IMG/VR virus record: IMGVR_UViG_3300029893_000008
Span: 1-58,313 of that record
Origin: a virus
Taxonomy: Duplodnaviria; Caudoviricetes
Length of the DNA: 58,313 nt
Strand: one strand, 5' to 3'
Of the stretch, positions 1 through 58,313 are shown in pieces. Numbering within the stretch: the first letter of the stretch is position 1; every line of letters starts with the position of its first letter. The notes under the pieces were generated by a model. It ran no database searches and had not been told where the DNA came from. It was given only the letters and a program-made list of their open reading frames with translations. The position numbers and the translations under genes were made by a program.

Positions 1-2
1 CT

Positions 3-884
3 TCTGATTATGTTGCATGGGCAAGAGGGGGATTAAGTACATGGGGAGATTTAAGATTACAAAATACTTCTTCTATAACTACTGGAATAAGTAATACAAC
101 TAGAATCTACTCTGATGCAAATAATAATGCAGTATTTAGAAGGTCTAATGGTGCTATTTCTGACATGACAGGTCAGGTAGGATGGTTGCTTCCCTTTGGA
201 TTTAGTAGATTACAAAGTTTATGGACTTTTCAAGAAGGTTTTGCTGATGGAAATAATCAATCTGCACTTGATTTAAGTCAAAACCGTGTTCACATGACTG
301 CTTTAAATCAAACTTGGGTTAACAAACCCATTGAACCTACTGGCGGTTTGAGAAGTATATTCTATTTAAATGGGACTAATGCCTATTTTTATAGAACATC
401 TGACAGAGGATTGAATACCAATAACTGGATTATGTTCGGGGGCTGGTTTCATTTAAATAGCGTTACAAGAAATCATGGTTTTGTCAGGAATGGAAGTACG
501 ATTGTCGGATGGAATATTTTGTATTATAAACCTGCTTGGAACGGTTATGTTGAGTTAGGAGTTGACAATGGTTCTACTCTAACGGTAGCAGTACAGAGAG
601 AATTGACAACTACTGGATGGCATTTTATAGGAATGAGATATTGGTGGATGGCTACAAATAACTTTGCTATTCAATTGTTTTTAGATGGGGCATATTATAA
701 TACATCTATAACCAGTATTAATCAGATGAGAACAGCAACGGGAAACTTTGAAATTGGTAGGGCTGGTAGTGCTGGTGCATATTATTTACAAGGAATGGTA
801 GCCACTGCGTTTTTATGCGGGAGTGGTCATGGGAACGAATTATATGATTATTACAACAACACAAAAGTTTATTTTGGAAGATAA
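3..884 (+). CDS. Virion protein with C-terminal LamG/concanavalin A-like domain (5' truncated by window edge)
   Basis: Frame is open from position 3 to the stop at 884, so the gene begins upstream of the window. LamG-type motifs GWHFIG...LFLDG and FEIGR...YLQG; beta-rich, G/T/N-rich composition. Confidence 0.65.
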   Translation, partial: SDYVAWARGGLSTWGDLRLQNTSSITTGISNTTRIYSDANNNAVFRRSNGAISDMTGQVGWLLPFGFSRLQSLWTFQEGFADGNNQSALDLSQNRVHMTALNQTWVNKPIEPTGGLRSIFYLNGTNAYFYRTSDRGLNTNNWIMFGGWFHLNSVTRNHGFVRNGSTIVGWNILYYKPAWNGYVELGVDNGSTLTVAVQRELTTTGWHFIGMRYWWMATNNFAIQLFLDGAYYNTSITSINQMRTATGNFEIGRAGSAGAYYLQGMVATAFLCGSGHGNELYDYYNNTKVYFGR

Positions 885-908
885 GATTATAATTTTTTTG
901 GAGAGAAA

Positions 909-1244
909 ATGAAAATAAAATACAGTCAAGTTTTTTCAATGTTAAAACACAATGAAAAAATAAAAAAAATAAATTTAAAAATGGTAGATTTATTGAAATT
1001 AAAAAACTTATATCTTGATTTAGAAAAAAAAATAAATTCTTTTAATCAAATAAAAGATGAAGTTATCGCTAAATATAACTTAAATGATGAAAACGAATTA
1101 AAAAAAGCCAATGCCGAATTACAGGAATCTCTTAATTTAGAGATAGAAGTAGATTATGAACCGATTGAAATAAATCAGGATAGTAATGATTTTAATCTTG
1201 AATTTTTAATAGATACTGAATGGATGTGGAAAATAAAGGAATAA
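909..1244 (+). CDS. Hypothetical protein (small, charged, helical)
   Basis: 111-aa ORF with GGAGAG RBS, tightly packed in the operon. Confidence 0.6.
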   Translation: MKIKYSQVFSMLKHNEKIKKINLKMVDLLKLKNLYLDLEKKINSFNQIKDEVIAKYNLNDENELKKANAELQESLNLEIEVDYEPIEINQDSNDFNLEFLIDTEWMWKIKE

Positions 1245-1247
1245 ATT

Positions 1248-2201
1248 ATGAATGCAATAGGTATTAGAGTATCCGAAAAAGATTTTAATAATTTGGAGAA
1301 ATTTAAAGATTTTGATTTTATAGAAATAAAACTTGCTAATTTCTCTTCCACGAGAGATTTCTTTTCAGATTTAATCAATCCAAAAATTTTTGCAGATATG
1401 GTAGATAAAGCATATAATATGGGATTATTGGTAGGTGTTAGCCTTCCCTTGCCCGTATCAAAGTTTTTAGAAAATCAATATACCATGTATGATGTCACCA
1501 AACTTGCTGGTGTAAATCATCCAATATTTAAAGTTATGTTGAATAATTTTCGATATAAAGCACTTGGTTTTGTAAATTTTATATTTAGTGATTCAAGTGT
1601 AAGTCAATTGGCTACGGATACATGGACTAGTTTTGTTATTGAAGATATTTATAAAAGAACAATTCAATTGATTAGAGAAAAGTATTTTAATCCTTTTGTG
1701 TTGGGTATAAGCACTTATGAAAGTTTTGTAAAAAAATTTCCTTCTATGATTAATTTCTTAAATAATCGTGGAGATATGATGGTGTCTTATTCTAATACAC
1801 AAGGTACATTGACTTCCTTAAAAGATGTTTTTGAAATTGCTAAAAATACAAATTTTAAAGATAATCCTTTGTGGAGTGATAAGAGAACAAGGCTTACAAT
1901 GAAGCACTTTGCTTTATATCAACCCGAATCTAATATGGAAAAATATGTAGTTATGATGTATAATGGCACAATTGAACAAATGGTTGCTGATACGGGTGCA
2001 ATATACAAAGGTGAAAAAGATGTTGTTATTCCTAACCCACCTGAAAATCCACCCCCGCCACAACCCCAAAAACCAGAATTACCAAAACCCGATAATAGAT
2101 TAGATGTAATTCTTCAAAAACTTGAAGATTTAGATTTGAGAACAAAAGAAATTGAAAAGATATTAAAATATCATTTTAGGGAGTATAATGACAACATATA
2201 A
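1248..2201 (+). CDS. Divergent GH25-like (lysozyme TIM-barrel) protein with Pro-rich linker and C-terminal coiled coil
   Basis: N-terminus AIGIRVS...DFIEIKLA...FADMVDKAYNMGLLVG parallels the GH25 pattern GIDVS...FAFIKA...A..AGL..G; PNPPENPPPPQPQKPELP linker. Confidence 0.45.
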   Translation: MNAIGIRVSEKDFNNLEKFKDFDFIEIKLANFSSTRDFFSDLINPKIFADMVDKAYNMGLLVGVSLPLPVSKFLENQYTMYDVTKLAGVNHPIFKVMLNNFRYKALGFVNFIFSDSSVSQLATDTWTSFVIEDIYKRTIQLIREKYFNPFVLGISTYESFVKKFPSMINFLNNRGDMMVSYSNTQGTLTSLKDVFEIAKNTNFKDNPLWSDKRTRLTMKHFALYQPESNMEKYVVMMYNGTIEQMVADTGAIYKGEKDVVIPNPPENPPPPQPQKPELPKPDNRLDVILQKLEDLDLRTKEIEKILKYHFREYNDNI

Positions 2202-2733
2202 TACTTTCAAGGAATTTTCTAATATTCCCTATTCTGTTGTTTCTTATCTTTTAGATAATTCAGAGGATGTTTGGAGATTATTGAAATATGATACCCCCGA
2301 TGCTTGGGATAAGAATAAATATCCTAATCTTTCTAAAATAGAAAAAGGTAAGATGATTTATGATGGTGTGATGAAGCAAGAAGATGCTAGGGTATTTATG
2401 ACAACAGGAATGAGTGATGGTTGGGTAGAAATGACTACCCAATTACGAATTTCTATTGTGGAGATGATTCCCTCTAATACAGTTTATGGTAATATATCTA
2501 TTGGTGTAGAAATACTTCCTCATTTTCAAGTAAATCAATTATCAAATTATAGACAAAGAGATAATATGATTGCCGAAGAAATTATAAGAGTTCTTAATGG
2601 GGCAGAGATAACAGAAGGGTTGGGTAGAATATACTTTGATTTTTCTAAAAATCCAAGATGCAAAATGACAGTAATAGGGAGTAATCCTTTTATTGGGAAA
2701 GGACTTATTTTCTGCAACTGGATTTCAGGATAA
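2188..2733 (+). CDS. Putative head-tail/tail completion protein
   Basis: 181-aa ORF two genes upstream of the tail tube gene; assignment is positional only. Confidence 0.4.
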   Translation: MTTYNTFKEFSNIPYSVVSYLLDNSEDVWRLLKYDTPDAWDKNKYPNLSKIEKGKMIYDGVMKQEDARVFMTTGMSDGWVEMTTQLRISIVEMIPSNTVYGNISIGVEILPHFQVNQLSNYRQRDNMIAEEIIRVLNGAEITEGLGRIYFDFSKNPRCKMTVIGSNPFIGKGLIFCNWISG

Positions 2734-2736
2734 TAA

Positions 2737-3516
2737 ATGAACATTTTAGATAAAATTTATAAGAAAGAAAATGACATTTTTGGTTATCCACAAATTTATA
2801 AAGAAATAAAATTTTATCCTTTAAAAATATCTGATATAGAAATGATAGATGTTTTTTATGGTGTTTTTCAATATCCCAAAAACATTATATCAGATAAAGA
2901 AGTTCTTAAAATGTCTTATCTGAAATATTTACTTTTAGTAATTCGTTATGGAATAAGGGATAGTATTGAAAGTGATTTAAAAAAACTTTTATGTCATATT
3001 TTGAAAACAAAAAAAGTTTCCTTTGATTATATTCAAGATGAAAATAAAAATTTATCAATTAATATTAAAATCAACGATATAGAATTAAGTGAATATGATT
3101 TTGATATAATGAGGGAAATTATATTGTTACAAAATGGATTAAGTGTTGAATATATTGAGTCTTTTAATCCAGAATTAGAAAAGATATTAGTAGAAGCAAA
3201 TAAAAAATATGAAGATATAACATTAGAGGATGAAATTTTTACATTAGTTTGTTTGACAAAATTATCCATAGAAGAAATATCTAAATTGACTTTATATCAA
3301 TTTAAAAAACTTCTTCAAAGAGCAATGCTTGTATTTGAATACAATCAAATAAAGCCACTAGAAATTAGTGGACAAATAAAATCTGAAAGTGGAAAAGAGA
3401 TTATCAAGCATTACTTATCAAATATAAAATTATCGGGTAGGTATGAAAATATTTTGATACCGAAAGATAGTTTTGTTAGTGAACAAAAAGATTTGTTTAA
3501 TTTTAATAAAGAATAA
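2737..3516 (+). CDS. Hypothetical tail-module protein (possible assembly chaperone)
   Basis: 259-aa ORF coupled to neighbours; C-terminal LTLYQF motif reminiscent of tail chaperones. Confidence 0.4.
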   Translation: MNILDKIYKKENDIFGYPQIYKEIKFYPLKISDIEMIDVFYGVFQYPKNIISDKEVLKMSYLKYLLLVIRYGIRDSIESDLKKLLCHILKTKKVSFDYIQDENKNLSINIKINDIELSEYDFDIMREIILLQNGLSVEYIESFNPELEKILVEANKKYEDITLEDEIFTLVCLTKLSIEEISKLTLYQFKKLLQRAMLVFEYNQIKPLEISGQIKSESGKEIIKHYLSNIKLSGRYENILIPKDSFVSEQKDLFNFNKE

Positions 3517-3529
3517 GGAGTTTATAAAA

Positions 3530-4558
3530 ATGGCAAATGAATTTTTAGTTAGTGTGGCAAATGCTGTTTTGCTTAATCCGAATACAAATGAGGCTATTGC
3601 AGTAGGTAAAACAAATATCACTTCTTCAATTACTCTTTCGATGCAGAAAACAGAGGTTAGGGGTGGGATTAATAATCCATTGCTTTATACTTATTTTCAC
3701 GACAGATTAGCAGAGTTTAATATTGAAGAAGCCACTTTTAGTCGGACTGTATTGGCTTTGAATGCTGGTACTTCAATTCTCAATAAGACTATTCAGATTG
3801 TTGAAACCGAGAGAGTTAGTTTGACTTCTAATGTGGGTACTCTTTCTAGAAGTGCGGTTGGTGATGTTACTGTATTTCTCGATAATGGTACTTCCCAATT
3901 GGTTACCCCCGTTTCTGGTAGTGTAATTACTGTTTCTGGTGGTGGCAATCAGGCTGTTACTGCTGTCTATACCTATAATGGAAATGCTGATGAAGTAATG
4001 GTTGAGGCGACTACTCCGCCCGCTAATGTCAGACTTATCTTGACAGCAGAGGTGAGAGATAGTAACAACATTGTTGTTTCTTATTTGCAGATTGATGTAC
4101 CTTCATATCAGATTGCTGGTAACTATACTCTGAATTTGAGTGCTAATGGGGTGTCTACTCAATCGTTGAGTGGTGTTGCTTTGGTCAGCAAGGATGCACA
4201 GACGGGTAAAGATTATTATTTCAAGGCTTCTTGGATTCCTGCAACTACTACCAGTATTCCTGTTAGTGCTATTGCTGGTATTCCCAGTGTCTTGACTTTC
4301 AGTCATGCATTAAGACCTCAATCACAGCAGATTAATGTACTCGGTATTCGTGGTGGTGTTTATGCTAATGCAAATATTACCAATCTTTCTACTTTTGTAA
4401 AAACTAGTGGTTGTACTACAATAACAGTTAATGGTAGTGGTGTTGTAACTAGTTCTTCTGCCGTAAATCAGGGTGATACCGCATTGATTACGATTACTTA
4501 CTATACTCCTGCTACTGGTTCTCTGACAGACACTGTTAATGTTATTGTTGGTGCATAA
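3530..4558 (+). CDS. Major tail (tube) protein with C-terminal Ig-like extension
   Basis: AAGGAG RBS before ATG 3530 (MANEFLV); EVRGG..N motif; T/S/V/G-rich; few rare codons; stable hairpin follows. Confidence 0.7.
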   Translation: MANEFLVSVANAVLLNPNTNEAIAVGKTNITSSITLSMQKTEVRGGINNPLLYTYFHDRLAEFNIEEATFSRTVLALNAGTSILNKTIQIVETERVSLTSNVGTLSRSAVGDVTVFLDNGTSQLVTPVSGSVITVSGGGNQAVTAVYTYNGNADEVMVEATTPPANVRLILTAEVRDSNNIVVSYLQIDVPSYQIAGNYTLNLSANGVSTQSLSGVALVSKDAQTGKDYYFKASWIPATTTSIPVSAIAGIPSVLTFSHALRPQSQQINVLGIRGGVYANANITNLSTFVKTSGCTTITVNGSGVVTSSSAVNQGDTALITITYYTPATGSLTDTVNVIVGA

Positions 4559-4577
4559 TTTTTTTTTGTTAGGGGAA

Positions 4578-4603
4578 GGGGGTACTATAATAATAGTACC
4601 CCC
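4578..4603 (+). other. GC-rich hairpin after major tail gene (terminator or mRNA stabiliser)
   Basis: GGGGGTACTAT-AATA-ATAGTACCCCC perfect 11-bp stem; no immediate U-tract. Confidence 0.55.
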
Positions 4604-4634
4604 CCAGAGTAAAGCCGTGTAGAAAGGAGTCTTA

Positions 4635-5084
4635 ATGGAGCAAACTACATTGGATATTTTACAAAAAAAGGTAAATAACCTTGAAGAAAGGTTAGATAAG
4701 ATGGACATAAAAATAAATGAATTAGATAAAAAACAGTCCATAAATGGTTTTGTCCTAGCAAGACTTGAAGAAGCATTCAATAAAAATACTCTGGTTATGG
4801 ATAATCTTGTAAAAACGATGAATGATTTCCAAATGGCTTTTTTTAAAATAGAAACACAAGTTAATAATATATCTGAAAGTACCAGAAAAACAGAAACAGA
4901 TGTAAAAGATTTAAAGGGAAACATACAAAATATTAATGAATCAGTTAAGATTAATGTGGTTGAAATTCTTATGGGGGTATTAAAATCTAAATTTTTCTGG
5001 ATTTTATCTATTGTTTTGATGATATTATATTATTTGCTTGGTTTTATAAAAAATGAATTAATCCTTAAGATGATAGGTCAATAA
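4635..5084 (+). CDS. Coiled-coil protein with C-terminal transmembrane helix (XhlA/holin-like)
   Basis: Heptad-rich N-terminus; hydrophobic FFWILSIVLMILYYLLGFI; AAGGAG RBS. Confidence 0.5.
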   Translation: MEQTTLDILQKKVNNLEERLDKMDIKINELDKKQSINGFVLARLEEAFNKNTLVMDNLVKTMNDFQMAFFKIETQVNNISESTRKTETDVKDLKGNIQNINESVKINVVEILMGVLKSKFFWILSIVLMILYYLLGFIKNELILKMIGQ

Positions 5085-5085
5085 A

Positions 5086-5652
5086 ATGGAAAAGAAAAAG
5101 ATAGAATTAAAATTAGTTAATCCTATAACTTTGCATGTTGGAGAAATTTCCTTTAAGATTCAGCCTTATTTTACATTTGAGCAAGAAATCAAAATTATTA
5201 ATGTTTATCTTTCAACATTTTTTGATAATGAAGATGAAATATATAGAAAATACTTGCTTGCTGAAAAGGCTATGATACTTGCAATTATAGATGAGATTAC
5301 TGATATAGATATTGAATCAGAAGATTTTGATTTAGACCTGTTTATTGCTAATGGATTCTGGAATAAGATACTGGAAGTAATTGGGGAAAAGTATAAAAAA
5401 TTATTAGATGATATAAAAAATATTGTTCAAATTATTAATTTTGAAAAAAAATTACAATTATCTATTTCATCTAATCTAAATGCTGTTTTTGCAAACATAA
5501 ATAAAATTTTAGAGAAATTATCACAATTAGATGAAGATAAACTTGAAAAATTACTAATAGAATTTAATAGCAGTATTCGTGAATTAAATGAAAAATATCC
5601 ATTTAATGATATGAAAAAAACCAGAAATAAAAAAATGCTAAAAGATGAGTAA
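5086..5652 (+). CDS. Hypothetical protein
   Basis: 188-aa ORF in operon. Confidence 0.6.
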   Translation: MEKKKIELKLVNPITLHVGEISFKIQPYFTFEQEIKIINVYLSTFFDNEDEIYRKYLLAEKAMILAIIDEITDIDIESEDFDLDLFIANGFWNKILEVIGEKYKKLLDDIKNIVQIINFEKKLQLSISSNLNAVFANINKILEKLSQLDEDKLEKLLIEFNSSIRELNEKYPFNDMKKTRNKKMLKDE

Positions 5653-5654
5653 AT

Positions 5655-5849
5655 ATGAAAAAGGAAAAAATCATTAAGCGACTGAATCGTGTTTGTCCTG
5701 ATTGCAAGTCTAAAAATTATTATTTAATTGAAATTTCAGAAGAAAAAGATGGTATTGTTTTTTCTAACAAATATCATAAGTGTATGGATTGTTATTACAA
5801 AGAAACCATAAAAGATAAAAGAAAAAACAAGATAGATAGAGAGGAATAA
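5655..5849 (+). CDS. Small zinc-ribbon protein
   Basis: CPDC...CMDC pairs. Confidence 0.55.
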   Translation: MKKEKIIKRLNRVCPDCKSKNYYLIEISEEKDGIVFSNKYHKCMDCYYKETIKDKRKNKIDREE

Positions 5850-5851
5850 TT

Positions 5852-6331
5852 ATGATAGATAATGAAAGCACATTAATCTCTATGCTTATGGCAGATTTAA
5901 AAGGTTCTTTAATGGATACAATGAAAGATGTAAAAGATTTACATGAAAAAAATGTAGAAATTAATATTTATGCAAACTATACTCCTGTTGTTTATGAACG
6001 ACAAGGTGAGAATGGTGGTTTATTGGGTTCTTTTAAAATAGAACAAGTTAGTAACGATTTGTTAAGCAATGAATTAATGTTGTTTTCATATCCTTATTTT
6101 ATGAATCACGACCCAGATGCTTTTATTCATGGAAGTTATTATTGGGTTTTAAGAGATATTAGAGAATTACTAGAAGAAATTATTTTGGAAGGAAAACAAG
6201 GTAATATGTTTCCAAGAAGAGAATGGGGTAATTATTATGAGGAAACAGTTTCTCAATTGGATTCTGGTAGATTTGAGAAATATATCGAAAAGTATTTTAG
6301 AAAAAGAAAACTTAAATTCAAAAAAGAATAA
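5852..6331 (+). CDS. Hypothetical tail-module protein
   Basis: 159-aa ORF with Y..YTP..YER motif; RBS GAGG. Confidence 0.5.
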   Translation: MIDNESTLISMLMADLKGSLMDTMKDVKDLHEKNVEINIYANYTPVVYERQGENGGLLGSFKIEQVSNDLLSNELMLFSYPYFMNHDPDAFIHGSYYWVLRDIRELLEEIILEGKQGNMFPRREWGNYYEETVSQLDSGRFEKYIEKYFRKRKLKFKKE

Positions 6332-6341
6332 GGAGTAGAAA

Positions 6342-6707
6342 ATGGATTTAGAATTTTGGAGTGCCTTTGCACAAAGATTTTTAGAAATTGTATTACCCCC
6401 GTTGGTAGCCTTGATTGCTGGCTATATTGTTCAGCAGATTCGCTTACTTGAAGCAAAGATAAAAAATGAAAGACCTGATTTAGCCTACATTATCTCCTTC
6501 CTTGCTGATTCGGCTGTTAAATCGGCTGAACAGGCTAACCTTGCGGGTTATATTACTGATAAAAGGCAGTATGCGTTTGATTATATAAAACTTCAACTTG
6601 AAAAACAGGGTATCAAAATTGACCCAGAGATTATCTATAAAGAGATTGAAAGAGCAGTATTTGATAATCTTACTAAAGAAAAAATGAGAATTAAAGAAGA
6701 AGAATAA
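6342..6707 (+). CDS. Holin, LL-H family
   Basis: Single N-terminal TM helix, AVKSAEQ, KRQYA and EIERAV motifs typical of LL-H holins. Confidence 0.75.
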   Translation: MDLEFWSAFAQRFLEIVLPPLVALIAGYIVQQIRLLEAKIKNERPDLAYIISFLADSAVKSAEQANLAGYITDKRQYAFDYIKLQLEKQGIKIDPEIIYKEIERAVFDNLTKEKMRIKEEE

Positions 6708-6712
6708 AAGAT

Positions 6713-6749
6713 AAAAGGGATTGTTATAAAAAACAATCCCTTTTTTTTT
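6713..6749 (+). terminator. Rho-independent terminator
   Basis: AAAAGGGATTGTT-loop-AACAATCCCTTTT followed by a T run. Confidence 0.8.
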
Positions 6750-6767
6750 GTCATTTAAGGAAATACT

Positions 6768-7223
6768 ATGAAGATAATAGGAATAGACCTATCTTTAAGT
6801 AATACAGGAATATCATATTTTGAAAATAAAAAATTATGTGATGTATTTTCAATTGATACAAAGAAAATAAAAAAAGACCAATTTTGCAGAATGTTTTACC
6901 TGACCGATAAAATAAAGAATTATATTTTTGAGAAAAATCCAGATATAATTGTTTTTGAATCGGGATTTTATAGATATAATACTTCAACAGAAGTGCTATA
7001 TCGTTTACAGGGAATGCTTTTTTATAATATAAAAGAATATAATTTTATTTTTTATAGTCCTTCTACCATAAAAAAAATTATTACGGGAAAAGGTAATTCC
7101 AAAAAAGAAGAAGTTTATCGGATTATAAAAAATAAATTTCCAGAAATAGAAATAAACAATTTAGATGAAAGTGATGCGATAGCAATTGGATTAACATTTA
7201 TTAAGGACAGGGATATAAAATGA
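6768..7223 (+). CDS. ruvC: RuvC-like Holliday junction resolvase
   Basis: IGIDLS, central E (VFE), TGKGNSKKEEV and DESDAIAI catalytic motifs. Confidence 0.85.
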   Translation: MKIIGIDLSLSNTGISYFENKKLCDVFSIDTKKIKKDQFCRMFYLTDKIKNYIFEKNPDIIVFESGFYRYNTSTEVLYRLQGMLFYNIKEYNFIFYSPSTIKKIITGKGNSKKEEVYRIIKNKFPEIEINNLDESDAIAIGLTFIKDRDIK

Positions 7224-8227
7224 GAAATGTTTATAATGAAATGTTTGATAAGGAAATTTGGGAAAAAGTAAATGAAAAAAATAAATCTATTATGAATGAT
7301 TACTTACTTGAATTAAAGCAAAGAAAAAAATCTAATGGTACTATAACCCAATATAAAGCAGATATAAGGGCTTTTTTATGTTATTTATATAAATATGAAA
7401 ACAATATTTATGTTTTAGATGTAAATAAAAAACAATTAAGAGATTTTTCTTTGTTTCTTACTTATAATAATAATGTTTCAAATTCTAGGCATAATCGCTT
7501 TATTTCGGTTGTAAGGTCATTATTATATTTTGCAGAAGAAAATCAAGAAGATTATGGAAATTTTGAAGCAAATGTGGCTAGAAGATTGAAGAGTTTGGAT
7601 TCAAAAGAAAAAAGGCGTGAAATACATTTCCTGAAAGATGAAGATATTTCATATATTATGAAAAAATTGGAAGAAAGAGGGGAATATCAAGAAAGTGCAT
7701 TTTTAGCAATGCTTTATGATAGTGCTGGTAGAAGAAATGAAGTATTACAAGTGAGAAAAGATTCATTTTCATTTGAAAGAAATAATACAAATAAAGTGGT
7801 TGGTAAAAGAAAAAAAGTTTTTTCATTACTTTATTTTGACAGAACAAAAGATGCAGTTAAAAAATGGTTAATTGCCAGAGGAAAGGATGATGTAGATTCT
7901 TTGTGGGCAGTTCCTATACCCCAAACAAGATTTAAAAGACCAGCGAGAGAACATGATGTTTATAGATGGTTTTTAAAAATGAAAGAAATATTAAAAGAAA
8001 GAGATGGAGAATTTACAAATTTTAATGTTCATTCTATTCGACATTCCGCTTTGCAAAATTATTCAGATGGTAGCCATTATGTTTGTAAAAAATTAGGTAT
8101 TTCTGGATTTCCTATTGAAAAATTAAAATTACTTGCAAATCATTCTGATTTAACAACTACCAGCAATTATCTGAAAGATAATTCCATTAATGAAATAGAG
8201 GGGATGTTTGGAATAAAAATTGAATAA
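7220..8227 (+). CDS. Tyrosine recombinase (integrase/Xer family)
   Basis: Catalytic R (GRRNE), K (VVGK), HxxR (HSIRH), H (NHSD), Y (TSNY); N-terminal SAM-like region. Confidence 0.85.
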   Translation: MRNVYNEMFDKEIWEKVNEKNKSIMNDYLLELKQRKKSNGTITQYKADIRAFLCYLYKYENNIYVLDVNKKQLRDFSLFLTYNNNVSNSRHNRFISVVRSLLYFAEENQEDYGNFEANVARRLKSLDSKEKRREIHFLKDEDISYIMKKLEERGEYQESAFLAMLYDSAGRRNEVLQVRKDSFSFERNNTNKVVGKRKKVFSLLYFDRTKDAVKKWLIARGKDDVDSLWAVPIPQTRFKRPAREHDVYRWFLKMKEILKERDGEFTNFNVHSIRHSALQNYSDGSHYVCKKLGISGFPIEKLKLLANHSDLTTTSNYLKDNSINEIEGMFGIKIE

Positions 8228-8255
8228 ATTTATATAAAAAAGAGAGGATAAATAT

Positions 8256-11200
8256 ATGGCTACTACAAATAAGTATACTATCCTTGCAAAAGTGCAATTA
8301 GATATATCGGATGTAAATAAGCAATTAGACAAAATAAGAAAGGTTGTTAAACCTGTTAAATTACCAATAAAATTTGACCAAGAAGAGATTGATAGACAGG
8401 TTCAGTTATTTGAAAATTCTCTCCGAAAATTAAAGGCAACCAAAGCCCCCGCATTTGAAAACTTTGATGTTATAAAGCAGGCAAAGATTTATGAAGAAGC
8501 AATTCAAAGTTTTGGAAAGGGTGAAATTTCTGCCAAACAAGTCAGGTTAGAATTAGATAATTTAAGAACGAAAATAACAGAAGTTACTTCTGAAATGAAA
8601 CTAATGGATAGAGAAGGTGAGAGTTTTATTAGCCTTTTAGATAATGCTATTAAAAAAGTAGCAATTTGGGCTTTAGGTACAACTGCTATTTATGGTACGT
8701 TAAGACAATTAAGAGAAGGTTCAGAATATGTAAGAGAATTGAATAAGGTTCTTACAGATACACAAATTGTTACTGGTTTTTCCGAGCAAAAAGTTAATGC
8801 TTTAGGTGAGGGTTATAATAGATTGGCAAAGCAATTGGGTGCAACCACATTAGAGGTTGCACAGGGGGCTTTGGAATGGCAAAGACAAGGTAAATCCGTA
8901 GAAGATACCACTGCACTTATTCAAAATTCAATGGTAATGTCCAAGTTGGCTAACATGAGTTCAGCAGAGGCTACCGAATATCTTACTTCTATTATGAATG
9001 GTTTTGGAATGTCCGTAAAAGAAGTTACTGTTTCAATAGATAAAATGGTAGCAGTAGATAATGAAAGTGCTACGAGTGTATCTGAATTAGCCCTTGCATT
9101 ACAGCGTTCATCCAGCAGTGCTAGGCAGGCAAAAGTAGAATTTGATGAATTGGTTTCTTATATTGCTACGGTATCATCGGTTACCAGAAGAAGTGCCGAA
9201 ACAGTTGGTGAAGCATTCAAAACCATTTTCGCTAGGTATCAGGACATTCAAAAAGGTGGTTTAGATGAATTTGGAATGGGTATTAATAATGTTGAAAAAG
9301 CCCTGAAATCCGTTGGAATAGAGATTATGAATGCCGATAGAACATCATTTAGACCCTTTGGTGAAGTACTTGATGAATTAGGTAAAAAATGGGATAAAAT
9401 AGGTGAAGTTCAAAGAGCAAGCATATTAAAGGCTATGGCTGGTGTTAGACAGCAGAATACATTATTGTCCCTTTTGCAAAATTATAATATGGCATTAGGC
9501 TTTCAAGAAACCATGCTTGACAGTGCAGGATTGGCTATGGAAAGATATGGTATCTATATGGATAGTATAGAAGCAAAAGCCAATAAATTTAGAGCATCTT
9601 GGGAAAGTTTGATGTCAAGTTTTATCAGTAGTGATTTTACAAAAAATTTACTCGATATAGGTTCTGTTATTCTGGGAATTGTCGAAAATGTTGGAGTTTT
9701 AAATATTGCTTTTGTGGCTTTGTCGGCAGTAATTGGTAGTAAAATGATTGTTACTATTCCAATATTAACTTCTGCCATAGATGCCCTAGTTGTTTCTATG
9801 GGAGTTGCTACTGCCACTGCTACGGCTTTAAGTACTGCTATTACTGGTGGACTGGTTGGGATTGCCATTATTGGTGCAGTAATGGCATTTAAAGAATTAA
9901 ACAAGAGTGTTGTGGATACTTATCAGGCATTTGAGAAATCAAAAGCAGTATTTGATGAAAATCAAAACGAATTAAAGAATCTTGCTGATGAGTATGAATA
10001 TTTAGCAAATAAAAAAGATAAAAATATTTATACAATTACCAGACTTTTAGATATTCAGACTATTTTAAATACAAAGTATGGTGCTTTAAAAAACGGTATA
10101 GATATATATTCCGATGCAATTAACAATAATACAGATGCCATTGCTAAAAATGTTGAATGGATTAAAAAACAGCAAGAAGTTCAAGCAGAGCAGTTTATTA
10201 TGAAAAATAAATTTGCTTATGAAGAAGCAAAAGCATTTTTGGAGCAGAAAAGAACATTGGGTACTACAACCTATGGAGATATATCTACTGTTTTTGAGGG
10301 TGCAAAAGAGCAACTTGCTTATTATGATGAGTTAATTATTAAAGGTAAAGATGAATTTGGTATTATTAGAGCGCAAAGAGATGCTTTGGCTGAAAAGATA
10401 GTGGCTTCTGAAAATCTTGTGATTGAATATGAACAAATGTTAAATATTCAAAAAGCAATCAATGAAATGGATGTAGCAGGGGCTAATGGTATGATAGATT
10501 TAGTAGATGAAACTGCTGAATCTGTTTATGGATTAAAGAATGAGTTTTCTGATTTGCAAGAAATTATTGCAGGGAGATTAGGGGAAGTAATTCAAAGTTA
10601 TTCAGACCAGCAAGCAGAGTTACAAGCCAAAGCAGAGGAATTAAGGGCTAGAATAGCAGAGGCTATGACTTTCCCAAGTACACTAGAACAACAAAGGGAA
10701 GTTCAAAATTTAACTTATCAATTAGAAGAAACAAATTGGGCTATACAGGAAAACGCAAGGCAATATGATATTGCTACAAAGCAAATTTTATTTAATATGA
10801 TGCTACAGAGGATAGGTCAGATGGAATTAACTGGCGAAATGCAAACCGCCGCTTATCAGATGGCATATCAACTTGCAAGTGCATGGGGGTTAGTAGATGT
10901 AGCCACCTTGCAGGCATTAACTAAAATAAACTATGCTTTGGGTGAATTTGCAAATGGAAATATCCAATTGGCAAAACGAGAGTTAGAGAATTTGAGTGCT
11001 TGGGTTGCTTCTGTGGCTGGTGATTATTATATTCGCTTTAATATTGAATACAATGAAGTTTCTGGAAGGTCGGGGAGAGAAGGCGGTATGATGGGAGATT
11101 TAGGTGCTTCCCCCTATGCGATGCAGAGCAAACCCCTTCCAAAGCCCTCACCACCAAAACCAATAGGTGGTTACTATCCTAAAGGTTTTAGTTCTGGTGG

Positions 11201-12269
11201 TGGTGGTGGTGCTAAAAAAGAGGAAACTTATTCAGCAAAAGACCTTTATAATGATGTTATTCAATTAATCAGACAACAAAAAAAAGAAGAAAAAGAATTA
11301 TATCAGCAGGAAATAAAAACTATTGATGATAGAATAAAAGGCTTAAAAGACCAGTTATCTACTTATAAAGAAATAGTTAGTCAAAGAAAAGAAATGCTCG
11401 ATACTCAAAAGGAAGAATTAGAGTATCAGGAAAGAATCCAAGAGAAAAATAAAGATATTTCCAAGATACAAAATGAAATTACCTTACTTGATTTAGATAA
11501 TAGTGAAGAAGCCAAAGCAAAGAAATTAAAACTACTAGAAGATTTAGATAAGGCACAGAAAGATTTAGAGAAAGCCCAGAGAGATAGAAGTTATAAACTT
11601 CAAAAAGAAGCACTTGATAGAGAATATCAATTATATGAAGAACGAATAAATTCACAGATAGAAAGTGCTGAAAGTGAAAAAAATCTCTGGAAAGAAAAGA
11701 TGGATGCAATTGATGAATTTTTGAATAAATCTGGTTTAGTAGCACAAGAAGCATTGAGAAGGGTTGCCGAAAAAGCACCTTCTCTATATCAGGAATTATT
11801 AAATTGGAATAAATTATACGGTACTGGAATTGACCAAGATGTAACAAATGCTTGGAATGAAGCGTATAAAGCATTGCAAAAATATGGAAATCTCCTGAAA
11901 GCCATTTATGGTAAAGATTATGCCATTGGTGGAGTACCCGAGTTTCATCATTCGGGGGTTTTATCAGGTCAGGTAGGTGGAGTAACTACCCCCAGTGGAG
12001 AAGTTTTAGCAAAACTTATTAAGGGTGAAATGGTACTCAACGAATTAGACATGAAACGTATTATTGGAAAAGTTTATACATCTCAATATACAAATAATGT
12101 CAGTAATATGCCTACTATTCAGGTAGATAAACTAATCAATGTTGAGGGTAATGTTGATAAAAATGTAATTGGAGATTTGAAGCGATTTTCTAATGAAATT
12201 GTCAGTCAAATTACAAAAACATTATCTCAAAGGGGATATATTAGAAATGGAAGAATGTATCCTTTATAG
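8256..12269 (+). CDS. Tail tape measure protein (TP901-type core)
   Basis: 1337 aa, helical; core motifs VDNESATSVSELALAL and AETVGEAFKTIFARY; hydrophobic central segment; directly precedes Dit. Confidence 0.9.
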   Translation: MATTNKYTILAKVQLDISDVNKQLDKIRKVVKPVKLPIKFDQEEIDRQVQLFENSLRKLKATKAPAFENFDVIKQAKIYEEAIQSFGKGEISAKQVRLELDNLRTKITEVTSEMKLMDREGESFISLLDNAIKKVAIWALGTTAIYGTLRQLREGSEYVRELNKVLTDTQIVTGFSEQKVNALGEGYNRLAKQLGATTLEVAQGALEWQRQGKSVEDTTALIQNSMVMSKLANMSSAEATEYLTSIMNGFGMSVKEVTVSIDKMVAVDNESATSVSELALALQRSSSSARQAKVEFDELVSYIATVSSVTRRSAETVGEAFKTIFARYQDIQKGGLDEFGMGINNVEKALKSVGIEIMNADRTSFRPFGEVLDELGKKWDKIGEVQRASILKAMAGVRQQNTLLSLLQNYNMALGFQETMLDSAGLAMERYGIYMDSIEAKANKFRASWESLMSSFISSDFTKNLLDIGSVILGIVENVGVLNIAFVALSAVIGSKMIVTIPILTSAIDALVVSMGVATATATALSTAITGGLVGIAIIGAVMAFKELNKSVVDTYQAFEKSKAVFDENQNELKNLADEYEYLANKKDKNIYTITRLLDIQTILNTKYGALKNGIDIYSDAINNNTDAIAKNVEWIKKQQEVQAEQFIMKNKFAYEEAKAFLEQKRTLGTTTYGDISTVFEGAKEQLAYYDELIIKGKDEFGIIRAQRDALAEKIVASENLVIEYEQMLNIQKAINEMDVAGANGMIDLVDETAESVYGLKNEFSDLQEIIAGRLGEVIQSYSDQQAELQAKAEELRARIAEAMTFPSTLEQQREVQNLTYQLEETNWAIQENARQYDIATKQILFNMMLQRIGQMELTGEMQTAAYQMAYQLASAWGLVDVATLQALTKINYALGEFANGNIQLAKRELENLSAWVASVAGDYYIRFNIEYNEVSGRSGREGGMMGDLGASPYAMQSKPLPKPSPPKPIGGYYPKGFSSGGGGGAKKEETYSAKDLYNDVIQLIRQQKKEEKELYQQEIKTIDDRIKGLKDQLSTYKEIVSQRKEMLDTQKEELEYQERIQEKNKDISKIQNEITLLDLDNSEEAKAKKLKLLEDLDKAQKDLEKAQRDRSYKLQKEALDREYQLYEERINSQIESAESEKNLWKEKMDAIDEFLNKSGLVAQEALRRVAEKAPSLYQELLNWNKLYGTGIDQDVTNAWNEAYKALQKYGNLLKAIYGKDYAIGGVPEFHHSGVLSGQVGGVTTPSGEVLAKLIKGEMVLNELDMKRIIGKVYTSQYTNNVSNMPTIQVDKLINVEGNVDKNVIGDLKRFSNEIVSQITKTLSQRGYIRNGRMYPL

Positions 12270-12301
12270 GATACATTCTTCCTTAATATATGGAGGTTAA
12301 T

Positions 12302-13096
12302 ATGGGATTTTATTCAAGAAGTTTTACTTATGGTGGACAACCTTCCGAATTATATGGATTAGAAATTGCTTCTACAAATACTGGTATGATTTCAGGAAAT
12401 GGCAGTGGGAATGTGAGCATATTAGAGAGTTATATTTACAGAAAGCCAAAACCTTATTTTTATGGTGTAACTTTTGATTCAAAATTAAGTTTTGATGTTT
12501 CTTTTTTTTCTAAAAATGAAATATCAGCAGAGGATGCAAGTGGTATTCAAAACTGGTTATTTGGAAGTAATGTATATCGAAAGTTAGTTATAACACAGGG
12601 AGATATGTCCAGCATTTATTTTAATTGTATTTTTACTAACCCCACAATACTAAAAGCGGGTAATTTATTGTACGGTTTTAGTGCCACTGCTATTTGCGAT
12701 AGTCAATTTGCTTGGACTTATCCTCAAACTATTTTATATACTTTTTCTGGTTCTTATGTAGATTCTACTACTGATTTTTATAATGATTCTCATTATCAGG
12801 GATACTTATATCCTCAAATAACAATCAATATGAATGGTGTTACAAATGGTTTAGCGAGAATTATAAATGTTTCAGACAATAATCGTATCTTTCAGTTTAC
12901 AGATTTAAATCCTTATGAAAACATTATTGTTGATAATGAGTTAGGAATTATTACTTCAAACAGTGGTTTTAAAAGATTAAAAAATTTCAATAAAAACTTT
13001 TTAAGACTTATTCCGATGGGAAATCGTTTGATTTTTCAGGGAAACATTACTTCTATATCCATGAGTTATCAGTTTGCTAGAAGATTAGGTGGTTAA
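12302..13096 (+). CDS. Distal tail protein (Dit)
   Basis: Follows TMP; FTYGG.PS..YGL, NWLF, CDSQFAW and FLRL..G.N motifs; GGAGG RBS before ATG 12302. Confidence 0.7.
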   Translation: MGFYSRSFTYGGQPSELYGLEIASTNTGMISGNGSGNVSILESYIYRKPKPYFYGVTFDSKLSFDVSFFSKNEISAEDASGIQNWLFGSNVYRKLVITQGDMSSIYFNCIFTNPTILKAGNLLYGFSATAICDSQFAWTYPQTILYTFSGSYVDSTTDFYNDSHYQGYLYPQITINMNGVTNGLARIINVSDNNRIFQFTDLNPYENIIVDNELGIITSNSGFKRLKNFNKNFLRLIPMGNRLIFQGNITSISMSYQFARRLGG

Positions 13097-13098
13097 TT

Positions 13099-15219
13099 AT
13101 GGGAGTTTTTCAATTTGATTATTTCAATTATCAAGAAAGACCTTCTTTCACTTTATGTAATCCTAATCAAGATGAATTATATTCTATTAATATGATTTAT
13201 GATACTAAATTATCTTTGAGATGGAATGCCCAAAGTGAATTTAGTTTTAAAATACCAAAATTTATAGATAATCAATATATAGAAGCATTCGATTATGTTG
13301 AGAGTAAAAGATTGGTAAAAATAGAAAACTTGGGATATTTTATTATCGTAGAAGTAGAAGATGAATTTGATGGAAGTGTCCCAATTAAAAGTGTTACTTG
13401 TTACAGTTATGAAACAGAATTGATTAATAAAAAGATAATTTTATTGAGTGGAACATTTAGACTGTTTAATCCAGAGAATCCTAGTGATTCTGATACCATA
13501 GTGGGAAAGATACTGCGTGATAATCCCACTTGGGGGGTCGGAGTGGTAGATGAAGATTTGTATAATATATACAGAAGTTTTGATATTTCTGATAATAATT
13601 ATTATAATTTTATAACTACCGATGCTTCCCGTGCTTATGATTGTATATTTTATTTTGATATAATGAATAAGAAAATATCGGCAATTTCTTCTCAAAAACA
13701 GATTACAGAAACAGATATATTTTTATCTTTTGAAAATCTCATTAAGAGTAAATCATCTGTTCAAGTTAGCGAGGAAATTACAACTTGTATGTATTGTTAC
13801 GGTGGGGGTGATTTAGATATTCGTGGTGTTAATCCTTTGGGTACAAATGCAATTTATAATTTTACATATTATAAGAATACAAATTGGATGAGTCCCAATT
13901 TAATTTCTTTAATAGATGCTTGGGAAGCAAAAGTAAATTCTTATATTCCTGTATATAGTGTTCATGTAACTAATTTAAATATAAAGCAAAATGAATTACT
14001 CGTATTGAAGGCAGAATTAGAAGAATATCTTGCAAACAAAACAGCGTTAGAGCAAGTAAGGGCAGTTAGATTACAGCAGGGATTAGACACCACTGATGTT
14101 GATGCACAGATTCTATCTATAACAAATACAATTAATAATCAAAATAATCTTATAGCAGTAAAAGAGGGTGAAATTAATAATTTATTAAGTATTATTGTTA
14201 CAATAAATAATGATTTATCTATTGATAATCCTATTAATTTCCCAAGTGCATATCGTTTAGAATTAAGTAATTTTATCTTTGAAAATACTTATAAAAACGA
14301 AAACATTATTGTAACAGATATAATGACACCACAAGAGATAGAACAGCAAGGGAAAGAATTGTATAATGATTCAGTAAAGATGCTTGCTAAATTATCTGTA
14401 CCTAGATATGAAATTACAATAAATGCGGTCAACTTTTTAGCATTAAAAGAATATCAATCTTTTATTGACCAATTAGAATTGGGTGGACAACTAACAATAG
14501 ATAGCGGTGAGGGATATTTTATTGATGCTACATTATTAGAGTATTCTTTTAGTTATGAAAACCCTGATGATTTTGAATTAATTATTAGTAACAAACAAAG
14601 AATAGATAATTCTAGTTTTGTTTTAACTGACTTTTTAGGTCAGAGTATAAAAAACGATTCAAATATTTCTTTTAATTCTGAAAAGTGGGGAGATTGGTTT
14701 GACACAAAACCGATGGTTATTGGTAGGGTAGTAACAACTGGAAGTAAAATAGACTATGGTTTGATTGCTAATAATTTAGCAGGGAGAATAACCGCTTCTG
14801 ACAAATTGATTATTAGAAATATAAATACAAATACAGGTGAAGAGAATTTTTACCTAGATAATACGGGTTTAACCTTAAGAAATCCAATTATATACGCTGG
14901 TAGTCAGGTTGGTAGAGATTTAGATTTAGTTTTGGTAGGTGGTGGTTATCTATTTTTTAGAAACGGTATTTTTATCGGGGGTGCTGGTATTCAGCAAGGT
15001 CAAAGCATTACAACCCTGTTAGATATAAGTGGTTTTACTGGAAATCAATATGTTCTATCTGGTTCTTCTATGTTAATGGGTTCATTGAGGGTTTATATCA
15101 ATGGAATTACACAAGTACCTAATTTTACCTATGAGCAAGTTTCACCGAATGTAATTAATTTTTATGATACATTAGATGCAGAGGATAAAATTTTGCTTGA
15201 ATTTGTAAATCTTTCGTAA
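13099..15219 (+). CDS. Baseplate hub/tail spike (Tal-like) protein
   Basis: 706 aa after Dit; SEFSF.IP, LDIRGVNP.G..IYNF.YY, coiled coil, ELG; C-terminal VYING module. Confidence 0.7.
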   Translation: MGVFQFDYFNYQERPSFTLCNPNQDELYSINMIYDTKLSLRWNAQSEFSFKIPKFIDNQYIEAFDYVESKRLVKIENLGYFIIVEVEDEFDGSVPIKSVTCYSYETELINKKIILLSGTFRLFNPENPSDSDTIVGKILRDNPTWGVGVVDEDLYNIYRSFDISDNNYYNFITTDASRAYDCIFYFDIMNKKISAISSQKQITETDIFLSFENLIKSKSSVQVSEEITTCMYCYGGGDLDIRGVNPLGTNAIYNFTYYKNTNWMSPNLISLIDAWEAKVNSYIPVYSVHVTNLNIKQNELLVLKAELEEYLANKTALEQVRAVRLQQGLDTTDVDAQILSITNTINNQNNLIAVKEGEINNLLSIIVTINNDLSIDNPINFPSAYRLELSNFIFENTYKNENIIVTDIMTPQEIEQQGKELYNDSVKMLAKLSVPRYEITINAVNFLALKEYQSFIDQLELGGQLTIDSGEGYFIDATLLEYSFSYENPDDFELIISNKQRIDNSSFVLTDFLGQSIKNDSNISFNSEKWGDWFDTKPMVIGRVVTTGSKIDYGLIANNLAGRITASDKLIIRNINTNTGEENFYLDNTGLTLRNPIIYAGSQVGRDLDLVLVGGGYLFFRNGIFIGGAGIQQGQSITTLLDISGFTGNQYVLSGSSMLMGSLRVYINGITQVPNFTYEQVSPNVINFYDTLDAEDKILLEFVNLS

Positions 15220-15572
15220 TGGAGTTTAAAATGGGATATATAACTTTTGAAACAGTTAATAGTTTAAAAGAAATATTTTTTATAGGTGGTACAACCTATA
15301 CACTTAAATTTATATGTTTGGATTCTAATAATAATCCTATCAACTTATCTAGTGCTACTTGTTATTGGGGATTATCTCCTTATGGTACAGATTTTCCTTT
15401 GATAACAAAAACTGGAAGCATTGTAAATACAAATACTTTTGAAGTTTATTTATCAAATACAGATACAAAGAATTTATCTGGAAAATATACTCATCAACCT
15501 AAAATTGTTTTTCCGAATAATGTTGTCGTTATTCCAGCACAGGGAATTATTACAATTGTAAAAGGAATATAA
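15219..15572 (+). CDS. BppU-like baseplate/Ig-fold protein
   Basis: PINLS.A, V.L...DT..L.GKY..Q and QG.I pattern. Confidence 0.55.
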   Translation: MEFKMGYITFETVNSLKEIFFIGGTTYTLKFICLDSNNNPINLSSATCYWGLSPYGTDFPLITKTGSIVNTNTFEVYLSNTDTKNLSGKYTHQPKIVFPNNVVVIPAQGIITIVKGI

Positions 15573-15573
15573 T

Positions 15574-15807
15574 ATGAATAGTTTAGTAGTAGAAAAAAAT
15601 ATATATATTTATAATAATGTACCAATTATTAGAACAGGAAGTATTATTTTTTATGACCCTTTACTAATGTCAACCTTATATAATCAAACCTTATCTTCTT
15701 TATATGTTTATTCTGGAAGTTTACCACCAGCAATTAGCGGTAGTGATTTAAATCCATATATCAATGCTTCTTCTTTTCTTGTAGTATTTAAGGATACGCA
15801 ACCATGA
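15574..15807 (+). CDS. Small virion-associated protein
   Basis: 77-aa ORF coupled to neighbours; three [ST]GS motifs. Confidence 0.5.
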   Translation: MNSLVVEKNIYIYNNVPIIRTGSIIFYDPLLMSTLYNQTLSSLYVYSGSLPPAISGSDLNPYINASSFLVVFKDTQP

Positions 15808-16673
15808 CAACGATTAACCCTCTTCAATTTACTCAACAATTATATAATTTAAATTTATTTAATTATGATATAAATCGTGATGGAGATATAAGTTTCTCAA
15901 GTTATCGTGATTTATTGGCAGGTACTTTAACAAGTGCCATGCTAGATATTGATAATTTTGATTTCAATGTCTTTCTAGGATTAGCGGATATTCTTTCTTA
16001 TTTTAATACTTATAAAAATACATTTAATAGTTTATTAAATAGCATTGGTGGTTCTATTTCTGTTAATGGTAGCATGGTTAACCTTATGATGGATAGGTTT
16101 GTCCCGATTGCTACTCAATCTGGTTCAGTAACTAACTATGATTTTCAGAGTATTCCTAATACTTATAAACATTTATTTGTTGTTGGGCTGGTGGGAAAGC
16201 AAAATACATCTGCTTCACCTGTAGATATGAAAGTAGCCATGAATGGTGTTACAAGTGGTAGTAATTATTATAGTGCAAGATATGATATGGCATACAGTAC
16301 TGTATCTCCATTTTATATTGAAAATCTTTCTGGTAGTTATACTGACAGGATGACCGTTGGAGATATACCTTATGCTATGGATATTCAAGCAAATGTAAGA
16401 AGAAATGGTTTTCCCGTCTTTATTTTTATTCCCAATTACAGGGACACAATTACTTTAAGTGGTAGACCCGTTATGAGTTTTACTGGTGGTATAACATACC
16501 AAACAAGTGCTTCTCCGCTTAATCCACCAGAATTTAGGATTGTTTTGTGTGGTGGTACTTGGATGAGTACAACGGCTATAAACAGTTTGACTTTTACTAA
16601 TTATATTAGGAATACGGGTACAACAGTTACATTTAGTGAAAATTCAAAATTAACTTTATATGGAATCAAGTGA
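15804..16673 (+). CDS. Tail fibre/receptor-binding protein, paralog 1
   Basis: C-terminal domain SIPNTYKHL...IPNY...GTW....AI.S...LYG shared with the next two genes. Confidence 0.6.
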   Translation: MTTINPLQFTQQLYNLNLFNYDINRDGDISFSSYRDLLAGTLTSAMLDIDNFDFNVFLGLADILSYFNTYKNTFNSLLNSIGGSISVNGSMVNLMMDRFVPIATQSGSVTNYDFQSIPNTYKHLFVVGLVGKQNTSASPVDMKVAMNGVTSGSNYYSARYDMAYSTVSPFYIENLSGSYTDRMTVGDIPYAMDIQANVRRNGFPVFIFIPNYRDTITLSGRPVMSFTGGITYQTSASPLNPPEFRIVLCGGTWMSTTAINSLTFTNYIRNTGTTVTFSENSKLTLYGIK

Positions 16674-16681
16674 GGTGAATC

Positions 16682-17467
16682 ATGCCTACAAATACACCTA
16701 ATTTAGGATTAAAAGTATATAATTTAACTTCCGATTCATCTCTAAATTTTTCTACATTAATAAATGATATAACTGGTTCTTTAAGTGGAAATACTGTGAA
16801 AATTAGTCAATGGAGTCAAAGCATTACGGGTTCTATACAGAATTTAGCAAACAATATAACGGGTTCTTTAAATACAATTAATAATTCTATAAATGTTTTA
16901 TCCGCTTCTATCTTAAATCAAGCAAGTGCTTTGGCTTCATTAAATTTAGATATTTCATTACTGTATGATTTTGTAGCAAGCGGTTGTCAGACAATTGATT
17001 TTCAAGTACCCCAAACATATAATCATTTGTTGATTTTGGGAATGGCTAAATGCGGTGCAGGTGTATCGAGTCTTGAAAATACAAATGTAGATGTTGGTCT
17101 TGATTTTAATGGTGATGCAAGTGTTCAAAACTATGTTTCAGTCCAATTTCAAAGACAATTAGTAACATTTTTTACACCCTATACAAGGGGTGAGGTTTTG
17201 GTTGGAAGTGTAGCAGGTAATCAATACAATACCGATAATTATACCCCCATCTTTGCAATAGTACCTAATTACAGGTCTAATACACCTAAAAGTGGTTTTG
17301 GGTTTAATTTCTTCTTTACACCATCTACCTATAGAGTTAGTATTCAGGGTGGTACATGGCGAAACAATAGTCCTATTACTAGGATTAGAATGTTTGGATT
17401 GGGTTATGGTTCTCAAAGAATCGGATTTATTAATAATAGCAGAATAAGTTTTTATGGATTGAAATGA
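16682..17467 (+). CDS. Tail fibre/receptor-binding protein, paralog 2
   Basis: MPTNTPNLGL anchor, coiled coil, VPQTYNHL...FNGD...VPNY...GTWRN..PITRI...FYG. Confidence 0.6.
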   Translation: MPTNTPNLGLKVYNLTSDSSLNFSTLINDITGSLSGNTVKISQWSQSITGSIQNLANNITGSLNTINNSINVLSASILNQASALASLNLDISLLYDFVASGCQTIDFQVPQTYNHLLILGMAKCGAGVSSLENTNVDVGLDFNGDASVQNYVSVQFQRQLVTFFTPYTRGEVLVGSVAGNQYNTDNYTPIFAIVPNYRSNTPKSGFGFNFFFTPSTYRVSIQGGTWRNNSPITRIRMFGLGYGSQRIGFINNSRISFYGLK

Positions 17468-17475
17468 GGTGAGAT

Positions 17476-18243
17476 ATGCCCACAAATACACCAAGACTCG
17501 GATTAAAGTTATATGATTTAATTGCTGATTCCAATCAGTTATTTTCTACATTTGTAAGTGATATTGCTGGTTCTAGTAATAGTAATATGACTAAAATAGA
17601 TACATGGTCTAATTGGGTTAGTGGTTCAATTTCAAATTTACAAAGTGCCATTTCTGGTTCTATATCTTCCATTAATAATACACTTAATGGATATTACAAC
17701 AATGCTAGTTCTATTTCTGGTAGCATGAATACTATAAGAAATAGATTCAGCACAATTACTACTTTTAGTGGTTCTGGAATTTTTGATTTTAATGTACCCC
17801 AAACATACAATAATTTATTAATTATAGGTAGTGCAAAGTCAATAAATAGGCAGGCGTCAGCAGTAAGTATAACCACTGAATTTAATTTAGATAATAACAG
17901 TGCAAATTATATTAGCGTTGACTGGTTAAGATGGTATCCTTCCACTAATTGGTTTCTAGTTTATAATAATTTTGGTGCTATAGATACTGCAATGATGAGT
18001 TCAAGTCTTTATGCCGATGAATATCCCGTTCCTTTTATGATTTATATTCCCAATTATAGGGATACTAATTCTTATAAGACTGCAATCGGTATGACAACTT
18101 TCTATGCAAGAAATTCTTTAATGATGCACATTAGTTCTGGTACATGGAATAACACAAGTGCTGTTACTAGAATAAGAATGGGTACTAACAGTTCTGGTAC
18201 TTTTGCAAATGGCACATCAATATCGGTATATGGTTTAGGATGA
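17476..18243 (+). CDS. Tail fibre/receptor-binding protein, paralog 3
   Basis: MPTNTPRLGL anchor, VPQTYNNL...IPNY...GTWNNT.AVTRI...VYG. Confidence 0.6.
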   Translation: MPTNTPRLGLKLYDLIADSNQLFSTFVSDIAGSSNSNMTKIDTWSNWVSGSISNLQSAISGSISSINNTLNGYYNNASSISGSMNTIRNRFSTITTFSGSGIFDFNVPQTYNNLLIIGSAKSINRQASAVSITTEFNLDNNSANYISVDWLRWYPSTNWFLVYNNFGAIDTAMMSSSLYADEYPVPFMIYIPNYRDTNSYKTAIGMTTFYARNSLMMHISSGTWNNTSAVTRIRMGTNSSGTFANGTSISVYGLG

Positions 18244-18258
18244 TAAGGAGTGAATATA

Positions 18259-19185
18259 ATGAGTTATGTATTAGGTATAGATGTATCTCTTTGGCAAGAC
18301 AATATAAGTACACCACAAAAAATGAATTTTAATAAAAGTTATGAAGAAGGTGTGAGATTTGCTTTTATCAAGGCTTCCCAAAGAGATTTTATGGATAGGG
18401 ATTTTATTTATAATTGGGATAGTGCAAAAAGAGCAGGGCTTTTGAGGGGTGCATATCATTTTCTGACATGGGATAGAAGCCCTAAAACACAGGCAAAAAT
18501 TTTCTGGTCATTACTAAAAGAAGATTCGGGGGAATTACCAGCAGTTCTTGATTTTGAATATTGGGGTACTGTACCCAGTAATGCACACAATTTTGCAGTT
18601 GAATTTTATAGAGAATTTAAATCTTTAACTGATAAAAAATTAATCATTTATACTGGTGCTTATTTTTGGAGTAAATATGCTCCATCAAATAGTCCATTAT
18701 ACGAAACAGATTTGTGGATTGCTTCTTATACAAGTCAAGAAATTATGGAAAGAAATATCAAAAATCTTACAAAATGGAAAACATGGACTTTTTGGCAATT
18801 TACTGACAGGCTTGACGGTATAAAATTTGGTGCTGAAAGTAAGCAATTAGATGGAAATTACTTTAATGGCTCATTAGAAGATTTATATAAATACGCTGGA
18901 ATAACTATTCAAAAACCAGAAGAAAATCAAGAACAAACTTCTGGTAGTTCAATTGAAACACCAGAGCAAAGTATTCAAACAAATATATCTCTCAAGGTTT
19001 TAAAACCTGTTTATGCAAGAGAAATTCCTTATGGAAAAATTGTAAAAACACGACAAATAAATGAAATCATAAAACTTGTAGATATATATATTGAAAACGA
19101 AAAAAGGGTTTGGATAAAGGGGGATGATAATCTCTGGTCAGCACTTATATATGATAATTCTTTATTCTTTGATAAATTAAATTAA
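18259..19185 (+). CDS. Endolysin, GH25 muramidase with C-terminal SH3-like cell-wall-binding region
   Basis: GIDVS.WQ, FAFIKA, GAYHF, catalytic DFE, LWIASY, FWQFT and LDGN motifs; AAGGAG RBS before ATG 18259. Confidence 0.9.
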   Translation: MSYVLGIDVSLWQDNISTPQKMNFNKSYEEGVRFAFIKASQRDFMDRDFIYNWDSAKRAGLLRGAYHFLTWDRSPKTQAKIFWSLLKEDSGELPAVLDFEYWGTVPSNAHNFAVEFYREFKSLTDKKLIIYTGAYFWSKYAPSNSPLYETDLWIASYTSQEIMERNIKNLTKWKTWTFWQFTDRLDGIKFGAESKQLDGNYFNGSLEDLYKYAGITIQKPEENQEQTSGSSIETPEQSIQTNISLKVLKPVYAREIPYGKIVKTRQINEIIKLVDIYIENEKRVWIKGDDNLWSALIYDNSLFFDKLN

Positions 19186-19188
19186 TTT

Positions 19189-19230
19189 AAAAATAGGGTA
19201 GATTTATAAAAAGTCTACCCTATTTTTTTT
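19189..19230. terminator. Bidirectional terminator at the convergence of the two genome arms
   Basis: AAAATAGGGTAGA-loop-TCTACCCTATTTT with an A run before and a T run after. Confidence 0.8.
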
Positions 19231-19239
19231 ACTATTTTT

Positions 19240-19311
19240 TTATTTTTTTTCCATTATTACTTTTGCCAATACAGCAATTGCTTTTGCTACATCACTCTGG
19301 TCATTTTTTAA
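19240..19311 (-). pseudogene. 3' fragment of the phage gene interrupted by the IS605 element
   Basis: Joined to 21001 it continues the frame: ...AIQVL|LKNDQSDVAKAIAVLAKVIMEKK*, ending just before the terminator. Confidence 0.8.
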
Positions 19312-19363
19312 CCTAATCAGCGGCAGAAGTCGTCCACTTCTATAAGTGGGTGATGAATGCTAT

Positions 19364-19391
19364 TTGACAACTTCTTCCTTTATGGTATAAT
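19364..19391 (+). promoter_or_regulatory. Sigma70/sigmaA-type promoter of tnpA
   Basis: TTGACA-16 nt-TATAAT with extended TG; AAAGGAG RBS downstream. Confidence 0.7.
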
Positions 19392-19422
19392 CAGTAATAG
19401 AGAAAGGAGTTGAGAAATATAA

Positions 19423-19824
19423 ATGGAATTAGACAATAATAATCATTCAGTGTTCTTGTTGTATTATCATCTTGTTTTGGTAATTAAATATAGAAGAAAA
19501 GTAATAGATAATAATATATCCAATAGATTGAAAGAAATTTTTGAGAAAGTACAAGGTAATTATAATATAACATTACAAGAATGGAATCATGATAAAGACC
19601 ATATTCATATATTATTCAAAGCACATCCTAACACAGAAATGTCTAAGTTTATAAACGCTTATAAAAGTGCTTCATCAAGGCTTATAAAAAAAGAATTTCC
19701 TGAAATCAAGCAACAACTTTGGAAAGAATATTTTTGGTCAAGAAGTTATTGCTTGCTAACAACTGGTGGTGTATCAATTGAAGTAATCAAAAAATATATA
19801 GAAAGTCAAGGAAAGGAGGTGTAA
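19423..19824 (+). CDS. tnpA: IS200-type Y1 HUH transposase
   Basis: [16 protein letters not shown] motif DHIHIL, FWSRSY and catalytic Y in KKYIESQ. Confidence 0.95.
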
Positions 19825-19826
19825 TC

Positions 19827-20897
19827 TTGTTAAAAGCCTATAAATATAGAATATATCCAACAAAAGAACAACAAGAATATTTTGCTAAAGTATTTGGTTG
19901 TGTAAGATTTATATACAACAAAATGCTTAATGATAAAATAGAACATTACAAACAAACAGAAAAAATGCTAAAGAATACACCTGCACAATACAAAAAAGAA
20001 TATTCGTTTCTAAAGGAAGTAGATAGCCTTGCTCTTGCTAATGCACAACTTAACTTAGAAAAGGCATATAAAAACTTTTTTAGAGATAAAAAGGTAGGTT
20101 TCCCAAAGTTCAAGAAAAAAAGAGGGTATCAATCCTATACAACAAATAACCAAAATGGCACAGTAGCACTTATAGATGGGTATCTTAAAATACCAAAGCT
20201 AAAGGCTATGATAAAAGTAAAACAACATAGATTATTTGAAGGTAAAATAAAATCAGTAACAATATCAAAAACGCCTACGGATAAATATTATGCTTCTATA
20301 CTTGTAGAAATTGAAATAGAAAAACTACCTAATGTAGATAAAAAAGTAGGAATAGATTTAGGCTTAAAGGATTTTTTAGTTCTATCGGATGGAACGAAGA
20401 TAGAAAATCCTAAATGGTTAAGACGAACTGAAAAGAAGATAAAAAAGGTACAAAGGGATTTATCAAGGAAACAAAAGTATAGCAAAAACTATGAAAAAAC
20501 AAGGTTACACCTTGCAAAACTACATGAAAAAATAATGAATCAAAGAAAAGATTTTCTACACAAATTATCCTCTAAAATTATAAACGAAAACCAAGTTATA
20601 GTTTTAGAGGACTTGAAGGTAAAGAATATGCAACAAAATAGACATTTAGCAAAAGCAATAAGCGAAGTATCTTGGGCAGAGTTTAGAAGGATGTTAGAAT
20701 ACAAAGTAAATTGGTATGGGAGAGAAATAATAATAGCCCCACAGTCTTATGCTTCAAGTCAAATATGCAGTGAATGTGGATATAAAAATCCTGATGTAAA
20801 GAATTTAGCACTAAGGGAATGGATATGTCCAAATTGCGGTGCTATACATGATAGAGATATAAATGCAAGTAAGAACTTGCTAAAGTTAGCCATGTAA
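19827..20897 (+). CDS. tnpB: TnpB RNA-guided endonuclease
   Basis: [12 protein letters not shown], RuvC triad GIDLG / VLEDL / DRDINA, zinc finger CSECG...CPNCG; all intact. Confidence 0.95.
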
Positions 20898-21016
20898 TTG
20901 GTAAAACTGGGGAAGGAACAGCCCTTAGAGCGTGGGTAAACTTGCTCCGATAGGAGTATTGACCACGAAGCCCACACCTCTATAGGTGGGGGTAGTTCAC
21001 TAAAACCTGTATTGCT
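20898..21016 (+). ncRNA. Predicted TnpB omega-RNA (reRNA): right-end scaffold plus flanking guide TAAAACCTGTATTGCT
   Basis: Inferred from the established biogenesis of TnpB guide RNAs from the IS right end; 5' boundary uncertain and may overlap the tnpB 3' end. Confidence 0.6.
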
Positions 21017-21372
21017 TTTTTATTATCTAAAAGAGGAAAACATTTTTCTTGATGCTGAACAATTTTCTCAAATATATATTTGCATGAAGTTTCTAATTTT
21101 CTCCTGTTATCTTCCGAATATTTAGAAATAACATCATTCATATAATCACTTATTACATATCCGCAGTGGGGACATTTATACATTAGAAGATAATTAACAT
21201 TTACAATTAATCTCAATTTATAAATATTTGTTTCCCCATCTGGTAAATTTACCTTCAAATCAAAATAACCATTTTTATTTTCAATATCGAGTGAATCTAA
21301 AAATTTTTTTGATTTATCAGAATATTCATTATCAAAAGAATCTTCAAAATAATCATAATCTATTTCAAACAT
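21001..21372 (-). pseudogene. 5' part of IS-interrupted phage gene (CPHC motif protein)
   Basis: Likely start ATG 21372 (MFEIDY), 2 nt after the upstream stop; currently reads into the IS right end and stops at 20980. Confidence 0.7.
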
Positions 21373-21373
21373 C

Positions 21374-21550
21374 TCAATTTCCTTTTGGTAATATTTCAAG
21401 AGGTTTTCCACAAAACGGACAATATTTAAATTCATCTAAGTCACATAAAATATCATCTTCTTCTACTTTTTTACCACAAGAAGTATCATAGTAAATATAA
21501 AAATAATCTGTATCTTCTTTTGTTTTCCACATACACTTCTTATTACTCAT
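21374..21550 (-). CDS. 58-aa zinc-ribbon protein (not in ORF track)
   Basis: MSNKKCMW...TSCG...FKYCPFCGKPL; AAAGGAG RBS; promoter upstream. Confidence 0.75.
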   Translation of the reverse strand: MSNKKCMWKTKEDTDYFYIYYDTSCGKKVEEDDILCDLDEFKYCPFCGKPLEILPKGN

Positions 21551-21606
21551 GTTATTTACTCCTTTCGAGTATAAGATGACTTATATATATATTATAACCA
21601 TATTAT

Positions 21607-21641
21607 AAAAAAAGTCAAGAGGTTTACTCTTGACTTTTTTT
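21607..21641 (-). terminator. Terminator after dUTPase, overlapping the -35 of the next promoter
   Basis: AAAAAGTCAAGAG-loop-CTCTTGACTTTTT. Confidence 0.7.
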
Positions 21642-21644
21642 ATA

Positions 21645-22073
21645 CTAAATTCCAGTACTTCCGAAACCACCCCTATTTTTATTTTGTAAAAATTCTACTT
21701 CTTGAAATTCTACTTCTGGTTGTTTTTCAATAATTCTAAATTGACAAATACGGCTATTTTTTGGAATGCTGACATCTCGTGTAGCGAGGACGGGAAAGTA
21801 CCATTGGTCATCATCTCCCTTGTAGGATTCATCAATAATGCCAATACTATTAACTTGAATTAATCCATATTTTTTAAATGTACTACTTCTAGGTGCTACA
21901 TGGGCTTCATATCCTTCTGGTAATTCCATTGCTACACCAAGTGGTATCAATAGAAATTCACCAGCATTCATCTCAATATCTTCCGAAACAAATAAATCAA
22001 TCCAATCACCTTTATCTATTTTCTCCAATTTATTTGTATCTTTTTTAAAATACTTTATTATTATTTTTATCAT
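21645..22073 (-). CDS. dut: dUTPase (trimeric)
   Basis: [24 protein letters not shown] and RGGFGSTG motifs. Confidence 0.95.
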
Positions 22074-22095
22074 AATATTCCTTCCTTATTATATC

Positions 22096-24849
22096 TTAAA
22101 GTCCACAAACACCTTCTACACATTCTTCATTGCCTTCAAATACTACACCCTGTCTAGAAAGGGCAAATTTGAAATCTACTTGGGTTAAGGGTTGTCCACC
22201 CCTAGCCCCGTCTGGATATGTAGTAATTCCTCTTAAATTGGGAAGATATTTATATAATATTTCCCCAAATTTACGAAAATCATCGTTTCCAAAAAGTCCA
22301 TAAGCAGGTAAGTTAATTGTTGAAGAAATTGCATTATCTACATATCTCTGCACAAATGCTTGAAATCTTATTCTTCTTTCAACATCAATTGATAAATCAT
22401 AAGAATCTTCTATTTTATCAATGTTATAACCCTCTCTATAAAGTCTTTCTGCCACGAAATCTGCTACATATTGTTTTTTCCATCCATCAGGAGTAAGGTA
22501 TCTTCTCTGGTAAGCAAGAGAAAAAATCGGTTCTATTCCACCCGTAGTTTGTCCACCAACAATACTAATTGTACCGTTTGGGGCAATTGCACGCTTTTTT
22601 ATAGGTGTAGCAAAGTTAAGAATATCTGCCCATTTTTTAGCACTTTCATCAGAAACATCTTTCCAAACCTGAAGATATTGTGCAAGTTCATCGTTTTCTT
22701 CATATCTGTAACCGTGTTTGATAAGCCATTCGTGTAATCCCATTAAGCCAAGTCCTGTCCTTCTATTTTTTTCTTTGACTTCTTTAACTTTTTCATAAGG
22801 GACATCACTGTATTCTGTACCAACAATCAGAAATAATTGTGCAAGTTCTGTTACCAGTTTCATTTCTTCCAAACTTTCAATTCTTCCCATGTTGATACTA
22901 CCCAGACAGCATACATCAGAATCATCCTCTGATACAATTTCTGTACAGGCATTCCTTAATGATTCGTTCTTATTTTCATAATCAACACTAAATGCTGGTT
23001 CACCAGTTTTAGTCATCCTCTCTATAACTTTCCAGTATACATTTTGGGCTTTCTGATGAAGGGGATGATTTTCGTTTTCATACGCATTAAAAAATTCTTT
23101 ATCTAAAATGACGGATATATTAGTCATATCCATTGTAGCAGGGAAATCAAAATCTTTTTCTTTTAGTTTTCTTACTTCTGGAATCCAGTTTTTCATTGTA
23201 ATAAAGTTTTCTATATCACCATGATTCCATGCTAAACCAGCCCATATTGCCGAATTATGGACAACAAAACCGTTTGTAATAAATTCTTCCCCCTCTACTT
23301 CTAAATCCCATGTTTCTGCATTTCTTCCTTCTTCAATAGATAAAACGGAAACAGGTAAAATTTCTAATTCTCTTTTTTGTATCTTTTCTATATATTCTGT
23401 ACTATATTCAAAATTTTTATTTTTAAAATAAATTTTTGGTATGTTTGATTTTTCTATAAGACTAAATGGAAAAGTATAGAAAGATTTCATTTTTAAACGA
23501 GGGCGTCTATATTTTAAAGAATTTTTAAATATGAGTTTTTCTGCTTTTAATAATTGCTTTTGATTATTTATTTTGATTTCATATACATCTTCTAAACCCC
23601 TGTTTGTTTTTCTACTTTTTAATACAGTAGATATACCCAATGAAGAAAGAATATTTTGGACTTGAAGAATAAAGTTTATTTCATTAGCCCTTGCTAAAAG
23701 GATAGGTATGAAAAAATGACCAACAGCATCAAAAATCCCCGCAACAAAATTTGAACGAATGGAAATGCTTCCTCTTAATATAAATTCTGGAATAATTATA
23801 TTTTCCCCTTGCTTAAATTGACTTAAAAATTCTACTAAAATTGAGGAGTAAATTTCTATATCTGAATAATCTTCATAATTATTTATTGTATAATTTGCTT
23901 TAAATTTATCAATTATATTAATTATACTTTCTTTTATATCGGGAAAATTATTTGAATATGATATTACAATTTTTTCTTTATTATTTTTGTTTGCATTGAA
24001 ATATTTTCCATTTTCAAAAAAATATCCCAAAAGCCATGCCATATCATTATCTATCTTTATATTTCTACCCTTAATGATAATTTTAATTTCGTTTTCTTTA
24101 AATTCTGAAATATTTTGAAAGAAAACCAATTTATCTTTTTCTTTTAATTCATCTGCTCTTTTGAAAATATATTTGTCAATAGCATTAAAAACTGCTACCC
24201 TATGGTTTGGAGTACATTCTAAAAAACCCATTTCAGTATTTATATTGATAGTTTTTTGAATGCCTTGATTCAATTTTCCAGTAACTCTTTTATAACCCGC
24301 TACTGTTTTTACTTTTGTACCAATTTCAACTTCTTCAATGGGTATTAGTCCTAATTCAGTATCTACAAGTGTACCCTTTGGTAAGCAACGCCTTTTTCCA
24401 CCAGCCATCACCCCCCTACCAACTTCATTTACCGCTTTCATAAGAGGTAATGCTCCCGCCGAATGTCCCCCACTCCTTTTTAAAGGACTTCCTTCTGGTC
24501 TTAATTGACTATAATCAATACCTATGCCACCACCACTCATTAAGGCAAGAGTCGTTTTTCTCAATAAATCCCCCCATCCTTCTCTGGTATCCTCTGCACG
24601 CAAAAGGAAACAATTATTTACCTGATGATATTCTCTACCAGCCTGTGCTAAAAATCTTCCACCAGCAATAAACTTTCTTTCCCTCATAATTCTTTTTAAT
24701 TCATCTGTTGTTTCTTTTTTGTTTGAGAAATCAACCACAGAGAAAACATTATCCACTACTCTCGCAACAATATCATTCCATGTTTCCAGCGTACCATCCG
24801 CCTTTTTCCACGAGTATCTCAATTCCATAATACTATCACTAAAACTCAT
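22096..24849 (-). CDS. nrdJ: Class II (adenosylcobalamin-dependent) ribonucleotide reductase containing an intein
   Basis: NNCF, GGGIG, NACTE, CCLGSIN, GLGLMG, APNGTIS, GIEP, SSTIN and C-terminal CVEGVC; compact after intein removal; no nrdB in window; probable start ATG 24849. Confidence 0.85.
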   Translation of the reverse strand: MSFSDSIMELRYSWKKADGTLETWNDIVARVVDNVFSVVDFSNKKETTDELKRIMRERKFIAGGRFLAQAGREYHQVNNCFLLRAEDTREGWGDLLRKTTLALMSGGGIGIDYSQLRPEGSPLKRSGGHSAGALPLMKAVNEVGRGVMAGGKRRCLPKGTLVDTELGLIPIEEVEIGTKVKTVAGYKRVTGKLNQGIQKTININTEMGFLECTPNHRVAVFNAIDKYIFKRADELKEKDKLVFFQNISEFKENEIKIIIKGRNIKIDNDMAWLLGYFFENGKYFNANKNNKEKIVISYSNNFPDIKESIINIIDKFKANYTINNYEDYSDIEIYSSILVEFLSQFKQGENIIIPEFILRGSISIRSNFVAGIFDAVGHFFIPILLARANEINFILQVQNILSSLGISTVLKSRKTNRGLEDVYEIKINNQKQLLKAEKLIFKNSLKYRRPRLKMKSFYTFPFSLIEKSNIPKIYFKNKNFEYSTEYIEKIQKRELEILPVSVLSIEEGRNAETWDLEVEGEEFITNGFVVHNSAIWAGLAWNHGDIENFITMKNWIPEVRKLKEKDFDFPATMDMTNISVILDKEFFNAYENENHPLHQKAQNVYWKVIERMTKTGEPAFSVDYENKNESLRNACTEIVSEDDSDVCCLGSINMGRIESLEEMKLVTELAQLFLIVGTEYSDVPYEKVKEVKEKNRRTGLGLMGLHEWLIKHGYRYEENDELAQYLQVWKDVSDESAKKWADILNFATPIKKRAIAPNGTISIVGGQTTGGIEPIFSLAYQRRYLTPDGWKKQYVADFVAERLYREGYNIDKIEDSYDLSIDVERRIRFQAFVQRYVDNAISSTINLPAYGLFGNDDFRKFGEILYKYLPNLRGITTYPDGARGGQPLTQVDFKFALSRQGVVFEGNEECVEGVCGL
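23254..24387 (-). mobile_element. Intein (378 aa) with LAGLIDADG-type homing endonuclease region
   Basis: GGKRR|CLPKGTLV...CTPNH (block B)...LLGYFFENG / VAGIFDAVG...TWDLEV...VVHN|SAIW. Confidence 0.92.
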
Positions 24850-24925
24850 ATTATTTCTCCTCTCCAAAATGATATATAAAACTCAATTCAACATTCTGAA
24901 TTGAGAATATTTTTTTATTAATTTT

Positions 24926-25135
24926 TTAATGCCAATTATCTAAAAGATTGTCCCAAATAATTTTTGCCCTGATTGGTCTTGGGTCTAAATTGCTATTCAT
25001 TTCTAAAATCATTCTTGCTATAAATGGGGGTAAACTATAAGATTCACGATGATTTTCATAAATCAAAATAAGTGTAACTCTTTTTCCTTCTGGATTACTC
25101 GTAAATTGATTTTTATTACCAATAATATTTTCCAT
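24926..25135 (-). CDS. Hypothetical protein
   Basis: 69-aa ORF with AAAGGA RBS behind a consensus promoter (25163-25190). Confidence 0.6.
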   Translation of the reverse strand: MENIIGNKNQFTSNPEGKRVTLILIYENHRESYSLPPFIARMILEMNSNLDPRPIRAKIIWDNLLDNWH

Positions 25136-25201
25136 TTTAAATCCTTTCGAGGATAATTTTTAATTATAATATTATTTAAAACTTTGTCAAGTTATTTTAT
25201 G

Positions 25202-25777
25202 TTAATTTTTTGTTAATAAGAATTTACTAATATAATTAAAATATAAATCGTACAAAAATTCTTTCAATATCAAATTATTATTTTTATGATTATAATAATA
25301 AATATCAAAATTATAATTATCTAGTTCTGTTTCAGAAGAATGAGATTTTAATTCAGAATCCAGTAAAGTACTTTGACCATCTATTCTTAAAGTAATAATT
25401 GGAATATTTTTATCTTTCCAGAAATTAATTTCATTATAAAATCTGCAATCTGTTACAATTGCCATATCAAAAAAATTATCGAGGGCTTTTATAGTTCTAT
25501 AAACATGCTTTACCCAATAATTTTTATATTTTTTTCTAATAACATCTGTACCAATGTGTTGAAGTAATTTTCTCCCTTCTAAATTCTTTTGACCATCCCA
25601 ATTAAAATATTTTAAAAGATAGAATTTTAATAAGTCTGCATAAGCAATTTTTAGTATTTTTATTTCTGGATTAACATTTTTGGAATATTCAATAATTTTA
25701 TCAGATATAAAATCTTTTCCAACCCCTGCTTTTCCAGATATAAGTAATACAAGTTTTATGGTCATATTATTCTCCAA
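25202..25777 (-). CDS. Deoxynucleoside monophosphate kinase
   Basis: P-loop SGKAGVGKD, YADLLK, RKLLQHIGT, TDCRF.NE and HSSETELD motifs. Confidence 0.8.
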   Translation of the reverse strand: MENNMTIKLVLLISGKAGVGKDFISDKIIEYSKNVNPEIKILKIAYADLLKFYLLKYFNWDGQKNLEGRKLLQHIGTDVIRKKYKNYWVKHVYRTIKALDNFFDMAIVTDCRFYNEINFWKDKNIPIITLRIDGQSTLLDSELKSHSSETELDNYNFDIYYYNHKNNNLILKEFLYDLYFNYISKFLLTKN

Positions 25778-25958
25778 GCCTTGTTACTTTCATGTGAATA
25801 TTATAATTATTACTATTTTCTTGAACGATTATACTATTTTTGACTTCTTTCCTTGCTTTTTTTGCTTCTTCCCATGTTAGATTAGTCATAATAATTCTAT
25901 ATTGAATAGTATTATTTTCTGAATTTAGTACTTTTTGAACAAGTTTATAAGTTTTCAT
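25767..25958 (-). CDS. Hypothetical protein
   Basis: Probable start ATG 25958 (MKTYKL) with AAGGA RBS. Confidence 0.5.
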   Translation of the reverse strand: MKTYKLVQKVLNSENNTIQYRIIMTNLTWEEAKKARKEVKNSIIVQENSNNYNIHMKVTRLGE

Positions 25959-25972
25959 TTTATCCTTCCTTA

Positions 25973-26137
25973 TCAGTTCGGAGAAATAATAATAGTTAAA
26001 ATACACGGATTATCTATCCTGACAGTTCTTTCCATTATGCCCTTATGAGTATAATTAACAAATATATCTTGCCTTTCAATTCTTATAAGGTAATTTTCAA
26101 TATATTTATTTTCAAAAAAGGATTTTCTTCTTTTCAT
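25973..26137 (-). CDS. 54-aa hypothetical protein (not in ORF track)
   Basis: ATG overlaps the polymerase stop (ATGA); MKRRKSFF...IIISPN*. Confidence 0.5.
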   Translation of the reverse strand: MKRRKSFFENKYIENYLIRIERQDIFVNYTHKGIMERTVRIDNPCILTIIISPN

Positions 26138-28803
26138 TCATTATCTCCTATATATCTATCAAATGAATTTTCTATTCTTTCATAATTAGAAAGCCACCAC
26201 TCATCTTGCTCTGTTTCAATATATTGATTATTTTTATATACATAAGCCTTTCTTTTTTCAAAGTTTTTTGCAAAAATTATATCGCCATTAACCAATGGTT
26301 GTGATTCAAATAATTTTTTATTAACTTTTACAGTAATTCTTTTTCCATTATTTAGAGAATATAAATCAATTCGTGGAGTATATCTTAAATCAACATTTTC
26401 GACAATAGTTATTCTTTTATCTAATTCTTCAAATAATGTATAAACCATTCCTAAATTTTCTTTTTGAAAAATTATATTTTGAAAAATAGGTATTCTGGTG
26501 TCTTTTGTATATTTTTCAAAATTAATTAATTCTTTATATCTTTTTATTCTAGTTTCTTCTTTGTGATTTTTAGAATATTTAAATTTTCCTTCTGTAAATT
26601 CTTTGAAAATTTTATGAAGTTTTCCATTTTTTCCAAATGTTTTAAAAAAGTCAAGATAAATCAAAATTTCTAATTGCTTATTTGTGATTTTTAATTCTGA
26701 TAAATCTATTAATAAATCTAAAAAACTATTGTATTTTTTGGTATATAATTTATATAATTCCTTTGCTACCTGTGGTGTAATAAATTTTATTCCAGCCAAT
26801 CCCATATATATTACACTTTCATTTTTATCATAAGAATAGAAATATTTAGATTTACCAAACTCTATATTTTTAATTTTTAAATTTTTTAAATTTTCAGGTA
26901 TTGTCGAATATTCATTATCTTCATCTTCATTCTTTTCCTCTAATAATTTCTCTTTCTGTATAGCAATTTCATCTTCTATTTCTTTTATTTCCCTAATATA
27001 CTTTTCGGCTTCTTCCACATAAAAGTCATAATTTACATCATATTCCTCAAATGGAATATTTTTGTCGTAATCGTTCAAAATTCTTACATAATTTGAAACA
27101 TAAACACCTATTTGATTTCCGTTTTCTCTATTTATTTTAACTAATTTCCCACCAGCATTAGAGATATAACACCTGTTTGTTTTTTGAAGAGGTATGTCAT
27201 TGCCTTCTTCTGTTCTATACACAAAATCAAATTTATCACCAGCCTTTTGAGAAAAACAAAAATTAAGTATATCTCTTTCCTTTTTAATAGTATCTATTAC
27301 AGGAATGTCTTTCATGTAATAGAAAAATAGTGCATCAGAAACCACTGGAAAACTGTATGCTTTATTGATTTCAATATCTGTCATAAATCTACCTTTTTCT
27401 TTTACTTCACCATCTACCTTTAATGTAATATAATTGTTGACATCTGTTCTAACATATAACTTATATTCCGTAAATTCTAGGGATAATTTAGTCTTGCTTT
27501 CCCATTCTTTACATATTCGATAATAATCATCTATCTTATCCTTATTAACATAAGAAACAATGCCATCGGTATTTGCTGAAATAACTGGTATTTCGTTCAG
27601 ATGTAATTCTTCAATTAGCATTAGTAAAAATAATTGACCATTTACAGTAACCTTAATTAATCCTTTTGGGTCGTAAAGATAAAATAATTCACTTCCCATT
27701 TTTCCAAATATAGAATTAATGGAAATTTTTAAAGCATCTGCTTTTAGTTTATCTTTTTCTTTTTTTGCTTTCACTCTTTCTTCTGTCATCTTCCTTAAAA
27801 TATCTAAAAATGTTTCTGAAAGATGAGAAGGATAGACCTTTTCATTCAATATAATATTAGGATAATAACTTGTAACATCTGCATCAATGATTTTATAGTT
27901 TTCAGATGAAACAAACTTTGCTGGATTATCTTCTGAATGTAATCCACCTATGCCCAATTCATAAGTAATTCCAGCAAAAGTTATTTTTTCTTTATATTTG
28001 TATTTATTTTCTTTTACTAATATTGTTTCTCTTAATTTTAATAAAAGATTATTTAATTTTTCTGTTTTGAATTTTACTTTATCGCTAATACATTCTGAAA
28101 GCCAAAAAAAATTTACATCCTTGTTTGTTTTTTTATGGATGTTAAAATCTGGCTCTTGTTTTTTATAGTAATCTTCCAATATAACATTTCCAATTTTGCT
28201 ATCACTTGCATTCAATAAATCCACGTTAAATAATTCTGATAGTTTTATCCTTAATTCAATTTGTGGATATAATTTTTTATACAATTCCCTTGTAATTAAA
28301 ACATCATTAATATTATATTGAATAATTGTTTCTATTTCTTCCTTTTTAATAGGCTTATCATAGGGTAATGGAAGGTCTTGAATCTTGTGCCATTTTAGAG
28401 AAACAGATACAGCCTTAAGTGAAATTCCTAATTTATCAAATGCTGGAATTTTCATTAAATCAATATCTTTCCATACAAGTTTTCTGTTAGGACTAAAAAG
28501 AACATTTCTGTTACCTGATATAATATTTTGAGAAAAATTATAAATATGTAAATTAATATCTTTGCTTTTGTTATATGTTATAACTTCATATAAAATTTCT
28601 CTATCATAAAAAAGATTATTATACCCAATAAGATAATTTACTTTATTTTCTATAAAATCTATCAATTCATCTCTTTGGTCTATACCATATTGCCAAGATA
28701 TAGAGAATGTATAAATCTCATTTTCATCTTCAATGTTAATAAAAGTAAAGCATAAGAAATTTTTAAATACTTCTACATCATAGCAATAATCTTTTTTATC
28801 CAT
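26134..28803 (-). CDS. Family B DNA polymerase with 3'-5' exonuclease, fused to a DnaE(PolC)-like HhH/OB C-terminal region
   Basis: Exo YDVE / GYN..YD / YNINDV; PolB DADVTSYYP, KISINSIFGK, NTDG; after an acidic linker, GLAGIK / SFLDLL / QLEILI.LDFF..FG / ENLG match the DnaE C-terminal pattern. Confidence 0.85.
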   Translation of the reverse strand: MDKKDYCYDVEVFKNFLCFTFINIEDENEIYTFSISWQYGIDQRDELIDFIENKVNYLIGYNNLFYDREILYEVITYNKSKDINLHIYNFSQNIISGNRNVLFSPNRKLVWKDIDLMKIPAFDKLGISLKAVSVSLKWHKIQDLPLPYDKPIKKEEIETIIQYNINDVLITRELYKKLYPQIELRIKLSELFNVDLLNASDSKIGNVILEDYYKKQEPDFNIHKKTNKDVNFFWLSECISDKVKFKTEKLNNLLLKLRETILVKENKYKYKEKITFAGITYELGIGGLHSEDNPAKFVSSENYKIIDADVTSYYPNIILNEKVYPSHLSETFLDILRKMTEERVKAKKEKDKLKADALKISINSIFGKMGSELFYLYDPKGLIKVTVNGQLFLLMLIEELHLNEIPVISANTDGIVSYVNKDKIDDYYRICKEWESKTKLSLEFTEYKLYVRTDVNNYITLKVDGEVKEKGRFMTDIEINKAYSFPVVSDALFFYYMKDIPVIDTIKKERDILNFCFSQKAGDKFDFVYRTEEGNDIPLQKTNRCYISNAGGKLVKINRENGNQIGVYVSNYVRILNDYDKNIPFEEYDVNYDFYVEEAEKYIREIKEIEDEIAIQKEKLLEEKNEDEDNEYSTIPENLKNLKIKNIEFGKSKYFYSYDKNESVIYMGLAGIKFITPQVAKELYKLYTKKYNSFLDLLIDLSELKITNKQLEILIYLDFFKTFGKNGKLHKIFKEFTEGKFKYSKNHKEETRIKRYKELINFEKYTKDTRIPIFQNIIFQKENLGMVYTLFEELDKRITIVENVDLRYTPRIDLYSLNNGKRITVKVNKKLFESQPLVNGDIIFAKNFEKRKAYVYKNNQYIETEQDEWWLSNYERIENSFDRYIGDNE

Positions 28804-29602
28804 TTTCTACCTTATCTTTTATAGGTTTCTTGTATTGACAACTATTTCTTACTGAACATAAATAATTACAATAAAATTCGTTCTCATTATTATATTCAAT
28901 ATTTTCAAGAGAATAAATTTTCTTAATAATCTTTTCGTATTCTTCTAAAACATTAAGTGTGTATTTTTCATCATATTCAAAGGTTATTTTCTGATTACTC
29001 CTGATAAACCAAAGCATACCCTTTTGAATTTCTATATTTAGAAATTTCTTAATAAAATATATATAAATAGATAATTGTTCTTTGTATGATTTTAATTTAT
29101 CTTCATCTAGTTTTTTATTTTTATAAATTTCAGAAGTTTTAAAATCAATAATAATTGTTTCACCAGTTTCTTTATTTCTAAAAACTAGGTCTGGTTTAAT
29201 GGTAATTTTATAATCCTTTATAGTACCTTTTATAAATTCTTCCGAATTAATAATTTCATAATGGTCTTTGTCAAAATCAAAATTATCAAAAAATTTTAAT
29301 CCAGAATTGTAATAAGAATTTAAGATATTATATAAGGGTGGTGGGTCATAATTTATATTATTAAAAAAATTATTTTTATAATAAGATGACATTTCCCATA
29401 CATCTAATTCCCCTTTAAAATAGGCTTCAACTATTGAATGAATAAAATTTCCATAATCAGAAAAAAAATTTCCATCTCTCTTTACTCTCTTGTCATACAT
29501 TAAATAAAAAGAGTATGGGCAATGTTTATATGTATTAATACTGCTAAATGAAAATAAAAATTCTGATAAATCTAATTTTATTTTTAAATTTGTTTTACTC
29601 AT
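28796..29602 (-). CDS. PD-(D/E)XK (RecB/Cas4/AddB-like) nuclease with Fe-S cysteines
   Basis: SFSSINTY..CP, GNFIH, PDL...IIDFKT, QLSIY, C..LC.....C. Confidence 0.85.
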   Translation of the reverse strand: MSKTNLKIKLDLSEFLFSFSSINTYKHCPYSFYLMYDKRVKRDGNFFSDYGNFIHSIVEAYFKGELDVWEMSSYYKNNFFNNINYDPPPLYNILNSYYNSGLKFFDNFDFDKDHYEIINSEEFIKGTIKDYKITIKPDLVFRNKETGETIIIDFKTSEIYKNKKLDEDKLKSYKEQLSIYIYFIKKFLNIEIQKGMLWFIRSNQKITFEYDEKYTLNVLEEYEKIIKKIYSLENIEYNNENEFYCNYLCSVRNSCQYKKPIKDKVENG

Positions 29603-29631
29603 AAATCAATTCCTTTCAATAAAGATAATCT

Positions 29632-29660
29632 ATTATACCATAAATTTCACAAAAAATCAA
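29632..29660 (-). promoter_or_regulatory. Promoter for the nuclease-polymerase operon
   Basis: TTGATT-17 nt-TATAAT with extended TG. Confidence 0.65.
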
Positions 29661-29693
29661 GTACATAAATCTTGTTATTTTTCATAATTAATC

Positions 29694-31013
29694 CTAATCT
29701 TCATCATCTAGTGGATTTTCATCATCAATAAATTTTACACTTTCACCAATAAATTTTACATTAACATATCCCAATGCACCACTTCTATTTTTAACACAAT
29801 AAATTCTGCTACTTTTGATAACAGCATCTTCTTTTTTATGCCGAATAATTAAAATCAAATCGGTTGCTTTTTCTCCTGCTTGTGATAAATCAGAGGGTTT
29901 TGGTTCTCTTTCATTGTGTTCTATAGACCTGTTCAATTGATGTGCTACAACTATTGGTATTCCAAATTCCCTTGCCAAACCCTTTAATTGGTAGGTTAAT
30001 TTGTCTACTCTGATGTATTCATTTTCATTTTCTTTCGATGAGATTAATTGCTCTAACTGGTCAATGAAAATTATTTTAGCACCCATTTCAACCATTTTTC
30101 TTATCTTTCCCCTCAAAGTGGGAATAGTAAGAGAAGGGCTATCATCAAAGAAAATACCAAGTCCTCTAATTGTTTCAATTGCTTTTTTGTATTGTTCTTT
30201 TTCTCTATCAAAAATTTTACCCAATCTAATACGCAAAGTAGGAATACCAGAGAAAAAACTAATTATCCTTTGAGTATATTCCTTTTTTCCCATTTCAAGA
30301 GAAAATATTCCTACTTTTTTACTCCATAACGGATTTGTAGCAATATTCATCGCAAAGGTTAACAACAATGCACTCTTACCTTCCCCTTGCCTTCCAGCAA
30401 CAATAACTAATTGCTCATTAAAAAACCCACCAATTAACTTGTCTAATTCTGTTAATCCTGTTTCTAAATATTCTCGATTTCCTTTTTTTGCCTTTTCAAT
30501 TTCCTGAATCGTTTCTTCAAGTATATCTGTTACAGGTGTGATACTATTATTTCTGGTTTCCGATAATATACTAATATCGTTTAATTCTTTATCAATATAT
30601 TCAATAATTTCTTTTGTAGTAGAATTATTAATTCTTTCTTTTATTCTATTTGATAAATAATAGATTTTTCTTTTTGTAGAATTATCTTTTATTATCTTTA
30701 TATAAGTTTCATAATTTTCTAATTCTGCTTCCTTATTAATAATATATTCTATACCGTGTTCTGTTTCGGATATTTCAGTATTGTAGATATTTAATATTTC
30801 CCCACTCCTTTCTAATTCATCTAAAACGGTAATTTTATCAATTCCTTTACCTTCCGTATATAAAGAAAAGTATACTGAAAATAATGTACTATAAGGTTTC
30901 CAATAAAAATCTTCTTCTGAAACTTGGTCAGATATATAATTCATTAAATCAGGATACTTTATAATTAATGATAATAGACTCTCTTCAATCTCTGGCGAAA
31001 AATTCAATGTCAT
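29694..31013 (-). CDS. dnaB: Replicative helicase DnaB
   Basis: TG...LD...GG, Walker A AGRQGEGKS, FSLEM, IFID, QLNR and KNRSG. Confidence 0.92.
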   Translation of the reverse strand: MTLNFSPEIEESLLSLIIKYPDLMNYISDQVSEEDFYWKPYSTLFSVYFSLYTEGKGIDKITVLDELERSGEILNIYNTEISETEHGIEYIINKEAELENYETYIKIIKDNSTKRKIYYLSNRIKERINNSTTKEIIEYIDKELNDISILSETRNNSITPVTDILEETIQEIEKAKKGNREYLETGLTELDKLIGGFFNEQLVIVAGRQGEGKSALLLTFAMNIATNPLWSKKVGIFSLEMGKKEYTQRIISFFSGIPTLRIRLGKIFDREKEQYKKAIETIRGLGIFFDDSPSLTIPTLRGKIRKMVEMGAKIIFIDQLEQLISSKENENEYIRVDKLTYQLKGLAREFGIPIVVAHQLNRSIEHNEREPKPSDLSQAGEKATDLILIIRHKKEDAVIKSSRIYCVKNRSGALGYVNVKFIGESVKFIDDENPLDDED

Positions 31014-31858
31014 TTATGCTCGCTCCTTTCATTTGCTAAAAAGAAAATTGTACCTAAACTGATTTCTTCTGGATTAAATGTTTTCCATTTTTCTTCACAA
31101 ACACCAGATTGATATTTTATAGAATTTTTACTCCATTCATCCCATAATTTTAAACCTTTATCCCCCAAAGAATAGAGTGCCATACCTATTGTAATCCAAT
31201 CCTGATAATTATCAGATAAATGCTTAATTCTGTCAAGTGAATTTATAATTTTTGGTAAATTTTCTTTTATATTTAAAAATCTTTGGTTCTCTTTTTTCTT
31301 TTGATAATTTTTTAAAGAATTTAATTTTATTAATTCTTCCTCTGTTATTTCTCTTGGAATTTTATCCCACTTTGTCAATGCAAGATAATATTTTTTAGAA
31401 TTTCCATCGTAAATATATGAGGGTGGAGCAATAATATATCCACCTGTACCTCGTGTATCTATTCCCAATCTTGTATTTGTTGTTGTTCTTGTACTTCTTG
31501 TAGAAGAAAAGACAATATGCCATCCCCCACTCGGTGTTCTACTTTCTAAAGCACCCTCTTTATCTATGCCAAGTTTCATAAAATTTCTAATACCATCTCG
31601 ATTATTTTTTATATCAATATCTATTACAAATAAATTTGATTTACCACAAGCAATTCCTATACATGCTTCTGGAAATCTCTTCCAAAAATTAATTATTTCC
31701 CTCTCATTAATTGTACTATTTTTAAATCCACCTTCAATATATGGGGATTTTACTTTAAAAACTTTATCCCCATATATTATTTCTTTTTCCCTACATGGAA
31801 AAACATAAAAACCCATGCTTGCATATTCTAGTGCTTTTTCGAGTAAATTATTTTTCAT
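31010..31858 (-). CDS. Bifunctional primase-polymerase domain plus PriCT-2
   Basis: ALEYA..G..VFP, VIDID, TPSGGWH, DTRG.GGYIIAPPS; C-terminal W..IGMAL...W..WS..KY...W.TF. Confidence 0.88.
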   Translation of the reverse strand: MKNNLLEKALEYASMGFYVFPCREKEIIYGDKVFKVKSPYIEGGFKNSTINEREIINFWKRFPEACIGIACGKSNLFVIDIDIKNNRDGIRNFMKLGIDKEGALESRTPSGGWHIVFSSTRSTRTTTNTRLGIDTRGTGGYIIAPPSYIYDGNSKKYYLALTKWDKIPREITEEELIKLNSLKNYQKKKENQRFLNIKENLPKIINSLDRIKHLSDNYQDWITIGMALYSLGDKGLKLWDEWSKNSIKYQSGVCEEKWKTFNPEEISLGTIFFLANERSEHK

Positions 31859-31871
31859 AGAAATCTCCTTT

Positions 31872-31905
31872 AAAAAGAGGGAAGTATTTTTGCTACTTCC
31901 CTCTC
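31872..31905 (-). terminator. Terminator after ssb
   Basis: AGAGGGAAGTA-loop-TACTTCCCTCT; T run follows on the minus strand. Confidence 0.65.
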
Positions 31906-31929
31906 TCTGCTCTAATTTACTTTTTTATA

Positions 31930-32310
31930 CTAGAAAGGAATTTCATTATCTAATTCAAAGTTATCATCACTAGCCTTTTCAACTCTTTTAGTTTTTACTT
32001 TTTCATCTGAAAGTTCAAAGTTGAAAACTGTCAAAGTCGGAAATTTAGGATATAGTGTTTCACCATCTTGTTGATAAGGTTCTTTTTTCATTGTAGCACC
32101 AGAAATTTTAATTCTGGTTTTTTCTGGAATGCCCAATTCTTTAAGTTTTTCATAGGCACTTCCAACAAAATTAGCATACCACGAGGAATTTACATATTTT
32201 TCAGTTTTTTTATCTTTTCTACTACTGCTAATCTTTACGACAGCATAGTTACCCTTGTCTTCTTGTATTCCCCAAAATGTTACAAATTGTTCAGCAATAT
32301 TAAGACTCAT
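31930..32310 (-). CDS. ssb: Single-stranded DNA-binding protein
   Basis: OB-fold-like, acidic C-terminus ending DNEIPF; located in the replication cluster. Confidence 0.75.
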   Translation of the reverse strand: MSLNIAEQFVTFWGIQEDKGNYAVVKISSSRKDKKTEKYVNSSWYANFVGSAYEKLKELGIPEKTRIKISGATMKKEPYQQDGETLYPKFPTLTVFNFELSDEKVKTKRVEKASDDNFELDNEIPF

Positions 32311-32314
32311 TTTT

Positions 32315-32554
32315 TTATCCTTTTCTAAACTTTTCTAAAAACTTCACTAATTCTTTACTTTTTTGTGATATTTTGGAAATTCTTTCATCATACCATTGCT
32401 CTTTTGTATATTTTTCGGGTATAAAATTCAAACTTGCCAAAAATAGAATTTCATTAATTTTAGGATATATTTCTTCCACAACACACTTCCCGCAGATAAC
32501 TTCCCCGTGATGAATATACTGTGAACACCTTTTGCATTCTGGTAAAGATGACAT
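32315..32554 (-). CDS. Small Cys-containing hypothetical protein
   Basis: CKRC...CGKC. Confidence 0.5.
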   Translation of the reverse strand: MSSLPECKRCSQYIHHGEVICGKCVVEEIYPKINEILFLASLNFIPEKYTKEQWYDERISKISQKSKELVKFLEKFRKG

Positions 32555-33573
32555 TATTCCTCTACTTCTTCATCTTGACTATCTAAATCATTAACCATTT
32601 CAATAATCTTCAACAGTGTTTCTTTGTCTTTAATAGAATTTGTATTACCGTTTGGCACAAAACTCTTAACAATTTTCATCACTTCTGGATTTTTACTTCC
32701 ACCATGCTCTTTACAAACCTGAATAACAATTTCTTTCAATTGTTCAATTTCCTCTTCTTCTTTATTCTCTTCTTCAAAGATGTTTTCTTCCTTTTGAGAA
32801 ATAGATTTTCTTACCTCTTTTGATGTATCAATAGAATTTACTACCTTATCAAAAATGGTGAATGTAGGATTTTCTATTTTCTTGTTCTTTTCCAAGCCAT
32901 CTGCACGGGATTTTTGAACAATAATCCAGCGTTTATTGACTTTATCATCATAAACCATTCTCAAAATAAAATCAACGGCATATTTCGTATTCTTTTCAGC
33001 ATCAAAGGTATATTCACCAGTTTTAACAATACTTCCATCGGGTTTTGTTTCAGAAATTTCTTTTTCCCTTGCAACCAAAATAACATTTTGAGGAAGATTT
33101 TTTAGAGAAAGCATCAAATCTTTATAAACCCGCTTCATATCAGCCCAATCTTTTTGATTAAAACTCTCTAAATCTAAATCATTGATTGGATTTTTCTTAT
33201 ATTCACTAGATTTTTTAGATTTAATAATGTCCTTATATTCTGCTCTTTGGGATTGAATATTATCCCAAATATCTGAAATGGGGTCAATTACAAATGTTTC
33301 ATACTTTTTTCGACCTTCCTGACTTTCCAGATATTCAATTGCTTTCATTAATTCTTTAATAGATGAAGTTTTCAATCCCTCATCATCTACCCAATAGTCA
33401 AAATCAAAACCCTTACGACCCTCAAAAAAGTCTGTACCACTTTCGGCATCAAATACCAAAATTTTAGAGGGGGTAGATGTCAGAGCAAAATGAGTCTTCC
33501 CCACCCCTGCATCTCCAAAAAGTAAAATTTTTAATTTTTTATTATTTCTTTCTTGTGATGATTTTACTCCCAT
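32554..33573 (-). CDS. Sak4-like AAA ATPase (single-strand annealing/recombination)
   Basis: Walker A GDAGVGKT, DAESG, VIDPIS, AREK; adjacent to ssb. Confidence 0.75.
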   Translation of the reverse strand: MGVKSSQERNNKKLKILLFGDAGVGKTHFALTSTPSKILVFDAESGTDFFEGRKGFDFDYWVDDEGLKTSSIKELMKAIEYLESQEGRKKYETFVIDPISDIWDNIQSQRAEYKDIIKSKKSSEYKKNPINDLDLESFNQKDWADMKRVYKDLMLSLKNLPQNVILVAREKEISETKPDGSIVKTGEYTFDAEKNTKYAVDFILRMVYDDKVNKRWIIVQKSRADGLEKNKKIENPTFTIFDKVVNSIDTSKEVRKSISQKEENIFEEENKEEEEIEQLKEIVIQVCKEHGGSKNPEVMKIVKSFVPNGNTNSIKDKETLLKIIEMVNDLDSQDEEVEE

Positions 33574-34235
33574 TTTATTGTTCTTCCTTTCGTATATAAA
33601 AATTTTGATTCCATTTTATTTTGCCATGCGTTATAGCACAAAGGCACTTTTTCTTTAATGATTGCACTGATTTTATTAGAAATTACTCTTATTTCATATT
33701 GAGAATCCTCTGCTAATCTTAATTCTAAAAAATCAAATATGTTTCTTAACTTTCCAGTAAATATAAATTTTGTATATGTAGAAACAGGTAATATAAACCT
33801 TGCCAATTCCCTTGCTATATTAGATTCAATCATTTCATAATATAATGAATATATTTCATCATATAATAATTTTATCTTACCTAAAAAATCATCTTTATCA
33901 TCTTCAAGAAAAGAATCACTTCCTTGCTTATTTATCTTGCTTTGTAGTCTTAATTTTTCTGGTAAATAAAATCTAATATCTTCACTGGTATATCTTCTAC
34001 TAATTTCAGAATAACTAAATGTTCTGTGCCTCATAAATTGCCTTGCAATTGCAATGGGACATTCTACCATTATTGTAAACACAACATGCTCAAATGGACT
34101 CATGTGGTCATGTTCCATTAAATATTTGATTAACTTTTCTGGATTTCTGTTATCATCAAATTTGTTAAAAGAAACCCTTGCACAGTTTACTACTCTTAAA
34201 TCATCTCCCATACAATCAATCAATTTGACATCCAT
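33564..34235 (-). CDS. thyX: Flavin-dependent thymidylate synthase
   Basis: ARVS, HMSPFEH, RHRTFSYSEISRRY signature, ELARFILP, LR....Q.EIR. Confidence 0.95.
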   Translation of the reverse strand: MDVKLIDCMGDDLRVVNCARVSFNKFDDNRNPEKLIKYLMEHDHMSPFEHVVFTIMVECPIAIARQFMRHRTFSYSEISRRYTSEDIRFYLPEKLRLQSKINKQGSDSFLEDDKDDFLGKIKLLYDEIYSLYYEMIESNIARELARFILPVSTYTKFIFTGKLRNIFDFLELRLAEDSQYEIRVISNKISAIIKEKVPLCYNAWQNKMESKFLYTKGRTIKWE

Positions 34236-34279
34236 GTTATCTCCCTTCATAGTAAAATAAAAATCACATCAACATATAG

Positions 34280-34308
34280 ATTATAGTATATAATGTCTTA
34301 TTTGTCAA
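34280..34308 (-). promoter_or_regulatory. Sigma70/sigmaA promoter for the thyX-sak4-ssb operon
   Basis: TTGACA-17 nt-TATAAT. Confidence 0.75.
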
Positions 34309-34924
34309 GGGGTAATTTCAAATGACTTTTATATCTATCTATCATCCATGATTCATACTCTACATCCCTTTTTTCTATATCCGAATAAGAGGGTCTTTGA
34401 ACGGCTATCATTTCTGGAATGGAAATAAAAGCGTTAATTGTAGGAATAATGCTTGTATAAATTAAATCAAGCGGAGTAGCATAATATCTCGGTATTTCCA
34501 ATAACAGCCTCGATATAAAGTTTTTGTTAACCATATACGCATGGGTGGACTGTGCATGAGATAGTTTTCCAAGATGTTTAGTTACAGGTGTTATTGTATT
34601 ACAAATATTTCCCCCAAGATAAAACATATCCCATTCAACTTCCTCTAAATCTTTTAATGCTAATTCAAAATTTTCTCTTGCATTAGGTAAAAATTTAACA
34701 TCATCTTCAAAAATTAATACATGCTTATTTTCTTTCTCATTACTGGAAATTCCCAAAATGTTCAAATGAGAGAAAGCACAGCCTATAACACCATTTTCGG
34801 TTTTGATAGCGGGATAAATCATTAAATTTTTGATAATCCCAAAATTTTGCAATTCATCTATTGATTTACTTAACCTATCTCCCCGTTCTGGTAAATTTAC
34901 TAAAAAAGCATTATATTCAATCAT
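34298..34924 (-). CDS. Glycosyltransferase family 25-like
   Basis: VNLPERGDR, GCAFSH, IFEDD, DMFYLG, THAY, Q.PSYSDI. Confidence 0.85.
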   Translation of the reverse strand: MIEYNAFLVNLPERGDRLSKSIDELQNFGIIKNLMIYPAIKTENGVIGCAFSHLNILGISSNEKENKHVLIFEDDVKFLPNARENFELALKDLEEVEWDMFYLGGNICNTITPVTKHLGKLSHAQSTHAYMVNKNFISRLLLEIPRYYATPLDLIYTSIIPTINAFISIPEMIAVQRPSYSDIEKRDVEYESWMIDRYKSHLKLPLDK

Positions 34925-35817
34925 TTCAATATCCCTTCTATAAATTTTTCTTGGTTATAATATAAATATTCAGGATGAGATTCTGGTGTAATTTCTACTA
35001 ATTGAAATTTTGAGGGTCTGCCAAAAATATCAAAACCTTCATAAATTCCCTTTGTCAAACTATGTTGTAAATTATAAATAATACTTTCTTTATTTAACGA
35101 TTGCTCTCCCCATGACTTTATTTTTTTAATAATATTATCTAATCCGCCCATATATGTAAAATGCCAGCCAGCATTATACAGATTTCTTCTCTTATAATCT
35201 CCATTTTTATATGTTCGATAATAAGTATATGAATGCTTTTCAAAATTTTTATATTTTGTAACGATATTTCCAAACCATCTTTCACTTAATTTTTTTAAGT
35301 TATAATAATACCAATAATTATCATGCTCTAAATGGTATACAACATCATCATCTATTTCTTTTTTCAAATTTTCTATAACTGTTTTTCTAGGAATTTCATC
35401 ACAATCTCCAACAATAATTATATCATTATCTTTAAAAAAGAAATTATTACAAATTAAATATTCTTTTTCAAATGTATCTCTAAAATAAGAATTTACATTT
35501 TTATCAAACCAGTCAGATTTATCTATATTATTTTTTATTTTAAAAAGAATAGAATTATAATTTTCTTCACAATAATTTGAAAAATCGTTATAAGATAAAA
35601 AATTGTAATCGGATGGAATTTCTACATGAATAATTTTTGAGAAATATTTTGAAAATCTCTTGTAATTTTCTTTAAAATATAGTGGTTTTGGAAGTCCAGA
35701 ATGTGTTATAGAAGATTCTTGAATTATAAAAGCATCAACTGTATTCCATAATTCATTCAGTTTTATTTCCAGAATATCCAATTCATTGAAAAATAAAAAA
35801 TTGCAAAATGTTCTCAT
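34921..35817 (-). CDS. Glycosyltransferase family 17-like (MGAT3-type GlcNAc transferase fold)
   Basis: FFNELDILEI.L.EL...VD.F...ES..THSG.PKPL, GDCDEIP, AGWHFTYMGG. Confidence 0.8.
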   Translation of the reverse strand: MRTFCNFLFFNELDILEIKLNELWNTVDAFIIQESSITHSGLPKPLYFKENYKRFSKYFSKIIHVEIPSDYNFLSYNDFSNYCEENYNSILFKIKNNIDKSDWFDKNVNSYFRDTFEKEYLICNNFFFKDNDIIIVGDCDEIPRKTVIENLKKEIDDDVVYHLEHDNYWYYYNLKKLSERWFGNIVTKYKNFEKHSYTYYRTYKNGDYKRRNLYNAGWHFTYMGGLDNIIKKIKSWGEQSLNKESIIYNLQHSLTKGIYEGFDIFGRPSKFQLVEITPESHPEYLYYNQEKFIEGILK

Positions 35818-36710
35818 AAAATTTTTTCTTCCCCATTTTCAGAATATGAAAAAAGTTTTCCTTCTCTATTCATAAAATTAAAACCCCATTTTGAAAATGT
35901 CCAAATATCACTAGAAGCCCAATAACCGTTACTTACATTGTATCTAGCCCAGTATTTAGGTGCAATAATAAAGGGATTATTCGGATTGGTAACGGATGGG
36001 ATAATTGCAAAAGATGAATTTGATAAAATAAGATTTTTAGCATGATTGATAATATAATAATCGAGTCCTATTGTAAAGTGATAAACATTCATTTTTGGTA
36101 AAATTTGACGGGCATAGTCTACATCATCTGTTACCACAGCAAAATAAACTTTTGGATTTTTATCAATCATAATTTCAATTGATTTTTTCCAGTAATCAAC
36201 ATCTAAAATCAAATTAGGAATATATACATATTCACCCCCCCTCACATTGATTACGCAAAGATTTTCATCTTCTAAATTAATCTTATGATATTCTAAAACT
36301 TTATTATAATTTTCTACATTTTCTTTTTTTATCTGATTCCACTCTTTAAGATGATTTATGTCAAAATATCTTGCATCTTGACCGCAGGAAAATACATAAA
36401 TAGTGTTATCTTTCGGACTTTCAAATACATCATTTTGAAAAGGATGATAATCATAATAATCACCATTGACATAATTTGAAATTTTCTTTTCTCTCCACAT
36501 ATAAAAGTTTTTTGTTTCCCCGTAATTTATATCAACAGGATACCCGTAATCTAAATTTAAGAAATCAGATTGTAATTTTCCGCCATAATAATCAAAAAAA
36601 TATCTCTTTGTAAAACCAAATTCTAAATTTGCCCTATGTGCTATTTCTCTAATTAAATTATATTGTATAAGTCCATTTCCTAAATTTCCTGTAAAATAAG
36701 TGGTTATCAT
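35814..36710 (-). CDS. Glycosyltransferase family 11-like (alpha-1,2-fucosyl/colitosyl transferase)
   Basis: GNLGN..Q, INVRGGEY, VTDD, ILSNSSF and IAPKYW motifs. Confidence 0.8.
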   Translation of the reverse strand: MITTYFTGNLGNGLIQYNLIREIAHRANLEFGFTKRYFFDYYGGKLQSDFLNLDYGYPVDINYGETKNFYMWREKKISNYVNGDYYDYHPFQNDVFESPKDNTIYVFSCGQDARYFDINHLKEWNQIKKENVENYNKVLEYHKINLEDENLCVINVRGGEYVYIPNLILDVDYWKKSIEIMIDKNPKVYFAVVTDDVDYARQILPKMNVYHFTIGLDYYIINHAKNLILSNSSFAIIPSVTNPNNPFIIAPKYWARYNVSNGYWASSDIWTFSKWGFNFMNREGKLFSYSENGEEKIL

Positions 36711-36715
36711 AAGTA

Positions 36716-37390
36716 TTATCCTTTTCTATCTGTACAAATTTTTATATTCAAATTACTAGGATACAAATTTCTATGAAATCCAAAAGTTTTTATACCTATA
36801 TTTTCTGGTACAGGTGTTTCAAAAGAAAAGTTTTTTGCTATTTCTACTGGTGCATAATTTATTCCTTCCTTTAAAAATGTGCTTCTATGATAACAACAAA
36901 TGTTTCCATCTTCATTATAATAACCCATTTCTTCTTTTAATTCAAGTCCCAATTTTTTAGGTAATTGCATCAATTTTCTACTTCTTAAACTAAATCCGCC
37001 ATTCCCTACCCTAACTACTTCCCCGTTATCTGCAATATATGAACCTTCTCTAATTTCCCATAATGCACCAATATAATCGTAATTTAACCATTCATCTGTC
37101 CATAATTGAGGATTAATCACAAAACCATGATATTGTACCAATAGTGCATGGCTTGTATCAATATAATCCCCCAAATCAAAAAAACAAAATCTATTAAAAT
37201 CCATAATATCATTAATTGGATTTATTTTTACAATCTCAATTGGCTTGGGGGGAAGTACTTCTTTATCTGTTAAAAATAAAACTTTTTTAAATCTTAATTT
37301 ATCTGTTGATACAATTAAAGCATTAATAGTTTTTTCTATTTCAATAGAAGATATAGCCACAAGTGTAACATCATTTAATATTTTATCCAT
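36716..37390 (-). CDS. DUF5672-like putative glycosyltransferase
   Basis: DTSHALLVQ..GF.IN, YDYIGA.W, VGNGGFSLRS, NED, FSFE, FGFH. Confidence 0.8.
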   Translation of the reverse strand: MDKILNDVTLVAISSIEIEKTINALIVSTDKLRFKKVLFLTDKEVLPPKPIEIVKINPINDIMDFNRFCFFDLGDYIDTSHALLVQYHGFVINPQLWTDEWLNYDYIGALWEIREGSYIADNGEVVRVGNGGFSLRSRKLMQLPKKLGLELKEEMGYYNEDGNICCYHRSTFLKEGINYAPVEIAKNFSFETPVPENIGIKTFGFHRNLYPSNLNIKICTDRKG

Positions 37391-38108
37391 TACGATACTT
37401 CCTATATATATAATTTAAATCATTACCAATAATTTCTGCTGTCATTTGACTTGTACTGCTTTCTTCCCCATTAATATAATTTTTCATTGTTATTTCATTA
37501 GATAAATAAGGTTGACCATATCTTTCCACGAGTCTATGATACCATTCACAATCATAGTAGTATTTCAGATTATTATCAAATAGAGGAATTTTATACATAT
37601 TCCTAATTGTAACGCAAGATGGTGTACCAATTGTATTTACAATAACTATATCTTGATTATAAGATGGGTAGTGAAAATCTCTAAACTGTTCAACTTTATT
37701 ATCTAATATATGTGCGTAAGCAAAAGCATACCAAAAATAATTTTTATTATCTAATATAATTTTTTCAATTATATTTAAAGAATTATTATCAAATAATGTA
37801 TCATCTTGACAAAGTAATTTAATATATTCACCTTTTGCATTAAGTAATAAATTGTTAAAATTATTTCCAGCACCCTTATCATTTTCATTCTTTATATATC
37901 GAATATTAATTCTATCTTTCCAACTTTTATAAACCTTATAAATTATATCATCATCTGAATCATCACTAACTAGAATTTCGTAATATTTATCAGAATAATA
38001 CTGCTCATAAATGCTTCTAATTGCTCTTTCAAGATAAAAATGACCTTTTCCACGCATAGAATAAGCAGGGATACCTATTGTAAAAAATAAATTATATTTA
38101 CCAGTCAA
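37383..38108 (-). CDS. Glycosyltransferase family 2
   Basis: IGIPAY, EILVSDDS, N.N.....A.GEYIK.L.QDD, IG.PS, DCEW. Confidence 0.85.
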   Translation of the reverse strand: MTGKYNLFFTIGIPAYSMRGKGHFYLERAIRSIYEQYYSDKYYEILVSDDSDDDIIYKVYKSWKDRINIRYIKNENDKGAGNNFNNLLLNAKGEYIKLLCQDDTLFDNNSLNIIEKIILDNKNYFWYAFAYAHILDNKVEQFRDFHYPSYNQDIVIVNTIGTPSCVTIRNMYKIPLFDNNLKYYYDCEWYHRLVERYGQPYLSNEITMKNYINGEESSTSQMTAEIIGNDLNYIYRKYRNG

Positions 38109-38805
38109 TACTTAATTCCTTTCTTAACTTATCTAAATTCATTGTAATATTTGATGGCATACTTTCATGGATTAAAAAAAACTCTTCATAAGATTCTGGA
38201 TTTGTTCTTTTAGCCAATTCATACATGCTTTTTGTTCTTGTACCCACATTATAAACACCTTTTGCATTTTTTTTGACCAACCATATAATTAAAGTCGCTA
38301 TCTTATCAACATAATCAAAATTACCAACCATTTGAAAAACCTTTTTATAAGGAAAAGGCTTTTTCTTAAAAGAAGTCCTTATAATAAGATTTTTTTCAAA
38401 TAATTGACAATAGGCATCTGATAATAATTTTGTATAACTGTACCAGTTATTAGCATGGACGGGTACATCTGTTTCTTTTGCATTTATTTTAGAATTTGCG
38501 TACAAGTAATCCGTGCTAATTTGAACAAGTTTAATATTTTTAGAATTACACCAATTTGCCAGATGAATTACAAATACATAATTTGTATCCCAATGCAAAA
38601 TTTTTCCCTCTTCTGTCATATTATAGGTGCTTGTATATGCAATTGCATTTAAAATTACATCAGGATTTTCTTTTTCTAAAAATGGAATAAGTGTTTTAAA
38701 ATCTCTTGCTTCTATTCCATCTTTTTTTCTAGAAATATAATTCCATTTAGTTTGTCTTATAATTTCATTTCCCAATAAACCATCACCCAATACTAATATA
38801 TTCAT
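38098..38805 (-). CDS. RmlD-like NDP-4-keto-sugar reductase (SDR)
   Basis: GDGLLG nucleotide-binding motif, ISTDY, YSYTK (YxxxK), IIRTS. Confidence 0.8.
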   Translation of the reverse strand: MNILVLGDGLLGNEIIRQTKWNYISRKKDGIEARDFKTLIPFLEKENPDVILNAIAYTSTYNMTEEGKILHWDTNYVFVIHLANWCNSKNIKLVQISTDYLYANSKINAKETDVPVHANNWYSYTKLLSDAYCQLFEKNLIIRTSFKKKPFPYKKVFQMVGNFDYVDKIATLIIWLVKKNAKGVYNVGTRTKSMYELAKRTNPESYEEFFLIHESMPSNITMNLDKLRKELSIDW

Positions 38806-40078
38806 CTAGCACCTCACTAATATATTCAAAAGTATCATTATTATAATGCGGGGAAGCACCAATAAAAAATACAAGGTCTAATACTTTATTTGCTTCTGGA
38901 TAATCTAAATAATTCCCATATTCTCTATATGCAGGATGAAGTAATATATTTCCAGCAAAATAGTTTCGTGTTTGTATTTTTTTACTTTCCAAAAAAGAAA
39001 CAAGTTTTCTTTTTTCTGACGGACTTTCACAAATAAATGGTGTTCCAAACCATGATACAAAAGATTTACCTAATACTTTTGGACTTTTTATATTCTTTAT
39101 TTTTTCTGTAAATATTTTTGTAATTGTGTTCTTACTATTTATTCTTCTTGAATGAATCTCTTCACCTTTTTTTATTTGCTCTAACCCGATAGCACCCTGT
39201 AAATCTAATGGTTTTAAATTGTAACCAATATTTGTAAAATAATATTTATGGTCTATTGTTTCAGAATAATAAGGCTTTAAATAAGGATAAAATCTGTTTT
39301 GACAAGTTCCATTAGGAAGCAGATTTGCACTTCCAACACAATAACAGTCCCTACCCCACCATGCCATACTTCTAGCAATATCTATGATTTCTTTATTATT
39401 AGATGTAATAGCACCGCCCTCTGCCGTGCAGAAGTGGTGTGCTGGATAGAAAGAATAACTACTTGCAATAGATAGTTCTGGAAGAAATTTATTATCCCAT
39501 TTGCTACCCAATGAATCACAACAATCTGTTAATAATAAAAGATTATATTTTTTGCAAATTTCATCTAATTTATCGTAGTCTGGTGGATTTCCCAATACGG
39601 GTGAAACAAATATAATTTTTGTTTTATCTGTTATTTTTTCTTCTATTTTTTCAATATTAAAATTTAATGTATCAAATTCTATATCTATAAAAACTGGTTT
39701 GAGATTATTTAATATAACTGCTGAATAGGTTGTAGGAAAACCCACTGCTGACAAGATTACTTCTGAATTGTCTGCTATCTGATAATATTTTTTTACACTA
39801 GCAATCAATAATAAATTTGCACTGCTACCGCTATTAACCATAACAGCATATTTTTGATTATTGATTTTTGAAAATTCCCTTTCAAAAGCGTGAACTTTTT
39901 CCCCGCTCGAAATCCATTTGCCATTTAGTAAAGAATTAATAGCCGAAAGAATTTCCTTTTCATCCCAAAAGGGAGATGAGTATAAAACAGCATCTCCCTT
40001 TTTATAAGAATTTTTTATATAAGGTATATTTATATTTAAATTTTCTTTTATTATTTCTAGCAATTCTAAATTATTCAT
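38783..40078 (-). CDS. rfbH: PLP/PMP-dependent NDP-4-keto-6-deoxyhexose 3-dehydrase (RfbH/DdhC E1 type)
   Basis: VNSGSSANL, DCCDSLG, SFYPAHH (His in place of the aminotransferase Lys), WGRDCYC...C Fe-S ligands, DHKY...GYNLK. Confidence 0.85.
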   Translation of the reverse strand: MNNLELLEIIKENLNINIPYIKNSYKKGDAVLYSSPFWDEKEILSAINSLLNGKWISSGEKVHAFEREFSKINNQKYAVMVNSGSSANLLLIASVKKYYQIADNSEVILSAVGFPTTYSAVILNNLKPVFIDIEFDTLNFNIEKIEEKITDKTKIIFVSPVLGNPPDYDKLDEICKKYNLLLLTDCCDSLGSKWDNKFLPELSIASSYSFYPAHHFCTAEGGAITSNNKEIIDIARSMAWWGRDCYCVGSANLLPNGTCQNRFYPYLKPYYSETIDHKYYFTNIGYNLKPLDLQGAIGLEQIKKGEEIHSRRINSKNTITKIFTEKIKNIKSPKVLGKSFVSWFGTPFICESPSEKRKLVSFLESKKIQTRNYFAGNILLHPAYREYGNYLDYPEANKVLDLVFFIGASPHYNNDTFEYISEVLDEYISIG

Positions 40079-40241
40079 CTTTTTCTTTTTTTACCCGCTC
40101 TCTCTGCATATCTAGGTTATGTAAATCTTTTAACATTTCGTTGTGCTTTTCTGGATTGGGGGTAACTTCTAACATTGTTTCAATAATTCCAATAATGGCA
40201 TCTAATAAGTTTAATTTGTGTTCTTTTGTTTTTTTAGTCAT
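40071..40241 (-). CDS. 56-aa hypothetical protein (not in ORF track)
   Basis: MTKKTKEHK...KEKDE*, GAGG RBS, overlaps the rfbH start. Confidence 0.55.
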   Translation of the reverse strand: MTKKTKEHKLNLLDAIIGIIETMLEVTPNPEKHNEMLKDLHNLDMQRERVKKEKDE

Positions 40242-40275
40242 TTTGTCCTCTCTTATAGGAAATAAAATTGTTATT

Positions 40276-40578
40276 TTATTCTTCTTTTATGACAGGTATT
40301 TTTGAAATTTCTTTTTCTACTATCTTTATTTTAGTAATACCGTTTTCTGTTTTATATGTAACTTTCTCAATATTCGGGCAATAATAATCTTGAAGTATAA
40401 ATATTAATTTATCATTTTCTTTATCAAAAACTTGTATTGTTATGTAGTCTTGCCTTTGTTTTACTTTTACATCTATTTCTTTTATACCAGCAGTAACTAT
40501 TTCAAATGTATTATCTTCTATGAAATTTTCCTCAAAATATTTAGGAAAGTAGTATAAGAAACTTCTCATATATTTCAT
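40276..40578 (-). CDS. Divergent small heat-shock protein (Hsp20-like)
   Basis: 100 aa; AGI..IDV and ENGI.KI.I followed by an IPV tail resemble the alpha-crystallin domain; own consensus promoter. Confidence 0.45.
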   Translation of the reverse strand: MKYMRSFLYYFPKYFEENFIEDNTFEIVTAGIKEIDVKVKQRQDYITIQVFDKENDKLIFILQDYYCPNIEKVTYKTENGITKIKIVEKEISKIPVIKEE

Positions 40579-40612
40579 AAAACTCCTTTCCCCTATAAGA
40601 GAGGACTTTATT

Positions 40613-40641
40613 ATTATAACAATAAATTACTATTTTGTCAA
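40613..40641 (-). promoter_or_regulatory. Sigma70/sigmaA promoter upstream of the Hsp20-like gene and sugar cluster
   Basis: TTGACA-17 nt-TATAAT with extended TG. Confidence 0.75.
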
Positions 40642-40774
40642 GTATTAATTGTCATCCAACTTTGTAATTTTAATTTTAGTACCACGAAAGATAAAAATTA
40701 ACAATTCAATAAGGGACATAAATTTAAACATTTTAATCACTCCTTTTATTTTTTTTTATTTTCTCTGGGTTTTG

Positions 40775-40846
40775 TCCCCCCAGCAAGATTCGAACTTGCA
40801 CCTAAAGATTAGAAGTCTTTTGTTCTATCCCTTGAACTATGGGGGG
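40775..40846 (-). tRNA. tRNA-Arg(UCU)
   Basis: Acceptor CCCCCCA/TGGGGGG, D arm GTTC/GAAC, anticodon arm AAAGA-CTTCTAA-TCTTT, T arm GCAAG-TTCGAAT-CTTGC; no encoded CCA. Confidence 0.93.
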
Positions 40847-40854
40847 TTTATAGA

Positions 40855-41103
40855 TTACACAGAGAAATGTTTTTTATACTGTTCCCACAAAAACTTCCGA
40901 TGTTCTCTTGGTAGATTTTTAATTGCTCTACTAAAGGCAATCTTTCTACCAATTTTCTTTTGTGGATTATCAAAGTTTTTGTTACAAAAAGCATAGCCTT
41001 CTAAAATTTTATCTTTCCAATAAACTTTGCATTCTGTAATTAATGGAAAATTTTTCACATATCCATATCGAAACTTGATAAAAAGAGTAGGGTCATCGTA
41101 CAT
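40855..41103 (-). CDS. Conserved phage hypothetical protein
   Basis: G.A.C...D...K.IGRKIA..RA motif. Confidence 0.6.
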   Translation of the reverse strand: MYDDPTLFIKFRYGYVKNFPLITECKVYWKDKILEGYAFCNKNFDNPQKKIGRKIAFSRAIKNLPREHRKFLWEQYKKHFSV

Positions 41104-41122
41104 TTTAAAATTCCTTTCTTTG

Positions 41123-41323
41123 TTATTTGTTTTTGTTTGAATTATATTCTGCCGAAATAACTATTACTGTTAACAAATTAGCAAATCCCAAAAAATAAAT
41201 TAATATTTTTTCTATTAAACTTTTAAAATACAACTCCCCAAAAATAAAACTAAAAAATAATATAAATAGAGTAATTAGCCACTTATAAACTAAATCTACT
41301 TTATCAATTCTTTTTTCTTTCAT
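41123..41323 (-). CDS. Small two-TM membrane protein
   Basis: Two hydrophobic segments; own promoter at 41360-41387. Confidence 0.55.
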   Translation of the reverse strand: MKEKRIDKVDLVYKWLITLFILFFSFIFGELYFKSLIEKILIYFLGFANLLTVIVISAEYNSNKNK

Positions 41324-41399
41324 TACAACTCCTTTGGTTATGCATTTATTTCTATCTACATTATATCAAAGATTTATAAATTGTCAAGTACCAATTTTA

Positions 41400-41600
41400 C
41401 TATTCTCTTTTTGCGTGGAGATAATCAATAAATAATATAATCAACAAAAAGAAATTAGCAAAGGAAATAAACCACATTATATACCTCAATCCAATTTCAT
41501 AAATAAAAAATCCAGAAATAAGAGTCAATAAAAATATAAGGAAAACAATAATTCCGATAAAAATCAAATCTTTTTTACTTGCAGGTTCATACATTTCCAT
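41400..41600 (-). CDS. Small two-TM membrane protein (similar to 41123-41323)
   Basis: K.DL...TM...FAN shared with the neighbouring gene. Confidence 0.55.
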   Translation of the reverse strand: MEMYEPASKKDLIFIGIIVFLIFLLTLISGFFIYEIGLRYIMWFISFANFFLLIILFIDYLHAKRE

Positions 41601-41913
41601 TTTGATACTCCTTCATTTTTTCTATTAATAGTTTATTTAATTTCAAATTGTATTTTTTACATACACAAGTTATTTTATCACCTTTATATCCTCTAATACA
41701 AAGGTTTTTTATGTTAGCAATTTCAGAGAGAGGATTATCATAGTAATCATCTGGAAAAGATAAATAATTAAAATCTTTATATTTTTCATTAAAATCTGTT
41801 ATTTTTATAAAATATTCAATAAATTTACTTAAAATAAATTTTTCATTTCCAATTTCTAATAAATTCAATCCCTCATAATCTACATAAACAAGTGCTAAAA
41901 CAGTTCTTTTCAT
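41587..41913 (-). CDS. Hypothetical protein
   Basis: 108-aa ORF in operon. Confidence 0.5.
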   Translation of the reverse strand: MKRTVLALVYVDYEGLNLLEIGNEKFILSKFIEYFIKITDFNEKYKDFNYLSFPDDYYDNPLSEIANIKNLCIRGYKGDKITCVCKKYNLKLNKLLIEKMKEYQNGNV

Positions 41914-41919
41914 TTTTTA

Positions 41920-42306
41920 TTATTCCTGTTTTTTTATTAATTTATTAATTTCTTTTATAGTATGAAGTATATTTTTGATATAATATATATTGGGATTATC
42001 TACATAAGAAAAAATTTCATCTTCACTTATAGAAATACCATTCTTTTTTATTTTTTCGGGTAACTTATCAATAATTTCTTTTGGGTTTATTCCCCTAAAC
42101 TTTACTCGCATAAAAGTTTCTCCAAAGTCTGTTATCTTAATTTTACCATTTTCATCCAGCACATATAAATCCACATAATCATTATCAATATGTAATTTTT
42201 GTGTATGAATAATTAAAATATCGTTTTCAACACTAGAAGAATTTTCTTCTATGTAGTTTAAAATTTCTTTGTTGTCTATTTTGTTTAGCACTGTTAAATC
42301 CCCCAT
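41920..42306 (-). CDS. DUF1828-like protein
   Basis: D.D.VDLYV....IKITDFGET motif. Confidence 0.55.
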   Translation of the reverse strand: MGDLTVLNKIDNKEILNYIEENSSSVENDILIIHTQKLHIDNDYVDLYVLDENGKIKITDFGETFMRVKFRGINPKEIIDKLPEKIKKNGISISEDEIFSYVDNPNIYYIKNILHTIKEINKLIKKQE

Positions 42307-42884
42307 ATATTAAAAATTAATTCTTTTGATAAATCTATTTTTTCTCCGTTGTAAAAAATTTCTATTTTTGTGTTATGTATAAAATCGGTATAAGTAATAT
42401 TACCAAACTCTGTCTTAACATATCGGTATCCCATTCTTATATTACTTATAATAGAATCTAAAATAAAATTATACTTTTCTAAAACAGATTTTAAATCTCC
42501 AAGTTTTAAAACTATATTTTTATATACTAAAAAATACAAACTAACATTTCTTAAAAAACTATATTTCTCAAAAACTGTATTTATTTCAGAAATACATTCC
42601 TTCCTCATCGTATATAATTCATTATAAAAAATATCATTTGAATAAAATTTTTTGTCTATGTCCTTATACCAAGAAGCAGTAAAATTTTCCCATTTAAAAT
42701 TATATAATTGTTCAGGGTCATCTTCTCTATATGATACTACTGTAAAAACTTTACCCCTAAAAGCACTTCCTGTATCCTGAAAAGGACAACGATAATTATC
42801 TTTAATAAGATACCTCATAGTATTTTTTAGGGAGATTTGTATTTCTTTTAGAACATTATAAATATCTTCTTTTTCTGCTGTCAT
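42294..42884 (-). CDS. Hypothetical protein
   Basis: 196-aa ORF in operon. Confidence 0.55.
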   Translation of the reverse strand: MTAEKEDIYNVLKEIQISLKNTMRYLIKDNYRCPFQDTGSAFRGKVFTVVSYREDDPEQLYNFKWENFTASWYKDIDKKFYSNDIFYNELYTMRKECISEINTVFEKYSFLRNVSLYFLVYKNIVLKLGDLKSVLEKYNFILDSIISNIRMGYRYVKTEFGNITYTDFIHNTKIEIFYNGEKIDLSKELIFNIWGI

Positions 42885-42898
42885 AATAACACCTTTTA

Positions 42899-43138
42899 TT
42901 ATTCGGGGGATTCTATATATGACCAGTAGTCAGGTTCAAAAGAAATTTCAAAATCTTCTGAATCTGCTTCCCATACTGGAATTGTAACCAATTCATTATT
43001 TTTTTTGCAGGTAATTAATTTACTAATTCTTCCTGTAATATAATAAAAAGTATCATCTTCCAATTTTATTGCACATAAAACTATCTCATCAATAATTGGT
43101 AATTTTCGATTTTCACCTTTACATTTTACCCATTTCAT
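42899..43138 (-). CDS. DUF551-like protein
   Basis: MKWVKC....LP...VL...DYW..I..P pattern. Confidence 0.55.
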   Translation of the reverse strand: MKWVKCKGENRKLPIIDEIVLCAIKLEDDTFYYITGRISKLITCKKNNELVTIPVWEADSEDFEISFEPDYWSYIESPE

Positions 43139-43183
43139 TTTATTCTATCCTTTATAATATTATATCTAATATATCTTCAAAAG

Positions 43184-43489
43184 TTAATATGTATTTTTAT
43201 ATTTTTTTCTTTTAGATTTTTTCCACCACATTTTAGGTTTATGGGGTGGAATTGTATGAATATATAAATCTGCATCATCTGACATTTGTATAGATGACCA
43301 AACCCTTCTTTTACAAATAGGACAGGTCATTTTTATTCTCTTTATTAAAGAGGGTCTTATTCCAGCAAAAGCCTGTGTATAATTTAATAACCGTCCCATC
43401 TTATAATTTTTTTGATAATTTAATATATAGTTAAAAGGTATTTCCCTATATGTCTTATCTGTACCGTAACATAAATGCTCTTTTTTCAT
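43184..43489 (-). CDS. Hypothetical basic protein with CPIC motif
   Basis: 101-aa ORF with GAGG RBS. Confidence 0.55.
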   Translation of the reverse strand: MKKEHLCYGTDKTYREIPFNYILNYQKNYKMGRLLNYTQAFAGIRPSLIKRIKMTCPICKRRVWSSIQMSDDADLYIHTIPPHKPKMWWKKSKRKKYKNTY

Positions 43490-43492
43490 ATA

Positions 43493-43983
43493 TTATACCT
43501 CTTCTGGATTTACTCTAATAATTTTTACATCTCCCTTGTATCCTTTTTCCCATATATACCATCCGAATAACCATCCTAATTTTGTTTCTTTCCATTGTAT
43601 AGGTCTTGTAATAACATAAATTGTTTTAAATTTTCAGAAGTTCTTGTTTCAACTTCATTACCAATATTTTTTATATACCACAACAGGGCTAATTTATCTT
43701 TTACAATACTTAACAAGTGTTTTTTTACAGATTGTTGGTGAGTAAAAGGTGGATTAGTAATTATATTGTCATATTTTTCCTTTATGTCAAATAAATCTAT
43801 AACTTTTCCATAACCATAATTATATTTATCAGAAGAAAATACTTTCATGTGTTCTTTTTTCAATACTTCACTAATTGCACCATCACCACAGCAGGGTTCT
43901 AAAACACTTCCGAAAAAATTTTCTCTTTTAAGTAGTATTCTTGTAACATATTCTGGTGTTCTTACAAAATCATTTTTAACCAT
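43493..43983 (-). CDS. Small adenine-type DNA methyltransferase split by a -1 frameshift (pseudogene, sequencing error or programmed shift)
   Basis: TP, LEPCCGDGAI and ITNPPF in frame 0; family-typical C-terminus GWYIWEKGYKG in the -1 frame after T-TTA-AAA (43630-43624). Confidence 0.75.
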
Positions 43984-43984
43984 G

Positions 43985-44164
43985 CTATTTTCCTTTATTT
44001 ACTTTATATAATTCATCTTCACATAGATATTGAACAGAAACAAAAAAACCCAATAAAATATACAAAAATAATGGAATATTCAAATTAATGAAAACATCTA
44101 AAACAAAAATAAATAAAAATACAAAAATTAAATAAATTGATTTTAATTTTCTAATTAAATTCAT
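43985..44164 (-). CDS. 59-aa membrane protein (not in ORF track)
   Basis: ATG overlaps the upstream stop; two hydrophobic segments; ends just before the next ATG. Confidence 0.55.
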   Translation of the reverse strand: MNLIRKLKSIYLIFVFLFIFVLDVFINLNIPLFLYILLGFFVSVQYLCEDELYKVNKGK

Positions 44165-44721
44165 TCTACCCTACCTTTTGTATTTATATCTACAAAAATT
44201 TCCTGTTTATTTTCTGGTATTTTGAAATATCGTGTCAACCAATAACTATGAAAATAACTTGTTGTACCCTCTCTTCTGTTTGGTGTTATAAAATTTATTC
44301 TTTTCTTTGGGGTAATTCTTGCTATGCCATCCATTTCTAAAACATTAATCAACCATTGACTATAATCAGCCGATATTAGAAAGGCAAAAGGCACATTATA
44401 TTCTAATGCTTTATAGACAAATTCCTTTTTTAGTGAATAGGGTGGATTAGTAATAATTACGAAATCTTTAATTTCAAAATCAATAGTTTCTTTGAGAAAA
44501 TCTATCTTATTTATATAATGTGAAATATCAGATTCAAAAACCTTAAAGCCATAATCAACTAAAACCTTACTTATATGCCCTTCCCCAGAAGAACACTCCC
44601 AGATAAAGTTACAACTTGGAATATAGGGAATTAAAATCTCCGTTGCATAATAAGGTGTTTTAAAATTATCCCTCGCTGTATATTGTTTTGGTTGAGAAAG
44701 TCGTGGTTTTTTAGATTTCAT
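44161..44721 (-). CDS. Small adenine-type DNA methyltransferase
   Basis: TP.YA, IWECSSGEG, SDI, DFL, ITNPPYSLK, RINF. Confidence 0.8.
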   Translation of the reverse strand: MKSKKPRLSQPKQYTARDNFKTPYYATEILIPYIPSCNFIWECSSGEGHISKVLVDYGFKVFESDISHYINKIDFLKETIDFEIKDFVIITNPPYSLKKEFVYKALEYNVPFAFLISADYSQWLINVLEMDGIARITPKKRINFITPNRREGTTSYFHSYWLTRYFKIPENKQEIFVDINTKGRVE

Positions 44722-44734
44722 TATATTCCCTTTT

Positions 44735-45112
44735 TTAAAACTTTCCTTCTGTTAACTTGATTCTTTTGATAATTTTTTTAACAGCCTTTTCTAAACTATT
44801 TGAATCATGTATAAGATACTTTTCGCTAGTATCATATTTATAATAAGCATACAATTTATCAGTACTTCTATCTATATAAAATTTAATATTATTATAAGAG
44901 ATAGTCCCATTCTCAAATTCAAAATCCGATACATCTATTCCTAGTTTAAAAAATCTGTCAAGTAATTCTTTATATTCTTGCTTAAACTCTTCTTCTACTT
45001 TTTGACTCATTTGAAATATAAAATATTTTCCATCAATTAATTCAGCCACCTTTTTTATTCTCCTATTTTGTATTATTAATTTTTTCATCATAATTATCCA
45101 AACCAGATACAA
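44735..45112 (-). CDS. Hypothetical protein
   Basis: ORF in operon; the true start is probably an internal Met. Confidence 0.5.
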   Translation of the reverse strand: MYLVWIIMMKKLIIQNRRIKKVAELIDGKYFIFQMSQKVEEEFKQEYKELLDRFFKLGIDVSDFEFENGTISYNNIKFYIDRSTDKLYAYYKYDTSEKYLIHDSNSLEKAVKKIIKRIKLTEGKF

Positions 45113-45878
45113 TACCAGTCCCAGAACATCTAGGACATGGTAAATAAGTAAAATATTCTTCTATAACTTTCTTCTTTTCTTCCAAGAAAGAATTTACTTT
45201 TTCAGCCAAATCAAATATGTCATTTCCTTCTATGGTTGGAATTTTAATTTCTAAAGAAGCCTGATTTCTGTTGTTTGAATAAATAGTTATAACATTACTT
45301 CTCTCATTAACAAATAAATTTTTAATATTTTTTTTATATAATAAATAAATATAATTTTTAAAATCACTTAATATACTGGTAGGGATAAGCCTACATCTAT
45401 TATAATATTCTAAACCAGCAGGGATATTTTTGGGGGTAGCCAAAATCTCATAATCAAAAAATATGTTTTCTGGATAGGGTTTATATTCCCCAATAAAAAC
45501 AAAATCAATTTCTTCTTTTGACCTTATTTCTTCTGTTTCAATTTTCATATTATAACTTTGAACTATTAAATTATTTTCCTCACAAAATTTAATCAAATCT
45601 TCTTTTGATAAAAATTCTTTTGGAAAATATGGATAAGAATTTTCTTTTAATTTATAGGCAATATTCTTTAATATCTCTTTTATTTGATAAATTTCTTTGG
45701 GTAGATTTCTAGTAATGATTGGTCTTTTAAAGAAATAAGTAGAATTTATATAAAGAAAATATTCTTCATTGTTTTCATCTACAATAACAAAATTACCACT
45801 TTTTAATTCTGAAAACCAAGAATAATATTGTCCCTCAAAAAATATAGTATATAAAGTACTATTATTCATTTTTTTCAT
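45063..45878 (-). CDS. Hypothetical protein with C-terminal CPRCSGTG zinc-finger half-site
   Basis: 271-aa ORF. Confidence 0.55.
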   Translation of the reverse strand: MKKMNNSTLYTIFFEGQYYSWFSELKSGNFVIVDENNEEYFLYINSTYFFKRPIITRNLPKEIYQIKEILKNIAYKLKENSYPYFPKEFLSKEDLIKFCEENNLIVQSYNMKIETEEIRSKEEIDFVFIGEYKPYPENIFFDYEILATPKNIPAGLEYYNRCRLIPTSILSDFKNYIYLLYKKNIKNLFVNERSNVITIYSNNRNQASLEIKIPTIEGNDIFDLAEKVNSFLEEKKKVIEEYFTYLPCPRCSGTGIVSGLDNYDEKINNTK

Positions 45879-46749
45879 AATCCTTATTTAGATATTCTTT
45901 ATACCATTCTGGAATACCTTTTGTAATTCCTTTATGTATTTTACCCCAAAAGTATTTAAAAAGCAAGTCCTTAATTGTTTCATTTTCCTCATTATAAACA
46001 TCTCTTGAAACTTCTTGCAATAACAGGGGAATATCTTTTGGTGTAAATGTTAACAAACCCAATTCTCTCAAGTGTTGAACAGCCTTTTCCCATCTTGCTT
46101 CTGTTCTAAATTGTTCTGCAATAATATTAACAACCTCTTTCTCTCCGCTTGCCCATTCTGTTTTGTGGACTTCTATAAATTCATCTCTAACCAGTTTTCC
46201 CATTGCTATATCGTTTGCTTGTGTAACTATATTGTAATTTTTTATAACAATGCCCTCTATTTGTCCACCCAAGATAGATTCTCCATCAAGGAATTTTCTC
46301 AATTCATCTATGCTATTTACTTCACCTTCAAAATAGAGGGGAACAGTTTCAAAATCTAATCGCTCAAATTCCATCTTTTTATCTATTGGAGATAAAAAAG
46401 TCCTATCTTCTAATTCAATGTCAAACCCAATAAAATTATGTTTTGGTGTTCTCTGATATTGCAATACATTATGTTTATTATTTGAAAGCACTTCCCCTCG
46501 ATATGTCCAATTTTCATTTAATTTATCTTTAATAGTAAGTATATAATCTATCGCTTTCCTAAATAACTTATCTCCCCCGTAAGCAGGGACAATAGCACCC
46601 CTACTCTTAAATATAATCTCATCTCCCGATTTTTTAAATGAAAACTGACTTCCATCTATTTTTTCTTCTACTATAATTTTTCCCTTTAACAAATCTTTCA
46701 TTAGAAAGTGGTCATATCGTACTACTTTTGGGTAACTTTTTATTTCCAT
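45862..46749 (-). CDS. ATP-dependent RNA ligase (Rnl2-like)
   Basis: Motif I EEKIDGSQF, YRGE, FIGFDI, EGIVIK and GKLV. Confidence 0.8.
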   Translation of the reverse strand: MEIKSYPKVVRYDHFLMKDLLKGKIIVEEKIDGSQFSFKKSGDEIIFKSRGAIVPAYGGDKLFRKAIDYILTIKDKLNENWTYRGEVLSNNKHNVLQYQRTPKHNFIGFDIELEDRTFLSPIDKKMEFERLDFETVPLYFEGEVNSIDELRKFLDGESILGGQIEGIVIKNYNIVTQANDIAMGKLVRDEFIEVHKTEWASGEKEVVNIIAEQFRTEARWEKAVQHLRELGLLTFTPKDIPLLLQEVSRDVYNEENETIKDLLFKYFWGKIHKGITKGIPEWYKEYLNKDYEKNE

Positions 46750-46768
46750 TTATAATACTCCAATCTAA

Positions 46769-47257
46769 TTACCTTCCTTCATTTAATTTTAACAAAAAAG
46801 TATTAAAAGACTTAAAAACTTCTTCTGTAATTTCTATATCTTCATCTGAAAATATGTCTAATATAAACCCTCTGCTTCCTGTATTAATAAATAAACAAAA
46901 ATATTTATCTTCTATTTTTCTCAACAAAATCCCATAAGTATCTTTTGAAATTTTACCCTGTAATAAAAAAATGAAATGCTTGCTTTTTACTATCTTTTTT
47001 CCTATTAAATAGTTTTCTAAATTTTTGTGTTTTTTTACTTCTTTTTCTAATAGATAATTAAGATAGTGTGGTAAAAGAATATTTTTTATATGCTCCAAAT
47101 CTTTTTTAAAATATTTTATAAGATACTCATTATAACCATGCTTTAAATAAAAATTATATCCAATGTCTTTTTTCTTTGGGATTGGGTAATATTTTTTTAT
47201 AAATTCATCCAATGTTATCATTTTAATCTCCCAAAATTTTGATAGTTTCTTTTCCAA
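46769..47257 (-). CDS. Hypothetical protein
   Basis: ORF in operon; the true start is probably the internal Met (MITL). Confidence 0.5.
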   Translation of the reverse strand: MEKKLSKFWEIKMITLDEFIKKYYPIPKKKDIGYNFYLKHGYNEYLIKYFKKDLEHIKNILLPHYLNYLLEKEVKKHKNLENYLIGKKIVKSKHFIFLLQGKISKDTYGILLRKIEDKYFCLFINTGSRGFILDIFSDEDIEITEEVFKSFNTFLLKLNEGR

Positions 47258-48572
47258 ATATATCTACTACTTTAATTGCAATTATACCACATTTTTCTTT
47301 TGGAAATCCCTTATTTGAAACGATGGATAATACTTTTTTCTTTTTATCTGAAAAAATAATATCATCATAAGTAAAAAATTCACCATTATAATTGTAATCT
47401 ATTCCCCAAAATTCTATATATTCAAAGGGGTTTTCTTCAAAATAACTCTTAATATAATCTATATCTTTTTTAGAAACATTTTCATTAATCTTTGGAATAA
47501 ATTTATCTATTTTTATAAAAACTAAATTATCTTTTGCTTCTATACTACATTCCAAATAATGATTTTCTAAAATAGTGTCTAATAAATCTTCATTAATATA
47601 TGTATCTATATTTGTAGTATATTGATACATTCTCTTTCTTGTAACTTTAAAAGATGATATACTAGAATCACTTCCAATCCATCTTCTTTTTAATTTCTGT
47701 GCAACGGCTAAAGTTGTACCACTCCCACAAAATAAATCAGCAACAATCATGCTGGGCGTGCTACACGCCTGAACAATTTTTTCAATTAACTCATAAGGTT
47801 TTTCAGTATCGTACAGTCTCTCAGTCATTGAGTTGAATTTTATGTCCCATACATCGCTAGGCACCTTACCTTTCGGCATCTCTTTGCCGACCTGATAGCC
47901 TTTTGTGTATCGCCATTTGGTCATTCCACTTTCATAAGGTATCAAAATTTCATCTGCAAAAAAGTGATGTGATTTTGACATCGAATACCAAAAAATCGTA
48001 TCGTGTTTTCGAGCGAAACGTTCCTTTCCTCTAGCGCCTTGGTCATATGACCAAATAATCTCATTTTGAAAGTTATCTTTCCCAAAGATTTCATCCATCA
48101 GCATCTTGACATAATGCCCGATATGCCAATCCAAATGGACAAAAATACTGTCTATTTCTTTCAATAACTTGTGCATTAAGAATAATCTTTCATACATAAA
48201 TTGTAAATATTCATCAACTTTAAACTTATCAATATAAGAATTTACTGAAACAACTTTATCTCCCATCTTTATCTTTTCATAGAATTTATTACCAGTATTA
48301 TAAGGGGGGTCTATATATATCAAATCAATATTATCAACATACTTTTTTAAATTAATCAAAACATCTCTATTCTCTGAAAAAAATAGAAAATTCAAATTTG
48401 AATCATTATCTTTTTTTCTTAAAATTTCATGTTTTTTTAATTTATTATTAGGTGAAAAGTCAAAATTTGTCTTATTTCCATAAATATCATATTTACCTTT
48501 CCAAACTAATTCACATTCTCTATTATATAAAGGATGAGGATTATCTCTATCATAAACATTCATAAAAATCAC
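47223..48572 (-). CDS. DNA methyltransferase, beta class (N6-adenine/N4-cytosine; Mod-like with extensions)
   Basis: LIYIDPPY, NEIIW.Y, HDTI.WY, DVW, EKP, DLFCGSGTT. Confidence 0.88.
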   Translation of the reverse strand: MIFMNVYDRDNPHPLYNRECELVWKGKYDIYGNKTNFDFSPNNKLKKHEILRKKDNDSNLNFLFFSENRDVLINLKKYVDNIDLIYIDPPYNTGNKFYEKIKMGDKVVSVNSYIDKFKVDEYLQFMYERLFLMHKLLKEIDSIFVHLDWHIGHYVKMLMDEIFGKDNFQNEIIWSYDQGARGKERFARKHDTIFWYSMSKSHHFFADEILIPYESGMTKWRYTKGYQVGKEMPKGKVPSDVWDIKFNSMTERLYDTEKPYELIEKIVQACSTPSMIVADLFCGSGTTLAVAQKLKRRWIGSDSSISSFKVTRKRMYQYTTNIDTYINEDLLDTILENHYLECSIEAKDNLVFIKIDKFIPKINENVSKKDIDYIKSYFEENPFEYIEFWGIDYNYNGEFFTYDDIIFSDKKKKVLSIVSNKGFPKEKCGIIAIKVVDIFGKETIKILGD

Positions 48573-48841
48573 CCTTTATAATCTTCCTTCAAGAAAGAAT
48601 AAAGTTTCTTTAAATCTTCTTTCGTGAAAATCATATCCCAAAATACATATTCTTTTCCAAATAAAATAGCCCAAATCAATTTAATCTTATCCTTTAATAA
48701 ATTATAAAAAATTTTTTGTTGATATGAAGAATCTAAATAATGAGATAAATAATATAATTTTGCAGGAGTATCTCTTTCTAATTTCAAAAGAGAACATCCA
48801 CAAGAACAAGATAATAAAATAGTATTTTTATCTTCTCCCAT
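48569..48841 (-). CDS. Hypothetical protein
   Basis: CSCGC motif; 90 aa. Confidence 0.55.
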   Translation of the reverse strand: MGEDKNTILLSCSCGCSLLKLERDTPAKLYYLSHYLDSSYQQKIFYNLLKDKIKLIWAILFGKEYVFWDMIFTKEDLKKLYSFLKEDYKG

Positions 48842-48853
48842 TTTATAATTTCC

Positions 48854-49042
48854 TTATTCTAAATTAGTCAATTCAATCAAAAAATTTCTTAATTCTGTAA
48901 TCAATTTTACAATTGTGTTTGCATCCAAATCCATTAAGGTTTCCTTACCTTCTTTATCTGTGAACCAGATACCAGAAGTCATTCTATCTATTCTGATTTT
49001 AATATTGCAATCTTCACTTTTACAAGAACATTTGACTGTCAT
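48854..49042 (-). CDS. Hypothetical protein
   Basis: 62 aa, GGAG RBS. Confidence 0.5.
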   Translation of the reverse strand: MTVKCSCKSEDCNIKIRIDRMTSGIWFTDKEGKETLMDLDANTIVKLITELRNFLIELTNLE

Positions 49043-49044
49043 TT

Positions 49045-49836
49045 TTAATCTCCATTATTGATTCTTTTCTGTGCCAATTCAAAATAATTCTGATTTATTT
49101 CAAATCCTATAAATTTTCTATTTAATAGTTTTGCAACTTTAACTGTAGTACCACTTCCTAGAAATGGGTCTAAAACTACATCATTTACATTACTCCAAGA
49201 TAAAATATGCTTTTCAACTAATTCTTCTGGAAATATGGCTGGGTGCTTATATGCAATTTTATCTTTTGTACTGCGCATATATCCAGTATTTATCCTCCAA
49301 ACATTATCTAAAATCCTGTATTCTTTTCCTTTTTCATATTTGAAAATAGAAGTATTTCCATTTTTCTTTCTATATGTACTGATTTCATTATTTTTTTTCT
49401 TCCATACAGTTTTTTGTCTTAGCAAATTTACTGTTCTGGGTTTTCCTTTACTTAAAACAAACATATACTCAAATTGCTGATAATACCTATTTCTAGGTGG
49501 AAAAGGATAAGAATTTTTATAATAAATCATTGTATCATGAACATTAAAACCTATTTCTTTAAAAAAAATACACTGTTTAAAAGAAGTCAAACTTTCAGAA
49601 CCATTTTTATCATAAGAATCACTAACTACCCAAACTAAAACACTACCCCTTTTTAATATTCTAAAAATTTCTTTTGCTATTTCTTCAAAATTAAAAGAAT
49701 AAAAACCATCATAATCTCTTAATCCGTCATAAGGGGGACTGGTTAAAACCATATCAATAGACTCATCATCTATTAACTTCATCCCTTCCAAACAATCCAT
49801 ATTATAAATCTTATTTATTTCTAATTTATTCATCAT
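49045..49836 (-). CDS. DNA methyltransferase, beta class (SPPY, likely N4-cytosine)
   Basis: MDCLEGM, TSPPY, NVW, HPAIFP, DPFLGSGTT, GFEI. Confidence 0.92.
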   Translation of the reverse strand: MMNKLEINKIYNMDCLEGMKLIDDESIDMVLTSPPYDGLRDYDGFYSFNFEEIAKEIFRILKRGSVLVWVVSDSYDKNGSESLTSFKQCIFFKEIGFNVHDTMIYYKNSYPFPPRNRYYQQFEYMFVLSKGKPRTVNLLRQKTVWKKKNNEISTYRKKNGNTSIFKYEKGKEYRILDNVWRINTGYMRSTKDKIAYKHPAIFPEELVEKHILSWSNVNDVVLDPFLGSGTTVKVAKLLNRKFIGFEINQNYFELAQKRINNGD

Positions 49837-49844
49837 TTTACCAC

Positions 49845-50345
49845 TTAAATATTTTTCTTAATATCCTTAATACTTACTTTAATTTCTTTATTACATACAG
49901 GGCAGTGAATTGATTCATTATAATTAGAAAATTTATTAATAATTTTTTGAAACCGCTCTTCTTCTGTAACATAAACAATTTCTCCACCCTTCTTACAAAG
50001 AACACCAATATTATCTAGCATATAAATAAAAAAATATAATTGCTCTTTCATATTAGGATTTTCTTCTATAAAAGCAAATACATTTTCATCTTTTTCTCTG
50101 TAAAAATCATTGTGTTCTTCTTCTAAATGAAAGTCTAACAAATGAATCAACTTATTTTTACACCTATATTTACAATAAGATTCATAAATCCTTTCAAAAG
50201 ATTCTTCTACTTTATCATCTAATACTAAATCTAATATACTTAAAGTTTCTACATCATCTGTAAAAATAGCATAAATTTTATCTTCTTGTGTGTTTTCAAA
50301 ATCTTCAAAATCAAAATTTATTTCTTCCATTTTATATAATCCCAT
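49845..50345 (-). CDS. Hypothetical acidic protein
   Basis: 166 aa; CPVC near the C-terminus. Confidence 0.5.
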   Translation of the reverse strand: MGLYKMEEINFDFEDFENTQEDKIYAIFTDDVETLSILDLVLDDKVEESFERIYESYCKYRCKNKLIHLLDFHLEEEHNDFYREKDENVFAFIEENPNMKEQLYFFIYMLDNIGVLCKKGGEIVYVTEEERFQKIINKFSNYNESIHCPVCNKEIKVSIKDIKKNI

Positions 50346-51126
50346 ACCATTCTATATAATCCCAATCTACAAATCTCTTTCTCATTACATTGATAGCATC
50401 TTCATTTGAATCAATCAAAATAAATTTATATTTTGTTGTACCACCTAAATCTAAACATGCCTGACCAGTAGTACCACTTCCAGCGAAGGCATCTAAAACT
50501 ACATCACCTTCTGGACAGGAAACCTTAATAATCCGTTTAATTATTTCAACTGGCTTTTGAGTAGGATAATTTACCCTTTCTTTTCCAGTAGTGTGAACAA
50601 TTGTATTCCACCAAACATCTGTATAAGTTTTACCACGCTCTCTTTTTTCTGGTGTAACTAAATTGGGTGCTAGATAAGGTAAACGCTCAACATTTTCATA
50701 ATTAAAATAATATTTTTTATTATTTTTTACATAGAACAAAATATTATCATGTTTTGCTGACCATTTCTTTTTACTCCTGCCCCCATAATCATACGCCCAA
50801 ATAATTTCATTCATAAAATTTTCAATTCCAAAAATTTCATCTATCATCACTTTGCAATAATGCACATATCTGTAATCAATGTGAAAATAGAAAGAACCTG
50901 TATCTTTTAAAATTCTATATAATTCTTCTACTCTTGCTCTCAAAAAATCAAGATATAAATCCAAACTTTGAAACTTATCCTTATAAGAATTTCCATGAAT
51001 TGATTGAATTTTACCTGTATTAAATGGGGGGTCTATATAAATTAAGTCAACAGATTCACTTTTTAGTGTTTTTAAAATGGAAAGATTTTCTCCAAAATAA
51101 ATATAATTCATTCTCTTCTTCTCCAT
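50332..51126 (-). CDS. DNA methyltransferase, beta class (DPPF)
   Basis: LIYIDPPF, NEIIW.Y, DVWW, YPTQKP, DAFAGSGTT. Confidence 0.92.
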   Translation of the reverse strand: MEKKRMNYIYFGENLSILKTLKSESVDLIYIDPPFNTGKIQSIHGNSYKDKFQSLDLYLDFLRARVEELYRILKDTGSFYFHIDYRYVHYCKVMIDEIFGIENFMNEIIWAYDYGGRSKKKWSAKHDNILFYVKNNKKYYFNYENVERLPYLAPNLVTPEKRERGKTYTDVWWNTIVHTTGKERVNYPTQKPVEIIKRIIKVSCPEGDVVLDAFAGSGTTGQACLDLGGTTKYKFILIDSNEDAINVMRKRFVDWDYIEWYGII

Positions 51127-51305
51127 ACTGCCCTTTTAATTGAACCATCATCCCGATATTCTACATCGTGCCACTTCTTTTTATTATAACTTATATCTAA
51201 ATTAGAAGTAAGAAATCCCATAATCAAAATAAGAAATAAGAAAAAAGAAACTCCACATCCTAAAATTGTAACTGTATCAAATAAAAATTGAGAAAAAGAA
51301 TACAT
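51108..51305 (-). CDS. Small membrane protein
   Basis: One TM helix; AAGGAG RBS; promoter at 51348-51376. Confidence 0.55.
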   Translation of the reverse strand: MYSFSQFLFDTVTILGCGVSFFLFLILIMGFLTSNLDISYNKKKWHDVEYRDDGSIKRAVWRRRE

Positions 51306-51379
51306 TTTAAATCTCCTTTTTTAGATTATAAAATAACTTACAATTAGATTATATCATAATTTTTATTGAATGTCAATAG

Positions 51380-51413
51380 AAAAAAGGTAGTTATTTTAGG
51401 TAACTACCTTTTT
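51380..51413 (-). terminator. Terminator after DUF2828 gene
   Basis: AAAAGGTAGTTA-loop-TAACTACCTTTT. Confidence 0.75.
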
Positions 51414-51448
51414 CGTATAATTTTAACTGCACTTATTAATATGTACAG

Positions 51449-52921
51449 TTAATTTTTTACAAAAATGTCTTTATATCGTTCAGAATTGATAATATTTTTT
51501 ACAATAATTTCTGGTGTATATGTTTCCTGATTGAGAAAGCATTTTACAACCATTGGATTATATCCAGAAATTATAGCAACACCTTCTTCCTGTGCTGTTA
51601 CAGGGACATTTTTATAAGAATTTACATTCCACCAAATAACATTGGGTTTTGTATAACCATACTCTTCAAAACTATTAAGAACATATTGGACAGAATTATT
51701 ATTATTATTATCATAGTACGAGTCAAATTGCATATCGGATATAATTAAAAGTGTTTTTGGTATTTCAGAATCAGGAATTTTGTTATGAACTGCATGACGC
51801 AACATCAATTGCAATGTTTTTGCAATATTGGTATTGTATCCCCAATTAGAAGAAATAACTTTATACAATTTCTCAAACAAGTCTAAATTTTCATCAAGAA
51901 CGACAAATTCAGGGTTTCCACTAAATGTAACAAAAATAGAATTAAATTTACCCTTATTTCTTTCTGCAAAATAAATAGAAAGTCCTACTGAAACAGATAA
52001 AGGTACTAGTTTAGGAAAATACATTGAACCAGAAACATCACATATAGTTAATATACTATATTCTTTTCCTTCAAAAGCATCTCTTAAGTTTTCCCATTGT
52101 GCTTTTAGTGCTTGATTTCCTAAATCATTTTTAAATTCATCTTTCAATAAATAATCTTTATTCCAGCGTTCAATTTTTTGCAAGATAGACAGGATAATTT
52201 CATTAGGGTAAATTGCTTTTGTATTAATTTTTACAATACCCTTTGAAACATTCTCTAAAAACTTGCTAAAAAATTCACTAGCATTTTTAGAAAATGCACT
52301 ACGATATTTTTTCATAGCCAAAGAGGGTACATGAGAAAAATTAATTTCATTCCATTGTTTTTTGCACATCTGCTGTTCTACAACAACAGGTGTTTTGGAT
52401 AAAATTAACTTTCGATATTGTTTTGGAGAAACTTTTAAAAACTTTATAATTTTTAAAAAGGCTTTGTGATTTTTCTTCTTTTCTCTTGGAAGCCATTTCA
52501 AGCATAAGCCATTCCCAGAATCAATACCGTCTTTGATAACTTGCAGGGCTACTTCTTCTAACGGGGTGTTAAATAAGGAATATAAATCATCCCATCTCCC
52601 AAATTCAGGAATAAATTTTACCAGATGAGAAATTTTTTGAGGATATTTCTGTGAAATATAATTAATTAAGAATCGAAAGACATTTCTTCTACCAGCACCT
52701 TCTAAAATATCACGAACATAGAATAAAAGTTTAATTGTATCATTTTCATTAAAAGTCCAAGACTTTTCAAAAAAATTAATTAATCTTTCTCTATCGCTAT
52801 CTGTATATAACTCTGCTAATGGTGCAAAGTAAAACAAATCTACCAGAGGATTATTAGTAGAAGCGTTTGTAATATCTCCATTTTCAGTTAATGCAAAATT
52901 ATTAAAAGTATTTTTGAACAT
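51449..52921 (-). CDS. DUF2828-family protein (Ro60/TROVE-like helical region plus vWA/MIDAS domain)
   Basis: TENG...ST, LF..RD...G.G.R, FGRWDDL, KWLPRE, VEQQMC...W, VPS.AM..Y..AF, MIDAS DVSGSM, WG.NT, ISDMQFD, WNV, SG. Confidence 0.85.
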   Translation of the reverse strand: MFKNTFNNFALTENGDITNASTNNPLVDLFYFAPLAELYTDSDRERLINFFEKSWTFNENDTIKLLFYVRDILEGAGRRNVFRFLINYISQKYPQKISHLVKFIPEFGRWDDLYSLFNTPLEEVALQVIKDGIDSGNGLCLKWLPREKKKNHKAFLKIIKFLKVSPKQYRKLILSKTPVVVEQQMCKKQWNEINFSHVPSLAMKKYRSAFSKNASEFFSKFLENVSKGIVKINTKAIYPNEIILSILQKIERWNKDYLLKDEFKNDLGNQALKAQWENLRDAFEGKEYSILTICDVSGSMYFPKLVPLSVSVGLSIYFAERNKGKFNSIFVTFSGNPEFVVLDENLDLFEKLYKVISSNWGYNTNIAKTLQLMLRHAVHNKIPDSEIPKTLLIISDMQFDSYYDNNNNNSVQYVLNSFEEYGYTKPNVIWWNVNSYKNVPVTAQEEGVAIISGYNPMVVKCFLNQETYTPEIIVKNIINSERYKDIFVKN

Positions 52922-52946
52922 TTTTTTTATCCTTTTTAAAAATATT

Positions 52947-53016
52947 CAGGCTTCCTTAATAAAAATTAGATTATATCATCTAAATCCTATTTTTTATTTT
53001 TTGCTGTTGGAAGCCT
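52947..53016 (-). ncRNA. Structured RNA unit 2 in the DUF2828 leader
   Basis: AGGCUUCC-AACAGCAAAA-linker-hairpin (UUAGAU-GAUAUA-AUCUAA)-GGAAGCCU-G. Confidence 0.6.
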
Positions 53017-53024
53017 TTTTTGAA

Positions 53025-53087
53025 CAGGTTACTATATTTATATCATTTTCAAAATAAATATTAGTAAAATTTTGCTGTAAGTAACCT
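53025..53087 (-). ncRNA. Structured RNA unit 1 in the DUF2828 leader
   Basis: AGGUUACU-UACAGCAAAA-linker-hairpin (AUAUUUAU...AUAAAUAU)-AGUAACCU-G; begins about 10 nt after the -10 box. Confidence 0.6.
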
Positions 53088-53096
53088 TACATTTCT

Positions 53097-53125
53097 ATTA
53101 TAGTATTATTTTTTACATTTGTCAA
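53097..53125 (-). promoter_or_regulatory. Perfect sigma70/sigmaA promoter driving the RNA units and DUF2828
   Basis: TTGACA-17 nt-TATAAT. Confidence 0.85.
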
Positions 53126-53164
53126 GTCCTTTCTGTTAGAATTATATTAGAAATTTATTAGAAA

Positions 53165-54484
53165 TTACGGATTCCAGCCATTCATTTGTGCAAGCATAAC
53201 CCAAAAGGCTTTGGCTATTCTAATTTTACCAGCACTGACACTTCCCAAATGTCCACCATCTACTTCTGTTGTATAGTGCGGACAAATGGCAGGAATGCTC
53301 AAACCGTCATCGGGATAATTTTCGCTTCTAGTCCCAAAAGTGTAAGGTACTCCATCCCTGTTATCGTAGCAAGGATTACCTTGTGGGTCATGGCTTAAAA
53401 TATCAGCAACATCAAATAAAACTTTATTGTTTTGAATTGCATATTCCCTCATTTGATTATTGAACTGTTCACTAATGGGTGTACCAATTCCTCTTGACAA
53501 AGAAGTAGTCCAATAAATTACTTTTTTATTGGGGTTATTAGATTCCCACTGTTCTAATTGATTAATATTTTGGAAATAATTCATAATCCAATTGTTACTA
53601 CCATCAACTTGTAAATAAGAAACTTGAAAAGATACAATGTCATATTGACCTTTTATCTCTTCTATCCTATTCAGAAAACAACCAAACATCTGATTAATGC
53701 TGTTTGTGCAATTTACACCTATATTATCCCAATACTGATAGGTTACATTATTTGAGGGATAAAAACCATTCCAATATAAAATAGCAGGGTCAACAGAGTA
53801 AGAGGGGACGCCCGTGTGATTCCACCTTTTACAATGATTTAAGGCATTATTATAAGGTACATTCATACAGTTAATTCCCTCATAAATATTACCACCCACA
53901 GATTGGTCAACAAAATAAAATCTAGTCTGAAAAGCAAGATTTAAATATTGTTGTGGAATTTGTTCAAACAAATCCACCGAATTATGATTAATAATAATTG
54001 GTAAATTTTGAGGTGGTGGGTTAGTAGGCGTAGAAATGGTGGGGGTAGATGTAAATTGAGGAAGTGGGGTTTCTGTTACCGTACTTATTGGTAAAAGTGT
54101 TTGGGTTACTGTTACGGTAAATGTTGGGGTGTTTGTAATTGTAGGGCTTAATGTTTGGGTTTGGGTTGGACTAGGTATTTCTGTTATATATGGAATGGTT
54201 TCTGTTACCATGCTTGTAGGCGTTATTTCACCATCACCATAAGCAAAACATTGTACTTTCCAAACAGTTTCATTATTGCTGTTATATGAATAAAATGATT
54301 GAACTATGTTACCATCACAAATCATTTCCCAATTAGCACTATTTTCAAGAGTAGAGGTTACGGGTGGGGGATAGGGATATTGGGCGTGAACATTGTAATT
54401 TGAACCTTTATCTAAATTACCAAAAGCAATTAATAAAAATAATGGAATAAAAAAACAAAAAATAAAAAATAGTATTTTTTTCAA
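53165..54484 (-). CDS. Secreted/membrane-anchored protein with Pro/Thr-rich linker and C-terminal globular (SGNH-like) domain
   Basis: N-terminal hydrophobic signal, long TPT/SPT linker, QSVG.N, FD.ADI.SH, D.GHL motifs; higher G+C than the flanks. Confidence 0.65.
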   Translation of the reverse strand: MKKILFFIFCFFIPLFLLIAFGNLDKGSNYNVHAQYPYPPPVTSTLENSANWEMICDGNIVQSFYSYNSNNETVWKVQCFAYGDGEITPTSMVTETIPYITEIPSPTQTQTLSPTITNTPTFTVTVTQTLLPISTVTETPLPQFTSTPTISTPTNPPPQNLPIIINHNSVDLFEQIPQQYLNLAFQTRFYFVDQSVGGNIYEGINCMNVPYNNALNHCKRWNHTGVPSYSVDPAILYWNGFYPSNNVTYQYWDNIGVNCTNSINQMFGCFLNRIEEIKGQYDIVSFQVSYLQVDGSNNWIMNYFQNINQLEQWESNNPNKKVIYWTTSLSRGIGTPISEQFNNQMREYAIQNNKVLFDVADILSHDPQGNPCYDNRDGVPYTFGTRSENYPDDGLSIPAICPHYTTEVDGGHLGSVSAGKIRIAKAFWVMLAQMNGWNP

Positions 54485-54753
54485 GATAAAATTCTCCTTT
54501 AAATAAGATATAGGGGAAACCCCCTATTTTTTTACCAGAAAAAAGATGTTTTGTCAAGCATTAAAAAAATATTTAACTTTTTATTAAATTTTCTATAACA
54601 AACCAGATACAAAACAAAATAAAAAACAAAAATAAATCTTTTTCCAATAAAATATAAATAAAAACTTGCTTATTATATACAAAAAAGGACAATACAAATT
54701 ACGATTAAAAAAATAATAAAAATAGTAAGTATTTTTTATCTATATTAACCATT

Positions 54754-54966
54754 TTATACATCTAAAAGCATTTTATTAATTTTTAAAATTTCACTATAAC
54801 TTTGAATAAAATCGTAAGTATTTCCCTTTCCGTTACACCTGATACATTTGACTTCTTTTTGATTAAAGATTTTACTATTTGAACGGTAGGCAGTGTTTTT
54901 GATTTTTCCCTTTCCATTACAAATAGGACAAGCATATTTGACTATGAAAAAATAATTATTTTTCAT
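54754..54966 (-). CDS. DnaJ-type zinc-finger protein
   Basis: CPICNGKG...CIRCNGKG. Confidence 0.6.
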   Translation of the reverse strand: MKNNYFFIVKYACPICNGKGKIKNTAYRSNSKIFNQKEVKCIRCNGKGNTYDFIQSYSEILKINKMLLDV

Positions 54967-55141
54967 CTTGAACCCCTTTTGTAAATCCTTTTGCTTTATA
55001 ATGAACAGATACAGGAAAATATTTTTTTAATACATCGGCACTGTTACAACAAGGACAAATTATATTCTTTTGTTCATTTATTTTTAATATTAAAGAAAAT
55101 TCTTTTTTACATTGATTGCATTTGAAAACATATTCAGGCAT
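54956..55141 (-). CDS. FmdB-family zinc-ribbon protein
   Basis: MP.Y.F.C..C...F...CP.C.S....K...YKAKGF. Confidence 0.8.
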   Translation of the reverse strand: MPEYVFKCNQCKKEFSLILKINEQKNIICPCCNSADVLKKYFPVSVHYKAKGFTKGVQDEK

Positions 55142-55172
55142 ATAAAAAGTCCTTTCTGTTATTAATATAGAG

Positions 55173-55245
55173 TGGGAGTGGTGGGAGTCGAACCCACAAC
55201 TAACGCCTTATAAGAGCGGTACTCTAACCATTGAGTTACACCCCC
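55173..55245 (-). tRNA. tRNA-Ile(UAU)
   Basis: Acceptor GGGGGTG/CACTCCC, D arm ACTC/GAGT, anticodon loop CT-TAT-AA, T arm GTGGG-TTCGACT-CCCAC, discriminator A; no encoded CCA. Confidence 0.9.
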
Positions 55246-55255
55246 AATTTTCATT

Positions 55256-55375
55256 TTAATTCTTATCCCGCAGGTCTTTGTCCATTGCTGTACCGACAAC
55301 GGCAATCAAAATAAGAGGAATGCTGACCAAAAGAAGCATTGCATTTTCAGAGAGGACATTCAAAAAGTTTTCCAT
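55256..55375 (-). CDS. 39-aa single-TM peptide (not in ORF track)
   Basis: MENFLNVLSENAMLLLVSIPLILIAVVGTAMDKDLRDKN*, AAGGAG RBS. Confidence 0.6.
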   Translation of the reverse strand: MENFLNVLSENAMLLLVSIPLILIAVVGTAMDKDLRDKN

Positions 55376-55377
55376 TT

Positions 55378-55575
55378 TTAAATTCTCCTTATGTTTTTAT
55401 TTATTTCTTCTGATATAAAAATGATTAATTTTTTTCTGCTGTCAAAGTAAACTTTTTCTGGTTTAGAATTATATTTTTTTTCATAAAATTTTATCGCTTC
55501 ATCTAAATTATCTCCATAATAAAGTAAAAATTCATTTTCTTCAAAGTAAGGATAGTTTATTTCTTGTATTTCCAC
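55378..55575 (-). CDS. Hypothetical protein
   Basis: GTG start directly after the recombinase stop, GAGG RBS. Confidence 0.5.
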   Translation of the reverse strand: MEIQEINYPYFEENEFLLYYGDNLDEAIKFYEKKYNSKPEKVYFDSRKKLIIFISEEINKNIRRI

Positions 55576-56394
55576 TTATACCTCAAAAGCATTTGCTAAC
55601 AATTCATCACGAATTTGAGCATATCGCATTGTTGTATTAATGTTACTGTGTCCCATTGCTTTTTGAATAACATTAATGTTAATTTCAGCCGACAATAACC
55701 GAGTAGCAAAAGTCCTTCTTAATGTATGTGGGGTAACATGATTGCTGTCCACATTTGCTTTATTACATAAAGATTTAATTTTTAATCGGATTGCTTCTGT
55801 GGTATATTTTCCCCTCTGTGGGGAAAAGAAAAGATATTCTGATACAGGTTTACGAATTTTAATATAATCTAAAAATTTTTCATAAGTACTTTTATTCATA
55901 AAAACATATCTTTCCTTGTTGCCTTTACCACGAATTTTAATTTTATTACCTTCAATATCGCTTATCTTAATATTAACCAATTCATCTCTTCTCAAACCAG
56001 CAAAAGTTAATAAAGAGAAAATCAAAATATCTTCTTTATTCTTTTTATTGACTTCTAAAATCTTTTCAATTTCTTCTTCTGACAAAACTTTAAAAATCTT
56101 TTTTGCTTCTTTGAGTGGTTTAATTTGAGAGAAAGGGTTTTCTGAAACAAGATTATTTTCAAGTAAAAATTGAAAACAAGAAGATAAATATCTGCAATAA
56201 GAATTAACCGATGAATGAGATAAAGTATCAGATAAAACAGATTGAAAATGATAAGCATCTTTTAAGGAAAAATTGTTAACATCTTTATTATTGGCATTAC
56301 AATATTCCCCAAAGATTTCTAATGCTTTTTTGTAAGAACGATAAGTGTTAAGACTTTTTGTTTTTTGTGTATATTCCAGAAATTGATTGAACAT
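55576..56394 (-). CDS. XerC/D-like tyrosine recombinase
   Basis: GLRRDE, GKGNKER, HTLRRTFAT, GHSNINTTMRY; own promoter (-35 at 56445-56450). Confidence 0.92.
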   Translation of the reverse strand: MFNQFLEYTQKTKSLNTYRSYKKALEIFGEYCNANNKDVNNFSLKDAYHFQSVLSDTLSHSSVNSYCRYLSSCFQFLLENNLVSENPFSQIKPLKEAKKIFKVLSEEEIEKILEVNKKNKEDILIFSLLTFAGLRRDELVNIKISDIEGNKIKIRGKGNKERYVFMNKSTYEKFLDYIKIRKPVSEYLFFSPQRGKYTTEAIRLKIKSLCNKANVDSNHVTPHTLRRTFATRLLSAEININVIQKAMGHSNINTTMRYAQIRDELLANAFEV

Positions 56395-56656
56395 TTTTAT
56401 CTCCTTGATTGTGATATATCTATATTATCACAAAAAATAAAAAATGTCAATACCTAATTTCGATATTTATCAATGATTTTTGAATTTTTTAAGGAATCTT
56501 TATAAACATCTTCTGATGTCCTGATACCAAATAAAAACTTGATTAATCTAATAATCATGTTAATCATCTAAATTATCCTTTACTTTTTTATAAATATAAA
56601 CCAACCCAACCATTGTACCTAATAAAATAAAAAATGTTAATAATGATTCAAGACAA

Positions 56657-57778
56657 TTAGTCAATAAATAAATCTGCATTATTATATCCTTTTCTTCCCT
56701 CTGTTTTAATAATTTTTTCATAAGTATCTACTATACTTTGTGCTTGTTTATAAATATCCACAGAATCTTTATCGAAATTATCAAGTATACTTTGGACTTT
56801 TTCATCATAAGTATCTAAAATTTCAGATAATGTATCATACCAACTGTTCATGTTAGAACCAACAGGAATACCACCCTTATTTTTTATATCCTTATAAGGG
56901 GGTAAATTTGTATAAGCAAAAGGTTTTCCTGTTAAAAGATATTCAATTACCTTTATGTCTGACCTGTACTTATCATACTCTCCTGAAAGGGGGGCAATTC
57001 CAATATCAAAGGTATTGGCAAGCATTGTACCCCATTCTTCATTTTTTACATAATTTTTGAACATTTTTTGTTCAAAAGGCAATTTATCATAAACCCGTTT
57101 ATCCCCGACTATACAAACCTTAACATTATCTCTTTCTTTTACTATCTTTTCCAGTGCTGGAATTACAGATGAATTTACAAAAGATTCATAATGAGATAAA
57201 GAACCACCCCAGCCAATAATAAATTCTTTTTTATTTTTTGGTCTTTTTATATATGGATAATTTTTCGTTTCAAAATAATTTCTTACATAATAAAAGGGTG
57301 TACCAGTTATTCCCTGATAATAATCACCCAAATAAAAACTAGGCAGAGTCATTGCATGAGATATAGATATACCACGCCTAAACTGTTCAAATGGGTGAGG
57401 ATAAATATATTTATCAACCAGTTTATCATTTTCATTTAGTTTAATTTTACCCTCATTCCAAAAGGTATATGAGGGATTTGTGGGGGTAATAGCATGGTAA
57501 GCATCATCGAAATTTGTTACAATGATTTTACCTTGCATATAAAGATTTATCATCTTATAAAGTACATCACCAAAAAAATTTCGTTCAATAACAATTATAT
57601 CGGCATCATTTACGGCTAAATCAACATCATTACCACCCTTAACAAATAAATCTATCGGCATCATAGATACCTTATGCTTTTCTGGTAATTTAGATATTCC
57701 GTAAGCAGGTAAAATAATACGATAAATGCTGGTGTTCAATTCATGGGGCTTATCTGCAAAAATAAAACAAATATTCAT
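56657..57778 (-). CDS. GT-B (GT4-like) glycosyltransferase
   Basis: YRI..P, NFDD, IGWGGS.SH, DIGIAPL...KYRSDIK..EY...G.P motifs. Confidence 0.75.
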   Translation of the reverse strand: MNICFIFADKPHELNTSIYRIILPAYGISKLPEKHKVSMMPIDLFVKGGNDVDLAVNDADIIVIERNFFGDVLYKMINLYMQGKIIVTNFDDAYHAITPTNPSYTFWNEGKIKLNENDKLVDKYIYPHPFEQFRRGISISHAMTLPSFYLGDYYQGITGTPFYYVRNYFETKNYPYIKRPKNKKEFIIGWGGSLSHYESFVNSSVIPALEKIVKERDNVKVCIVGDKRVYDKLPFEQKMFKNYVKNEEWGTMLANTFDIGIAPLSGEYDKYRSDIKVIEYLLTGKPFAYTNLPPYKDIKNKGGIPVGSNMNSWYDTLSEILDTYDEKVQSILDNFDKDSVDIYKQAQSIVDTYEKIIKTEGRKGYNNADLFID

Positions 57779-58080
57779 TAATTCTCCTCATTTTTAATCC
57801 AATATACAGAAGTTTCTTTTATAATAGCAGGTAATTTAGAATTACTGCTTCCGTCCCAATTATAATATGAAGTACTCCCCGAATCTTTTTTCATCTGAAT
57901 TACTAAATTATTTTCACGAACATAATCATATAACAAACAAGATTCCTTTTCTGTTATTTTAAATTTTTCAGCAGGGGATTTAATATAAACAATAGTAGGA
58001 TGATTCATCATGTTGATAGGGGGAATAGATACAAGATAATCAATATATTCATTCAAAATAGATAAAAGTTTCTTTTTCAT
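57778..58080 (-). CDS. Hypothetical protein
   Basis: 100-aa ORF whose ATG lies 7 nt from a consensus -10 box (possibly leaderless). Confidence 0.55.
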   Translation of the reverse strand: MKKKLLSILNEYIDYLVSIPPINMMNHPTIVYIKSPAEKFKITEKESCLLYDYVRENNLVIQMKKDSGSTSYYNWDGSSNSKLPAIIKETSVYWIKNEEN

Positions 58081-58086
58081 ACATTG

Positions 58087-58115
58087 ATTATATTACAGTT
58101 AAAACAATTTGTCAA
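58087..58115 (-). promoter_or_regulatory. Sigma70/sigmaA promoter
   Basis: TTGACA-17 nt-TATAAT. Confidence 0.75.
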
Positions 58116-58313
58116 GTACTAAAAATGATAATCATCTATTTGATTTTCATCTGTATTTGATAACTTTTCAATTATTTTACTAATTGATAAAATTATAAAT
58201 AGTACTAGAAAAATAATAACTATTGTAATCATTTTTATTTTTCCTATCTAAAAGACTTTATTAATTTATAACCAGTATTGTTCATATATTTAAAAATTTG
58301 TTCTGCTTTGGTA

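Follow-up and report, generated by a model that had tools for sequence, protein, structure and literature searches.

A family B DNA polymerase with a DnaE-type (HhH)2-OB tail in an uncultured phage

The catalytic folds of family B and family C replicative DNA polymerases are not related to each other (PMC11348598). In DnaE, the HhH region comes before the OB fold, and some DnaE3 proteins stop after that OB fold (PMC3919608). The phage DnaE proteins of Geobacillus virus E3 (GP96), Tsamsa-like Bacillus phages, and phiCD211-like Clostridioides phages also stop straight after a (HhH)2 and OB region, and their N-terminal ~770 residues consist of the PHP and Pol3 domains. Phage polymerases of the PHROG 1252 type (Enterobacteria phage 9g, Rhodobacter phage RcTitan, and the uncultured crAss-like phage cr107_1) have a family B exonuclease-polymerase core. 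The polymerase described here, from an uncultured phage of the Caudoviricetes (IMG/VR record IMGVR_UViG_3300029893_000008), is homologous to the latter in its core and to the former in its tail, with a family B exonuclease-polymerase in the place of PHP and Pol3. It is the sole recognisable DNA polymerase in the window, by which we mean the whole stretch of 58,313 nucleotides that was analysed; since the window is 43% complete by CheckV, a second polymerase or a sliding clamp could lie outside it. We found no description of such a fusion in the full-text literature. The available text of PMC11348598, PMC7544198, PMC4889955, and PMC12926913 does not describe it, and the supplementary polymerase cluster tables of the first two may list such proteins.

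The gene occupies positions 26134 to 28803 on the minus strand (stop codon 26134–26136), as defined by its open reading frame and translation, and encodes 889 residues. A sequence-only reading had proposed a PolB-DnaE chimera on the basis of short motifs, all of which are found in the protein, and Pfam, PHROG, the predicted fold, and family counts agree that the chimera is real, recurrent, and conserved. The architecture of a PolB core followed by a DnaE-type (HhH)2-OB tail is thus confirmed, beyond chance by far. The full-length AlphaFold2 model has a mean pLDDT of 87.4 and a pTM of 0.78, with values below 50 only at residues 625–631 and 887–889.

The family B core, with 3'-5' exonuclease and polymerase parts, covers residues 1–612 (26968–28803, minus strand), close to the ~1–610 first proposed. 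PHROG family phrog_1252 spans residues 2–612 with an E value of 2.3e-154. A profile built from alignment A1, which holds 38 of the 57 full fusions described below, gave 23 matches to PDB sequences at E up to 0.001, all of them family B (best 8s84_A, E 2.9e-9). All 47 Foldseek matches listed for the full model were likewise PolBs (archaeal PolB, E. coli Pol II, and Pol alpha; E from 2.1e-14). The Exo I motif (DxE) and polymerase motifs A, B, and C are present with their catalytic aspartates, and the key residues named here are invariant in 38/38 fusion proteins. Exo I reads YDVE (residues 8–11; 28771–28782, minus strand), with D9 and E11 invariant. Motif A is DADVTSYYP (residues 307–315; 27859–27885, minus strand; D309, S312, Y314, and P315 invariant), and motif B is KISINSIFGK (residues 359–368; 27700–27729, minus strand; K359, N363, G367, and K368 invariant), which aligns to motif B of E. 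coli Pol II. The usual PolB motif C is DTDS; the core has a variant, NTDG (residues 411–414; 27562–27573, minus strand), with Asn in the place of the first Asp, and S409, N411, T412, D413, and G414 are all invariant.

No Pfam PolB family matched the window protein at E up to 10, NCBIfam Pol II models matched residues 331–425 only, far under their cut-offs, and the best phmmer match of the core alone to PDB sequences was E. coli Pol II at E 0.38. Despite the missing Pfam match, the PHROG, profile, and fold results bear out the assignment, and residues 1–612 are predicted to be a complete family B polymerase with a proofreading exonuclease, probably active. The PHROG 1252-type phage PolBs named above are about 31% identical to it over residues 1–610. 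Among the 1019 phage records that match, not one extends over 80% or more of the window query, so the tail is missing from all of them, which sets the window protein apart; the more distant members of the PHROG 1252 clade stop where the core of the window protein stops.

Beyond the core lies an acidic flexible linker (residues 613–640; 26884–26967, minus strand) with a net charge of −5 in the window and a negative net charge in 38/38 relatives. The acidic string EEKNEDEDNE noticed earlier falls within it, at residues 623–632 (window ~26908–26937), and tail-less relatives such as P0052 end at the linker position. The tail itself consists of a DnaE-type (HhH)2 module with a conserved basic loop and helices (residues 641–790; 26434–26883, minus strand) and an OB fold (residues 791–880; 26164–26433, minus strand). 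Its four diagnostic strings are IYMGLAGIK (665–673), YNSFLDLL (691–698), NKQLEILIYLDFFKTFG (708–724), and QKENLG (780–785), and the DnaE pattern read into them is upheld by several searches. Pfam HHH_6 (PF14579, DnaE-type HhH) scores 32 bits over residues 644–726, where the gathering threshold is 25.6; the tail also matches the NCBIfam DnaE model NF005516 at positions 713–920 of 974 and PHROG 405, a family of 1190-aa polymerases, at positions 826–1068. By tblastn the tail hits 78 phage records, 32 of which cover at least 80% of it, and the best is the 'DNA polymerase III alpha' GP96 of Geobacillus virus E3, with 41.7% identity over 235 residues (E 3e-46) at its C-terminus.

At the structural level, the tail model (pLDDT 91.6) matches Taq Pol III alpha (2hpi_A 863–1125) with a Z score of 14.2, and the HhH-to-OB fold order is the same as in bacterial Pol III alpha (Taq 2hpi, M. 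tuberculosis 7pu7, E. coli 5fku and 5m1s; Z 14.2, 13.3, 12.7; 195–235 aligned residues). The beta-rich OB-like segment suggested earlier is a five-strand barrel in the AlphaFold2 model (tail-model residues 186–279) that matches the OB fold of 2hpi_A, with SSB, RPA, and PriB at Z 6.5–7.5. Of the two Pfam families expected in the tail, then, HHH_6 is found and the OB fold is seen in the model, whereas the Pfam OB model PF01336 has no match in the window protein; phmmer of the tail against PDB sequences returned nothing at E up to 10. The tail is only 11–16% identical to bacterial Pol III alpha and has neither its canonical clamp motif nor its C-terminal tau-binding domain, the latter (known from DnaE1) being absent because the protein ends 9 residues past the OB fold. 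No trace of a PHP or Pol3 core (PF02811, PF07733, PF17657) was found in the protein, and PF07733 is absent from the whole window.

The wider distribution of the tail marks it as DnaE-derived. Among 148 newly fetched tail carriers, 91 match the DnaE catalytic part, 4 the PolB core, and 53 neither; these 53 have a median length of 273 aa, and a Pfam scan of 10 of them found DnaE catalytic domains in 6, HHH_6 only in 3, and nothing in 1. The tail is also the basic part of the polymerase: residues 641–731 (HhH) are net positive in 31/38 relatives and the OB fold in 35/38 (the OB of the window itself is neutral, at 0), as against 0/38 for core and linker, which makes it plausible that the tail binds DNA. 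Fourteen tail columns are at least 80% K/R, and a basic element, 'EF..GK.KY.K...K[TS]K.KR[LI]', is conserved.

The polymerase is the last gene of a replication module on the minus strand. Directly upstream, with an 8 bp overlap with the polymerase start, is a PD-(D/E)XK or Cas4-like nuclease (28796–29602; Pfam PDDEXK_1, E 1.4e-18, and Cas_Cas4), followed by a DnaB-like replicative helicase (29694–31013; phrog_19, E 5e-86) and a DNA primase (31010–31858; phrog_1156, E 5e-25, with matches to PHROG 'DNA primase' and 'polymerase/primase' families) that is 49% identical to its counterpart in the related locus L004. A small conserved ORF (31930–32310) and a Sak4-like annealing protein (32554–33573) form the start of the collinear module (31930–33573; phrog_124, E 1.8e-29), and homologues of the two occur in an unchanged order in L004 and in the DnaE-type locus L168. 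The PHROG scans took in the polymerase together with 30 of the 70 listed window ORFs that are 90 aa or longer. Synteny with cultured phages was not established: across 1387 records the window helicase reaches ~30% identity at best, and only 2 records gave a match to the nuclease. Locus searches in viral contigs with a single protein as query, either the window polymerase or the DnaE-type protein P0125, returned no match.

Related phages carry a true DnaE in this same collinear module. In L168 the order is Sak4-like protein, small ORF, helicase, PD-(D/E)XK nuclease, a 236-aa ORF, and then the polymerase, and the flanking proteins are 39–55% identical to those beside the PolB::tail genes of the window, L004, L002, L007, and L019, a range that means these are not sister genomes. 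Because the L168 sequence ends before the DnaE tail, the link to the tail runs via P0125, to which the L168 DnaE is 75% identical over residues 2–336 and whose tail pairs with that of the fusion P0017 with 94/92 support. In L085, DnaB, DnaG, and the homologous nuclease precede a 1451-aa DnaE that ends in a homologous tail; its flanks are 30–32% identical to those of the fusion loci, with homologous nuclease and primase. The last ~250 residues are homologous between DnaE and PolB forms and the catalytic part alone differs. Nuclease homologues lie directly upstream of PolB::tail in L002, L004, L007, and L019, of PolB with an OB fold in L011, L013, L014, and L017, and of DnaE in L085 and L168. 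Within 500 bp upstream, the nuclease is found at 4/12 HhH fusions, 4/5 of the ~750-aa forms, and 1/4 DnaE loci, but at 0/62 other, tail-less PolB loci.

These flanks support an exchange of the catalytic part in place on a shared end piece, as the sequence-only reading had suggested: with a true DnaE in this position in related phages, it appears that catalytic bodies of unrelated origin changed places. As the tail is native to DnaE, we infer the direction of the swap to be from DnaE to PolB. The ancestral module, judged from gene context, would have run from annealing protein through small ORF, helicase, and PD-(D/E)XK nuclease to DnaE, and a PolB core would have taken over the PHP-Pol3 catalytic part of dnaE, keeping its last ~250 codons in frame. 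A further claim, that tails were exchanged repeatedly, was dropped. A maximum-likelihood tail tree of 63 of the 170 rows of a quick tree (rows with at least 200 aligned tail residues and an envelope of at most 330 aa, filters that removed the E3 DnaE row among others) has 5 label changes, and 0/200 bootstrap trees place the PolB-linked tails in a single clade; an AU test on the 63-row set nevertheless gave p = 0.134 for all 29 PolB-linked tails as one clade, a group named after the quick tree had been seen.

The opposite course of events, in which a resident polB gained the 3' end of dnaE by recombination with another phage on a backbone that was PolB-type throughout, is unlikely. It would fit the core tree (70 of the 121 family proteins and 8 of the 62 distant loci), where tail-less PolBs form the outgroup and are also interspersed within the ingroup. 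Architecture changes at least 10 times among the 78 rows, which makes the tail labile, with the reservation that gene calls cut short may account for some of the 'core-only' rows. Furthermore, P0053 has the same core with another OB, one that Pfam does recognise (PF01336), so the core accepts C-terminal additions. Against it stand the helicase-nuclease flanks, which fusion and DnaE-type loci have in common and the 62 other PolB loci lack.

We favour, as reasonably probable, a two-module replicative polymerase in which a PolB core replaced the catalytic part within a dnaE lineage and works with the DnaE grip left behind. The tail is most likely a built-in grip on duplex and single-stranded DNA or a replisome tether. 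By analogy with the roles of these domains in DnaE, the HhH pair would grip the duplex product as the polymerase releases it, the OB fold would hold the single-stranded template, and the conserved basic loop may make extra contacts with DNA or a partner. Grip and tether together would give the PolB core processivity and a link to the replisome, and with these built in the core could, we propose, work without a dedicated clamp.

It seems doubtful that the tail is instead a clamp adaptor, a retained DnaE 'beta-binding' region that docks the PolB core on a host or phage beta sliding clamp with DNA contacts being secondary. The tail model does align to clamp-bound E. coli alpha (5m1s_A 808–927, Z 8.6), and the place expected for the clamp motif is taken by a loop that is strongly conserved (G739 in 92%, Y743 in 97% of 38 rows). 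The closest collinear relative record of the window, G001, which holds L004, encodes a three-domain beta-clamp, so clamp use is possible. However, matches resembling Q..[LMIF].F occur in only 6/38 tails and at non-homologous positions, so that no canonical beta-clamp string after the HhH region is conserved across the 38 tails, where a non-canonical site is possible. The string 'QNIIF' (775–779) was rejected as a clamp motif, as it is not conserved and sits in the helix before the OB fold. Pfam found no beta-clamp homologue in 4/5 fusion-bearing records, and the L082 clamp protein as query found none in four fusion-bearing and one DnaE-type records, including ones 93% and 100% complete; neither of the two fusion-bearing phage records with a completeness of 93% or more has a homologue. 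There is also no clamp in the window or in a 1.7-Mb bin with a near-identical 93-kb contig, although a host clamp could still serve. A complex prediction for one protomer of the L004-record beta-clamp with the L004 tail (residues 30–282, alignment A3) scored 0.00 and counts neither way.

Docking on a phage replication protein, be it the helicase, the adjoining PD-(D/E)XK nuclease, or SSB, is an improbable reason for keeping the tail; its corollary is that any catalytic core on the tail would join the same replisome. In its favour, adjacency to the nuclease tracks polymerases of either family that bear the tail or an OB fold, DnaE and PolB::tail alike have the helicase and nuclease as conserved neighbours, and the tail has its conserved basic element. 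The window helicase has an acidic C-terminus, and 8/12 helicase-like ORFs found in related loci have 5–8 acidic residues in the last 20, which is no more than suggestive. Yet shared ancestry alone could give this co-occurrence, 8/12 HhH-fusion loci have no adjoining nuclease, and acidic helicase ends are common and unspecific. Our preferred grip-and-tether reading can be extended, tentatively, to one in which the (HhH)2-OB region is a family-agnostic coupling module, so that the tail rather than the core would define the replisome plug-in, by its hold on duplex and template and by a conserved basic loop that binds a partner, and DnaE and PolB cores would be interchangeable cassettes. If this were true, the family would show, among living phages, the 'replace the engine, keep the coupling' route by which eukaryotic replicative PolBs have been proposed to arise from PolD.

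The architecture recurs and is maintained in independent genomes. Among the 121 closest family proteins, 57 have core, HhH, and OB and a further 41 have core and OB; the HhH-bearing fusion is found in 12/80 related viral loci, and further fusions come from contigs in bins assigned to Patescibacteria, Holosporales, and TM6 MAGs. For the one usable pair (L005 vs L009), dN/dS is 0.057 in the core, 0.062 in the HhH region, and 0.091 in the OB fold, and on this single unsaturated pair the tail is under purifying selection. Ten pairs were computed: two were identical (L008–L009, L006–L024), one duplicated the usable pair (L005–L008, as L008 equals L009), and in the other six dS exceeded 1 or was undefined for one region or more. 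The window's own OB is 28–35% identical to its nearest available relatives, with saturated dN/dS of 0.6–0.9, and its tail is a long branch of uncertain placement in the trees (1.0–1.3 changes per site). An assembly chimera or a decaying, disused tail is hardly credible: a 96–99% identical contig (L087) does have a +1 insertion at codon ~799 leading to a stop (P0002, 804 aa), with a +2 insertion 55 nt on that restores the frame, but the junction is crossed with 0 differences by contigs of runs X9 and X8 and, over 26895–27063, by an identical contig of run X11 from another study, no indel was reported in any of 4 runs, the 57 full-tailed proteins come from independent assemblies, and the tail combines a dN/dS of 0.06–0.09 with a confidently modelled fold. 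The bin that holds L087 is labelled 'Woesearchaeota' and has a PCNA on another contig; the label gives no host.

In this phage family, one accessory module serves both B and C cores, and relatives with either core share a gene neighbourhood. The contribution of the DnaE C-terminal region, apart from its own catalytic core, thereby becomes testable, and so does partial, domain-level polymerase replacement, hitherto proposed only for the ancient event behind the eukaryotic PolB C-terminal domain. Also testable is whether the fusion is a natural counterpart of the DNA-binding-domain fusions that engineers use to raise processivity; if it is, compact proofreading polymerases that are independent of a clamp could be drawn from this large family. 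Pavlov et al. (2002) reportedly dealt with engineered polymerase chimeras of this kind. In chimeras with HhH or Sso7d, as reviewed in PMC10253169, a DNA-binding module fused to a polymerase increases processivity and salt tolerance; those are man-made, whereas the window fusion is natural and its effect predicted. The in-situ polymerase swapping described in Caudoviricetes (Yutin et al. 2024, PMC11348598) likewise puts polymerases of different families at one place with neighbours unchanged. Those are whole-gene swaps (PolA to PolB and back, PolC to PolA), and the main text uses 'fusion' or 'fused' 0 times; here the exchange would be confined to the catalytic part, with a remnant of the earlier enzyme still fused to the new one. 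A parallel is the proposal, discussed by Kazlauskas et al. (2020, PMC7544198), that the C-terminal domain of eukaryotic PolBs came from PolD DP2: a PolB would have taken over from the catalytic part of a replicase to which it is not homologous, and the C-terminal interaction domain of that replicase would have been kept. There the donor is PolD, the retained part a Zn-binding helical domain, and the event ancient and inferred; in the phage the donor is DnaE, the retained part HhH and OB, and the exchange visible among living relatives.

The 889-amino-acid polymerase encoded on the minus strand at 26134..28803 is a family-B polymerase with a family-C accessory module. Each motif quoted in the sequence-only reading is present in the translation where that reading placed it, and profile, sequence and fold matches confirm in full its proposal of a chimera between a PolB core and a DnaE C-terminal tail. 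Because it has neither the PHP nor the Pol3 domain, the chimera stands outside family C. Pfam PolB models do not match the N-terminal 612 residues, and the family-B assignment of this core comes instead from four other lines of evidence: residues 1-612 match PHROG 1252 "DNA polymerase" (E 2.3e-154); about 1000 phage PolB genes match the core at about 31% identity; a profile of 38 family members retrieves 23 solved sequences, all of family B, with the best match (E 2.9e-9) running across motifs B-C; and for the full-length AlphaFold2 model (pLDDT 87.4) all 47 Foldseek matches listed are PolBs, with E values from 2.1e-14. Four carboxylates of the exonuclease and polymerase sites (D9, E11, D309 and D413) are invariant in 38/38 relatives, and motif C has the lineage variant SANTDG.

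The core is followed by an acidic linker of low model confidence (residues 613-640), and tail-less relatives stop exactly at this linker. In the tail, Pfam HHH_6 scores above threshold at residues 644-726, and PF14579 has already been placed on these fusion proteins in domain databases. The tail also matches positions 713-920 of 974 in an NCBIfam DnaE model and positions 826-1068 of 1190 in PHROG 405. By tblastn it is matched by DnaE C-termini in 78 phage records, best by GP96 of Geobacillus virus E3 (41.7% identity, E 3e-46). Folded alone from a 42-row alignment, the tail gives an AlphaFold model with pLDDT 91.6 and pTM 0.80. Each of the best 8 Foldseek matches of this model is a Pol III alpha/DnaE chain, with E values between 4.6e-7 and 6.7e-4. 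When 48,161 chains were compared by a method independent of Foldseek, Taq Pol III alpha 863-1125 ranked first (Z 14.2, 195 aligned residues, rmsd 4.6), followed by M. tuberculosis DnaE1 (Z 13.3) and E. coli alpha (Z 12.7). The beta-rich, OB-like segment described earlier is an OB barrel at tail residues 186-279 of the model, which also matches SSB, RPA and PriB (Z 6.5-7.5). Beyond the OB, in the last ~10 residues, about a dozen fusions of the subclade to which the window belongs (for example P0003, P0006, P0009, P0014, P0018 and P0040) end in a short sequence resembling EE[IF][DN]KL[IL], possibly a linear motif for binding a partner; the window protein differs in ending …FDRYIGDNE.

An exhaustive search for the tail among 1.84 billion representatives returned 710 proteins at E <= 0.001. 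The match is C-terminal in 150/150 tail carriers among the matches listed. Within the 148 carriers newly fetched from these listed matches, 91 match the DnaE catalytic part (23 of them at least 1000 amino acids long, several with inteins), 4 match the PolB core and 53 match neither. Members of this last group are mostly short (median 273 amino acids), and Pfam scans of 10 of the 53 gave DnaE finger or alpha domains in 6, HHH_6 only in 3 and no match in 1. The tail-carrier search and the DnaE catalytic matches together argue that the tail is native to DnaE; among the carriers fetched, it is seen outside DnaE solely on the PolB clade of the window. Two further features of these carriers concern gene structure. 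Inteins with LAGLIDADG endonucleases interrupt several tail-bearing phage DnaE genes (7994-12349 in locus L085, P0193 and P0246), and many carriers are short pieces that start inside the finger domain, suggesting split dnaE genes.

The window tail resembles the E3 DnaE tail (41.7% identity, 171 bits) as closely as it does other fusion tails (25-42%). Phylogenies of the tail mostly cluster the PolB-linked sequences, with a few true DnaE tails among them. A quick tree of 170 rows places 48/49 PolB tails and 7 DnaE rows in one weakly supported group, and a careful tree of 63 rows has a 98/98 clade of 13 PolB and 5 DnaE rows and pairs the DnaE P0125 with the fusion P0017 at 94/92. The maximum-likelihood tail tree implies 5 label changes, and a single clade stands unrejected by the AU test (p 0.134). 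The window tail itself is a long branch without resolved placement in these trees.

The fusion recurs well beyond this record. By domain profiles, the 121 closest family proteins (that of the window and 120 listed) comprise 57 with core, HhH and OB, 41 with core and OB only (~750 amino acids), 18 with the core only, 4 with another extension and 1 early-ending copy (P0002). HhH-bearing fusions occur in 12/80 related viral loci, and contigs placed in MAG bins of Patescibacteria, Holosporales and TM6 carry them as well. A different C-terminal addition to the same PolB core is present in the 1057-amino-acid P0053, which lacks the HhH and has a PF01336 OB, then a long stretch rich in Pro and Ala and one more domain; this suggests that an OB was also acquired in another, independent way.

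An assembly chimera at the junction is contradicted by sequencing runs. Twelve runs contain at least half of the words sampled from the junction stretch, and 8 of these are flagged as possible sources. Among four runs compared, contigs from X9 and X8 pass through the junction of core and tail (~26884-26967) without differing from the window. X11 belongs to a study of wastewater and is not among the flagged sources; one of its contigs is identical over 26895-27063. No indels were reported in any of the four. Over the 22.7 kb compared, a 93-kb contig, L087, shares 98.8-99.9% identity with the window; in its bin, labelled Candidatus Woesearchaeota, a PCNA is encoded by a second contig and no beta-clamp was found. 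Two insertions lie inside the OB of the L087 polymerase (10001-12670), one of +1 at codon ~799, which leads to a stop, and one of +2 that follows 55 nt further on. The first explains the 804-amino-acid annotation P0002, and both are absent from the four runs compared. Decay of the tail is likewise not what relatives display: in L005/L009, the only pair of loci unsaturated for dN/dS, values are 0.057 for the core, 0.062 for the HhH and 0.091 for the OB. Mean pairwise identity over 38 aligned fusions is 53%, 38% and 32% for the same three regions. By these sequence measures the tail is evolving faster, yet is clearly constrained.

The polymerase gene sits within a minus-strand block for replication and nucleotide metabolism. 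The IMG/VR record that contains it is linear, 58,313 bp long and viral, has a GC content of 23-34%, and is scored by CheckV as 43% complete. The block runs from a Sak4-like annealing protein (32554-33573) through a 126-amino-acid ORF, a primase (31010-31858), a DnaB-like helicase (29694-31013) and a PD-(D/E)XK/Cas4-like nuclease (28796-29602), which overlaps the polymerase start by 8 bp. After the polymerase come a dNMP kinase (25202-25777), a ribonucleotide reductase-like ORF (22096-24867) and a dUTPase. No match to PF07733 (DnaE catalytic), PF00476 (PolA) or PF00712 (beta-clamp) was found in the 43%-complete window. Upstream ORFs on the plus strand are of structural-gene size, and a tyrosine-type integrase (55576-56394, minus strand; phrog_1, E 4e-57) indicates that the phage is probably temperate.

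Several other genes of the window, all on the minus strand, merit mention. By eye, the 923-amino-acid translation of the ribonucleotide reductase-like ORF has an apparent intein-like insert with a homing-endonuclease-like middle. At least 5 DNA methyltransferase-like ORFs lie within 8 kb (43576-44721, 47223-48572, 49045-49836, 50332-51126); the neighbouring 43576-43983 and 44161-44721 match the same region of PHROG 799 and may be a split gene. Adjoining the replication module, a cluster of glycosyltransferase-like, nucleotide-sugar epimerase-like and aminotransferase-like genes (34298-40078), present at a different position in L004, may act in sugar modification of DNA or of the surface. An RNA ligase (45862-46749; phrog_548) and a 490-amino-acid "RNA-binding protein" (51449-52921; phrog_850, E 1.5e-110) could form an RNA repair pair.

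Loci encoding true DnaE polymerases at a comparable position bear on how the fusion arose. L085, on a 139-kb viral contig, has the order DnaB, DnaG primase, PD-(D/E)XK nuclease and a 1451-amino-acid DnaE composed of PHP, intein, Pol3 and fingers with the homologous tail at its end. Its nuclease is 30-32% identical to those upstream of PolB::tail fusions in the window, L004 and L019, and its primase is 27-29% identical to primases that precede PolB::tail genes in L005, L009, L010 and L024. In L168, where only the first 348 residues of DnaE are present (75% identical to P0125), the gene is preceded by the final part of a Sak4-like protein (50% identity with its window counterpart), a small ORF (39% to the 126-amino-acid ORF), a 653-amino-acid helicase (50-53% to those of L002, L007 and L019), a nuclease (40% to that of the window, 55% to that of L004) and a 236-amino-acid ORF. 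These flank identities reach the level of those between the window and L004, its closest collinear fusion relative (40-49%, same genes). The 236-amino-acid ORF (4237-4947), between nuclease and DnaE, has no counterpart at that place in PolB::tail loci, and its likeness to an L024 ORF is limited to the first ~60 residues.

Scored as present within 500 bp upstream of the polymerase, the nuclease accompanies 4 of 12 HhH fusions, 4 of 5 ~750-amino-acid forms and 1 of 4 DnaE-type loci, and neither L015 (0 of 1; scored as core plus OB by phmmer) nor any of 62 other PolB loci. Rooting the core tree with distant tail-less PolBs leaves all extended forms in an ingroup with support of 99, and the window falls in a clade of 10 full fusions at 97. 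The collinear L168 and L085 loci support the earlier proposal of an in-place polymerase swap, which is the simplest reading of these data; its direction and the number of events are what we infer. A core from a tail-less phage PolB lineage would have displaced the PHP-Pol3 part of dnaE within a helicase-nuclease-DnaE module, the (HhH)2-OB codons being retained in frame, and OB-only and tail-less forms would have arisen by later losses.

What the retained tail does may be approached through its DnaE counterpart, described in PMC3919608 as Pol3, (HhH)2, beta-clamp motif and OB, with a further C-terminal domain in DnaE1. The HhH pair and OB are common to both, whereas the DnaE1-type C-terminal domain is missing in the fusion. 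No canonical clamp motif is conserved among 38 tails, with sporadic matches in 6 at differing places; in its stead the HhH-OB interval has a conserved basic element, "EF..GK.KY.K...K[TS]K.KR[LI]". Core and linker are net-positive in 0/38 relatives, the HhH in 31/38 and the OB in 35/38, a charge pattern that supports predicted nucleic-acid binding by the tail. A beta-clamp gene (three-domain, 364 amino acids) occurs in 1/5 fusion-bearing records, namely G001, the closest relative of the window; none was found in two records 93% and 100% complete, in three other records, in the 43%-complete window or in the bin holding L087. The missing conserved clamp motif, the basic element, the charge pattern and the scarcity of clamp genes favor the tail being a putative built-in DNA grip, a reading we consider about an even bet. 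The HhH pair would lie on the product duplex and the OB on the template, with the flexible linker coupling both to the PolB core. The C-terminus of PolB is located where the duplex exits the enzyme, and this topology would fit such a grip. Docking on a clamp through a non-canonical site is a less likely alternative. Slightly less probable again is that the tail docks on another phage protein, for which the helicase and the co-inherited nuclease are candidates.

The putative grip is analogous to engineered fusions of DNA-binding domains to polymerases with raised processivity (PMC10253169). Full-text literature searches, with supplementary tables outside their scope, found no description of a PolB-DnaE tail fusion. 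Among published phenomena, the in-situ swapping of polymerases in Caudoviricetes (PMC11348598) comes nearest; there the swaps are of whole genes (PolA<->PolB and PolC->PolA) and the words "fusion" and "fused" are absent from the main text, whereas the evidence here supports a variant of such swapping that is partial and domain-level. The closest conceptual parallel is the proposal, in the discussion of PMC7544198, that the catalytic part of PolD DP2 gave way to PolB and the DP2 C-terminal domain was retained.
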